This document shows positions 1 to 64,000 of a stretch of DNA of 64,000 bases, in pieces. Origin of the DNA: Macrostomum lignano. Lineage: Eukaryota. The notes below the pieces were generated by a model. It did no database searches. It was not told where the DNA came from and saw only the letters and a list, made by a program, of their open reading frames with translations. The stretch lies in contig NIVC01000349.1 in the NCBI GenBank assembly GCA_002269645.1, positions 310,001-374,000 of the forward strand. Direction: 5' to 3'. The position numbers were made by a program, and so were the translations under genes. Within the stretch, counting starts at the first letter, position 1, and each line of letters begins with the position of its first letter.

Positions 1-936
1 TTATATTTCCCTTTCTTACCACTTCTTCGTGAACTCTCTAAGTTAAACAGGAGAAGACACTCCAACGAAGGCGTTTTTTTTCCCAAGAGCCCAACTGCTC
101 TGTAGTTCTAAAGGAACCCCAATTTTATCCACTTACCCCCGCTCTAATTATTTCCCCGGGTTGAAACTACTGATAGTAGGGTAAAAGCATATTTAAACCT
201 GCAAAATTTCCCGTACCTAAAATAATGCCCTACTACATTTAAAACAAAAATTAACTCGCGTGATATATTTTTGAAAATACGAGTAGTAAAACAAAATAGA
301 TATCTTAGTTTTTGGCGTGAGTTTAAATTGGCTAAACGGTGATTATTTTTGTAAAGAAATCGGGAGGGGCCCTTTACAGGTACCAAAGTTTGTTATTATT
401 TCAAAAAAAATTTGTTATGTGATCAAAAAGTCAAAAATGAACATATGTAGATTTTGAAATTTGAAGTAACAAATTGATACTGAGTCTAAAAAAGTAAATA
501 TTCAGAAAGAGAATATAAAATTCTATGAAAAAGTATTTATTAATATTAGTTAAAAAAATGTTTCTTTATAAATTTTCTGTTTGAAAGTTTCATTTTCTGT
601 TTTCAACCATTGTTTATAGTGACTTCCACGTGACTCCCATCAAAATTTTATGTAGAACATGATATATACATACTTTTTTATTTTCCTTTAGCGAAATCTC
701 ACGGAAACATGTTTTTCCAAATGTACCCTCAATACATATTTCAGATGGATAAAAGCAAATGGACTTACTTTTCTGTTTTAGTATCCAAAATGGCATATAA
801 ACACAAGGAAACAATGATCTCATTGCTAGATCTTACCACAACTCCAATAATGGTCTCAACCAATGTTTTGGGTAAATGGCAGGAATAAATACCTCGTCAT
901 CTAATTAGTACTCTTTTCCTAATTTAGAGTACTAAT

Positions 937-1545
937 TTAATGGGCATTTAAACTATTAAATTCTTTTGTCCATTGAATAGCGCACAAGCCTGGTTCTACA
1001 AAATGAGCCCCAGTCCACTTTGTATATGAAAAATGTGATGACATGGTAGGTGGTAGCTCCTGTAGAAAATGCAGCTGCAACTTTCTGCCGTAATGTTGAG
1101 ACAGTCTCCGGAAATTTCTGCCAGATTTAGCTGACAAATAATCTTTTTGAGTGCAACATGTGTAAGAAGCTCTAAGTAGCTCATTTGAGCAGAACCCTTC
1201 TGGAAAGGATGGACAGAGGCTTTAACAATAAAGGCAGTAACAACAACATCTCATTGAATTCTTGTTGAAGTGATGAACTTGAGCAGATTTTCAATAAAAC
1301 TGTAGGAATCCAGAATTTTTCTGCACTATGGTCTTGACTTTCTGATTTAAAGATTCGACACAATTCATCATATTATTACTGAGGCATGCGTCTTTGAGGC
1401 CCATAACCCACTGGTTGCGGATTGGATGCCAATTCTTTGTGAAGTAATCCATGAACTTTGCACTTGCAGTTTGCTGGAGTTCAAGCAGTTCTGAATTGTA
1501 CGTCGCCTCATCAGCAGCATATGCCAGGGCCTCAAGAATAATCAA
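937..1545 (-). pseudogene. Mutator/MULE-type transposase remnant with SWIM zinc finger
   Basis: Fragments YFTKNWHPIRNQWV...NCVESLNQKVK (MULE DDE C-terminal region) and CSCIFYRSYHLPCHHIF (SWIM CxCx..CxH) lie in different frames, with stops. Confidence 0.7.
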
Positions 1546-1772
1546 ACTTGTTGTGCAATTCCGGTTTCAAGTGTCGGGGTTATTATTCCCTTTGTTCCCA
1601 TTCTTTGGATTCCTCATTTTCGTGACTCATCCTGTTTTTCGTCTTCTTTGGGCTCTAGTTTCGCTTTGGATCGATAATTTTAGGGGGTCTTTGTACATTA
1701 GCATTGCCCTGGGTGAGTTCTTTCTTTGTATAAAATTTGGGGTTGGTCACGCAATCGGGGACGGCGAGAGGG

Positions 1773-2296
1773 CTAGAATTCGAGGTTGCGCAACAGACTG
1801 AGGGCTGTCAATAGACGCTTTTGATGGCAGTCGCATCTTTGTCTGGCCTGGGTTGGGCGCCTTAGATTGTAGGGGTGGGTGTGCGCGGGCTCGGGATCTC
1901 GCGGGGCAGGAGAGGGGGGAAGGGATTGAGGGGCTTCTTCGTTAGAGGCTTCACTCTCTGAGTCATCGCTTGCTTCTTCTATCTGGGCTTCAGGCAATTC
2001 TTCTTCTATCTCTTCGTGGCTGTCTTCCCTCAGTTGACATCGCCAATTCATTCCTTTTTCATCAGATGATTCGGATTCAGAAATTGTTGTTGGGAAATTC
2101 CGGCGGGAGTGGCTTTCCTTAATTGGGAGTTGTCTCTTGGGCTTAGTTGAGGCGTGAATATTGGAAGAAGTTGGGGCGGAAGTGGGAGTAGAGGCGGAAG
2201 CGGAGTCAGGGGCGGAAGCAGGGGCGGGGTGTCCTGGCTTTCCTTAGGGAAAAGTTCTGTGACGGAATTGGGTATGGGCGTTAAGTTATCTCTATG
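1773..2296 (-). pseudogene. Displaced C-terminal tail of the Gypsy integrase
   Basis: After the Polinton is removed, ...GKEMLV (10329 side) joins HRDNLTPIP... An acidic/Pro-rich tail with HPYNLRRP follows, with one frameshift near 2050. Confidence 0.8.
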
Positions 2297-2302
2297 CACT
2301 AG

Positions 2303-2548
2303 AGTAGTATATAAAAAGACGCTTCTAGACCCAGAGGCACCTATTAAACAGCACATTTGAAGGGCTAGAGGGGGGACACGGGGGGAAATAAAAAAAAACA
2401 CAATTAAACAAAATTAAACATCCCCAATACCCCCAATAACAACAAAAATAAAAAACACCATCAACACTTCCAATCAAATCCCCGTGTCCCCCCTATTAGC
2501 CTTCCAAATCTCCATTTTCAATAGGATCTGATCTAGAAGCGTCTTTTT
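2303..2548 (+). repeat. Left TIR of the Polinton (imperfect hairpin)
   Basis: Reverse complement of 10085-10328 with few mismatches. It begins ...AAAAAGACGCTTCTAGA and ends TCTAGAAGCGTCTTTTT. Confidence 0.95.
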
Positions 2549-2560
2549 CTGTTACTAAAA

Positions 2561-2875
2561 ATGAACCGAGTTTACACCTTTTCTGTTAGTGATACTTTTG
2601 AGACTGTTGCTAAAATTTCAGAGATTATAAAACAGCATATTTTGAATGGAATAATTGATGAAGTTTATTTAAAATATGATGACAAAACAGAACTAAAACT
2701 TTATCCATTAGAGTTGGATGGTTTGTATGATTTAGAACATGAGGGTGAGTTAATATTTCAACTTGGAGATTATTTAAATTCGGATGATTGGGAGGTTCGT
2801 TCAGATGATTCCAACTCAACAAATAGTTCATATGAAACTAGCGATTCGGAGAATGAAAGTGAAATTTTTATGTAA
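2561..2875 (+). CDS. Small acidic Polinton ORF, unknown function (paralog A)
   Basis: Intact 104-aa ATG ORF directly inside the TIR. It shares IDEVY...K(L/I)YPLE(L/I) with the next ORF. Confidence 0.6.
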   Translation: MNRVYTFSVSDTFETVAKISEIIKQHILNGIIDEVYLKYDDKTELKLYPLELDGLYDLEHEGELIFQLGDYLNSDDWEVRSDDSNSTNSSYETSDSENESEIFM

Positions 2876-2878
2876 AAA

Positions 2879-3109
2879 ATGGAATTAGTTAACAGACCCT
2901 ACTTTTCAATAACTGAATCAACCCAAACAATATTCAATGCACTCGATTCAATAAAAAAATTAATAAAGGATAAAACAATCGATGAAGTATATATATTTCC
3001 ATATATAAAGATATATCCACTTGAAATTGGAGAATTAGATTATATTTGGGATAAGGGGGAAGAAATTCTTCTTTTAGCACAATGTTTAAACTGTGAAAAA
3101 TATATTTAA
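2879..3109 (+). CDS. Small Polinton ORF, unknown function (paralog B)
   Basis: 76-aa ATG ORF starting 3 nt after the ORF A stop. It contains IDEVYIFPYIKIYPLEIGEL, similar to ORF A. Confidence 0.6.
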   Translation: MELVNRPYFSITESTQTIFNALDSIKKLIKDKTIDEVYIFPYIKIYPLEIGELDYIWDKGEEILLLAQCLNCEKYI

Positions 3110-3386
3110 AAAAATGAAGGTAAACTATTCCTACATCGGAAACGTACCGGTTAATGAACTTGATGAAAATTTAAGTCTAATTACTGTTGAACAAATGTCA
3201 ATAATTATATTAGTAACAATAATAGTAATAATATTATTTTTGTTTGTTATAAAAATTTACTACCCTGTTGCCTTAAGTAATTGTTCGAACTTAGTTCGCA
3301 GACATTATCTGGTTCTCATAAAACGAACCCAATATTTCTTCACCATCTTTATCAGCAATGATATAGGTTGTAGGATTTGTATTTAA
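3093..3386 (+). CDS. Possible small single-TM protein
   Basis: Hydrophobic run IIILVTIIVIILFLFVIKIYY. The 3' part overlaps the integrase antisense, so the true end is uncertain. Confidence 0.3.
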   Translation: MKNIFKKMKVNYSYIGNVPVNELDENLSLITVEQMSIIILVTIIVIILFLFVIKIYYPVALSNCSNLVRRHYLVLIKRTQYFFTIFISNDIGCRICI

Positions 3387-4891
3387 AACTTTACTGATAG
3401 TAAATTTCTCACTTATCTTCCAATATCCTTTTCTTCCCTTTTCAAACTTATCTTTCCATTTATAGATATAAACAGAATCACAAACTTTAAAAGGTTTAGT
3501 TTTCTTTTTTTTCAAACTCTCCAAAAGTAACTTTAACATTTTCAGGGTTGTTATAAGCTTGTTGAGGAGTCATCTTTATAGTCGAATGATATGAATTATT
3601 ATAATCTTTCACGACGTCTGGTAATATTTTTACCAACTTTTGGTTACCATTCAGACTAAACTAAAACCACAATTTCTTAACTAAAGTTCGATTAAATCTT
3701 TCAATCAGACCGTTTTTGCTTTCTCCATAAATAGAATAAATTTTATTAATATACTCCCCATTTGCGTCTTTTTTTCCTTTCTTGTCCTTTTTCAAAATGA
3801 TATAATTTATACATATGATGATTGTAAAATTCTTTTCCTTCATCAACACATAAACGTTCACTTTTTTCTCCAAGGCTTCTAAAAGCAGAAGCAACTACTT
3901 CTCCTTTTTTGGATTTCAAAGGAACACCCCACGCATATCGAGTAAAACCATCAAGTATGGTTAAGATATATTTATATCCACGATCACTCGGCATTGACAT
4001 TAAATCAGCATACCAAATTTCATTCTTTTTGAAGTTCATGATTTTTCTATAAAATTTAGGCTTTCGGTATTCTTTGTGAAGAACCTTTGCCTCATCAGAA
4101 CTTAACCCACTACCACTTAACAACAAACACTCAACACAATTATTTCCATGTTGGTTGTAATTAATTCCCAAACCAAATTTAACTTTAGACTGCAGGATCT
4201 TTTTAACCATCCACCGAGTTAATCTCTGGCTTACCGACAGCCCTTGTAAATCATCTAATCCTTGAATCATTTTTCGATCGGCTTCATGTTTTAATCTTAA
4301 TGCTTCCTCGGGGGAGTTCTTATCAGCATCTCTGTATGCTAAGTCATGATAATATGCTAACCAATCAATACCATTAATGGGAATTGAATCAGCTTTTGGA
4401 GTGTCATCAGGGTTTAATCGGAGATCGAGTCGAGTCAACCCGGCCTTTATACCTTTGCTTTCACAAAGGAGTAGACTGTGTCTTAAGCTATCATTAGGAT
4501 TGACTAAATCCTTCAAGCCCACCAGCGTACAGTCGTTGCATCTCAACCATACTCAAGTCATACGAGGTTAGGTTTTCGATTCACTCTTGCCCATATATCT
4601 TCAAGCTTGTTACCGTTGGGAAGAGGAGTTACCTCTGTTCCTTTGTAATCTTTCGAAAACAAAGTGGTACTTGAAGCTTTAGGGGATTGAGTGAGCGGCT
4701 GGTGTTGCCACAAATAGTGACTAGCAGTAGGTTTGCTTCTACCACTTGGGCACAGCTCGAGCTCCACCCGTGAATTGATGTGACGGCAGGTGTAACTCAC
4801 CTGTATATTTTCCAGTAGTAAAAACGCTTGGTAAGCTTGTTAATCCTTTTTGAACATCCAAAAATCCACCTTCATACACAAGTTGGTTCAT
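3291..4891 (-). pseudogene. PLA2 (parvovirus VP1u/adintovirus-type)-integrase fusion gene, disrupted
   Basis: ATG at 4891 gives MNQLVYEGGFLDVQK...GELHLPSHQFTG. A ~320-bp insert follows, then RLDLRLNPDDTPKADSIPINGIDWLAYYHDLAY (PLA2 HD), then in frame WYADLM...LTILDGFTRYAWGVPLK...VDEGKEF, NGLIERFNRTL, YNNSYHSTIKMTP and PFKVCDSVYI...KFEKG. There are frameshifts near 3800-3850 and 3500 and a stop at 3661. Confidence 0.88.
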
Positions 4892-4893
4892 TT

Positions 4894-5374
4894 TTAATGT
4901 TTAAAAAACGTTTCTATCAATTTAATAATTTCTATATATTGATCACCATATAAAAAATTTAAAGCAAATTCCCCAGTTAACAAGGTAACACCATTATCAA
5001 ATTCTTTTTGGATTGGGTTTTTAGTAGTATTATTAATGCAAGTATAATATAAATCAAATTCGGGATTAACATATTTAAATTCTAACAACCTTTGAATATT
5101 TCTAAATCTGCTTGAAGAATTATCTGTATTATCAGAAGATTTCAACTCTAACGCAATTTTTCTATCCGTATGAATTAAATCAATTTTATTTACTTTCTCA
5201 AAACCAAAATGTTTAATAGCTAATAATTCATAAAGAGATCCAAGACGCGTCTGAATTGTTTTAATACGATTTGAAATTATTAATTCATCTTGAAATATTT
5301 TTATTTAGTATTCTGTCAGATCCAATCTTTTTATCAATAGGTTTATAAAGACACCCTTTTATTGTTTTATCCAT
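4894..5374 (-). CDS. PD-(D/E)XK nuclease resembling type II restriction endonucleases (Eco47II-like); one homopolymer frameshift
   Basis: ATG at 5374. Removing one base from the run at 5298-5302 gives ~160 aa: ...RIKTIQTRLGSLYELLA...KIDLIHTDRKIALELKSSDNTDNSSSRF...LYYTCIN...VTLLTGEFALNFLYG. The D...ELK catalytic pattern is present. The ORF track shows only the C-terminal half. Confidence 0.6.
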
Positions 5375-5396
5375 TTTTAAAAAAGTAAAAATTTTA

Positions 5397-6038
5397 TTAA
5401 TTAAGTCCTGTATGTCCAGCAGCTTTTGCAGCGGCTAGAACTAGTTTTCTAGGAGTTTTAAATCCTTCACCAACAGCCCGTTTGTTATTTACAGAATCAA
5501 CAATCCTTTTATACAATCTGGTGTTTTTAGCAGATCTTACTCCTAGCTCATCATAAAAATTTTTAGCACTTACTAATTCATCCCTAGTATATAATTCAGG
5601 ATTAAACACTACCCTAGGGTTCATAATAATATTATATGCTCCACCCAATTTTCTATATAGTTCATTCCGATTTTTATTAACCCCACGAATTTGATAATTA
5701 TCATTACCTAAATCAATCACAGCAATACTTCGTGGTGCAGCTCTCTGATATTCTTCAACTCCACCCCGCTCTCCAGCACGAATCTCTGCAACCCTCAATA
5801 GTGCTTGATCAACATCATAAGCAGGTGGCTCATCCTCCACAACATCATCCTCTTTTGGTTCCGTATTCTTAGCAATTTTTTCAAGAAGACCTTTATCAGT
5901 TTTGGTTAATTCGCTAATTTTCCCCGTAATAGGATTAACAAAAGGAGCAGCAAATCGTTCACCAGCTTTTTGAAATCCTAACTCTCGATTAATCAAGTTT
6001 TCCATAAAATCTGAATGTTTTTCAAATGTAAAACGCAA
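5397..6038 (-). CDS. Polinton accessory protein, unknown function
   Basis: Intact ~200-aa ORF packed head-to-tail with the nuclease gene. The C-terminal LVLAAAKAAGHTGL resembles a motif I recall from Polinton/adintovirus accessory proteins (unverified). Confidence 0.5.
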   Translation of the reverse strand: MRFTFEKHSDFMENLINRELGFQKAGERFAAPFVNPITGKISELTKTDKGLLEKIAKNTEPKEDDVVEDEPPAYDVDQALLRVAEIRAGERGGVEEYQRAAPRSIAVIDLGNDNYQIRGVNKNRNELYRKLGGAYNIIMNPRVVFNPELYTRDELVSAKNFYDELGVRSAKNTRLYKRIVDSVNNKRAVGEGFKTPRKLVLAAAKAAGHTGLN

Positions 6039-6666
6039 TAGACAATAATTTCTTGAGTTTTTTTACATGTAAAACTGAATAAATAATGGGAAAATAACTT
6101 ATTGTCGACAAACCACTGGTTGACCGGTTTTTCCATTTGTTCACCTTCTTTTGATACTATGGTAATGATCTCATGTTCCATTGAGATTAACTCTCGAAAC
6201 CTGGGGTCGAGCTGCACCTTTTTACGTATCTGAGTAATAAGTAATCGAATTTATTTCTTGGAAATGCTGCGACATTCTTATCTCATTATCGACCATGTTA
6301 TTTTTTTCGAAGCATGGCACACTAGGGAAAGAAAATCTTCAATTATCAAACCAAAAAGCAAAATAATAAGCAAAATAATGCGGAAAGCAAGCCAATAAGC
6401 AAAATGATAAGCAAAGCAACACAAAATTGTAAGCAAAGTAAAATACGAAGTGCTAAGCAAACCAAAAATTAAAAAAGAAAATATAAGGAGGTCAATGAAA
6501 AAAATTATGAGCAATAAATCAGCCATGAAGTAATTAAGTATTAAGCAACTAAGCAATTAAGCTATTAAGTAAAGAATTGTAAGTGATCTAAATCGATTTT
6601 TTAAGTATGTTTAAGCTTTATCTTGTATTGATTTCTGACGGGAATATTTTTAGAACGAGTTTTATT

Positions 6667-7266
6667 TTAATCGTTCAGCCACTTACAACTCTCCAGAGTT
6701 TCCGCGTCCCTAGGGCCGTAGTCGAATAAAAGTTCACGTCCCTTCGGAACATATTTTGTAGTCTGGAAATATAGGGCCGGTCGAATCACGCCTCCCGGAC
6801 ATTGGACACCGGTGGTGACTACTCGGCAGTTTTTTTTTGTCCGAGAATGATTTAAGAACCTTCCGACGCGATCGGTGTCCGTGGCGTCGATAGCATATTC
6901 CCGGCCATTGAAATCAAAGTTAAATAAAAAAAACGTGTCTTTGTCGGCCTCGGCGAGCTCGACGTAGCGAGTGTCGGATTCCGTCTTGCTAAGAAGCTTA
7001 CCTGCATACTCGCATACGTATGCTCCTCTGGCGAGGGCACACGCAGCAAAAGCTCCGCGGCCTTTGCTCCGGGTAGCACTAACAGTTACTGCTGAGTCAT
7101 CGTTGTTAAGGAGCCGCCGGAGGACTTCTGCTTGTCCTGCTGCCTTTCGGGCACCCTTTAAGCTAGCTCCCCGCGTAGGGCCGCGGATAGTGACGTCGGC
7201 AGGGCCTTCGTCGTCGCCACTGCCACTGCCGACGTCGCCACTGCCGAATGAGGCATCGAGGTCTAC
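6667..7266 (-). CDS. Terminal exon of a SETD8/PR-Set7-like SET-domain histone lysine methyltransferase
   Basis: Manual translation, 199 aa, no stops, after an AG acceptor at 7268-7267: ...SKGRGAFAACALARGAYVCEYAGKLLSKTESDTRYVELAEADKDTFFLFNFDFNGREYAIDATDTDRVGRFLNHSRTKKNC...ALYFQTTKYVPKGRELLFDYGPRDAETLESCKWLND*. The GxG, YxG, RFxNHS and ELxFDY motifs and the SET8-type post-SET DYG...WL end are present. Absent from the ORF track because it has no early start codon. Confidence 0.9.
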   Translation of the reverse strand, partial: VDLDASFGSGDVGSGSGDDEGPADVTIRGPTRGASLKGARKAAGQAEVLRRLLNNDDSAVTVSATRSKGRGAFAACALARGAYVCEYAGKLLSKTESDTRYVELAEADKDTFFLFNFDFNGREYAIDATDTDRVGRFLNHSRTKKNCRVVTTGVQCPGGVIRPALYFQTTKYVPKGRELLFDYGPRDAETLESCKWLND

Positions 7267-7490
7267 CTATATTTTTTCAATTAAAGTATGTATGAGGCTT
7301 GTATGAGCATGTAGAGACTTAAAGTATAACCTCAACTACGAGGTTAAGAGCTTATGGACTTACGATTTAGGACTCAAAATACAAAAGGTATAAAAGAAAA
7401 TAATACGGGTATAAGTAAAAGTACTTTAAAAGTAGTAGATAAAAGACGAAAAATAACAATTAAACCAGACAATAAATATTTATTACATAC

Positions 7491-7960
7491 ATCGAATAAT
7501 GGCCCTCCAGGCAAGGATCCATTAATAACGGACCGACGCGCGTCCGGTGTCTATATTGAGTAGTATTTAGATCGAATGAACATTAATGTACATCTTGCTA
7601 ATTTACATCTATACGATATCGTAGGCCTGTGTAGAATCTGGGGCAAGGTATCATGCTATGCCATGCTATACTATACTACGAGCTCGTAAAATTTGCGCCA
7701 GGGTTTCTATGCTATCTTTCTGCATAGCGTGCTGAATACCGCTTATATAGATCTGCTACAAGTAAGTAAACGTGAATACTAGCAGATACAAAATACTTAC
7801 AGCGGCAGCAGCGGAGCTGGTGGTGGTGGAGGTAGCAGCGGAGGTGGCGGTGGTGGAAGTAGCAGCGGAGGTGGCGGTAGCAGCGGATGTGGCAGTGTAG
7901 GCGGCCGTCATAGTGGCACCGGCAGCACCGGCACCGGCACCTTCAGCTGGCTGGACAGGT
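7491..7960 (-). CDS. Probable upstream small exons of the SET gene (Ala/Thr/Ser-rich exon plus three short exons)
   Basis: A GTAAGT...TTGTAG 45-nt intron lies at 7800-7756. Phase-compatible GT-AG joins give ...SAAAA/QIYISGIQHAMQKDSIETLAQILRAH/STQAYDI/TPDARRSVINGSLPGGPLFD/VDLDASF... The splicing is inferred only. Confidence 0.4.
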
Positions 7961-8636
7961 TATATTTGAGGTTATATAAATATATTTAGCTAAAGTTATC
8001 ATGTAATTTTGATTCATTTGCCCTTAAAAGCATGGAAAACTTACTTGGAAAAAGCGTGTTGGATAATAAAAAGATTATTGGACACTGAACACTAAACGAC
8101 TTGATTGTGCTTATAAACTTTTTTATAAGTTTGTAAATTGACTACTTTTTTTATTTAAAGCTTTCGCAGAAAGACTATGAATGCTTAGTTAAAATATGGA
8201 ATTAAGAATTGGTATCTAAAATTTTACGGCTTTCACTAGGCATTTTTGGGTTTGGAGAACCTTGAACCGATTCTAGGGTCCTGCGTTGGCTTATAATGAG
8301 GACGTGCTGAATTCGCAGCATTTCTTTTAGCCAGGCGTTTTCTGATTCCAAAGCTCGCATCTGCTTTTCTCGATTCTAGTTAAATTATATATTTAAAATA
8401 GGGGAAATCGAGAAAATTACGCATCGTTAAATATTTTTAAACAGCTTATTTTTTTCTCAAAATCAAAAACAATACTTTTAAACGGTTTATTTATTTCTCA
8501 AACTCACAAATCAGATAAAATCAGAAAGAATATAATAAAAAGAAAGAAAAGTTTTTCAAATAAGATAATGCCTGAACCTGAATTATTTGCACAAATAAAT
8601 TGTCTTAAAGAAATAATATTATAATTATTATGTAAT

Positions 8637-8930
8637 TCATCGACGCTTCCGCCTGGCTGCTCGCTTCTTGGCGGCGTACATATTCTTAAATTTAGGCTCA
8701 TACTTTGAGCTATAATAAAATGCCACACATTGTGCAATAGTCTTGCTATGGATGGCGGCGGCGATCTTCGAAAACTCTTTGCCGAATTTTTTAAACGCCC
8801 GTAAAAACTGGCCCTTCTCGTCTTCTGTCCAATTTGCGAATTCGCTTGAAGCGTACTGAATCCTGCGCGCCAGATCACTTTGCGCAGAATTCAGTAAATT
8901 AAAGTGCGTTCTACACGCAAGCGTCTTCAA
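8637..8930 (-). CDS. SANT/Myb-like domain exon (ELM2-SANT/NCoR/CoREST corepressor type)
   Basis: WTEDEKGQFLRAFKKFGKEFSKIAAAIHSKTIAQCVAFYYSSK matches the TRERF1/MIDEAS/MIER-type SANT pattern. It is preceded by a TTTCATTTAG acceptor and followed by the basic tract KKRAARRKRR. Confidence 0.8.
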   Translation of the reverse strand: MKTLACRTHFNLLNSAQSDLARRIQYASSEFANWTEDEKGQFLRAFKKFGKEFSKIAAAIHSKTIAQCVAFYYSSKYEPKFKNMYAAKKRAARRKRR

Positions 8931-9046
8931 ATCCTAAATGAAACAAAATTGAACATTAAATGCACGAACCAATACGGAAAAGAAACCAATATAAGAAACC
9001 AATTTTAAGATCAAGATCAAGTTACAAGTTCTTGCCCTTGAAAATC

Positions 9047-9643
9047 TTAATGATCGCCATTATAAGTCATTATCGTGCCCATTGTGTACGTAGAAAAAAT
9101 AAGTCCGGGAAAATCGAGGCAGAGTTGATAGTACTTATTGAATTGTTCTACTTTCCAAGTAGTAATAGTAAATTTGGCGGCTATGTCTGCATCTCGCATA
9201 GCAAACTTCGAACTTAGATAGTAAATGAGCCGCCCCTGCTCAAACTGCATCATCGCCTCAGCTACTGTAATGTTCTCTATAGAGCTCACCAATCGTTGAA
9301 ACCGCTCGATCAGGCCGTTTTGGTCGATGCCATCCAATTGGTTCGCAACAAGACCTAAGCCGTTGGTGATAGATTCCATGCAGATGCGAATGCCTCTCTC
9401 AGTTTCCTCCAGCTTCCAAATGATCCTCTCGAGTACATTATCGCGACTAGTCTTCTCATTCTTACTGGTTGCCACAACTTTCCTTTGTGGTACTCCGTCT
9501 AACTTTTCAAGACTTGTTTGGAAAGCCTTCAACTCCTCAGCGGAGAAATCTTTAAACCTAACACCAAGCAAAGATCGTTCTTTCTTGGACATGGAAGCCA
9601 CCATCTCAACTATCGTTGAAATTTGCACCTTTTTAGATGACAT
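9047..9643 (-). CDS. Orphan 198-aa helical protein in the Polinton right arm
   Basis: Intact ATG ORF with a natural amino-acid composition. No family is recognised. Confidence 0.55.
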   Translation of the reverse strand: MSSKKVQISTIVEMVASMSKKERSLLGVRFKDFSAEELKAFQTSLEKLDGVPQRKVVATSKNEKTSRDNVLERIIWKLEETERGIRICMESITNGLGLVANQLDGIDQNGLIERFQRLVSSIENITVAEAMMQFEQGRLIYYLSSKFAMRDADIAAKFTITTWKVEQFNKYYQLCLDFPGLIFSTYTMGTIMTYNGDH

Positions 9644-10074
9644 GATACTCGTACTAGAATTTGTATGCTAAGCAAAGCTATATGTAGTTGTGCCTAAATA
9701 AGAGACTATTTGCTGTGACTAGTTTTTTAGATTTCATCATTCTTATACTCACAATTAGAGCTTGGGGTGGGGTGCTGAAAATAATAAAAGCGCTTTTCAT
9801 GAGTAAGCAACTCACTCACCTTCCTGTTGTAGCCTGTTTGAGTCTGAGGTTTGCGCTTCGGTATATGATGGGTATAATAGAAACCCCGAATTCCCGCGTT
9901 AGTCATTAGACTGTCTGCGACCCTTTGGGGTGATCATGCAAAGTTTTTCCTTTTGTGAGCTGCCTAAGATAGTTAAAACTGTTCCTTTTCTATGGCTCAG
10001 TTTGGGTCAGAGTGTGCCCCTTCGCGCCTGCGGCGCGGCCTGGAGTTACAGTGTGTTTGTGTGTGTTTGAATGT

Positions 10075-10328
10075 AGTAGTATATAAAAAGACGCTTCTAG
10101 ATCAGATCCTATTGAAAATGGAGATTTGGAAGGCTAATAGGGGGGACACGGGGATTTGATTAGAAGTGTTGATGGTGTTTTTGATTTTTGTTGTTATTGG
10201 GGGTATTGGGGATGTTTAATTTTGTTTAATTGTGTTTTTTTATTTCCCCCCGTGTCCCCCCTCTAGCCCTTCAAATTTGCTGTTTAATAGGTGCCTCTGG
10301 GTCTAGAAGCGTCTTTTTATATACTACT
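10075..10328 (-). repeat. Right TIR of the Polinton (imperfect hairpin bounded by a perfect 27-bp inverted repeat)
   Basis: AGTAGTATATAAAAAGACGCTTCTAGA at 10075-10101 and its exact reverse complement at 10302-10328. Confidence 0.95.
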
Positions 10329-13300
10329 CACTAGCATTTCTTTACCAATCAGTTTGCCATCTTCTTCCTTCTGGATCTTAAATACTACTTCAGATATTTG
10401 AGCTATTACTCGGAATGCTGATCGCTTCTTTCTATGAAACTTGTGTGACTCTTCGGCGTCTAGTTGGGGATTGTTAATTAATGCAAGACAGCCTATGGGG
10501 ACTCTCGGGGGAAGCTTATTGGTTTCTGCGGCGGTCTTTCTCTTGTCAACTATCTTTTCCAATTTCTTCTTTACTACTTTGTAGGCTTCTTCCAATCTTT
10601 CGGTGTGTTTAGTAATATATAAGAGGGATAATCAGCGTGTTCGGCTGCGCTTCTGATTTGAGTATCTAAGGGTAGAGTAGCTTCTCGGCCGAATAATAGG
10701 AAATGGGGGGAGAATCCTGTTGTTACATTAGTGCTGGTGCGAACGGCTACTAGGGCTGCGGGAATCAATAGATCCCAATCACCGTGATCCTTATTGATCA
10801 AGCAGGTGATAATTGACTTAACTTGCTTATTAAAGCGTTCAACTAATCCATTAGATTGAGCATGATAGGGGGTGGTAAAGGTGTGGCGAATATTATAAAG
10901 TTCGCAGAAGGCTTTAAATTGTTTGCTGGCGAAAGTTTTTCCATTGTCTGTGTGGATCCAGGTGGGCTGTCCGTATTCTGCTACTATTCGTTCAAGTAGT
11001 ATCTTGATGACCGTATCTGATTTTTGATTTCTAATGGGGAAAGCAAAGGGGTATCTAGTTGTGCTGTCGACTATTGTCAAGACATATTTGTGTCCTCGCT
11101 TACTCTCTTTCGAGATTGGTCCGATTATATATATATGCAGGCGGCTGAATGCTTCGCCAATGGGGAACGACTGAACTGGGGCCTGAAAAAAGTGTCCTTT
11201 CTTGCTTTCAAGGCAGGGGATGCACTCAGCAATTAACTGCTCAACTGAGGTGCTCAGTCCGGGTCGCCAAAATCTTTCTCTGATGCGCTGAATAGTCTTG
11301 TCTCTTCCTAGATGTCCTGCGAGGGGGTTGCAGTGTAGATCGATAAAGACTGCTTTGTCTAGGGATGGGGGCAAAACTACTTAACAGATCGTTATCGATT
11401 TTCATGGCTTCGAAATGTCTACTCGATTTTTCTGGCACGTCCAGTGATTTGGGGAATTGGCTCAGTTTCTGATTCTTGGCTTCTAGCAGAGCTTTAATGA
11501 TGGGGTCAGCAGCTTGGGCTTCTTGAATTTGTTCTTTCTTCAGGGGGCTGGGGAGATAATCGGTTAACAACTTTTCACATTTTCCTGTCTCTTCTTCACT
11601 TTCATCACTGCCTGAGACATTCAGCTTTGTCCTAAATTCGGGACATTCAGTCTGGGTCTCGCTTTCTGTCAGGGCTTCAGGTGACTGGGACATGGGGTTG
11701 TCCTTAGTTTCAGCGGGAGCACTCTCATCTCTCAGGGGAACAGGGGTCAACTTCTCGACTTTCTCAGGGATTGGCTCAGGGTTCTCAGGAATTACTTCAG
11801 ATGCTTCAGGGGCTTCAAGGATTGCTTCAGCAGGCTCAGGGGCTGCTTCAGGGACTTCAGGGTTTGCTTCAGCAAGTTCAGGGGCTGCTTCAGGAGATAC
11901 TTCAGGGGCTTCAGCTATCTCAGCTGGTCTTCGCGACAATCCGTCGGCATTGGAATGCTTTGCGCCGCTTCTGTGTTCAATGTCGAACCTGAATTCATTT
12001 AGGCGCTCTATCCATCTTCCTAGGATTCCGGTTGCTTCTGTCTGTCTCATGAGCCAAATTATTGCTTAATGATCAGTTCGGGCTAAGAATTTCTTGCTGA
12101 TCAGATAAAATCTGAAATGCCTCATAGCGTCGACAAGGGCTAACAATTCTTTCCGAGTAATGGGGTATCGCTTCTCTGATTCTTTCATCGCTCTACTAAA
12201 ATAAGCTATTGGTGGCTCTATGCCATCACTCTGGATTTGGCCAAGGCATGCGCCAATCCTGTCGTCACTGGCATCTGTGTCGAGCACCATCTTCACATTC
12301 TCATCTTCGACATATTCGGGGTATGCTAACACTTCAGTGGATATCATTCGCTGCTTTAGAGCTTCAAAGGCTTCATCATGCAATTTGCTCCACTTAGATC
12401 GGAAATTCTGGACTCCTTTTCGAGTCAATTGGAATAGGGGGTGAGCCACTTTGGCATAATTCTTTACAAATCGGCAATAATAGTTGCATAGGCCAAGAAA
12501 ACTGCGTAATTCTTTTACGTCTTTGGGACGGGGCCAAGTTTAACTCGTGATGGAAAAGATTGCACTTTTTGGGTCTCAACTTTAGACCTGCGGCAATTAG
12601 TCGCTTGAATACTTCTCTCAAGTGCTCTAAATGTTCGGCAAAAGTTTGGGAGTAGGCTATTATATCGTCCATATAGGACATGGCGAACTTATGCTGGACT
12701 CCTAATAGGACTAAATTCATTAGACGTTGGAAGGTTCTGGGGGCATTGGAAAGTCCTTGGGCCATCACTTGGTATTCAAATTGGCCTCTAGTTAGGGTGG
12801 AGAAGGCGGTTCGATGCTTATCTTCTTCTTTGGTGGGGACTTGCCAGTATCCTGAGTTTAAATCAAGGCTGCTAAAATATTGGCTACCAGTTAGGTGGGA
12901 GAAGGTCTTTTGGATATTGAGGAGGGGGTATTTTTTATTAGATGCAGGGGGGTTGTGTGCACCCTGGCGCACTTTAAGCGACATAGGAACACAACCGGCG
13001 AGAGGCATTACTGCCCATTCCGCCGACTCCCCTGAGCAGGCATACAAGCGCGCGGATACGTACGCAGGCACACACTCACACAGGAGTGTACAGCGGCCCT
13101 AACTTTATATTATCGTTAGGCATGTACACTTCACTGCGCCTTGGGGGGTTGGCTCTCAAGGCCGTTAATTGCACGAGCAGAGCCAAGCCGAGATTCCAAT
13201 TTAGCCCCAAATTAATGTGACTGCACTTGGAATCGAGCCTGGGTCGCTGGCACACCAGAGCAGCTGCGCTACCGCTGGGCTACGGCCCCCCTTGGGGAGG

Positions 13301-15330
13301 GGGTAGGGGTAGTAATTAACTCTTGAGTTGAGTACTCGGAAATCGCTGACTATTCTGATGGAACCATCTTTCTTGGGGACAATTACTAGGGGGGTGGAGT
13401 AGGTTGAATAGCGGGGTCTAATTAAGTTTTTAGCTAACATGTCATCTAATTGGGCGTCAACTTGCTTTTGCAAGTGTGGGGGGATGCGTCTAGCTGGGAT
13501 CCTAACGGGGGTGGGGTCTTTAATAGAGATTTCGTGGGTTACTAAGTGTGTCAGGCCCATGTCTAGTTCGTTCTGGGAAAAAGCTTCACGGTTTTCTTTC
13601 ATTAAGTCGATGACTGCTTTTCGCTGTTCATCTGTCATTTCAGGGCCAAGGCTCACTTCATTAATCCATGAGTCTTCTGTACATTGGGTCTGGTTGACTT
13701 CTAATTGTACTGGGGTACCGTCAAATGTACTAATGCTTTTACTAGTTTCTTGAATTTGATCGGCACGGAATAGCTTAGACCAGGTTTAGCGGCTCAGGAA
13801 ATTATTTCTGGCGCCTGTGTCTAGCAGAAAATCAATGGTCTCTTTTTGAATATCACTGACAATAACAGCTTCATAGCCTTCTAGCTTAGTCAGGTCGATT
13901 CGGGATGGGGAATTGGGTTTTGGCTTTCGTCGCTTCCTGGGATATCGCATGAACCATGGGATACATGGGGTGCAAGCGCAGTGGGTACACGGGGTGCGGA
14001 CGCGTGATAAGCAGACTTCGCATTGGTTACATGGGGAGCAGTCGCATGAGCTGTAGTCGCATGGGGGTCATTGTACACTTGGGGGTCATAGGGGCAATTG
14101 GCGTGACATCGTCGATTTCGTCGCAAGCGAGTAATTAGAAATTATTGGGTGAAGTAAATATCGCATTATTTACAGGCATTGGCTGTACATGGGAGGTTTT
14201 GCGGGGATAGCGGAAACCGTACTGGGGAGGTAGCCGGTATTTTGGTTGGGGGCATTTTTGAATGATGGGGAGGCCGGAGAGTAAGCAGAATTTTGGCCTG
14301 AGGGGCGTGGCCTCTTTTCTCTGGCTTCTGGCTTCTCAGTTTCTCGGATTCTGGGGATTGCGGGTGTTGCGGAACTTTAACGGCTCATATCTTGGGTTGG
14401 GAGGCTGACGTTCAGCGTTCCTTCTTGGGGGTTCACGTCTTGGCGGTTGGTTCATCAGCTGGGGCCTGTACTGCTGCTGAGGTTGCGGCCTGTACTGCGG
14501 CTGGGGTGGCTGTCTGTTCAGCTGAGGATTTGGCTGCCTGTACTGCTGAGGGGGTGGCTGCTTGTACTGCTGCTGAGGAAACACCTAAGACGGCGGGGCG
14601 CATTGCGCTGTTTCGGCTAATTGCTTCTGCAGATTCTGGATGAGTTTATCTTGGCGATCAATCTTGGTCTGCTGGTCAATGATCAACTGATCTGTTCTGA
14701 CCTTGTGCTCCTCTTTCTCATCCTTTGTCACTCTAATTCCTCCTTTGTGGGACATCTGGTAAGCAGCTTCAATTCTGCGCAACATTCTACGGGCGGCTTG
14801 GAGACTAGCAGGTTGGGCAAAAATTAGCTTTTCACGGGTGTGGGGAGGGGTTCTTACACCTTTAATAAATTGCTCGACAAGTTCCTCTTCTCTTTGCTTA
14901 GCATCCATGTTCAGGAATGCACGGGAGGCTAATTCTATTAGGGCGTCAGCGAAATTGTCTGTGGATTCGTTTCTACCTTGGCAACGGTTTCGGAACTCTT
15001 CGCGGAATTCGGCGGAGCTTCCTACCTTTCCGAATCTCTATCAGTCTTTCCTTGAATTCCTCATAGGGGAGATTAGCTGGGAGGTTGAGGCGTTGGACTG
15101 CTGCAAACGCAGTGCTTAAATCTAAATTAGTGAGCAATTCCTGCTTTCGATTCTCTTCTTCGATGCCTTCGTTCTCACATCGCTGGTCGAATGCGGTAAG
15201 CCAGATTCTGATGTCTTGGCTGGGGACGTATTTCTGTATTTTCACGTGCTTAAGGGCACCTAGTTCTAATCGATTACGGAGCCCTTCGGCTAAGGGCCAC
15301 CTCCGGGACATGTGTTTTCGCCCCAGAGAG
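10329..15330 (-). mobile_element. Gypsy/Ty3 LTR retrotransposon gag-pol, degenerate; no LTRs found
   Basis: gag (IRIWLTAFDQRC; EEELVEQFIKG), protease (IDFLLDTGA near 13811-13838), RT (TPLVIVPKKDGSIR; LDLNSGYWQV; YMDDII), RNase H (VLDTDASD; KELLALV; RWIERL...HSNADGLSR) and integrase (H...GHLGRDKT...C..C; IHTDNG; SNGLVERFN) in PR-RT-RH-IN order. There are many frameshifts. Confidence 0.95.
12931..13291 (-). mobile_element. tRNA-derived SINE inserted in the Gypsy RT
   Basis: Head GGGGGCCGTAGCCCAGCGGTAGC (A box) and GGCTCGATTCC (B box), A-rich tail AATAAAAAA, and a 14-bp TSD with 1 mismatch (12917-12930, 13292-13305). Removing it restores YPYPLP-NIQKTF. Confidence 0.85.
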
Positions 15331-16968
15331 AGCCACCTTTTTCTCAGTACGGAAGCCCGTCTGGATCTCCTTGGCTGGGAATCCATCAATCCTGGCATCT
15401 ATCTCCTGCTGAATGCCGACCGGTGCCTTGGCGATTTCTCCTGCGAGGAGCATGTGGCCAACTTTGGTGCGGTTTTCACTGGCCCACTTGCCAAGAAATT
15501 TAGGCACTCCGTTGTCGGCAAAAATCTTCTCCAAAGCTGCCTGGTACTCAGTGGACGGCTTGCCCTGCTGGCTGGGCACACCGGAAAACACCTAATCTGC
15601 CATTCTCTTGGCGTTGAACTCACCTGTCAGATTCTTGTCAAGTCCCACCACGATCAGGGAGACTTATTCCACAAAGCCTTTTGCTCCAAGAAGTGTCCCC
15701 TTCAACTCACCGGGAACCGGCAGCAGCTTGCCTGACTTCCTGGACCCTTCTGTTTGAGCTGCAGAAGGGGTAGTAGCTCTGCCTTTAGCAGTTCCGGACG
15801 CAGCAGGCTGACTAGCCGAACTTGACTCAGCGCTCTGAGTGGCATCGTGTGAGGCCTGTGAAGCAGAAGAGGCACTCACATGCGGCTCAGGTGGTGGAGG
15901 AGGAGGCATCAAGGACTGCCTGCGCACTCCAACCAAATCCATTAGCAGGGCGAAATCCAGGTCCACCCCTTCAAGCTGAGTGATGGTCACGGAGTCGAAG
16001 TCCTCAATTATCACATTAGCCCCTAGATCCTCCAGATCTAGAGCCTGATTGACTCCATTTGCGGCCATGACAGCAGCGCAAAATCCAACTACGGCACCCT
16101 GAGCCGTGTTGCCGAATGCGTTTGGACCTCCTCCACCTCCTCCTCCGCCTCCTCCGCCGTTGCCTCCACCTCCTCCGTTAGCACCTCCAGGACCTCCGTC
16201 TCCAGGCGGCGGAGGGGAGGCGGTGGAGCACCACCGGCAGCGCCCCCAGCAGGTGGGGTGCGGAATGTGACGTTGGACAGGGCTCCGTTGGGAATTGTTT
16301 TTGATAAACAGAAACAGCGACTGGTTGACTGTAGTGGCCAGCTGGTGCAAGACATGTTCTTGCGGCAAAGTTGTGCCCGGCAGGTTCTGGTGTGCCTGTA
16401 TGTTCTCGATCTCGTTGATCGCAATGAACGGATTGTTCGCCATAGTTAGCAGCACCTCTTCACCTGCGTTGAAAATGCAGGCGGCAGCCATTATGAACCT
16501 GTGCTGTGACATCAGACCAGGATTGTCGTGTAATGCAGCTGCTCTAGTGTCGTTGAGAGCCGGCCTGACTGCAGCAGGCTGACATGCAATCCATCTCTGC
16601 CAGTTGTTTCGCCCGATGTGCAGACTCCTGGAAAAGTACCCGATCCGGGTCAGTGTGAACCATCCTTGCTCCACGTTCAGATAGTGTGCCTGGCAGTGGT
16701 GTATATAATTGCACACATAGTCGAGCATAAATTTGTTCGACATGGTGATAGCCGCCGCGTTCCCCACTTGACAGAAATTTAAAGCAGCTGCTTGGAAGCT
16801 CAATCTAGCTTCGGTGCGCGCCTCACCAGTGTACCCTTCATCCAGCACAGAAATGTCTGGCACGATACCCTGGTTGAACATGTTCAAGAGCCCTCTAGCC
16901 AACCTCGACCCTCTGCCACCGTTGTTGCGCACCTCGGCAACTGGCAAAAAGTGGCAGCATCCATTTCA
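15274..16968 (-). pseudogene. Orphan ~560-codon ORF immediately upstream of gag (possible endogenised RNA-virus gene)
   Basis: ORFs 15664..16947 and 15274..15591 are in the same frame, separated by two stops (TAA, TAG). An upstream ATG (MDAATF) joins if one T is added to a T5 run. The layout is a folded N-terminal half, a Gly/Pro tract, an acidic stretch, a Ser/Ala linker and a folded C-terminal part. Confidence 0.55.
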
Positions 16969-17283
16969 GCTTTGCTAGTAACTTAATTAGAGAATAAATA
17001 AAGTAATGTTACTATTCTGTAATGTTATCTACGACTTGAACCATACAGGCAAGTTTTTTGTACTTTATTGCTACTGCACCGAATAGTTTGAGAGTTTTTA
17101 ATTTTACTAGTTCTTACCAGATCCTCCACATTGGAGCGCAAAGTCACGCAGCGCGCATGTCTTTTTTCGGCCCGATTGAATATGCAAGGGTTTGAATAAA
17201 ATAAATGGTCATCTACAGTTGCAGCAAGGCTATTTCTATCGCTTGTTTTTCCAGTTAGATGAAGGGAAAAATCAGCCATACAT

Positions 17284-17439
17284 GCGCAACCTTGGGAATC
17301 ACTCGGCCGTTTCTATTGGCAACACACATATGTAAGTCGCTATTGGCTGAGTGCAGTCACGTGACTACTATTCCGCCCAATAGCGACTAACATGTGTGTT
17401 TTGCCAATAGAAACGGCCGGGTGAATCCCTAGGTTGCGC
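17284..17439. repeat. 156-bp imperfect palindrome centred on GTCACGTGAC with four CCAAT/ATTGG boxes
   Basis: The left arm GCGCAACCTTGGGAATCACTCGGCCGTTTCTATTGGC... pairs with the right arm ...GCCAATAGAAACGGCCGGGTGAATCCCTAGGTTGCGC. Confidence 0.85.
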
Positions 17440-17639
17440 CCAAGCATGAAATCAGCGGAATGCCGTGGTTCACCCACTTCGATATTGACAATCTCGCCAC
17501 AGACATCAGGCTTCAACCAGCCTTGTCGGCCGTCACATATGATGCAACGTTCACACGTGACAGGCGCTTGTCCAGGTTGCGCAGTGTAGCAAAACACGAA
17601 GCCTGATTGACGAGGCGGAAAGCTTCCGGCGACGATGTT

Positions 17640-18510
17640 ATCGCCTCCACTTTTGCCAGCCCCTCGAGGTCAGCACAGAGATGGCATTTGTAGCATCAAG
17701 TACTGCACAATCAAGCTGGGACTTATTCAAGCAGCGCTTGATTCGAGTGACAAAGCTGCGATGAAGGGCTCCTGCCAGCTTGCAGATATCGTCTTCGATG
17801 TCCTGTGTAAAAATGCATATTTTAAGGATATAAGTTACATTAATGGAAATATGATTGGATGAATCACTATATTCTACATTTTGCTCACGAAGTCGCCAAT
17901 GGATGGGACCACCAGGACGACGTCGCCTGCCAGGAGTCTGAGGTGAAGCCTGATCATCAGGGGCAACCTGAATGAGCCAACCCTCTAGCAATAGGACGCC
18001 TGCGAATTCGCTATCTGGGCAAATTGAGTCGGCAAACTTGTCGTTGCGAGGATAATCCAGCCTGATTAATTTATTAAACTTCGTCAATTTATTTAACTAT
18101 GTCCATTTTAAAAAGGCGCCTAATTTTGTCTAATGAAATAATATAACTCATATATACATATCAAATTATGAACTCATACGGCTAATAGAAAACTGTGAAA
18201 AACTTAAACAATATTTCATCTCTAAACCAACCTGCAAAAGCGTTCGCCTCGCACATGAAGAAAATCGGCTACAGTCTTCCAAAGGGTGCCAACCTTCAAT
18301 GAGGAAGTTGGCCATCTTGAAGAATACTCATAAATGCTTTGAAAGGTGCCAGAAGGTCTTGCAGACATAAGAGCTCTATGACAAAGTCACTGCCAAACAT
18401 TTCGTACTGAGATGTTTTATTTACTCCGCAGTTCGGATTTTCTTTACGAAACGCGTCGTGTAACTGATCATAGGCGTCTGCGATGACTTCCCACTGTCTC
18501 ATCAAGGAGC
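17640..18510 (-). pseudogene. Probable hAT-like transposase C-terminal fragments
   Basis: DFVIELLCLQDLLAPFKAFMSILQ resembles the hAT FVxxLxxLxDILxxLxxLSxxLQ segment. Further exon-like pieces lie to the left. Confidence 0.35.
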
Positions 18511-18511
18511 T

Positions 18512-19630
18512 CAGTGTAGTAACTGAGCTTTTGGTTGCTTGGGGTTTTGCAGTCTATTCCACAGCTATCACCAGTGAAGTGGCTCTCCTTTGGCGTGCTT
18601 GGGTTATGTGGACTGCTGGTGTCCGAGGCAACCTTGCTAAGCACTCGTAAGTGGGCTGAAACTGGGGAGAATTCTAAAATTAAGGGTAGTGCTGCCACCA
18701 GCGTGGGGACCGTAGGATCCGCGATGAAAGGGTCTGTTTGGGTTCCAAACAGCTAGAATAACTGGTCTCCGAGATTTCAATGTCCAAATGACAGGACTCA
18801 ATGGTAGCAAATGGCCTAAGCAGCGCAGTCCCGGCACTGACATAATGTCCGCGCTTGAGCGTGTCTGAGTTTGACTCTCAGAGGATTCCTAACTCCTACT
18901 AACCTAATAGCTACATCTCGCGCAGATGGGCAGCGAGGAATAGGTATATGCGCCTGCAGCAGCAATAGACTCACAACTGACTAAGTCTAACAACTATTTC
19001 TTCGAATCGCGCACGTGTGCTGCGACTGCACAATCACTCTCACTCTTATATTCGCGCCTGTGTCGCGAATAGATAATCAGCAGAATGGCTTTAGCCAAAT
19101 GATTTCCTGCCAATACGGTAGGCTAGAAAACAGAGCTATAGCACTAGCAATGCTCTACCAAGACCAGCTCAGGAGCTTTGCTTCGCTGTAACCGGCGCTT
19201 GAGAGCTGAACTTAGAGAAAGCTCTCGACAAGTCCCCAGGAGGCGGTTCTGCTGGGAAATTCAGACAAACGGCCTGCATGCATTGATATAAAACGCGGAG
19301 GGTGGAGCGTTTGGGCATTACATGGGTTAACCATAGAACGGCAGCCCGAAGAGTGTGGATAATGATGCACGACAGATATTGATTAAACATGGGGGGAGGA
19401 GTAGCATGAAAATAGCATGCCAAATTTGGGCTTGTGCGCACAAGGCTGCACAAGGGGAGGGTTCGGCTCGGGACACGGGGTGCGCGAAGTCCTCAGTCTA
19501 AAAATAGAATGACGTATGGGGAGAGGCTCGGACGCAGGAGGAACGAGAGAGCAAGAGGGGGAAGGGTAGTTTGTCTAAAGCGCCGACAGTCGTCTCAAGC
19601 CACTAGTGAAAATAGCATGCCCAAATTGGG
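18512..19630 (-). mobile_element. 5' UTR plus ORF1 N-terminus of a LINE related to the 38-45 kb element (3'-truncated)
   Basis: Colinear similarity to 44190-45312, with synonymous differences in the frame LDIEISE...VAALPLIL.FSPVSA...QKLSYYT. Confidence 0.75.
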
Positions 19631-20249
19631 CTTTTTTGTATTTTTTGAAAGCCAGCAAATTAATTTTTATGCCATGTTGTAAAAAAAATAACAAATATGC
19701 TCTGAGACCCTGACATTCCGTCGTTCAAACAACTAAGAAAGAGTGAAGAGGAAGAGAAGGAATTATACTAGATCGTGCCGCTGCTCATCAAAGTTTTGCA
19801 GCTCGTATTGATACTCTTAAAGTACTATCCTAACTGGGAGTCTTGTCCAGATTGATTGGCCTAATGTTCTAGTGAGTACTCCTGTCCTAATATCCCACCG
19901 AATTGTCACCAAGTTGTTACAGACGTGTTGCCTCTTTCCTACAAAATCCTACTAAATGTCTGCTTTAAATAGCGTTGGCTGCCCTAAACTATGGCCTTTC
20001 TTAGAAATTTCTAATTTCACACGATTTCTTAGAAACCTTGTGATAGCGTGTAGTGCCCGAGCGGTAAGACACTGTCTAATTCCCTAGTTCAGTCCGAAAG
20101 TCTAGCGTTTTCCGGGGATCAAGGGTGTCCAGCGGTGACTAATTTGTTCTCCTAATGCCTAATCTCTTTAGCGCCTATTGTCTATCGTAGCCTGTACGGC
20201 TTTCTTAGGGTCTGTACGCCCTCGAGATTCTCCTTCTGGCCTCTATCCT

Positions 20250-20400
20250 GGGTCTTCACGACCTCTGGTTTCCCTATTCAGATCCCTAGTTTGGATCTCC
20301 ACGACCTCAAGTTCCCTATTCAGATCCCTAGTTTGGGTCTCCACGACCTCAAGTTTCCTTAGTCGGATCCCTAGTTCTTGGTCTCCACGACCTCAAGTTT
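20250..20400. repeat. ~40-bp tandem repeat (GATCCCTAGT...CTCCACGACCTCAAGTT) x3-4
   Basis: Directly visible. The minus strand reads as ELEVVE(I/T)QTRDLNR repeats, possibly a decayed coiled-coil gag/ORF1. Confidence 0.7.
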
Positions 20401-21883
20401 CACTATTCTCAAACAAATAACGAGATGAGTCTTAGCCAAATTTAATTTGTTCCACTAAGAGCTTCTCGCAACAGCAAGAACTGTTAAGAGCAAAATGCCA
20501 AACAAGAAAAGGTTATTTTATTTTAGAGTTGACCCGGATCCCTTTTATACTAAATTTTTGGGGAAGAAGGAATACATTGAAACAAAATTGGTGAGTTAAA
20601 ACAAATTTAGCAAGAATTAAAACAAAAAAGGGATAGCATTTAAACAACTAAAGAAATTATTTGATTGGTTGAGAAATTGGTTCGCGCTTAACTACTGTTA
20701 GTAGAAATTGTAGGTTAATTAAATCCTGCCTCACTAAGATAAAGATAGCTTTGAGAAGGAAAATTAATGCGTGAATTTCGAGTACAATGAAAGCATAGTA
20801 GAAGAGATCACTAAATGCTAACATTGTTCTTGTTGTTCTTGTAGCAGACGCTCAGTTAGATAAGTACTAAGTAGGTGCAACAGTGTGTGACAAGTTGAAT
20901 AAATTTTATTGTCAAAATATCGCTAACAGAAAAAATAAATTATTATTTTTCGGTGCACTAGCTTTAATTTTTTGGTGAATAAAGTGGTTGTGAAAGTATA
21001 AAAAGCGCCGCTCAATGCATGTAGCTCACAATCTATTGTACCCGCTGAATTTTTCAGTTTCTTATATTTGAGTGCTTCATAGTAGCAATATTGGTAATTT
21101 TTAAGGCTTTTTCTGTTTTAGCAGCATAATTAGCAGTGGGGATGTCGACCCCGAAGACTGCTCCCCGGGAAAACGGGGAGCCTGTCGGGACTCCCCGGCC
21201 AGGGAATTAAACCGGGGACCCTTCGGTGGAAAAAAATGCATTTGTAACTTATTTTTTCCATTTTTGCCAAATAAGAAAATGATAACCAGAAAGCTGATTG
21301 AAACTCATTCTATGCTTTTTTACTGCATAACTGCGACAAAGTTAAAGTTAAAAAATGCCACTTAATATCCAAGTTATCCGCCGTTTTTTTACTTATTTTT
21401 CTTTTTCCTGGGGTCTTTAGGGTCCCCGGGGAATGACAGTAAATTCATTACGAAGTCATCTATTCTGGTTTTAAAGGGCTTTCAATAATAAAGTATAGTA
21501 CAGAACGAAGTATTTTTTCTAATCAGTGACTGACATTGAGCTCTGAATTGGAGTGTGATGTACGGGCTGGTATATTATGTCTTTTTTTACATGCCAGTAT
21601 CAGCTCAGGAAAATCACACTTGATTGTGATGTGACCTAGGGAATGATAGCTTCTTTCCTCATAGCTTAAAGGGATATGGCCCGAGGTACTGATAACGTGC
21701 AGGGTAGAAGGGGATCGGACCTCACCCTCCCAGAGGCACCCTATGCTGGGCATCTGAAAGGTGTTTGACAGTGCTGAGAATTAATGAGGTCTTTCTCATA
21801 GGAGGGGGGGGCTTCTGGATTTGCGCAAGGTCGAGACCCCCTGATTTAAGCTGGGTTTGAGAAAGAGGGGGAGTTCAAATGTA

Positions 21884-23360
21884 GTCTATGAAATTTGCTA
21901 GCAGGAAATCTGCTAGCCGAACTTTGCTAGCGAGAAATTGCTTGCCGAATTTTGCTAGCCGAAATCTGCTAGCCGAAATCTGCTAGCCGAAATTTGCTAG
22001 CCGAAATCTGCTAGCTGAAGTTTGCCAGCCGAAGTTTGCCAGCCGAAGCTTGCTAGCAGAAATTTTGCTAGCGAGGATTTTGCTAGCCGAGATTTGCTAG
22101 CAGGAATTTTGCTGGCCGAAAGTTGCTACCAGGAATTTTGCTAGCGAGGATTTAGCTAGCCGAAAGTTGCTACCAGGAATTTTGCTAGCAAGAATTTAGC
22201 TAGCCGAAATCTGCTAGCGAGAATCTGGCAAGCAGCAATTTGGCTAGCCAAACTCAGGAAGTTGTAATTAGCTAGAGACAATTTTGCTTGTCCAGTTTCG
22301 CAAGTATTTCACCAAATCCTCTATAGCGTCGCTCCACTTTTACTTTTACCAATCCTCTTCAAATTGGACACAATCAATTTTTAACTATTGTGACAATCGT
22401 GTATAAAGTTTCGAGTCTCGAAGTTAATTGTGAACGGCCCTGTGTACTTTTAAAGTTCGTTCGCTTTTCGTCAGCGAGACAGCCACCCCAACCTCCGCCT
22501 CTCTCTCTTTCCTGGCCACTGAACAGATATACTCAGCAACATCGAAAAATCGCCATAACAAAAGATCCCGTCTGTGGTCGCCACTTTTGAGAGTGCAGGT
22601 AAAGTCTCTCAATCTTTGCGAGTGACGCAACTTAGCTACCCCCGCGGCAGACATGAGTTGAGGAATGAAGTGGAGGAGCGGTGTGCGAGAGTTGGGCGGA
22701 TTAAAGCTACCTTGATCAGTTTTCTCGCATCTTTTATTTCAGAATAGTCCAAGAAAAATTGCTCACTGGTGCACAGAGTGGCGACTTTTCAATATTGTTG
22801 AGTATATGTGAAAGGGGTTTAAAATTAATTAACTTTCAGCAGCCATAAGTTTTCTCCACGTACAGCGATTGACTTCAAACTTGATACAATTCTTCATTGA
22901 CTCATTCCCTGTCTTAATATGAAGTCTTAACTTTGTACCTCAGAACAGAAACTGTAGGCATGTGAAGTTTGTCTGTTTTTTTCTGTTGTTTGTGCTACTC
23001 CCTCATTCATTCCACCAGACCAAGCATAAGGTGGTAGGGCTCAATGTACTTAGCAAATGTAGTGTTTTCGAATAACTTTTTTTAGCCTTCTAAGGAATTA
23101 ACCTACTTTCCTACAACGTTCCTACTTTCCTATCTGATTGCGACTTGAGAGTATTCCGTCCCCCACAATGACAAACTGACATTCCAAGCACTTGAACTGA
23201 CGGTGATGCTTTTAGTTATAAAATATTTGGGATTTTTAGCCACTTCTCTGGATTTTTTTAGCTGAAAGCATGCATTGCCATTGCCAGAAAACAAGCAATC
23301 TTTTGACGCCAGTTGCCAGAATTTCGGTCAGCCAATTCCTGCTAGCAAATCTCGGCCAAT
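21884..23360 (+). mobile_element. Non-autonomous DNA element with inverted subterminal arrays of GCTAGCCGAAAT(T/C)T repeats (copy 1)
   Basis: Starts TCTATGAAATTTGCTAGCAGGAAATCTGCTAGCCGAA and ends ...CCTGCTAGCAAATCTC. The internal ~700 bp matches 61963-63032 in the opposite orientation. Confidence 0.8.
22530..22804. mobile_element. 275-bp MITE with ~26-bp TIRs and TA TSD, nested in the GCTAGC element
   Basis: TACTCAGCAACATCGAAAAATCGCCA ... TGGCGACTTTTCAATATTGTTGAGTA, flanked by TA. It is absent from the 62-kb copy, which shows the empty site. Confidence 0.8.
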
Positions 23361-26300
23361 GACTACTTGACTAGAAGGACGCTAAACTCTAAAATGGTCG
23401 AAGGCCGGTATTTCTTTTCCCTTTAAAGTTTGATAAGTTGCACGTATGAAGATGTTTTCACTCGGAAGCGCAGAATTTATTCCCCTTTCAACCAAATTGT
23501 TACTCTTGTCTGTAGTTTCAGGTGTTCGAAAGAATAGTGTACAGTAAAGTACACGTACCCATAGTTCAGTAACTTAACTACTTAACTAGAAAAGCCTAAA
23601 ACAATAGAGGATTTATGTTCTAAGATTGGAAAATATAAAGTAGCCATTTACTATTGAAATCTTGAACGAAGCCGATCTCGTCATTGTATGTTAGCTTTGG
23701 GAAGTACATTTCTACCATGTTGTAACTCTATAAAGTGAAATCAACCACTGAAGAAACTCCTGAATACACTGTGACGATTTAGCGTGGCGGCCTCGAAAAT
23801 AATTAATCAGAACGTTGTGAAAACTTAACTAATTTTTGTAATCGCATACATGGACAATATTTATTAAGTGGGAGTGTTGATAAAGTAATTCAAATTGTAT
23901 CTATGCTAATTATAGTATCTCTCCTTAGATTCCCCGATTCTAGAACTTTCTAGAACGATACTGTTTACCCTAGATGACATTGGCTTGGGGTTTCTTACAA
24001 GATCTGACTTGAACTGCGCCCTAAGTTCTTGCAAGAGCTCAGCAGATCTTCGCCATTGAAATACATAGTCAATTCTTACCAGATCTTCTGAACAGATCAT
24101 GCAAGATCTTCGGGCCAGATCTGCTAAGATGACACAGGATCATGCAAGTTCTTGAGGCCATATCTTCCAAGAAGATACAAGATTAGTCAAGATCTGATAA
24201 GGCATAGAAGATGAATGTCTATAGCATGCAATGCGCGTGCAGTACCTCTATGGTGCATACATAATCAAAATTTTAAGACTCGGGAACTCGGGAAGTTACC
24301 TGAAGAAAAAAGTAATATAAACAAAAGAAAATTTTTCTCTGCATTTTATTATTGGGTGAATTATTGTGGCACTATTGGGCAATTCTCTATTTAAACATTT
24401 TTACTATTTAATTTTTATTTATAATTTACATACAGAGAGCATATAGTATTTACAAAAGCATGAACACAAAAACATAAAGGCGTAATGAAGTAGCAAACAC
24501 AGCAAAATACAATAAAATTCCATTGCAAAAATTATAGCAAATTATAATTAAATTGCAATCTCGACAAGCATGCGATATAAACTAAATTATAAACATTTTC
24601 CTTAAAAATGTTGCTAAAACAAATCTTTACAAAATTAGGCTATCATACATGCATGTATATAGTTATTGGTTCATTTCCTTTATAGCTAACACAAAATTTA
24701 GAAAGTAAAAATTCACAATCAAATTGCAATTCGTCCAATTTAATATTCAAAGTATTCTACTGTAAGTAGAAAGTATAACATTTGAGTAAAATTGCAATAA
24801 TTGCAAGTGAATTGCACAGCAAATTGCAATTTAATTAATTTTTGTGGAAATAAAATTACAATTACGGCAATTATATAAATTTCATGGCAATATTTCTAAT
24901 TTCATCCCAATCCGGGTGTCTTGGAGGGGAGGGAACAGCACATCTTAAGAGCAAATTGCTTCTGCAAGAATAAGTGTTGAACAAATTTCTCTAAAATCAG
25001 AGTAACTATAGTAACTTTTGCTCGTCGAAATTTCCGTTTTGCCATATTGCATTACCAACCGTTTCTTTCTGTTAATTTGATGCCAGTTAGTTAAAAAAAT
25101 CCCCCATTCTGATATAGCTGCATTAAAAACTGTTTACAAAACTCTCTTTTGAAAAGTAAACTATAAAAGTTTTGTAAAGTATTAAGTTTTGCAAATCTGT
25201 TCACCAAAGGCGGCTAGGCATAATGACAGAGTGCAGCTGGGCACCGAAGGCAGCTGGGCACCGAAGGCAGCTGGGCACCGAAGGCTGAGCACCAATGCAC
25301 AGTAGGCAACGCAGGGCATCTGGCAGGGAAATGAAGATATTTGTGACACTGACAAGACTAATATTATTCACTTTCTACTTCGAAATTCGGATTTTAGAGC
25401 TTAGTAAGCAATATATTAGGTTTTTAAACTACATATTATTTTGCACTTGTAGCTTGTACTAGTAATACCCAGAGCGGCTGAAGATAGACAAATTTTAATC
25501 TAGTAAGCAAAATAAAAATGTACCATACATCAGAGAACGAAAAAACGACACGAATGTGTAGGCGCGCTGCCTGCTTACCTGCTAGGGTTGCTCATACTGC
25601 TGGGGCTGCCGTGTCGCCGCAGTGCTCATGCATACTGTGTGCACCTGCCAAGGGGGACGCAAAGTTGGGTATGAAGTTCTGTAGATATTGGGTTTAATAT
25701 TGGTTGTAAGTTCTGTAGATTCTTATATGACATCTAAAGTTATTACAGACCGAATGGATCAAATTCAAGATAGTGTTAATGTACTAATTACGAAAAATAT
25801 ACTTTGGTTTTACACAGAAGTAAAAAACACGCGCAAATAAATGGGCTACCTAATTGTGTTCGCAGCAGCTCAGAATCGGCACAAGGTAGACCTGGTTATC
25901 ATCGGCCACCAGCAAGCACTTTAGGAAATCCAAACCAATTGGAACAGGAAAGTCGTCGCATCCAAAACTGTCTTCGTACTGCTTTGGTTATCTCCCAAAA
26001 GGCTCAACCGATTTTCATTGTTTCTTCCAAATACTAAAAATGATATACAAAAATGGCTCTTCACCACACTTTTATTATTGATTCCAATGAGTGACTAACA
26101 GACAAAACTATTGCTTACCTTTTGCCAGGCAGCTTTCTTGGACACAGAGAACTAAAATGGAATTATATTGGATTGCCAGTTATAGTAAGTAAGCTATTAC
26201 TTTTGGGATATACTTATATTCTACCACTTTTAGTATAATCCTTAACTTGATTGTTAAAGAATTAAGCATTGGAGATGTGATTTATAATTCAATACAGCAG

Positions 26301-29300
26301 CCTGAGCAGTGATAGGCAATGACTAGTTAATAAAAGTTATCTTGAAAAGATAATTTTTTTTAAATAAAAAACATTAAACATTTAAACTTAAACTCAAGAA
26401 ACTAACTTTCTTGATAACAAAAAAACTCCAAATTTTCAAAAAATAGCTCTTTTCCGGCTAACTTGTCCATTATTGCAAATATGGAAAGATAATAGTAGAA
26501 AAGGGACAAAGGCTAGCATAGCAAGCCTTTGTTAGCAAAATAACAAGGTGTTTATTATTATGTTGTTGACCACAAAGTCATTACCAAAAACACTATAAAA
26601 ATATTTTCCAAGGTACACTATCATAATAAATATACATTAATAATGAATACAAAGTCTAAAGTGATTTAAGTAAACAACCTAGCCCTACATTATAAGCTAC
26701 CATTATATTTAAAAACTTAAGGACCAGACCAAAGACGAATGCATATATATAACCATTTTAACAACCTATTAAAAATATTTGCATAACTTACCTTGGAAAA
26801 CATAACATTATTGAAAGACAAGGCCTTGCTATAGGAATTGGTTTTGTTATACCATAACAAAACGAACACATTTTGCTGCCTTTGCCTTTCCAAGCCAAAG
26901 TAATTCTGGCTTGCTGGTCTGCGTTGCCTTTTAGCCCTTGGACTTTGGCTTGAATGATCACCAGTTTCCATATTCTTTCTAAATTAGATAAAAAATTTGC
27001 ACCTGGAAATTTAAGTTTAGACTTCAGATTAAAATATAATTGTGATCAAAAAAATTATTACTGAGTTTGAAGAATATTTTATAAAGATACTTATAATCAT
27101 GACTACTATTATGCATATTTTATAAGCTCAAGGACTAAGGCTAATATGCTTATAATCATGCATTTTCTATTTAAATCATAACCTCATGATCTCTGGATAA
27201 TCTTTATAATCCATGATCTTACTTAGCTAGCTTATGGATTAGACCAGTATACTATCTATACTATATACATAGTCTATATATAGCATTGTCTAAATAGTGT
27301 ATTACTAATAATAACAGCATACAAAATCAAACATAATATAATTATCAATGAACCATGTAGTTTAAAGTTAGAAACACCCACTTTTCAGAGTATGGCCCAC
27401 AGGCCTAGTGGCAAATATAAAGCCGCAACCAAAAAAAAATTTTTTTTACTTTTTGGGGTATAGCCCGTAGGACCAAGACTGCCACACAAAGACTGCCATA
27501 CTTGGGGGAGCTAGGGGGAGGAATTTGGCTTGCCATGTTATTGGATGATGCTGAGAAAGGGTGAGATGGAGAGAGCCAATAAGACAAGGCTACAAGAAAG
27601 GAACTAGTAAATGGGCCAAGTGGGTAAATAAGCCAGGCTCCTCATTTTTTTCATTCAATTTGAATTGTAAAGGAACTATAAGATAGGCCTAAGCATATTG
27701 TTAAAATTGCCTTGGTTGACTTGCAACCATTTTGGGCCACTTATTTGCCTTATTAGTAACCAATCTTAGGACATTTCCTCTTATCTAACTCTATAACCCA
27801 TCACAACCAATATGGCAATAGCAATGCAGGAAGATAATAGCTCCCACTCAGTGTCAATTCCATTAGCCAGTTAGAGCTGTAGCAGTATTGGTGTATAGCA
27901 GTCTTGGTCATGAGCCTTTTTTTGGTCTACAACTATAACTATGCCAGGTCTATTAAGTAGGCCTATTTTCCAATATTGGGTTGCAGTGTTTGGTATAGCT
28001 TGGCCCCTTTCTTAAAAGTTTTCTAGATCTGCACTTGGTATGGCCTTTTATAAAATAGAATAAACTAGAGTCTAAGTAAGGGAGGGGCCTATATATTCAT
28101 AGCTCAATAGGCCTAACAGACAATATCAGTTATAGGGTGTATAGTACCAGTGTCTGATTATAGAATAGGGTAGGCCTACCCATGGCCATGACCCATGAGT
28201 CATAGGAAGGGGGAATAGGTTATGTATGGGTACCCTATGGCCTACCTGTCCGGCTGTCCCTTGGTTAGTAGAGAAGTTAATAAATAATAGGTAAATAGCT
28301 AAATAGCTGGATATTATATATAATTTATAAGTTGAAAGGCATTATTTTTTCATTCAAAAAATAACATTATACCTATGGACATGTTGTCTGATATAATTTG
28401 TCAGTTGTCATGGCTTTTCCATCATTTTGACATTGCCATTATTATTGCATTAGCCTAAGAATGATGGAATATATGAGAGATAGTTAGACCTGACCTCTAA
28501 ACTTTAAAGGTATTCTACCTAATTCCTAATGATCCTTACCGATTTAAGATTAAGTCTAAAGCACATTTTGGTATATATGCGAAAGATTCAACTGATCCTA
28601 TTTTTAGATGGACAACAAGTCAATAATTGCAGATAAGGAGAGGCACGTTTTTCATTACTTTGTTCATACCTATTTTACTAGCTAAGGTATAACAAAAAAT
28701 TCTTCATTGCGATGAAGTCTTTAACCGTTATTCCCTTTTATTTATTGAAAGGAAAATCGAATGTATAAAAAGTGAGTAATTTGTTTCGGCAACATATATT
28801 TAAACATATGTATGTTTGATTTCAAACCTTGTGAAGTAAGATCTGACACGAAGCAGCATATTTTGTTCCATATCTTGCATGAAAAAGCAGATATGACTGA
28901 CGCAATTAATGACACTTTAAGCTTAACTAAAGCGTGTTTTTATGTTTGTTACTGTCATATTATTTCTTTCTATACATTCCTGATACTCCACACTCATTTG
29001 GATAAGAAATTTATGCACTTAGCGTGAGCAGATACTAGCCGCATCTGGTAAGATATTACAAGACATAGCAGATTCTAAGATCTGTTAAGAAATGAAAGTT
29101 AAAAACAGATCTGCTACGCGGGTGTGAACAGATTGTCATCTAGGGTAAGTTTGTCTATATCTGAAACTAAAGCGATTAAATCAGCCTCTGGCTCCACCCC
29201 TTTACACTTTTCCCCTTTTGCTCGTTGACTAAGAAAAATACTTGATCAGCTACACTACTGCGTTTAAAAAGCCAACAGTTCTATGTAATTTCAAAGCTTA

Positions 29301-31839
29301 AAAACCGCACCACTCTATTATAATCTATAGGTAAGAAATATTAATTTTAATGAACAATTAGTAATCTGAATTTTTTGCTTAAAGTCTTGGGGACTTAATT
29401 TACATAAATGCATTTTGGAAAGTTAAACTCAGATTTTGATGAGAGAAGAAAAATTGAAAATTTTACTTATACTGGATGACCAGTACACTCGCGGACTCGC
29501 GGTTGAACTCATAATATTAAGGCAGAAAATGGGATTTTTTGGATTTGACCTGCCTGCCCCCGCCTTCGAACTGGCCGGCTGCGGTCCGAGGGAAAGGCCA
29601 GCGTGCGCGGAGCAGAAGGCTGGTCGAAACCTAGCCCTCTCACGCTCTTCTGAGTTGTAGCGGTCGGCGCTTGTGCATTGCTGCGCTGAAATGAGCTAAA
29701 TTTTGTGCGCGGAGCGACTAGCATACGTTTAAGCCCTAGTATCGCTAAAAAGAAGCCTCTTTTAACGGCATGGCAGCCCATTCGGATGCGGCCAGTCGCA
29801 TTCTCGGCCGAACCAGCGGACCTCGGTGATGATGTTCTTCCTATTGTACCGCTGGGGGCCACGGCTTAGATCGCTGAGGGCGTAACATGTAGCCCGTCGC
29901 CAAGCAGCAACAGCTTGAGCTAGCTGCATGTCGCGCAGCTCTTGCAGCACAGGTCGTAGTTGCGGAAATTGTCGCCCATCGAGCCGGAATCTACCTACTT
30001 TGATTAGGTTTAGTGATGAGGACGCACTTTTTTCCAAATCCCGCGCTAGCACATGGGCTCTAAACTTACTAGCCTACTAACAGCAGGCTATGGGCATTTT
30101 TATCCTTTTTCTGCGAATTGTCATAGAATCTATACTAGATATAATGTTTGGTCATACTAGTAGTCATAATAACATAGGCGCAGCTTTTTGGGTCATAAAT
30201 CATCGCTTTCGAAGCTGGTCTGACAGCCACCTGCGCCTCACTCAGTGTTGAGGCAGGCGCCAGATGGTCTGAGAGGATGCGGGCGGTAGCTTTTTTCTCA
30301 TCATTTTGACAGGCCATCAAGATTTATGAGGTCAGAGCCTATTGTTCGTGTTCACTCAAGCGTGTGACAGCTTTGACAGCTATGCGTTTTACCCCTAAAA
30401 GTACTTTGGGATTAGCGATTAGTGATTTCTCTTCATTATCTTCACTTTCTATTTAATAAGAGCTTTCTAATGTATATTTTTTCATTAATTTTTGTCAATC
30501 CTACGCGAAAAGTCATAAATCATTTTGTTGCGATTTTGATTGATTTATGGCCGCACCTGTCATCTTTTTACGACCTTGTGGGTACTGATACGATCTCTCG
30601 GTCACGTGATTCTGGGTAGCAACAAGCTTAGCCAATTAGAAAATTCGGCGCTCATTTTAACAAAACGGCTCAGCCAATCAGAATCGACGTGTTCTATTAT
30701 AACAAACTGTGATCCAGTTGTCGGCTATTTAAACCGGTGTTTTTGGCCCGCTCGGACCTCAACCGGCTCTCCCGCGGAGGAACCTTCCCGACATTTCTGG
30801 TTCCCGGAGCCCGACCGTCGTTTCTTGATCCCCGGATTGCGACTCCCCCCATCATCATCAAGGACGAGTCCCCCGGTCATCAGCAGCGAACATCAAAGTT
30901 AAGATCATCACCTGCTAGCTATCTGCGAAGCATCAAGCCAATTCGGTCACTGTGGATTTCCTGGTCTCCGGTTGTTGAGTTTTCTGATTGGTTGGGTGAG
31001 AGGCTATCTAGACTTGCTTGATTAGGTGATCCCTTATCTGTCCCCTGTTTCAGTAGCTGATTAGGCGCACACTTTTGCTCATTTTGTTCAGTAGTGCTGC
31101 TGCTGAGGCAGAAGTCATTCAGTAATACTGCTAGTAGTCTAAACTCCAATTCAATCTGAAGTTGTAAGTGATCTAAGGAGAAGGTTAAATCTAACAGTTA
31201 TTTTTATCGGTTTTATTCTTTGTTCGCCGATGGCTCAGATGAGTAGCTAAGCTAGTAGGCGCCGGTCACAGTGGACCAAATGGCAAGGCAGTTCTCAGTC
31301 GATCAATCTATCAAATCAGTTAGCAAAGCTGCCAGGAGTGCAGAATCGGTGCCAGAGATGTACTTTGTGCACTCTAGGTTAACCAAGCGGCTCGGGTAAT
31401 GAATTACGCGGTCTCTGATGTTCGAGTTAGTCTATCATCAGCGCTATGAGAGGCTAGTTGGTGCGTCGAAGGCCAAAAGTACAATTCTTCGTATTTATAT
31501 TTCTGTATGAACTCCGCGTGTGACTCATTTTCTCAGTCTGGAATTTTTGTTAATATTAGTGGGTTAAATATAAAGTAAGAATAAATAGTAAGACATATTT
31601 GTCCATTAAAGCAGATATGGAAGACCAGACGAGTATTCTGCAAATGATAAATACGAACTTCACAAAGAAACCATACAGGAGCAGAATCGATTTACTTGGG
31701 ACTTAAATTAGATATGTAAGGTATATAAAGCTCCCACTGGTAACCAAAATAGAATCGAGAAGCTACAAATAAAATTTTACCAGCAAGTCTAAACAAAGTA
31801 GTGTACACAAGCTCAATAAAAAGATAAATAAAAACAATA

Positions 31840-32660
31840 AAAAACAATCAGCATAACAAAACAGAAGCGAGTTAAACAGTAATGACAATTGGCTTATAAG
31901 TAGATAAATATAAATTAAATAAGCTTATAAATATTAAAATTTAATAAAAAATAATCAGCACAACACAGAAGCAAGATAAACAGTAATGGCAATTGGCTCA
32001 TAAATACATAAATATAAATTAAATAAGCTTATAGATATTAAGTTACAATAAAAACAATCAACATAACAAAACAGAAACAAGATAACTAGTTAATGGCAAT
32101 TAGCTGATAAATAGATAAATATAAATTAAATAAGCTTATAAATATTAAGTTTTAATAAAAAATAATCAGCACAACACAGAAGCAAGATAAACAGTAATGG
32201 CAATTTGATCATAAATAGATAAACATAAATCAAATAAGCTTATAAATATTAAGTTACAATAAAAAATTGACATAACAAAACAGAAACAAGATAACTAGTT
32301 AATGGCAATTAGCTGATAAATAGATAAATATAAATTAAATAAGCTTATAAATATTAAGTTTTAATAAAAAATAATCAGCACAACACAGAAGCAAGATAAA
32401 CAGTAATGGCAATTTGCTCATAAATACATAAACATAAATTAAATAAGCTTATAAATATTAAGTTACAATAAAAAAATCAACATAACAAAACAGAAACAAG
32501 ATAACTAGTTAATGGCAATTAGCTTATAAATAGATAATTAGATAAATTAAATAAGCTTATAAATATTAAGTTTTAATAAAAAATTATTAGCATAACGACA
32601 CAGAAGCAAGATAAACAGTGTAATGGTAATTAAAATTGGCTTATAAATAGATGAATATAT
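31840..32660. repeat. AT-rich tandem array of ~105-bp units alternating A/B (210-bp higher-order period)
   Basis: ATAATCAGCACAACACAGAAGCAAG at 31951, 32162 and 32371, interleaved with ...CATAACAAAACAGAAACAAG variants. Confidence 0.9.
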
Positions 32661-33199
32661 AAGTACAAGCTAAAATAGAACAGAATAAAAAGAAATTGAA
32701 TTATATGCATTGTAACCACAATGTAATATGGACATTATAATTGTTCCAAGAATTATCGAGTAACTTTATGTGAACAAAAGGACTTTCCAAGATATAACAT
32801 GTATAGCTTCCCTTAAAAATGAAAATTAGTAGCTTAATGACAATATGCTTAGTCCTAAGTAATTTATTCTAAAATAAAACTGTTTATTGCTTTTGTTAAT
32901 TATTATTATTAACTACAAAACTAAATATTGTCCCAACGTACTAGTACTAATAATACAGTAAAGCCATGTCAAAGTCAAATATAGCTTCTTTTCTTGTTCC
33001 ATAATGTATACTTAGACTATAATACCAGTATAAAGCATCATATCAAATCCATGTGCTGATCTTTAAGAACACTGCAAAATATAGCATGCTACCTCATAGA
33101 AGTAAAAATGGCATATATGATTACGTTTCTTCACACTATTCATATAATAGATAGTTGCCAAAGAGAATAGTTTGTTGCAAAGCTTCTGATTGCTCAAAA

Positions 33200-33814
33200 T
33201 GCAATACTATAAGCCATTTGAAGAGTCTTCTTCTAGATCCGATTGAATTACAAAAGTAGTATTCTTTGGGCGCATTCTTCGCTTCTGTTTCCGTGGGCCT
33301 TAGTCTCCTGTTTTGCTTGCTTCAACTTCAACTTCTTTTCTTTTCTTTCAACCTCCATTCCTATCAACAGAGTTTTTTAATGCAGCAGCAATAGCTGGCC
33401 GAATTTCATCATCATCAACATGGCCAAATCTTTTTTTAAATTGCTTTCTTAACAATTGGTGCAAATGGTTCAAAAGCTTGCTTGCCATCTAAGCCACTTC
33501 GATTGAGTGGTATTAGTCATTAATCCAGAGACTATGTTAACCACTGCTTGTCTTACTGTTTTTCCTCCACGCAATGATAGTGCATGAACAAGTTTATGCA
33601 AAAAGCCTTCATCCTCTGTCTTTAGAAGAAGATCTTTAGCTTCTTGGATTGATTTAGCAGGTGACAATCTGAACTTTTCTTTCTCAGTAGGCATGCTTTG
33701 GTTTTGGCCTTCTTTTAGGAGCATTGATTCAATGCTAGCAAGGCGTCGAAGAATCATAACATTTAAAAAGTAGTTTGCTTCAACAGAGAAAGGCTGATAT
33801 CCTGCCCTTGTCAC
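33200..33814 (-). pseudogene. DUF4806-like accessory protein of a CACTA/EnSpm-type transposon
   Basis: LVHALSLRGGKTVRQAVVNIVSGLMTNTTQSKW matches the GGxTxxxxVxxIL...L..N...S.xNW pattern. Confidence 0.6.
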
Positions 33815-34739
33815 GCGAGTGTGACGTAGTGAGTTTGAGATGTAGTTAGCGATTATTTAATTATTTATATATTGATTTATTTATTAGTTAGCTAGTTCAA
33901 ATATTAGTAGTGTTGACACGCAGGGAACGAGACAAAGTTACGCCGAGAAGAGCAGAGAACAAAAACGAGCGCGAGCAACAATTTAAATTGGCGGGGAAAA
34001 CCGATTCATTTAAACCTAAGATGTCTATCAAAAAGTAGTAATAACTTGGACTTAAATAAATAAAACTTTAAGTACATTTTTCTAAATAAATTACATTAAA
34101 TAATAGCTGGGGAACCTGCAAATTAATCAACTACAAAAATTTTAAGTAATAAAAACTCACATAGAAACTAAAAATTTAAGATGCTAACGACGTCGTCACA
34201 CGAGCATCAGTAATCAGAGTCACGCGAGCATCAGTAAACCTGCTTACGAGCTATATGGCTGAAAATTCCTCTGCTCCGTACTAGAAAGGAATGTACATTT
34301 GATTAGATAAGAAACGTGAGAATTGTGCTATTTAAGTCCTGATACGGTATTTCTCCATAGTAAATCAATATTAACGAACTAATCCAGTGGATTTGAGGGT
34401 AAAAAAGGTTATTTTTTTGATTGACATTCGCTACCAGACACTAATTGGGATAAAAGAAATTAAAAAGCGTAATTTTGTACTGATCCAGCATAAAAATTAA
34501 TAAGTAAATAGAAAGCACTTATTGTTCCAGTAGTCGTCACGCCATAAAATGCTGTATTATGTACTATCCATAACTTTTTAAAGTGACTCAGTCCTTATGG
34601 ATATCTGCCCCCCGCCCCTAGCAATTCTATAGGACAATTCTATGAATAAATTCGCATAACCAGATATATGATTACCACACATTTGCTATAACTGTACGAA
34701 CCATGTAAGCAACGAATAATTTTTTTTCAATATGACGTG

Positions 34740-35830
34740 GGCTTTATTGTCCGGAATTCATCCGTAATCTGGCACAATATCATCGACAGTCAGCACCAGA
34801 ACATTTTCATCAGAAAGAACACCAGAGAATGCAGCACAAGCAAAATAAATCTCAGTAGCGGGAAACACACAAACACTTTCGGAAGGTACGCAAACAAGAA
34901 AAAACCGATTAATGAAATAAGACAGCATTTGCTAGAGCTTCATCTGCATTGCGCAAGGAAAATATAGGACCGGGCACTGGTTTGCAAAGTTGCACGCGCA
35001 TCATAGCAATTCCGACATCACTGCGAAAAAATTCTAGGATCTTACCAAACGATTGATTGCGAAAATAGTAATACAAGACGCATTGTTACTTGAGCCAGCT
35101 GCAAAAAAAATTCGACTACCACGCGAAATGCAATGCTTTGATAAAAACTGGACATCCTGTACATCAGTTGGTAGATCATTGCACAAAAGTGACAACAGCT
35201 CAGCCTTTCCAGTGAATTCTGACTGATTAAAAACGAAATAGGAAACCATTTTTAGCAGGGATTTTTCGCAAGTCTGCTTGAGATGAAAGCGCGTTCCTCG
35301 GCAGTACTTTTTAATGCTGACAAAGTTGTTTTCAAAGGAAAACATCGATCCTCTAGCCATGGGTCCAAATTTCTGAACTTGAGATGGAAGATGCAAAAGC
35401 AGATGAAAGTTCATAGTCATGATATTTTGATCGAATACATTAGACAGTTCAGACAGAAAGAAGTTCGTCGGAACAGTTAAAGATCCAGAGAAGCTAGCAG
35501 CATCAGCATGGTTTGCAACACGACAGATAATAGAAAAAATTACAATGAGATTAGCTTGCCGAAATCGTTTTCGGTACAGAGACACAGGGCCATTACAGGG
35601 AAAAAGTGCACAACTAAAAATTTAAAATCGCGTGCCTTCCAGAATGCACTCTCACCAATGTTCTGAGGCTGCGATAGGTAACTAGGGACCCTTGCATTGC
35701 GTAGCAGCTTATTAAAATAATCCTTGCGTCTGCCTAAATAATACTCATTTTGCCAGTGTTGAGGGTCAAAAAGATACTTTAAAATCATTTTCGTACAGTT
35801 TCGTACAGGCTCAAGGATGTTTGGCTCTAG
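34740..35830 (-). pseudogene. CACTA/EnSpm (CMC) transposase C-terminal part
   Basis: YYLGRR...VPSYLSQPQNIGESAFWKARDF and MNFHLLLHLPSQVQKFGPM..GSMFSFEN are typical animal EnSpm transposase motifs. There is a frameshift, and the N-terminus is missing. Confidence 0.85.
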
Positions 35831-36869
35831 CGGAGGCGTGGTCTTCGCCGAGGCTCCTTGGGAAACACGCCGCCGTTCCGCCGGTAGCACCGACGTGCAG
35901 CCTGGGGCCTGCCTGAGCTGCGGCGTGACCATTGCAGTCTCGTTCTGACGCAAGTCCGTGAACTGCCTGTTGTTAGTCTTTTAGCTGGCGGCTCAGCCGC
36001 ATTCGCAACCGCCTTTTTGTTAAATGTAGGCAATTTAGACATTGCTATTTGCTGACTATAAGATAAATACTAAGATACTAAAAATTTAATTTTTTTTGTT
36101 GCGCACTGCACAAAGATTAGTACACAACGCTTTGAATTATTGGGGAGTTTAAAATTATTATTCAATGAGCGGCAAGTAATTTCCAAGAAGGAGGCAAGAA
36201 AGCTGCTCAGCAACAGTTTGATAAATAATGTTGATGAGCTCAGCTTGGTCTCAACAGAGAGAACTTACAGAGCTCTAGCTTATGAAAATTAAATGACAAT
36301 TTTAGGATTAATTTAAAGCCTTAGAAAATTAATTTAATAAGTAAGGCTCGGAGCTAAGTTATACCTCTAGAGAGAGATTACAGTATACCTAGCTCCAGCT
36401 GATACAATTAATGAAAAAGGATAGATAGGTACTTAGGGTCCAAAAATACAAAAAACTAATTTATTATAGAAACTAATGGGTCAAAGGTTAAATAGTCAAG
36501 AGAGCTATTTAACCCAATAAATAAGGAAAGTGGTACACTTAAAGAGTTGCTGGCAGCTAAGGGGAAGAAAAATAAGAGATTAGGACACCTGATGAGGAAA
36601 AAATCACTTCAAAATTTAAATTACTAACTATCTAACTAATGTGAAAAATTTAAGTTGATGAAATGGAGCAGAAAAGGGAAGAAAGAAGCACAGAGCGGTT
36701 AATAGAGGCAAGAGGGGAACAAAAGGCAAATGAAGAGTGAAGAATTGGAGAGAAAAAGTTGACTACAGTAACTTAAGACTAATTTGAAGATTTCCCTACA
36801 TGCCTATGCTAAGTGAGGTGGGGTGGAGAAAGTTTTCTTGGAAATCGGTTGGTTTTAAAACTTGCTGAC

Positions 36870-37240
36870 ACCAGTGAGGTGGGGCGGATTCCACGTTTGA
36901 ATTGCCGCCGGCGTTGAGTTCGCACGAATAAACCGGAAAATCGCGCAGACGAATCACAACGTAATCTTTCTCCTTTTACTCCGACTGCCGGGTTCTCAAG
37001 TCCGGGGGGAGGGTTGTCGTAATCGTAGCGGAGCGGTCGTTAGCGGCGTGGTCGTTCAAAGCGATGAAACACCAGGGATTCTGTCTCCGTAAATTAATGC
37101 GACGATTTGCTGAGCCTGTTACTCTCAGTAGGGTAGTTGCTGCCACCACCGTAATTTACGTATTACGGGACGATAAGTCTCACAGCTTTCTTTGAGATGA
37201 GAACTTTGGTTATTTTCACCCCACGGGCAAATGACTCAAG
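36870..37240 (-). repeat. Dispersed repeat (probable retroelement 5' region), copy 1
   Basis: Similar to 46410-46830. The shared frame TLPP.LRTRQSE shows synonymous changes. Confidence 0.6.
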
Positions 37241-37999
37241 AAATACTATGGCTTTAGTTTAATGAGTAAATAATAATGTTTAAAGTTTATTTAATTTGCT
37301 TATTTTGAGCAGGTTGGATAATAAAAATAAATATTACTACGACACTACGCGGATGTGACGCGGGCCGAGGCCGAAATAAAAGTTTCAACTGGGCTTAAAC
37401 TAGCAAAATTAGTAGCACTAAAATTAAACGATAAACAAGAACAATAAACATGAAAGTAAGAAAGGAAAAGCAGAGGAAAAGCGCGTAAGTAGACAGTCAT
37501 GTAATCATCACGTTTAAATAGAGGAGAATTAACGGTCACGCAGTGGGGACAGAGGCTGAACATGCACATGGGAGAGAAAATCGCGTAAAAGGGCATAATG
37601 CGGGGCGGCATAAACACATAAGAAAAACAAAAATTTACTGTACACATCCAACTTCGTGTAAGCAAAACACGTGGCGGGTACAAACAGAATCCAGCATCGG
37701 GAGTAATGTCACTCCAATAATGGGAGAAAACACGACAATTCACCATGCACATGCAAAAATGAAAAAATGACAAATTCAAGTTTTATCGCATCTTACGTGG
37801 CAACCCGCCTGCCACACTAAGCACAGAGTGCGTAAAAATTTGCAAAAATCTAAATAACGACCTAAATACGGCTTAAGAAGTTCCTGGAAAGCTTAAGCCG
37901 ACTAAATCAAATACGCTTAATCTGATGGAAGTAGTCCCTAAGCTCCTAGAAGCAGGCCATGGCCAAAAAAGCAGAAAAATTAATGGAAAGAGCCCGTCT

Positions 38000-40900
38000 T
38001 TACGGCTGCTCTAAGGACTGCTCTAAAGAGTTTCGTTCGTTTCGTTGATAAGTGCTAGCGCTTCAGCCTCTATCCGAGGCTCTTACGCTACTTGTATTTG
38101 TATTATGTTTCGAATTTGGTGTTACAGGCATTGTAAAATTTTCGAGGTTAGATTAATAACAAATAATCGAAGAGTACAGTATAAAACAATTACAATAGCA
38201 AAATTCAATGAAACAAATATCGGTGCAATTTTAAAACAAATATTAGTGCATAATAAAACAGTTAATCAAGTATTAAATGTGTAAACAAATTAAGATAAAG
38301 TATAAAACATCAATGCAAACAACAAATATAAAAGAACTAAAACAATAATAATAATCATAAAGGTTCTAAAATCATTTAGTGGCATCAATTTTTTGAGAAT
38401 TAAATAGCAAGTCTGTCTGGACAAGTCTGTTGTCTATAATAATTAAAATTGAAGGATTAACTTGAAAAAGTTAACAAAGTGCTAATTCTAATAAAAAACG
38501 AAGAGTTTCGCAAAGCCGCAAAAACCCAAAATAAGACCATGTGCTACGAAAACGAAGGCTCACGCAGACACTAAATCACAAAACCCTAAAGAAGAATAAG
38601 AACCAGCCCGAACAAAAGATTCCCAACCCTCTACCTCAACCGTAAAGACGGTCTCTGACTGTTTTTACCCTGGCTGTCTCTTTGGCAGCTTGTCTAAGGG
38701 TTGTGCGCAATCCGAATGGCTATGCCAATTTCTAAGGGTCCGCCCCGGAGGGGCTGTGCCCATTACAAATACTAAACCCTATTCTTATTTCTAACCAATT
38801 TTTTGGCCCTCTGCCTTGGTTTAGGGGGGGGGGGTGCCCGGAGTGAGTAGGTTCTCTGGACTGCAGTGTGGCTAGGACGGGACTGAGCCCCCCGGTCGAA
38901 CCCGCCCTGCAGGAAAGAACGACCAATTCACAAAGGTGTACGGTAGACCCAGTAGCATGCCAGCCCTGAGGCTGAGCACCCGGGTTGCAGGCTGGCAAGC
39001 TGCCTGCTTTAGGGCTATGGTGCTCCTTCCCACTGCCATTCTTTTTTTCTGGGCTGGCATCCCAGCGCGGTTTTATCCCCTGCTTTTATCTAGTTTTAGC
39101 TTAATTAGGCCTTGAGCCAAATCCAATTCTCTGGAGTTATGAGCTCTGCCCTCGCCCGGTCCATCTTGCCCTGTCCTCGGGTCCATCTCCTGGCTCCTGC
39201 TGTAAGGTCCGTGCTTGCGTGTCTCTGGCTCTCATCCTGACAGTGGATTGGTGTCCTGGGAAGGATGTTCGTCCCGAACCGGGGACAACCGGCTGAGTTT
39301 GGAGTCCTCTTGCCCCGGGTGCCTCTTCTCCCGACCCCTTGGCCTGGCCCCCAATAATGAGCTGGATAGGCGATGCCCTTGGGTTGGTAGCAATAGAGGT
39401 GTATTCTGTCCGCCTAGAGTCTCCCCCTCGGATACAAGCCTTCCAGACTCACTCCAAAATAGAGCTGGGTAGTGAAAAGCCTTGAGGCTCGAGACCTTCA
39501 GGGGACCACGACCCTGTAGTAGGATCGCTCTTGGTAATAAGCTGCCCAGACTCGCTCCAATAGTTTAAGCCATTTCCAAGGTTTAGGAGTAATTCCTCAC
39601 TCGGACCGCTTTCAGTAGTATTCCAAACTTTTCGTTATCAAATTTTTCTGCGCACACCCAAAAGACTTGCTAGCTGAGAGGATGGTCTGGGTGGATTCGG
39701 TCCTAGCACCGTCCCTGATTCCACTGTTGGTTTGGCGGTGTCTTGTACCATAGGCTTGAAGTCCCTCGCCCTTTCCCTAGCTCTAAGCTGGGGCCCAACT
39801 AAATTGGTGTTTCGGGTATCTCGGGTACACAGTCTTATCTGTGCCCTTAGCAGTGCCCTCTGCGGCAGAGCCCCTCCCAGGGCTGATCCGCGGGTAGCCC
39901 CGTAGCTTCCCACCCCCGTTTAACAACAAATCACAAAACCCTAAAGAAGAATAAGAACCAGCCCGAACAAAAGATTCCCAACCCTCTACCTCAAGCCAAA
40001 ATTTTATAAAACACTAATATAGCTTTCTGATAATAATAACGATATGATAACCATAATAATATCAAATTATAAAAAACCATAGTGCAGCAGTCCGTACAGA
40101 TTAAAATCAAGTAATCAAGTCTGCAGCTGAGACGCCTCTCAGGAACTGTCTCGAGGTGAGTTTTTACGTTTTCATGGCTTTTACGTTTTAATTTATGGCT
40201 TTTTTGGTTTTTTAAAGCTTTTCTGAATTTAGTGGTAGCAGGTTCTCTGAGACCCCGTCTGCACCATTCTTTGAGGTCAATGTCAAAGCAATGCACTCCT
40301 GTCAGAAGAGCTTTTTTGAACCACCTGAGGCCCAGATTCCGAATTCTCTCCTTGAACCTCGGCATCTTGGTGGTTTCATGCAGGTAGCTAACTTTGGTGT
40401 ACCTTGGGGCGCCAAGTACAATTCTGAGGGCCTGATTTTGGAGGAGTTGAAGTCTCTGAATGAGCGTGTCCGATGCGTTGACCAGGATGGGGGCCCCATT
40501 GGTCATGCCGCTCTCAATATAAGACCTGTAGAGCAGCTGGAGCCCCAACTGGGAGATTCCGGTATTACGAGCAATCCTTCTCATGGCCTCAAGCTTAGCG
40601 TTGGCGATGCCGACAGTCCTCATGATGTGTTGTTTGTAGTTCAGGTCTTTGTCTAGGGTGACCCCAAGGAAGGTGACCGAATCGTGGTAGGGGATAGTAT
40701 CCTGGCCGAATTTGAGCGGAGGCCTGGCTGGACTCCTGGATGAATTACTTTTGAATTTGAAAAAGGCAACAGCCCTGCTTTTGTTGGGGTTGATGGTGAT
40801 GCCCACATCATCAAGCCATTTCTTCAGAACGGCCAGATACCCATTCAACCTCTTGGCCGTCAAAAGAGACGTTCTAGCATTCACCCAGACTGCAAGATCG

Positions 40901-43900
40901 TCTGCAAACTGGCTCTTCTTGACTTTGACGTCACGCGGGATTGAGATCGAGCTGACGTAAATAGTAAACAGAAGGGGGGACAGCACCCCTCCTTGTGGGA
41001 CACCGGCAGCAGGCCTGAAGCCTTTGCGTATTGCCCCCCCCCCCGGTTTGTAGATCTCCCTATCTTCTAGGTAGCTGGAGATAATACGGATCATGTTGTG
41101 AGGCAGCTCCCTTTCAAGGAGGCGATATCTCAGGTATCTGTACCAGACACCATCGAAGGCGCCTTTGACGTCAAAGAAGACACCAAGGGTCACATGACGC
41201 CATTGGTTCATTTTTAGTATATCATCTGTGAGTCGCACAATGTTATCGAACGTACAGTGGTCTTGTCTGTACGCACATTGGTCTTCATTTATAATTCCCT
41301 TGTTTTCTAAAATCATTCTGAGATTTCTAGCAATGACTTTTTCGTAAAGTTTTCCTAGGCAGGATGTAAGACTGATAGGCCGGTAATTACCTATTTCATG
41401 CTTAGACTTCTTAGGTTTCGGGATCATTTTTATAATTGCTTTTTTCCAGGCCTTCGGGAAATAGCCCAGAAGAAAGCTCGCATTGAATATTTTGGCTAAA
41501 GTTTTGACTGAGTCAGGGCTGAGCCCGCGCTTAAGCACAATATTTGGAATTTTATCAGGGCCAGGGGCACCCCAAGTCCTAAGATTTTTAGTTTCCATTA
41601 GAACATCGATGTCGAGGATGTTGAGAATGTCGGATTCGATATCCTCTTTGTCTGGGTCATCAGGGTCAGCCCTGTCCCTGTGGTAGGTCAGGGCTTTCAT
41701 CATGCAGTCATTGGGTCGAAAGATCTCATGATCTTCGCTGGCCTTAACTCTCTCAAAGAGAAGGGAGTTAGTGTCGGGGTGGGGTTGAATCTGATCTTCC
41801 AGGAAATCCTGAAATAGATCAGCAGTCTCTTGTTCTGTTTCAGCAGTTACCCCTTTGTAACTAAGGGCGGGAAAAGAAAAAGCTCCGATGGATTGGCCGG
41901 TCATTTTCTTAATATCGATCCAGAATTGTCTTGGCTCTTCTGTAACTTGTTTTCGCTATTTTTTCCACAGGTCTTCAAATTTCCTATATCTCTGCATCCT
42001 GATAGCTATTCTAATTTCTTTAGCGGCTTGGTTGGCTTGAACTCTAAATGAATCAATTCTGGTTTTCTTAAAAAGTTTCCTGAGCTTTCTTCTGTGCTTT
42101 ATTTTACTGACAAAATCAGGGGGAAGTTGCTCTCTAGGATCCCTGTTCGAAACAACCTCATCTATAGTCTCCTGAACATTTTAGTGAGCTTCTCAAACGC
42201 ACTGTCAAGCTCCTCAGGGGTAGAGATCCGGGTTCTGATAAGGTTGCAGTTTTCGAACTTGTCTTGGAGGGCATATCTGAAGGCCTCCCAATCAGTATAC
42301 CAGTAACTTTTTGGAGGTTTGGGATTACAGACCGAGCTAGGGTTTACAAACACTTTAATAATAATAGGAAGATGATCACTGTCAAGATCATCACCTACTG
42401 AAACCTCACTAACAGAGTTAGCTAGATCTGGGGAGCAAATGCCTAGATCCAGGACATTTCCTACTGAACTTCCCCCTCTATTATAATAGATCCTGGTACA
42501 ATCACCATACTGGTTGAGGATGAAGGGAGGATCAGGATGGTTATTAAGCCAATCGAATAGCTGTTTGCCAGTATGATTCTCACAGCTATCCCCTCCTAGC
42601 AAGTGATGACGACAGTTCAGGTCGCCCATGAGGAGGGATCTTGGCTGGTGTAGAAGCTGCTCAAGCAGTGCAGTGTTGATGCGGTCGGGATTAGGGGCTC
42701 TGTATAAAAAAGTAATCCTAAGAGTATTGCTGGGATTGTTGTTGGGGTTGACAGCGAGGCTGATAAGCTCATGGTGGATATTATCGAAGTATTGATTAAC
42801 ACTGGATACTTTTAAGGTATTCTTGTAAGCAATAGCTAACCCTCTTCTGCAGTCTGGTATGTCATATCTAATAATGGCATACCCTTGGACATAGAACTTG
42901 TCGTTATTTTTGAGCTCAGTTTCTGAGAATAGACCAATGTCAATATTTTCATTGTGCAACCACATAATAATTTCATGCATTTTGTTGCTAAGCGAATTAC
43001 AATTAAGATGCCCAATAACCAGGGTGGAGTTAGGAGAATTTTTATTATAAAAAGCCATAATTCAGATAATTTTTTGTATTTGCTCAGGGCACGGATCCAC
43101 CTCCGCTCACCGTACTGGCTTCAGCTTCACCTGCCCTAGCTGCAGTTCCAGCAGGATTGAGGGCAATCGCCAGAGCCTCCATCACTGCCCGAATAGCAAG
43201 CTGGCTTACTTCCCAGTCAGTGATCGGATGCTCCGGAATGATTTCCACAATTCTGTTGAAGGCTGCCAGTACAACCAGGAGAACAGCCCTTTGAGACGAA
43301 CCCCTCTCACCGATTACTGCAGCAGCAGGGGCAGCAATGGATTGTTCAGCAGGCGCAGAGCTGCTTGAAGGTGTGCAGTCTGCTTGACCATTGCGAGCGC
43401 AGAGCTGTCAGCAGGAGGTGCAGTCTGAGCAGTCGTCTTGTCAGATTGGGCGACAGCAGCGGCTCGATTCGAGTAGATGATTGGACCGAGTACAGGCTTC
43501 GGTCGTGCCATTGCAGCGTATGATGGGCCTGGGACACCAAAAGTCTCAGCCAGAGTCTGACTACCTATCCTATCATCCTGACTAGGGCCTACTTGTTCGA
43601 TCGGTCTAGTTTGATGGAATTTAGATTTAAGTGCCTGAATGCACTAGTGAATGCACTAGCCTTTGCTCCTGGAGAAGAGTCTGATGAGCGGCGTAGGTTG
43701 CCCCGTCCTCTGGGCTCCATCGAATTACAAGTGTGCATAATTATCGTCGAGGTATGCCAAGAGCTCCTCGGCTTCCACAACGAGAGGAACTCCCTTGACA
43801 ATGATGGATTGTACGTTAGGTGATTTGAGTGGCTTTCGCAGCCTGTCATCGGCTTGGTGACGCGGCCTGTTTGATGGCAGGCGTCTTGTGACTGTTTGTC

Positions 43901-45312
43901 CATTAATTTCATTGATTTTCAGTGGTGTTGTTAGTAAATTATTCATTTCTTGTGGAGTGTTTGTAAATACAAAGTACCCTGAGCTGTGGTACAATTCTTT
44001 GACCGACATTATGCGAACGTTGGGAAAATTAGCTTTTAAAAATTGTTCAAATTTTATTGGGTTCTTGGCCTCTACGGGCATCTCGAATACCACCGGCGTA
44101 ATTTTAGTTAGTTTAGAATGAAGTGTCTTGGTTTGTCTGGGTGAGGAACGGTGGTCCGGTAGGCCTTGGAATCCCACCGCTAACACCAGTGTAGTAGCTG
44201 AGCTTTTGTTTGCTCGGGATAGGTGGACTGCTGTCGTCCCGGACAACCTTAGCGAACACTCTTGTGGGGGCTGAGACTGGAGAGAAATCTAAAATTAAGG
44301 GTAGTGCTGCCACCAGCGTGGGAACCGTAGGATCCGCAATGAAGAGGGCTGATTGGGTTCCACGCAAATAAATAACGCTAGAACAACTAGCCTCAGATAT
44401 TTCAATATCCAAATGACAGGACTCAATGGTAGCAAATGCCCTGAGCGGCGCAGTCCTGGCACTGACAATGTCCGCGCTTGAGCGTGTCTGAGTTTAGCTC
44501 TCAGAGGACCCCTAACTTCTACTATCCTAATAGCTACGACTCGCGCATATGGGCGGCGAGGAATAGGTCTATGCGCCTGAAGCAGCAATAGACTCACGCT
44601 AACTAAGCTCTTAGCTATTTCTTAGAATCGCGCACGAGTGCTGCGACTGCACACTCACTCACTCTTATTCGCGCCTGTGTCGCAAATAGACTACAGCAGA
44701 ATGGCTTCAGCCAACTGATTTCCTGCCAAATAGGGTAGGCTGGAAACCAGAGCTATAGCACAGCAATGCTCTGCCGAGACCTGCTCAGGAGCGTGCTTTC
44801 TGCTTGAGCGCTGCAATGCTCTACCAAGACCTGCTCAGGAGCTTGCGGCTGCTTCTTAGCGATGCTTTGCTCTACCAAGACCTGCTCAGGAGCATTGGCT
44901 TCGCTGTTAACCGGCGCTAGAGCGCTTTCTCGGAGATGGCTCTCGACGAGACTGACCAGCGGTCAAAACGGTTCTGAGGAAAAATCAGACAGATCGGCCT
45001 GCATTCATTAATATAGAACGCGGAGGGTGGAGCGTTTGGGCATTCCGTGGCTTGACCATGAAACTGCAGCCGAAAAGTGCGGATAATGATGCACAACAGC
45101 TATTGATTAAACATGGGGGGAAAGTAGCTTGTACGAAGCGCCGACAGAAGCTTCAAGCCACCAGTGAAAATAGCATGCCAAATTTGAGCTTGTGTGCACA
45201 AGGCTGCACGTGAGGGAGGGTTCAGCTCGGGACACGGGGTTCGCGAAACCCTCAGTCTAAAAATAGAATAACGCATGGGGAGAGGCTCCGACGCAGGAGA
45301 AACGAGAGAGCA
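38000..45312 (-). mobile_element. Near full-length Jockey/I-like LINE (ORF1, APE-RT ORF2), degenerate
   Basis: ORF1 fragments (SIIVKGVPLVVEAEELLAYL), APE 42162..43058 (HLNCNSL; LFSETEL; MGDLNC; LDLGI; SDHLP) and RT 39991..41904 (APGPDKI; NYRPISLTS; FDVKGAFD; GVPQGGVLSPLLF; FADD). The 3' end position is approximate. Confidence 0.9.
38640..39927. mobile_element. 1288-bp GC-rich insert flanked by identical 67-bp direct repeats in the LINE 3' UTR
   Basis: 38573-38639 and 39928-39994 are identical. There is no recognisable ORF inside. Confidence 0.75.
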
Positions 45313-45582
45313 CCTAACGGCCGTGGGCTAGCCAGACAATCCACTAAACAAAAAATACGTGGCTAGCTAGTGAGTCCTCGTGTGGACCCACACAGGCTAG
45401 TCCTTGAGAGTCCACACAGTGCGCATAGTGATAGTACGCTAGATATGACAAGGAACGCTGCTATTGGTACGCTAGATATGACAAGGAACGCTGCTATTGG
45501 TCCGTGTGGGCTAGGGTGGGCTGGTCGAGTGTACCCGCGGACGGGAATGAGAAATCTGGGAATTCTCTGAGTGCTAAAAATT

Positions 45583-45643
45583 GGTCGGGTGGCCAGTGGG
45601 CCTGACTTGAAATTGGAAGGTTTGAGGTTCGAATCCTGCTAGA
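45583..45643 (+). other. Degenerate tRNA-like sequence or SINE head
   Basis: GGTCGGGTGGCCAGTGG (A-box-like) and GGTTCGAATCC (B box). The cloverleaf is not intact. Confidence 0.3.
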
Positions 45644-46409
45644 CAAAATGTTATCTTAATGTAAATATTGTGCGTATAAAAAAGCAGAACATGCAGAAAA
45701 GCAGAAATTAGAATTTGAGTGAACAAACGTTAAATTATGGTAATGAGGATTATTATAAGGATTAGAGGATTGCTGGTTTAAGTGATGAAAATAAACGTAT
45801 TAGAAAAGTAGTATCGAAAGAGCCAATAGCCTAAACTAAGATGCACAGGGAAGGCCCCTTGCGTGCACCCGCTCGCAGCTCACACTGCTGCTAATATCAG
45901 CAGTAGTCTGAAGGGTAAGCTCAACCGCCTGCAAGTTAGCGATGTGGCAGTCCATTAGTGTGGCAGTTGCAGGCCTAAAGTAACTCTCATGAAGTCATGG
46001 ACTCATGGTCTCTATTTTATTGGCTTGTTTATCTTTTGACTCGGTGTGAGTCTAGCAGTGCTAATATTAAACACATAGTAATCATTTGTAACACTTGGGG
46101 TGAAGCACATTTAGTTCCTGTCATATTTATTGTCATTGAAGTCGAAGATCAATTATATACCGGTACCGTATTAATGTATCGTATTTTTAAAAAAATTAGA
46201 TTCTTTATTTGAAAGTTTAACTGTTGTGCTACCTTTGATACATTTTTTTCTGGTACAAAAGTCTTCAATTTTAAATGTATTGTGATAAAACTTAAAAACT
46301 CTCCTGCTTCTATCATGAACAAGTTATAAAATCTCAAAGTAAGTTTAGTTTTGTTCATGTTTTACCGTAGCTGTTGACAACAGGAACTAATTACCTTTTT
46401 TATTTAATT

Positions 46410-46830
46410 GAGGTGGGGCGGAGAAAGTTTTGATTGTAGGTGGGATTGTCCGGTGGTCGATTGATTAAATGTCGAGTATGAGCGGCTCAGGCCTTCGAAT
46501 CGGCGCCGTCGTTAATTCGCACAGATTAAATCCGGAAAATTCGTGTGGACGAATCCCAATTGAAATGTCTCGCAGATACTCCGACTGCCGGGGTCCTCAA
46601 TCCTGGGGGGAGGGTAGTTTTAGTCGTAGGCGAGCGGTCTTTGTTGGCGCGAGCGTTCAGAGCGGGTCCTCAGACACCGAATTTAACGTATCTCGTATGC
46701 TCGACTTAACTTGTTACTAACAGTAGAGTAGCGCTGCCACCACCGTAATTTTTGCGTATTACGGAACGTTGGGATCTCAGAGCTTGCTTTGAGATGAGAC
46801 TGGGTTGTTTTACGCCCCACGGGCAAATGC
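46410..46830 (-). repeat. Dispersed repeat (probable retroelement 5' region), copy 2
   Basis: Similar to 36870-37240. Confidence 0.6.
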
Positions 46831-46981
46831 CCGGTGTTGAAAAAATAATCCGGCGGACACTGATTCGTCAGCCTCCAACTGATATGTTTAGGTATAAAGT
46901 GGTCTGAGTCCGCCAGACCCAGATTTCAAGCTCACGGCGGATCTGAATAGGACTCTCATCTTTCGATTTTTCATCTGACTA

Positions 46982-48343
46982 CTTCGGCTGTCCGGAAAGT
47001 CGCGAGAATGTATTTTAAAAATCATTCAGAACTATCAAAAAACACGATAACAGCACTAGTTGGTAATGTAATCTCCCCTTGCATTGATTACAGCTTGGCA
47101 ATGGTCAACGAGTCGCTGAACCTCTCTTTTTAAGCAATCTTCGTCAAGGCCTCTTGCCCACTGCAACGCAGCTTCTCGAACTTCATTGTGGTCGCTGAAT
47201 ACTCGCCTGGAGAAATCATTCTTCATCCAACTGAACAAAAAACGGTCGCACAGATTGAAGTCTGGGCTGTAAGGACTCTGAAATACCTTACTGAACTCCA
47301 CTGAACTCCACGGGACTCCATGTACTGCTGCACAGAACGAGCCACGTGAGGTCGCGCATTGTCCCACTGCCAAAGAACATCCGACAGGTGAATTGGCTTT
47401 GACCTCAGAGTACGCCATAGGTCTCCCGTGTGCCGAATGAATTCAACTATGCCATTTGCATCAACAGTTTGCTTCGGGGCTGTGGATTTAATGGAGAAGC
47501 GCTTGCTTGGAGTGAAAGCAACCAGAAGCATTGTCTTTGCATTCCCGACCGAGTGCCTGACAACCTGGGGCCGATGATCTCCTTGGCCAAGCCAGCACCT
47601 GTTGTTTTGCTTTGTGCCAGTGTTGTTCAGGTACACCCACGTCTCATCTTCCACCACGTACTTGTCGCAAAAGTTTTCCACCCCCTCGTTGTAAAAAGCC
47701 TGCGGATTTGCTTGGCACAATTGATGCAAGCAGTCTTGTTCTCCTTGGATAGAGCATGCGGAACCCAGACGGCAGAAACGTTTCGAAGGTGCAAATCCTC
47801 GGTCAAAATTTCGTGCACTGTTGTTTTTCCAACTTCCAAAAAGTCGGCGAGGTCTCGGACACTAACTTTTGAATCCTCTTCAACGAGAGCTCGGCAGGTT
47901 TCGATCAGTTCCGTTGTCCTTGTTGACCGTGGCCGGCCAGTCCGAGGAGCTGAGGCCAGGGGAAATGCTTCATCACGGAACTTTGAGTACCATCTGTAAA
48001 CCGTTGACTGACCTGGTGCGGCATCTTCATAAACTTTAAGTAGTTCGTTATAACAACTAATAGCAGAGATTCCAAGACGGTATCTAGCGTAGGCATAAGC
48101 CTGGAAATCTTCCATTTTGACGAACTCGCTATTAAATTTTTCAAGCTTGATCACCGCGTTGCATTGGTTATTGAGCACTTTATGCTGAGCTCGCCCCTGC
48201 CCCCAATTTTGCTGCTAGAATAACAAGAATTTTCACCATAGACATCTATAAGTCTATTATTGAAATTTTATGTGTGCCATGTCATCAGCTTGCTGCTTTC
48301 TTGCTTGACTGACACATTCTCACGACTTTCCGGACAGGCGAAG
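46982..48343 (-). mobile_element. mariner (DD34D) transposon, full length, transposase frameshifted
   Basis: ~28-bp TIRs CTTCG(G/C)CTGTCCGGAAAGTCG(C/T)GAGAATGT and a TA TSD. Motifs: HTH (TVYRWY), WVPHAL, EDETW, WDNARPH and SPYSPDFNLCD. Confidence 0.95.
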
Positions 48344-48715
48344 TACTATAAGTAAGCAGTTAAGCATTTGTGCCGAATTGTGGAATTTAATTTCTCGAGT
48401 ATATTTTATTTTTTTTGAAGATGTTGACAAAGGAAGTAATGGTTACCATACATTGTGAATAAATTAGAACGTCAGCTCCATTTTAATAATGTAATAACTG
48501 ATTATAACTGATTATAGTGTTACTGTGGCTATAGTATTAAACACGAAATAAAAACGATAATCCCATATACTAAAAATGAAAATCATACACTAAATGCAAA
48601 ATACAAGATAGAAGTACAAATACAAATACAAAATACCATTTACGAAATCGCAATTTGCGAAATACAATTAGGCAATTTTAAGAAACACGTAGTGTCATTC
48701 ATTGGTTCAGTAACT

Positions 48716-50952
48716 TCAGTACTCCATATTTGATTCGTCCTCACAGTTGAACTCATCATCACTGAGGATGCGAGGCCGAGGTATCTTGACGTTGCTCTCT
48801 TTTCTTGTTGATCTTGCACCGAAGGTTTTGCGGCGAGCCTTGGGCACTTGAGCAGTAGCGGGGGCCGCGGAACTGGAGGTGGCAGAGCTGGAAGTGGCTG
48901 CAGACGCTGCGGCTAATTGCGTGGCCACCTTTAGCCGCTATAATTTGGCTTCATTCCGCTCACTAGCATGCCTTAGGACGGCAATTATTGCCGCCTCAAC
49001 CTGTTTTTCCGTGAACACGACCTTCTTCGTGACAGGATCTGGCGGGAACATGTCGGCCACGGCGTCTGAGAATGAATTAGGGAGGCAGAACTTTAAATTT
49101 TTATAGGGTGTGAAGTTTATAATTTCATACTGCCTACTTTAAATAAATAGTAGAGTAGAGTAACAGATTTTACCTAAATGTCTTTTCTTTTTCTTTCTTC
49201 CTTTTCTGCTTTTTCATTCAGTAATACGCTCATAGGTTCCCTAAATTTCTTGTTTTTATATTTGATTTTTTTATACTTAAGTAAGCAAGCGTCAGAGCGG
49301 GAATGGATTTGGACAATAAATAAAGCAAGAGTATAGCCACAGTACTCTTACCTATGAAAACTTGCTTGGCATTCTCAAAAGCAAGTTGGTCCTCTATCAT
49401 TAGGCAGCCCAACACTTCCGTCCGGCATTTCTCAAGCATGCCTCGGCCACTCCAGTTCACAACGACCTGCATTCGTGGCGCTAGACACTTATTCATCATC
49501 CGGCGGACCGTTTCCGACAGCGTATCGCACCGGCAACTTAACAGATGAGGCCCCTGTTAAAATACGGTTTGAGGAATAACTTATAAGTGTACTACTCGTA
49601 GTAGTAGTAAGAGCTAGTATTACTGAGTTAAAATAACTGTATTATTGCAAAGGGAAAGGGTATTAGCTTATGATATTTAATTCGATCTAGCTCGTACATA
49701 AGGCCAATGGTTGCAAATTAAATATAGTTGCAAAATAACGTAATACTGCTTACAAGGCTAGACTGCAACTGCCTTGATGAGACAAACTTGATGTACTCCG
49801 CCCAGGAGTCTATAGGCTCGAAATTTGGACGGTGTTGCTGGTAGTTGTGCGACTAGCAAATGAAGCTGCGATGCCTTTGAGGAGGGGCAGCATCCGATCC
49901 TCTAGCTGCTTGATGCGACGAACTGCGTCGCAACTGCGGCGAGCAGCCAGCATTGTTAGATCTGCAACCCCACTTGCCGACTCTGCGTCGATTCCGACAC
50001 TGGACAGGTACTGACGAATGTGAAGCACTGCAGCTGGATGGAGCCTGTCGATGCCGCAGTCGCCATCTAAGCCTTCACCGTCGACGCTTCGCGGTGTGTA
50101 CGTCGGCTTTGGCGTCACTGAATCAGCGCATGGTGTCGGCGTAGGCGCTGCTGTGAGTGTCGGCGTAGGCGCTGCTGTGAGCGTCGGCTTAGGCGCTGCT
50201 GTGAGCGTCGACGTAGGCGCTGCTGTGGGCGTCAGCATAGAAGGTACCGCCGGCGGCGGCGCCACCACAGCTCTTGGAGTCCCCATCTCACTTGTCGCAC
50301 CAAGCCTTGCTGGTAGCAATGCAGTGTTGAGCGCTGGAAGAGCTACTGGTTCCGCATTGAGCGACGTTGAGGCGGTTGGGCGCCCCGACTTCCGAAGCCG
50401 CCGATCGGTGCTGCTGTTTTCTTCGTCGGCTGACGTAGCAATGTACTGCATGGGTTGGAGTTGTAGATGTATGCTTTAATCTTTCGATTAAAAAGTATTA
50501 ATAATTTCTGCTTGCTAACCGCTAGTAGTTAGACATGTAGAATATTTACTTAACTTATTAAGTCGACAAAGTAGATTCTAGCTTACCTTCATACTGACGA
50601 AACGGTTCCTTCCGCCCTTGTTCACACGTGGAACCGACCGAAGAATTCCTTCCACGCTTTTCTTCTTCTGCTCGATTAATTCTCTAATGAATTTAATTGT
50701 GGGGTCCGTGTCCGTTTCAGCATCCAAGACAACTTGCAAAATGACTGCGGAATACCAGTCGTCCTCATACTCCGCTTGGATTTCTATTTTCTCCTCGCTA
50801 TATCGGTTCTCTTCGACTTCACCAACTGCTCCCAGTCGTCTCTTGTGAAGTCTTGGAACTCTCCTAGAGAGACGCTGTTGCCAGATAACTCCAGTACTTG
50901 TTTGTCCGTCATGAAGAACACCAGGAATCGGATGCCTTCCATTGAGATTCAA
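48716..50952 (-). CDS. Multi-exon DUF4806-like transposon accessory gene
   Basis: Exons include ...RFVSMK|gtaag, a Thr/Pro-repeat exon (49810..50451), VRRMMNKCLAPRMQVVVNWSGRG, and FTEKQVEAAIIAVLRHASER (typical DUF4806-family end). There is at least one internal stop. Confidence 0.6.
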
Positions 50953-51551
50953 GTCAAAAAGTAATTGAATTGAATAGAAATGGGTAGAAATGGGATTTTG
51001 ATGCCTGTCTAGACCAGACGACGGTCTAAGTCTTGGTTATATGTTCTGTCAAAGAGTCAAAGTCAAAGCCATCTCTGCAGCCAATAGAAATTCTTCCTTA
51101 CCTCTTGCCTGCCTCCTATTCCCTCCCCGTCCCGCTCCGGCGCTCCCCAATCCTCTTGGCTCTCAATCCTCTTCTTCCTTCCTGTCCTGGGCCTTTCGTA
51201 ACATTCATTCCGAGAAGGGTTTTCTTCAGTAATAATTGAATCAACTCGTATTGAATTGAGTTGTATTATCAAGCAACAAATTTGTGGTTTTTTATTCGAA
51301 CAAGAACTTCTAAACAATGCCCAAACAAAGAAAAACTGAAACTGATTCAAATTCAAGTAGGCATTTCAGAACTTTTTTCTCGGAAAGCCTTCTCCAGAAA
51401 ACAGAAAATTTTCTTTAATACCTTCTAAAACTTTTAACAACTCACACCCGCTCCTGTTATTCTTTCTTCGATTCTGTAAGGCAAGCAAAGTTCATTTCAA
51501 TACTGCGTAATCTGGACACAGCCACATTTGCTATAAAGGAGGCTTGATCGG

Positions 51552-51730
51552 CAGGGGCGTAGCCAAGCCGGGGGGATCATGACCCAGCCGGCTAATCCAG
51601 GCCAAATTTTCGAAATTTTCGAGCACCCCCCTCTTCCGTCGCAGAGGCCTAGCACCCCCTGCCCGCGGTTGCCGCTGTGAGCCTGTTACTGTGACCCCCT
51701 CCGCAGAAGAAAATCCTGGCTACGCCACTG
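51552..51730. mobile_element. hAT-like MITE
   Basis: CAGGGGCGTAGCCA...TGGCTACGCCACTG termini. No clean TSD. Confidence 0.65.
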
Positions 51731-52544
51731 ATCCGGATTTCGTATCTTCAGTTTCTTTTTTTCAGAGTTCCGTGGGACAGGCAAATCATGAATGAATAGA
51801 TGAGATTATCTAACCCGACTTTTACCATTATTCCAGATCTGGGGTCGGCAACTTTTTTACCTCCAGGGACTTCTAGAGCTAGCACTTCTGATGCTTTTTT
51901 TAGGAGTCCCTGTCCAGGGCCAGATAAAGAATTCAGCTCATGGCTGTGGGCCATATGAGGGTGGAAAGGAAAGAGAATAAGGGAGAGGCTATGAGTTAGG
52001 GTTTGCAATCCCGGGAACTGTCAATAGTCGATTTTTAACGTATCAAAACCAATATTTATAGCCATATCTAGCTATTTCTATATATTTTTATGGCCATATT
52101 GTATTCATGGTCTCTGAACCCTTGGCCTATAAATCAAACAAAGAGGTTCGAAAAAAAAGCCTTTTTCTTATCGGGCGGGTTGTAACCCCCGAGACCGCTG
52201 AGGCAGAGGAGGCAGCTGTCTCGTTGGGGTGGTGGGGCAATAAAATGTCGGAAGGATTGAGAGGCTCAAGAGGCCTTGTTTTACTCCTCCACAGGAGTTG
52301 GTCGTTGGTCCCTTGCAATTCAGTTCGAAATAAAATTGATACATGCTACCCCACCAACACACTGCCCGCGTGTTTGCGATTACGGCGATCAAACAGGCCT
52401 TTGAAACGGTCCCTTCTCTGTTCCAACTCAGTATCCCATACTCCCATAAAGTAAACAAACATATAACTTTAACCTAGATATTAGTTCAGTTCTAGCGGCT
52501 AGACTACTGGCTTCAAGAGATGAGTGAGAAGAAAGGAGATAAAA

Positions 52545-52815
52545 GAGGAGAGGAGAGGAGAGGAGAGGAGAGAGGAGAGGAGAGGAGAGGAGAGGAGAGG
52601 AGAGGAGAGGAGAGGAGAGGAGAGGAGAGGAGAGGAGAGGAGAGGAGAGGAGAGGAGAGGAGAGGAGAGGAGAGGAGAGGAGAGGAGAGGAGAGGAGAGG
52701 AGAGGAGAGGAGAGGAGAGGAGAGGAGAGGAGAGGAGAGGAGAGGAGAGGAGAGGAGAGGAGGAGAGGAGAGGAGAGGAGGAGAAGAGAGGAGAGGAGAG
52801 GAGGAGAGAGGAGAG
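52545..52815. repeat. (GAGAG)n microsatellite
   Basis: Direct inspection. Confidence 0.98.
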
Positions 52816-53700
52816 CGGGATAACTGAGAACTTGAGCGGGCCGGACTGCCATTCCAAAGTATCTAAGGACCCAAGGGCCGGATGAAGAGGTCAAAGTTTG
52901 CCCTCCCGTTCTAGATTAATAAATACATTCACGAACGTATCGATGCGTCTGTGTTCTCATGACAGTTTTAGTGTCACTAGATCATCCTAGTTCCTTCTAT
53001 CTTTCTGAATAGTGAATCCCCGACCCCGAGTCAGTGGGAAAACTCTAGCTGGGCGCCCACATCCACCTACAAATATTCTCACCACATTGTTCTTTGTTTG
53101 CGATCGTCTTTTACAACTCGAAGTCAAAACCCTGTGGGCATGTGGTATGAAGCTCTGAAGTCTGAATGTAGAAACTGGAGAATCGTGGAGATTGATTGGC
53201 TGTGCCTTAATTACACACGGCTGATAGGAGGCACCAGAGTCCAGACCACGGAGAAAACTCAGATTTGGTTCAACCTTATTTCAATTTACTGCTTTTTTAA
53301 AGCAAATATATTCTCAACATCTCACTGCTCTTTACACTACTGACTTCTCTTCGAATGTTTCGAGCTCATCTCAATAATCGTAATTGACTGCCTCTTCAGT
53401 TTCCCAGATTTTTTATAGTGAAAATGATGAAGCGCCCACTGGCCTACACAGATAAAATTTTGCTTCTTTCGATCAAACAAACCAGCTTACAACCCTACTG
53501 TCCAATGACTCAGGGATCATTGGTTTTGCAAAAAGGAAAAGTGTTAAACAAACTAAAAATATTTGAAACATTTTGAGCCTTTAAAATTAAAGGGTTAAAA
53601 GTACGCATTTTTCAGAACAAGCAAAAATATCAAATTTTACGTCATGCCAGGAGGCTTCTCTTGTGTGCAGAAATACTCGTAGAAACATTTCTGTTGCAGA

Positions 53701-54105
53701 TATGGCACCCATCTAGTAAGTATTATGGCGCCCCTCTAGTGTGTATTATGGCACCCATCTAGTAAGTATTATGGCGCCCCTCTAGTGTGTATTATGGCAC
53801 CCCTCTAGTGTGTATTATGGCACCCATCTAGTAAGTATTATGGCGCCCCTCTAGTGTGTATTATGGCACCCCTCTAGTGTGTATTATGGCGCCCCTCTAG
53901 TGTGTACTATGGCGCCCCTCTAGTGTGTATTATGGCACCCATCTAGTAAGTATTATGGCGCCCCTCTAGTGTGTATTATGGCGCCCCTCTAGTGTGTACT
54001 ATGGCGCCACTCTAGTGTGTATTATGGCGCCCCTCTAGTGTGTATTATGGCGCCCCTCTAGTGTGTATTATGGCGCCCCTCTAGTGTGTATTATGGCGCC
54101 CCTAT
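53701..54105. repeat. 23-bp minisatellite, ~17-18 copies
   Basis: TATGGCGCCCCTCTAGTGTGTAT, with the variant TATGGCACCCATCTAGTAAGTAT. Confidence 0.95.
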
Positions 54106-56677
54106 AATGTATACTTTTTTGTTGTCTTTGGTGAGAAAAAGTATAAAAATTTTAATATGATTTAATTACTCTTTTTGATCGAATGTAATTGTAAACATAC
54201 ATTTTATATTAGCTACTAATGTTTCGCTACTAATGCTACTTACAGTAGCACTTTAAGTCTTCTTTAAGACACGAATTGTGAGGGCCGATGCATAGGGTGG
54301 CTGGCGACTCAGATAGGACTGATGGTAATTAAATAGAATCAATTTATTAAACAATGGAATTCGCCACCAACTTGTTCATGCTATTCTGGGCTGTTTATGC
54401 TGTTTATGGATCTTAAATTTTATTTTTTAAAAATAATCCCATTAGAAAGGTCCGGCAACGGACTCAGAAAAAAACATCAGTACCAAGAGGACTGAATGCG
54501 GACTCACAAAAAGAACACCCTCATAGGTACTTTTGGTGGTTTTGAAACTGCAAACTGGACATGGCCAGACAGAATTTCTGATTTCAGAAGAATAAAAAAA
54601 TATTGAACATCTGCTGGGAAAAGACTTGTCAGAGTCCTATCTGGGTCCTCCGGACTTATCTTTTTACACCGGGTGACTCTAAATAAGCTAGGCTTCGGGT
54701 TATTAATGAAAAAATTAATGTCAGATCAACTGTTTTATTATTAAGAGTTCAGCGACAGGATACTAAGTTAATAAGTGCAACAGAGAATAAATAGTTTGGC
54801 CTGTGTGCGGAATTAACTAAAAGTAGCAAATAATAGAGGGGACCGAGCCCTACTCCGGCGAATGATTGGCTGGTGCCGCGGTGCACTACTGGATAAATAA
54901 ACGACTTAACACTAGTTGTAAATAAGTTGGGCAGATTAAATATTAGTAGTTAAATTGAATGGGTAGGCAGGAAGGATAAAACCGGAAAAGCGGGAAAGGG
55001 GAAACGGAACGGAAAACGGAACGAAATGCGTAACGAAATTGAGCAGCTCCACCATTATATAGAGATTAAAAAACGCAAAAGATGGACAAATGGGGTCAAA
55101 CATTGGTGGCAAAAGGTGGTCACGGGGACCAAGCAAAGAACAGACAAAATTAACACGGAAAGATAGGGCGATAAACAAAGTTTCCAAAAGAGGGACGCAA
55201 AAGACCAGATAAAGGAGTGGGAAAACCATCGCAAGAACGGGGGAAACTGACGAATTAAACCAACAACTGGGGCACAGGGTGAACACACAGGGCCAAAACT
55301 GGGGACAGCGGGGAATGGGTCAAAAGGTGGTTTAATAAGTCACGCAAAATAATATTAAATTTCAAAATTAAAAATAATAACGTTCATTGGATTGTTAGTG
55401 GCAGCCCCCAACTTCCACATAATGTATCGTAAATTAATGATTTCTAAAGTTCATATGAGAATGCAGCGATACCATTGTTATTGTCAAATGTCATGCATTT
55501 AATACAGTTTTAATGTAAAGTAAAATTATTCAAACACTTTCTCAAGACCTCTAGCAGTGCATTAGCCGTGCAATTTTATAATTTTTGGAGGCTAATATTC
55601 ATCAAACATTACACTGCGGAGACAGGAAAAACAGGCTTGCTAAAATTTTTCGAAATTTTGCCTGCTAAAACATTTACCCAGCGCCTACGTGCATGTAGAT
55701 AAGTAGCTGCTGCAAAAGCCGTCTGTCTGTCTGTTTATCTGTCTGTATGACAAAGCTGTTAAAAGTCCTTTTGCAGTTTTACTGTCTCGGCTTTTTGCAG
55801 TCTCAGCTGGGGCTTAGGGCTAGGGCCCTAACTAGGCCTTCAGACGTTTACATGAACTTTATGGTCTAGACACAAGAGTCTAGTCTGTTGAGTCATACTT
55901 TAGCCCCGTCGTATATATGTATATATATACTTGAGCACGGCGGGAAGGAAAAAGATTTTCCTTCGTATATAGCCGCGAACAGAATTCGAATTACATAAAA
56001 ATTCGTAATTCACATACGGACAGTTCCCAGAATTATACATACATATTGAGTTGTAGACTATGCTTTCTCCAATCTGAATCTGGACGTTCTGTCGCATACA
56101 TGCAGATAGTATAAAGTTACTATAGCAAATTACATGTACATGTAGGTAAGTAAGTGACTAGAGCTAAACGTTTTATAATGTTTTCAGTATGACATTTGTT
56201 GTATTCCCGAATACAACAAAATCAGTTTACAGCATTGGAGAGCTTTATTGATTTTTTTTTACATTTCTTAATTCATAACTGGCAAGCCATGCAAGAACCA
56301 TCCAACCAAGAAGCAGGATAACCGAAAAGCAAAATCATAAATTTGAGCTAGGGTGGAAATGTCTTGAAAGGAAATTTTTTATCAAAAGCTAGAAATTTTC
56401 ATCGGAGGCAGAAGAGGTAGAAGAATAGGAAAAGAAAACGCATACTTTATTTAAAGTAGGGTTACAGGAGAAATGAGAACCGCTTTAAACTTTTTAGCAG
56501 AGATAATTAAACTAATGTTTAATTTTTATTCGCATTTTTTGGAAGCCAACAAATAATTTTTATGCTGAACTCTGTAGCAGACGCTCAGTTAGATGAGTAG
56601 GTGCAACAGCGTGTGACAAGTTAACTTGACTTGACGACTTGACTTCCTTTAGTTTCATGTATAATCTTGAGTTAGTT

Positions 56678-57094
56678 TGTTGCAGTTTGTTTCGCGTAAT
56701 TATTTTTACTTTTGAATACACGCCAACATGTCACGAAGGGTTAAAATTCGTGCTGACTTGTCATGCCACGTCATCCTAAAAGGCCATAGACACTTTAGGG
56801 CAAGTTTTAGTGAGGGAGGAAGGCAGCAATCTTTTACACTGCTGAAGATTTCCCAAACCTAGAATTGCTTAAGATTTACAATCTTTCGCAAGTCATGGCA
56901 GGACGTACAGCTGCACCATCATTTATAATCCCACCTGCTGAGGCTGTACCTGCAGCCAATCTACTTTTGAGGATTCAGTGACAAAGGAGCGATGTTATAG
57001 TCCTGTTAATGTTCACTTATTTGATTGTTCATAACTTCGTACACGTTAGCGTGTATTCAAAAGTAAAAATAATTACGCGAAACAAACTGCAACA
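56678..57094. mobile_element. MITE with perfect 46-bp TIRs
   Basis: TGTTGCAGTTTGTTTCGCGTAATTATTTTTACTTTTGAATACACGC at 56678-56723 and its exact reverse complement at 57049-57094. Confidence 0.85.
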
Positions 57095-57832
57095 TTGCCG
57101 TTAGAATATATCAGTTTAAATCTTTGTTGGATTGTATTTATATGAATTAATAAATAAAGCACTCTTGCCAAACAAGCTGTTCAAGGTTAACTTGAGGGAG
57201 GAGAGACTCCGTCTTATTGTCTGTCTGTCTGTGTGTATCTGGCTGTCTATGATAATCTCTCTTTCCCCTATGATCCCTCTCCCCCCAAAAAATAAGTCAA
57301 ACCATGAAGGCAAGCCAAACTCTCAAAAATGTACGAGTAACATCGTAAACGACTTGTCTACAAACTTGTCCGAAAAATTCGGCAAAAATCGTGTGACTGC
57401 ACCTGTGTGTGTATTCTAATATCAAAACATAACTAAAAGTAAGCGCTCCGCTCGGGACAGAAAACCGCAAAAAAAAACAAATCAAAATGAAAGCAAAGAA
57501 CCCAGAAATCGAAGAAAAGACACTATCTTCTTTACCAGAATTAATTTATGGTAGCTGTAGCGAAAGATTTTAAGCGTCATTTTTAGTCAGTTAATTCTGT
57601 TTTCACTGAAATTGTGCCCCTTTGGCGTCGCAGCGGTCAGGCCATAGGCATTGTACATCCTGGGCCCCAGGTCCGGCTGGACAAAGAAAGCCGGCAGCCC
57701 AGAACTTCGGCAACGGCAGAGCGCGCTGGAAGCCCTCGTAGCGATCGGGCAGAATCTAAATGAGTGCAAAAGGTGTTTTTGGCTGGTTAGTTTTGTTGTC
57801 TTCGTTACATATTGCTGTAGATTCTGTGGGCG

Positions 57833-57958
57833 GATTCTGGAGGGTAAAAACCCAGGGGTGGATTCTGGAGGGCAAAGACCCAGGGGTGGATTCTCAAGGG
57901 CAAAGACCCAGGGGTGAATTCTGGAGGGTAAAGACCAAGGGGTGGATTCTGAAGGGTA
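57833..57958. repeat. 28-bp tandem repeat, ~4.5 copies
   Basis: GGATTCTGGAGGGCAAAGACCCAGGGGT units. Confidence 0.85.
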
Positions 57959-58149
57959 TTTGCTTAAGACGAACGAGTCAATTGTTGATGGAATGTGCTT
58001 ATCTGCTGTGGTAGGATGCAGTAGGATGCGTTTTATTATTAAATTATTATTAAATTATTATAAAAACATTAATTAATTAATTAATTAATTAAATAAATTA
58101 CATTAACTACATTACATTACATAAATTACATTACATTATTACATTACAA

Positions 58150-58354
58150 AACATTAATTCACTTCGCCGCGAGGGTTCATATCTAATTATAGGAAAAGTT
58201 CTCTGTCTGTCTGTCTGTCTGTCTGTCTCTCGGTCTGTCTGTCTGTCTGTCCGTCTGCCTGTCTTTCCTTTTGTATGTCTGTCGGTCTGTATGTCTGTCT
58301 CTCGGTCTGTCTGTCTGTATGTCCTGTCTCTCAGTTAGTCTGTCTGTCTGTCTT

Positions 58355-58389
<35 letters not shown>

Positions 58390-58480
58390 GCCTGTCTGTC
58401 TGTCTTTCTCGGTCTGTCTGTCTGTCTGTCTGAAAAAGTTATTTTCAAATGTTTTTAAAATTCCGAAAACTTTCCCTACA
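58150..58480. mobile_element. Possible Helentron-associated (DINE-1/HINE-like) element
   Basis: A (CTGT)n core bracketed by short inverted repeats ATAGGAAAAGTT / AACTTTCCCTAC. Confidence 0.4.
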
Positions 58481-58520
58481 ATCAGATAGCCCAGCCCAAT
58501 CAGTTACAGTTACAGCTCTC

Positions 58521-59020
58521 CAGTGTTCCCACTCAGCAACCTTCATTTTTTCGCGCCAAGCCGTTCATTTTCGCGCCATGGATATTTTTCGTGTCATTAT
58601 CACTCTTTACCTCTAAGGCTCTAATGCAGTGTGATGCCCATTGAGATATTTACAAAAACTCAAATACCTAACATCCAGGGACCCCAATCATAAATAATCC
58701 AATTTTTGACAAGATAAAACACTACAGCTTGGCAAAAAATGGGTCGAAAACTGGAAACAACAGCATGGGTTGAAGAAATGTAAAAAATACATTAATTTTT
58801 CTAAACCACTACTGCAATTATAAAATTTATTGCATTCCTGGTCTGTTTTGTTACAAACAACACCTAACGTGAAAATCATCTAAAAAATGCGAAAGGGTTA
58901 CAATTTAGGCGCGAATTTTCCGCATTTTCAGATTCGCGCCGAACCTTATTATTTGCGCATTCGCGCCATATTGCCTTATTTTCGGGCATGGCGCAAATTC
59001 GCGCCAGGGTGGGAACACTG
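58521..59020. mobile_element. hAT MITE
   Basis: TIRs CAGTGTTCCCAC/GTGGGAACACTG, an 8-bp TSD (CAGCTCTC/CAGCTCTT) and internal TTCGCGCC subterminal motifs. Confidence 0.85.
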
Positions 59021-59649
59021 CAGCTCTTGTGACTTCAGTTACAATCAGTTAATCAGTTATAATCAGTTACAGACAGCAGCCGAAGGCCGCCGCTGCGGAG
59101 ACGCCGGAGTCGTCGTCGTCGTCGCGGCGGGGGCGGCGGCGGCGGCGGCGGCGGAATAGCGTCCATCTGGAAAATAAACCAGAGGTGTGAGTAGAAAAGG
59201 GCCATTTTTCGCGCCATCTTGAAACTATAATAATGAATTGCGTTATTTACAACATAATGCTAGTGTATGTCTAGAGACCATAGTGCACATGTTCCCCTCA
59301 TACTACTTTTAGTAGACTACTCTTCGTAGTTGTCTACAATGTAGACAATGGGAGAGAAGTGGAGTAAGGAGAGACACTAGGAAAGACACTAAGACAGACA
59401 CTGAGACACTAAAACAGACTGTAACTGACACTGAGACAGACACTAGGAGAGACACTGCAACACTAAGACAGTCTAAGAAAGACACTAAGACTGAGACAGA
59501 CACTGAGAAAGACACCAAGACAGACACTAAGAGATACTAAGACAGACACTGAGAGAGACACGAGACAGATAGATATAGCAGATATGACAGATATAATTAT
59601 ATATAGCTTAAAACTAAATATATGACAGATATCTCTACATATAAAAATC

Positions 59650-59653
<4 letters not shown>

Positions 59654-59735
<82 letters not shown>

Positions 59736-60050
59736 GGACAATTTTGATCGCTATGGCCTTCCAAACCGCTCAACCAAACCCAGATGAGTAAAAGGGGTTT
59801 CAAAATTGACCAACTTTCAGTCGCATAAGTTTGCTCCACATAAAGCGATTGACATCAAACTTGACACAATTCTTCATTGACTCATTCTCTGTCAAAATGT
59901 AAAGTTTCAACTCTGTAACCCAATCAGAACAGAAACTGTAAGCATGTGATGTTTGTCTGCTTTTTCTGTTGTTCGTACCACTCACTCACTCATTCCCCCA
60001 GAGCCAGACCAAGGGTCAGGCGATAGGGCTGAATGTACATGGCAATGTAC
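59654..60050. repeat. (TG)n/(TCTG)n microsatellite followed by a partial third copy of the GCTAGC-element interior
   Basis: 59770-60020 is similar to 22810-23030 and, in reverse, to 62280-62490. Confidence 0.8.
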
Positions 60051-60559
60051 AGTGTTTTGGAATAGCTTTGTTTATGGCTTTATCTGCACTCCCGTGGAGA
60101 GGCTACGTTTAGCCATCCATAACAGTTTAGTGAGTAGCACTGTCCTCTGTATAGGCAAACTCTGCAGCAGTTTAACAGTGGATGGCAATTGGCAAATCAA
60201 GGTAATCCAGCATGGTTTGTAAAAGCGAAAGATTTATGAAAAGGCGATGCAATGCGATCCAACCCTACTAAATTAGTCACACCATGAAAATGTTAAGTTT
60301 CTCTTAAAGGTTTTTTAAAATTTAAATGGCCTCCTAATCCTTGGTTGTTAGACTGTTGCAGACTGCAGTGGAGCTAATGATACACAAATTCCTTTCAGGA
60401 CATCACATTGGCAAGAAAGATGACATGATCAAAGCATGAGAACAACAATGAGAGTAGTACGAGCTACATCCTACAAACTGGCTTTCGAAGCAGGGATCGG
60501 CAGACTTTTACTTCAAAAGCCAGATAAAGAATCCAGCTTATGTGCGGGCAAGATGAGAG

Positions 60560-61712
60560 TGGAAAGGAGAAGGAATATGCTATTAGAAGAGAGGATACGC
60601 GAGAGGGGGGTAATAGAAAACATGGAAGATAAGAGGAGAGACAAGTGGTGAGGATAGAGCAGGGAAGAAGGGAGGAGGGGAGAAAGAAGGGAGAGGAAAA
60701 AGTAAAGGTGAGAAGAGGTGAGAGATGAGACAGAGGATCGATGAGAGAGGAGAGTTAAGAATGTTTAGAAGAGAGTAGAGACGAGAGAGCAGAAAGAAGA
60801 TAACAGAGGGGCAAGAGGAGAGGAGAGAGTAGAAAGGATAGAGAAGAGAGGAGATAAGAGGGGAAGAGAGGAAAGAGATGAGATTGTAGAGATGAGACAG
60901 ATGAAAGGAGAGATGAGAGAGTAAAGATGAGAGATTAAAAAAGGTGAGATGAGAGTGCAGAGAGACGAGAGAAGATGATAGAAAAGAGAGAGTATAGAAG
61001 AGGGAAGAGAAAAGAAGATAGGAGTAAGGAAAGAGAGGAGTCAGAAGAGGGGAAAGAGAAGAGTACACAGGAAAGAGGAGAGTAAAGATCGATGACAGAA
61101 GAGCGAGGGGGATGAGAGAGAACAGACGAAGGAGAGATGAAAAGTGAGATAAGAGAGATAAAGGAGGAGAGAGTGGAGAGAGAAGAGAGAAGACAAGACA
61201 GGGAGAGAGTATAGAAGAGGGAAGAAAAGAGAAGAAAAAAGGAAAAGGAGAAAGGAAAGAGAGGAGTCAGAAGAGGTGAAAGAAAAGAGTACAGAGAAGA
61301 TAAGTGAGAGAACGTATAAGAGAGTAAATATGACAGATGAGAGAGCAGAGATGAGCGTGAACAGACTAGAGATGGGAGAGAAGAGAGAAGAGAGATGAGA
61401 TTTAAAATACCAGAAGAGAGAGCAGAGACAAAGGGAGAAGTGAGTCAGGAAAGAGGAGAGGAAAGAAGAGAAGAGATGAGAGGAGAGAGAGAGAAAGGAA
61501 AAAGAAGAAAGTAGAGAAGAGAGAGAAGAGGGAAGTGTTAAGAGAGGGGAGAGTGAGGAGTGAGAAGAGAGAGTAGAGAGAAATGAGAAGATATAAAAGA
61601 TAAAATATGAGAGAGGAGAGGAAAGGAGAGAGAAAAGAGTAGAAAAGAGAGAGGGAAAAAGAGAAGAGATGAGAGGAGAGACAAGAGACGAGAGAAGAAA
61701 GAAGAAGAAAAG
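60560..61712. repeat. Purine-rich cryptically simple (A/G) tract
   Basis: About 1.15 kb of almost only A and G on the + strand. Confidence 0.9.
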
Positions 61713-61962
61713 AAGATCCTGATATTCTGCACAGCACCCCAACAAGCTAAATAAATAATTGCGTCAAATCTTAATTTCACACAAATTTACTCCATTTTAT
61801 GTTTATCTCTATCCTAACTTTTAACAAGTTTTTGTTTGAGTGTGACTTCAGATGGTAGACAATTAGTATAGTTGGAAGATGCAATATGTTTAGTTATAAG
61901 CTACATTTAGCTTATAAAATGGGGGTTTTAAAATGGACTATATGCTCTCTGGACGGGACGCA

Positions 61963-63032
61963 CGGGAGTAGGAGATTTGCTAGCAGGAAATCTGCTAGCC
62001 GAAATCTGCTAGCCGAAATTTGCTAGCCGAAACCTGCTAGCCGAGGTTTGCTAGCCGAATTTTGCTAGCCGAAATCTGCTGGCTCATCAGTTCAAGTGCT
62101 TGGAAAGTCAGTTTGTCATTGTGGGGGACAGAATACTCTCAAGTCGCAATCAGATAGCTCGTAGTAGGACAGTAGTTGAATTCCTTACTGAACTGTCAAG
62201 GCTTAACGTTACCAGAGAAGGCTATAAAAAGTTATTCCAATTTTCCCTCACAGTTATTCCTATCACCTGATCCTTGGTCTGGGGGAATGAGTGAGTGCAG
62301 TAGCACAAACAGCAGAAAAAGCAGACAAACTTCACATGCCTACAGTTTCTGTTCTAACTGAAGTACAAAGTTGAGACTTTATATTTAGACAGAGAATGAG
62401 TCAACGAACAATTGTATAAAGTTTGAAGTCAATCGCTGTATACGTGGAGCAAACTTGTGTCAGCTGAAAGTTAATCAATTTTAAACCCTTTTCACACATC
62501 TGTCTAGTGGCCAGGAAGGAGAGAGACGGATGTTGGGGTGGCTGTCTCGCTGACAAAAAGCAGACTAACTTTAAAAGTACACAGTGCCGTTCAGAATTAA
62601 CTTCGAGACTCGAAACTTTATACGATTGTGTCAAAATAGTTGAAAATTGGATTGTGTCCAATTTGAAGAGGATTGGTAAAAGTGGAGCGACGCTATAGAG
62701 GATTTAATTAAATTCTTGCGAAACTTGACAAGCAAATTGTCTCTACCTAATTACAACTTCCTGAGTTCGGCTAGCCAAATTGCTGCTTGCCGGTTTTGGT
62801 TGGATTCTCGCTAGCAGATTTCGGCTAGCTAAATTCTCGCTAGCAAAATTCCTGCTAGCAAATCCCGGCTAGCAAAATTCCTGCTAGCAAATCTCGGCTA
62901 GCAAAATTCCTGCTAGCAAGCTTCGGCTAGCAAACCTCGGCTAGCAGGTTTCCGCTAGCAGGTTTCGGCTAGCAAATTTCGGCTAGCAAACTTCGGCTAG
63001 CAGATTTCCTGCTAGCAAATTTCATAGACCCG
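61963..63032 (-). mobile_element. GCTAGC subterminal-repeat element (copy 2)
   Basis: Inverted arrays at both ends. The interior is the reverse complement of the 21.9-23.4 kb copy, minus the nested MITE. Confidence 0.85.
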
Positions 63033-63179
63033 CTTAGCACAAGCTACTGAAAACCGCGTATATTGAAACCGTGGAATTTCAATCCCCGAAACTACTTTTG
63101 CATGTTTTCCAAAATCTGAAGTCATATTCCAACAAAAACTTGTCAATAGTTAAAATGGCTGGGGTGCTGCGCACCTGGA

Positions 63180-64000
63180 AAGCTCAAACTAGGGGGTGGC
63201 CTATGTACGGTTCTGCGCTCGGTGGGACAGGTCTGAAGAGTGGGAGCTTCATAGTCTGCTCAATCTTCTTCTTCAGTCCATCATCCGTAGATGGAATCGG
63301 GCGCATTTTGGCATCTAAGGCTCTCGCAAGCATGTCAGCCTTGTCAGAGTCTGTGTGTGCGAGGGTGGCGCCATCATTCACGGACGGAATAGTGGTGCCC
63401 TTTTTTCGCCCCATCAATTTTTTGTGTCTTGCCAGAAGTCCTTGACATTCCGACGCTGACTTTTTTAAACTATTTTCTCGCACAATTGGGTGAATTGGCC
63501 CTGCTCAAACGAATGAATGGCGCTTTTATTTCCTTCGCCTTCCTATTCGCGAGGAGCCTGAAGTTGTCGTCCCTGGTGCTATGGTACAGACGCCGGAGCT
63601 TTCTCCTCTCCTTGATCATAGCAATGATCCTCTGGGGGAGGGCTCTACGGCTATTTCTGAACGGGACGTTTTCCTCGATAGTCTTCTGGATCGCACCGGT
63701 GATGAAGTCAACCTCCGCATCAATTTGCTGCCTGGTTCTTAGGTCTGGAGGCCATGCATCAATCATATTTTCCATAAGGCTATTTTGGAACTCCTCCCAG
63801 TTGGCTTTAGCAAAATTTCGAGCCCTCTCTGGCCCTTGCCAGTCTGGGGAGTTACTTGCCAGGGTAAGAATAATTGGAAGGTGATCGCTATTCAGGTCGT
63901 CACCCACTTTGAAGTTCTGGATGTAGGGGCCAAGGTCACTGGAGGCCAGACCTAGGTCCAGCACATTCCGGGAGACTGTTCCTTGTCGATGGGCTATTCT
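63180..64000 (-). pseudogene. Jockey/I-like LINE ORF2 fragment (APE C-terminus plus linker)
   Basis: LDLGLAS...VGDDLNSDHLPII...ANWEEF...KADMLA. It stops before the RT domain. Confidence 0.85.

Follow-up and report, generated by a model that had tools for sequence, protein, structure and literature searches.

The initial annotation of a 64,000-nucleotide stretch of the Macrostomum lignano genome (contig NIVC01000349.1, positions 310,001 to 374,000; referred to as the window) proposed that a Polinton/Maverick element carries a SETD8/PR-Set7-like histone methyltransferase, which raises the question of whether this sequence is a working gene of the element or a piece of DNA brought into it. The minus-strand translation of positions 6667-7266 gave 199 sense codons followed by TAA, and the proposed open exon was confirmed together with all of its motifs: KGRG, EYAG, IDATDTDRVGRFLNHS, ELLFDYG, and a C-terminal ...LESCKWL. 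The SET8/KMT5A-like catalytic-domain exon (6670-7266, minus strand; stop at 6667-6669) contained no Met residue and no ATG/GTG/TTG start, and was therefore missing from the mechanical list of open reading frames. Its upstream boundary is a stop codon that doubles as an AG acceptor (...aaaaaatatAG/GTAG/AC), while a polyadenylation-type hexamer, AATAAA (6661-6666, minus strand), is found one base past the SET stop codon.

The Pfam SET profile (PF00856) matched the exon over its full length (1-105 of 105) with an E-value of 2.5e-15: 57.2 bits against a cut-off of 22.4. When set against the other SET subfamilies, the best matches stayed with SETD8: the top 14 in a sequence search of the PDB were all SETD8/KMT5A (E=1e-17 to 8e-15), and SETD2 was the next family (E=2.5e-11). 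The SETD8 alignment spanned query residues 30-198, and extended to the ...WL C-terminus. A word-indexed protein search gave one weak Pre-SET/SET match, and an exhaustive search was required for this exon: 2221 matches at E<=0.001 among 1.84e9 representatives, with the named best matches that were looked up all being SETD8, KMT5A, set-1, or [histone H4]-lysine(20) N-methyltransferase. All of the invariant columns in a 16-sequence alignment of the SET8 family (24/24) were kept by the window SET protein. The AF2 model (pLDDT 85; helix 34-53 and terminal helices 188-198) retrieved SET8 as the top 24 Foldseek matches in the PDB (E=3e-15; TM 0.75-0.88 by target), followed by MLL1 (5e-11), although the input alignment of this model was itself made up of SET8-family sequences. 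The proposed SETD8/PR-Set7 identity was thus borne out by sequence, named matches, invariant residues, and the predicted fold, by which the exon is assigned to the SET8/PR-Set7/KMT5A family.

The window SET shares the GxG, EYxG, NHS, and ELxFDYG motifs with human SETD8/PR-Set7/KMT5A (PDB 1ZKK, 3F9W, 5TEG, 5HQ2, 7D1Z), and also has the same layout: an N-flanking helix, the SET core, and a short C-flank ending in ...WL, with no Cys-rich pre-/post-SET region. On the other hand, it is only about 28-35% identical to the human enzyme, the conserved His-Pro ahead of WL is replaced, and neither the N-terminal regulatory half nor a start codon, both expected of a complete SET8 protein, was found. A 3-5-residue insertion before the last strands is common only to P0003, a 349-residue protein from the Logan assembly SRR19430222, which was the nearest relative (46% identity, E=3e-33) and the reciprocal nearest neighbour, and also has the PALYF and LLFDYG variants in common with the window SET. 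In a neighbour-joining tree, these two sequences were grouped on a long branch in 196 of the 200 bootstraps, apart from the animal KMT5A orthologues (35-41% identical to the window SET). Unlike the window sequence, P0003 is complete, its SET domain being preceded by two C2H2-like motifs and a linker of low complexity; the exon corresponds to approximately its C-terminal 46%, and only residues 189-347 matched the window, the rest having no counterpart there. The SET8-like protein is represented by its catalytic half only, the N-terminal regulatory half being absent, and the frame is best explained as the 3'-terminal exon of a putative divergent SET8/KMT5A-family paralogue.

Maverick elements are recognized by TIRs of tens to hundreds of bp, (AGT)2...(ACT)2 or (AG)3...(CT)3 ends, and a 6-bp target-site duplication (PMC8097293), with Polinton/Maverick sizes of 12-25 kb (PMC8097293, PMC4028283). 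As annotated, the SET exon was located between TIRs: the left arm (2303-2548, plus strand; 246 nt), which begins with 5'-AGTAGTATATAAAAAGACGCTTCTAGA and is itself a foldback, and the right arm (10075-10328, minus strand; 254 nt), the outer and inner ends of which are joined by a perfect 27-nt inverted repeat. The arms were identical at 241 of 245 aligned bases (98.4%), and the termini were 5'-AGTAGT...ACTACT-3'. A perfect pair of CACTAG copies (2297-2302 on the left and 10329-10334 on the right) flanks the element as a direct repeat rather than as an extension of the TIRs. The length (8026 bp, 2303-10328) was below the range of 12-25 kb. The insertion site is the pol region of a Gypsy-type LTR retrotransposon (10335-13098, minus strand; integrase, RNase H, and RT by Pfam), the frame of which extends as far as the insertion at one end and continues below 2297 at the other. 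The arms might also be read as two independent MITEs in place of TIRs; this was rejected because neither arm has a flanking duplication of its own, the outer flanks share the perfect 6-bp duplication, and the arms adjoin the same backbone genes as in related elements. No second copy of the element or of the insert described below was found within the 64-kb window.

Most of the interior consists of minus-strand genes in various states of decay. The integrase gene (3294-4900, minus strand), with PLA2-like, rve, and SH3/chromo-like parts, was broken, as the initial annotation had stated: the core and C-terminal part had at least two frameshifts and one premature stop, and near the N-terminus there was a disrupted stretch with seven stops in the integrase frame. 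The rve match (E=1e-07) was 32.5 bits against a cut-off of 32.6, and the PLA2-like match had an E-value of 0.03; the relatives exceeded the rve cut-off, and the gene was colinear with the intact P0169 (74% identity) and P0172 (57%), while being spread over several reading frames. The adjoining open reading frame (4897-5304, minus strand; 136 codons, no start), with a weak RE_Eco47II-like Pfam match (E=0.002), is shorter than its 233-residue relative, and was 64 and 32% identical to the integrase-adjacent genes of the metagenomic loci L007 and L003, respectively. The next one (5400-6005, minus strand) is open over 202 codons from ATG with a GC3 of 0.18, and matched the gene immediately preceding the integrase of locus L006 on its upstream side at 31% identity over 206 residues (E=5e-10). 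The TIR-proximal gene (6104-9646, minus strand), a homologue of the M. lignano proteins P0195 and P0196 (54 and 47% identity with 97-98% of the query covered), was broken by one large insertion of ~2.8 kb, after which there is a premature stop; the final ~30 codons were not located in the window. Beside the left TIR, there are two tandem, mutually similar, small acidic open reading frames (2561-3106, plus strand) with no Pfam match and no counterpart in the related loci compared. No polymerase, ATPase, protease, or capsid gene was found in the element, either by Pfam on the three minus-strand frames or by tblastn with the proteins of the relatives. The element, with its intact ends and target-site duplication but no working transposition genes, is an internally deleted, non-autonomous Maverick remnant that has lost the whole central module (capsid, ATPase, and replicase). 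The proposal of a Polinton/Maverick carrier was upheld for the TIRs, end motifs, target-site duplication, and rve integrase family, but not for the size or for the polymerase, ATPase, protease, and capsid genes.

The relatives supply much of what the window lacks. Two M. lignano loci (L091 and L092) have the same TIR end, with the left TIR terminal sequence recurring in L091, together with the TIR-proximal gene, a capsid, an ATPase, and a large replicase-like gene. Intact relatives are present in the public M. lignano contigs NIVC01003616.1 and NIVC01003267.1. Metagenomic integrase relatives adjoin double-jelly-roll (DJR) capsid genes (L007, 45.5 bits; L002) and an A32-like ATPase (L003), and the two types of gene were present among L007, L002, L003, and L092, which placed the integrase family of the element beside such genes elsewhere; no maturation protease was seen in the window or in the relatives. 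The 1175-residue protein of the relatives was rejected as a PolB, the protein-primed family-B DNA polymerase by which Polintons are defined, because Pfam, PHROGs, and both PDB searches (phmmer and profile) were negative, its sole match being Endonuclease_7. SET was missing from L091 and L092, from L006, and from six metagenomic contigs with integrases of this family. Viral contigs contained no close relative of the element integrase or of the SET exon; an alignment-based scan of them gave two generic SET loci, one of which (L009) was rejected as SET8 because its SET is small, of bacterial type, and ends in a Cys-rich tail. The metagenome scan left 80 SET8-like loci, mostly on transcript-like contigs of 1-3 kb.

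How the SET exon came into the element is indicated by the TIR-proximal gene. This gene is continuous in both L091 and L092, whereas its halves are ~2.8 kb apart in the window, and SET is therefore a secondary acquisition, which disrupts an element gene and, judged from these relatives, is not native to the element. In the same insert and the same orientation as the SET exon, there is a CoREST/NCoR-type SANT-domain exon (8640-8933, minus strand; 98 codons, stop at 8637-8639) with an AG acceptor and a pyrimidine tract upstream (Pfam Myb_DNA-binding, E=4e-10; PDB RCOR3/RCOR1, E=3e-10). Since no SANT/Myb domain was found in the ten long SET8-like matches scanned, the SANT and SET exons are probably unrelated fragments. 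(A Ulp1 protease domain was present in one of these ten.) The GC3 values of the SET and SANT exons were 0.53 and 0.52, respectively, against 0.14-0.33 in the integrase-module genes, while the TIR-proximal gene was also host-like (0.49), and the spacers of the insert had GC contents of 22-35%. The host-like GC3, the exon/intron pattern, and the absence from relatives are consistent with a putative derivation from the host genome, presumably by capture at the DNA level since intron-like spacers are retained. The ends of the insert had no TIR, LTR, or poly(A). A possible junction duplication around it (15-17 nt; 15-34 nt as judged by eye) was rejected as evidence of mechanism or age because it did not stand out significantly from shuffled sequence (left versus right, p=0.66; extensions, p=0.70 and p=0.03). 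Nor were the 2.8 kb accepted as an intron of the interrupted gene, no in-phase donor being seen by eye. The transposon was therefore rightly said to have acquired SET, which the two M. lignano relatives lack, but the captured piece is one exon rather than an enzyme, and came in a host-like insert splitting an element gene.

The integration itself is best explained as a recent event in the Gypsy pol, as suggested by the similarity of the TIR arms. Since the time elapsed is short, the integrase lesions and the large deletion must predate the insertion at this site. The initial annotation had seen a hint of selection in the intact SET frame beside a broken integrase; this argument fails, because at the TIR divergence (4/245) a 597-nt frame escapes a stop approximately 83% of the time, and an open frame in a copy with arms ~98% identical is no evidence of selection.

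The SET exon resembles a captured piece of a gene more than an established, functional viral gene, and we consider it somewhat probable that it is a passenger on a host-like fragment within the TIR-proximal gene of a non-autonomous Polinton/Maverick-type element. According to this model, ~2.8 kb of host-like, exon/intron-structured DNA containing the SET and SANT exons would have entered the TIR-proximal gene, with the SET exon bringing the catalytic domain, stop codon, and poly(A) signal as a passenger; the element would also have lost its central module and its integrase would have broken, leaving it movable only in trans; and the composite would have landed in the Gypsy pol, generating the 6-bp duplication. 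The insert was presumably already in place when this copy integrated.

A functional cargo gene, in which the SET exon is spliced to an ATG exon within the insert and an active SET8-type methyltransferase is kept by the element lineage for its effect on host or element chromatin, is unlikely but has several features in its favour. A candidate intron (7267-7800, minus strand; 35% GC) starts with the consensus donor GTAAGT and ends with ...tatAG, in frame with a candidate exon (7801-7911) that begins with an ATG at 7911-7909 in phase 0. Joining 7911-7801 to 7266-6670 (model A) gives 236 residues. Alternatively, a short ATG open reading frame (8205-8360, minus strand) has a donor after 8261 in phase 1, which fits a second AG, with the SET exon then starting at 7262; joining 8360-8261 to 7262-6670 (model B) gives 231 residues. 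The complete set of invariant residues, retained despite a nearest relative only 46% identical, the confident SET8-like predicted fold, the hexamer close past the stop, and the separate supported lineage formed with P0003 are also consistent with function. Furthermore, cargo genes are known from Mavericks (bioRxiv 10.1101/2022.07.12.499685), and SET in a Polinton-type MELD virus has already appeared in print, as drawn and described in a figure legend (Starrett et al., PMC8502044, Fig. 5 legend). On the opposite side, the candidate 5' exon of model A belongs to a GC-rich Ala/Thr/Ser low-complexity stretch (7801-7950, minus strand) with imperfect 9-18-nt repeats, and is microsatellite-like; the three joined-exon models had no exact record in a collection of 15 billion proteins, and exact look-ups of the window open reading frames were likewise negative; the insert destroys an element gene in a carrier that is itself defective; and at this age chance alone would be expected to leave the frame open. 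In addition, no gene belonging to the element family was found next to any of the 82 SET8-like loci (viral and metagenome contigs, mostly short). Most probably, the exon does not amount to an autonomous gene. Transcription and splicing to an ATG exon upstream would yield an AdoMet-dependent lysine methyltransferase of ~230 residues with a SET8-type substrate channel, and the expected reaction, going by family membership only, would be H4K20 monomethylation on nucleosomes. Counting against the passenger reading, the exon appears usable: its invariant residues are intact, the acceptor is good, AATAAA is found past the stop, and there are two in-frame ATG-exon models.

It is quite unlikely that the 2.8 kb, for example as an unrecognized transposon or as break-repair filler, arrived after integration, in which case SET would never have been mobilized by the Maverick-type element. 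The gene interrupted by the segment does run without a break in L091 and L092, the composition of the segment differs from that of the integrase module, and the 64-kb window provides no second copy to show co-mobilization. Nevertheless, the time available since integration was short given TIRs that are 98.4% identical, the segment ends lack TIRs, LTRs, a poly(A) tail, and a significant duplication, and an insert already present before integration is simpler since the other rearrangements predate it. The broadest reading, that the window SET belongs with P0003 to a lineage of SET8-derived paralogues spread by flatworm Maverick-type elements, expressed by splicing, and writing H4K20-type methylation on host or element chromatin for the benefit of the element, is very doubtful; an influence on silencing or replication licensing of integrated copies may be imagined as such a benefit, and the element would then be a virus-like transposon equipped with a histone-mark writer of its own. 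A SET8-like gene native to this Polinton-like lineage, as vSET is to chloroviruses, is extremely improbable and already close to refuted: in spite of the SET gene in the MELD virus with an adintovirus-like polymerase, as given in a figure legend (PMC8502044, Fig. 5 legend), SET is missing from the two M. lignano relatives, the six metagenomic contigs, and L006, splits a conserved element gene, differs in GC3 from the integrase module, and has an exon/intron structure and no start codon.

If the SET exon is a passenger only, as preferred here, the locus provides a clean, datable case of exon-level capture of host DNA by a non-autonomous Maverick/Polinton derivative. Maverick derivatives could then shuffle domains of chromatin enzymes, with SANT and SET exons side by side, supplying material from which new genes might arise and possibly a means of horizontal transfer. 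Expression of the exon would instead mean that an H4K20-type methyltransferase is borne by a mobile element in an animal, with a bearing on the interplay of virus-like transposons with host chromatin.

Pack-MULEs and Helitron captures are non-autonomous DNA transposons carrying gene fragments. The window element resembles them as an intact-ended non-autonomous carrier with putative pieces of unrelated host genes in one orientation and with intron-like spacers kept, and differs in that the carrier is of the Polinton/Maverick class. To our knowledge, fragment-level transduplication is not a described habit of that class. A literature search gave no paper dealing with SET8 in Polintons or with Macrostomum Mavericks, and none mentioning SRR19430222. 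We regard the locus as a new case of a Maverick derivative capturing a host fragment. SET proteins are also encoded by viruses, as exemplified by chlorovirus vSET. The window shares with vSET and the MELD-virus SET a SET-domain lysine methyltransferase physically linked to a virus-like genome, whereas, by their descriptions, those two are complete, intronless, generic SET genes and the window contains a SET8 exon in host-like DNA within a defective element. With Polintons/Mavericks (PMC8097293, PMC4028283), the element has in common the long TIRs, (AGT)2/(ACT)2 ends, 6-bp target-site duplication, and rve integrase, and with the cargo-bearing nematode Mavericks (bioRxiv 10.1101/2022.07.12.499685), the presence of foreign genes besides the backbone. 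It departs from Polintons/Mavericks in being 8.0 kb long, against 15-20 kb, with no pPolB, ATPase, protease, or capsid gene, in the N-terminal PLA2-like domain of its integrase, and in its cargo, an exon-level fragment disrupting a backbone gene. The comparisons also delimit a Polinton-like family in Macrostomum and metagenomes, characterized by the PLA2-integrase fusion and a replicase with no PolB match, which merits its own description.

The SET exon on the minus strand (window positions 7266-6670) was translated into 199 sense codons followed by TAA, and every motif quoted for it in the initial annotation was found in this translation. Since the frame contained neither Met nor a bacterial-type start, it was skipped by the mechanical ORF list, as that annotation had stated. 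The triplet directly upstream was TAG (within ...aaaaaatatAG/GTAG/AC), two AG acceptors would place the exon start at 7266 or 7262, and AATAAA began one base past the stop; therefore, this stretch is built like a 3'-terminal exon.

The assignment to SETD8/PR-Set7 was borne out by several searches. Pfam SET was covered over the full model (E=2.5e-15), and among all PDB sequences the top 14 matches were human SETD8/KMT5A (1e-17 to 8e-15), with alignments spanning the N-flanking helix through the final ...WL; SETD2 was the next family (2.5e-11). An exhaustive HMMER search gave 2221 matches among 1.84 billion representatives. All named matches looked up (from corals, mussels, flatworms, and a sea cucumber) were SETD8, KMT5A, set-1, or [histone H4]-lysine(20) N-methyltransferase. 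An alignment of 16 family sequences showed that 24 of 24 invariant positions were kept, and the basic stretch preceding the N-flanking helix was kept only partly. The AlphaFold model (mean pLDDT of 85; 126 of 199 residues at 90 or higher) matched SET8 in its top 24 PDB folds (E of ~3e-15; TM of 0.75-0.88), followed by MLL1 (5e-11). The membership of the exon in the SET8 family is, therefore, sound.

The closest relative was P0003, a complete 349-amino acid SET8-like protein from Logan assembly SRR19430222 with C2H2-like motifs at the N-terminus (46% identity, E=3e-33); a counterpart in the window was found only for its residues 189-347. The two were reciprocal nearest neighbors, paired in 196 of 200 neighbor-joining bootstraps, and had a small loop insertion in common; canonical animal SET8 orthologues were 30-41% identical to the exon protein. 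The retention of all invariant residues at this identity to P0003 shows long purifying selection at some time in the past of the exon; it does not show selection inside the element. Two JGI metagenome proteins (P0129 and P0223) contained an Ulp1-type protease (PF02902) fused to a SET8-like domain, and because Ulp1 proteases are frequent in proteins encoded by transposons, a link between SET8-like domains and mobile elements may also exist elsewhere. Annotated proteins from Phyllopteryx taeniolatus (P0002; 4152 amino acids) and Holothuria leucospilota (P0004; 799 amino acids), each with at least five tandem SET8-like domains or fragments, suggest that SET8-like sequence has been amplified locally in some animal genomes.

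As initially proposed, the exon lay between terminal inverted repeats (TIRs), whose arms delimited a unit at 2303-10328 and were identical at 241 of 245 positions, with two gap events. The unit started with 5'-AGTAGT and ended with ACTACT-3', and CACTAG was present on both outer sides of the arms; this end motif and a 6-bp duplication are the criteria for recognizing Mavericks (PMC8097293), and were matched exactly. A divided Gypsy pol gene formed the flanks, with a consistent frame on either side when each was read separately; the target was a Gypsy-type LTR retrotransposon (10335-18100, minus strand; integrase, RNase H, and RT) with a gag-like ORF of 433 codons (15667-16965, minus strand). 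Each arm was a foldback whose own two ends formed an inverted repeat (perfect over 27 nt in the right arm, 10075-10328; 17 nt in the left, 2303-2548), as was the TIR (9257-9524) of another M. lignano locus, L091 (NIVC01003616.1; 84 nt at 85%). Two MITEs in place of one unit were considered and rejected: because neither arm carried its own duplication, the arms are the ends of one unit. Just inside the left TIR were two tandem small acidic ORFs, alike (2561-3106, plus strand), with no match in Pfam or in related loci.

Pfam scanning of the unit in its three minus-strand frames detected rve, Myb/SANT, and SET domains and nothing else; genes for a polymerase, ATPase, protease, or capsid were absent from these frames, and tblastn with the proteins of relatives found none of the four elsewhere in the window. 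The integrase was broken, as the initial annotation had it: its core and C-terminal part contained one premature stop and no fewer than two frameshifts, and seven in-frame stops lay in a disrupted N-terminal stretch. The RE-like ORF lacked a start codon and was shorter than its relative. In the TIR-proximal gene, one large insertion was followed by a premature stop, and the final ~30 codons could not be located.

For the integrase ORF, 26 relatives were found, many of which were 380-460 amino acids long and joined a PLA2-like domain of parvovirus type, at the N-terminus, to rve; P0176 exceeded both Pfam cut-offs. Such fusions were located at window 3294-4900, in the related proteins P0175-P0184, and in the related loci L002 and L006-L008. 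Descriptions of adintoviruses give PLA2 as a virion protein of its own, whereas it is fused to integrase in this family. A PLA2 domain is known to mark Alpha adintovirus/Polinton virion modules (PMC8502044). Contigs of the relatives carried a double-jelly-roll capsid gene (L007, 45.5 bits; L002) and an A32-like ATPase (L003), homologues of the RE_Eco47II-like ORF lay beside relatives in L007 and L003, and a homologue of ORF 5400-6005 was present in L006. The ORF adjoining the right TIR had M. lignano homologues P0195 (54% identity) and P0196 (47%). In L091, this gene followed a TIR whose terminal 34 nt were those of the unit, with a homologue of the 1175-amino acid replicase-like protein of the relatives downstream; in L092 (NIVC01003267.1), capsid, ATPase, and replicase-like genes came after it. 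Nucleotide identity to the M. lignano loci compared was 72-76% across the TIR and first gene. These shared ends and genes, and the capsid, ATPase, and replicase-like genes of the relatives, make the unit a member of a Polinton-like family; its central module was removed by one large internal deletion. The 1175-amino acid protein, the largest of the relatives (L008 2369-5893, minus strand; counterparts at L091 13109-16504 and L004 19029-21302, minus strand), matched only an Endonuclease VII domain, and no known polymerase, primase, or helicase in Pfam, PHROGs, or a PDB sequence search. Since the defining polymerase was not identified even among relatives, "Polinton-like" is a safer name than "Polinton".

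The N-terminal ~200 residues of the M. lignano TIR-proximal protein and the next ~40 matched window stretches ~2.8 kb apart, and the same residues were encoded contiguously in both L091 and L092. Every feature of this insert lay on the minus strand: a CoREST/NCoR-type SANT exon (8933-8640; Pfam 4e-10, RCOR3 3e-10), a short ATG ORF (8360-8205), a GC-rich Ala/Thr/Ser repeat (7950-7801), the SET exon (7266-6670), and an AT-rich tail. GC was 43-69% in coding-like blocks and 22-35% in spacers; GC3 was 0.53 for SET and 0.52 for SANT, similar to the values in resident retroelements (0.44-0.52), and 0.14-0.33 in the integrase module. The contiguous gene in relatives and this host-like composition mark SET as a secondary acquisition that disrupted an element gene, outside the gene set of the family. 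The SANT exon, 1.4 kb upstream of SET in the same orientation, began at an AG with a pyrimidine tract and ended in a basic tail and stop. Since SANT was absent from 10 of 10 long SET8-like proteins scanned, the SET and SANT exons probably represent pieces of separate genes, and their adjacency may be coincidence or a chimeric gene. A suspected junction duplication around the insert was not significant and was rejected.

On balance, we favor, with moderate confidence, a non-autonomous Maverick-type remnant carrying the captured terminal exon of a SET8-family paralogue. Given the retained intron-like spacers, the capture would have been at the DNA level. The proposal that a virus-derived transposon captured the enzyme thus stands as to a host-like acquisition, but is reduced to a terminal exon in a defective remnant. 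A functional cargo gene is unlikely. Two candidate joined models were in frame, namely ATG 7911 with a consensus GTAAGT donor after 7801 joined to 7266 (236 amino acids) and ATG 8360 with a donor after 8261 joined to 7262 (231 amino acids); the exact proteins had no record in a 15-billion-protein collection. The suggestion that an intact frame beside a broken integrase hints at selection failed: a 597-nt frame stayed stop-free in ~83% of simulations run at the divergence between the TIR arms (4 of 245 positions), and other ORFs of the unit were open too. The integrase lesions and large deletion were too many for the age given by TIR divergence, and so are older than the present integration. 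If expressed via an upstream exon, the predicted product would be a minimal SET8-type enzyme using AdoMet, with H4K20 monomethylation on nucleosomes as the expected reaction. Nested insertion after integration of the unit is rather more doubtful; the splitting of an element gene by the insert speaks for it, and the lack of a transposon hallmark at the insert ends against it. That SET is a native viral gene is highly improbable given the uninterrupted gene of L091 and L092.

In nematodes, Mavericks that captured cargo have been documented (bioRxiv 10.1101/2022.07.12.499685), and a SET gene was drawn in a MELD virus (PMC8502044); our literature search found no report of SET8-family sequence in a Polinton or Maverick and no description of the present flatworm element family. 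The capture, seen in one defective copy, adds a new case to an already known type of event.

The window was repeat-rich (21873-23200 and 61941-63032; 53609-54183; 31841-32540; 60586-61763; 18556-19638/44171-45312), with a 14-15-nt "GCTAGC" satellite in inverted blocks 40 kb apart, a 23-nt tandem array, a 209-nt repeat in three copies, a purine-rich tract, and a 1.1-kb direct repeat (copies 25.6 kb apart, 80-92% identity). Three other mobile-element remnants, on the minus strand, were a LINE with AP-endonuclease and a 654-codon RT ORF (39994-43061), a mariner-type HTH region (47226-48214), and a DUF4218 transposase-associated fragment (35037-35621).
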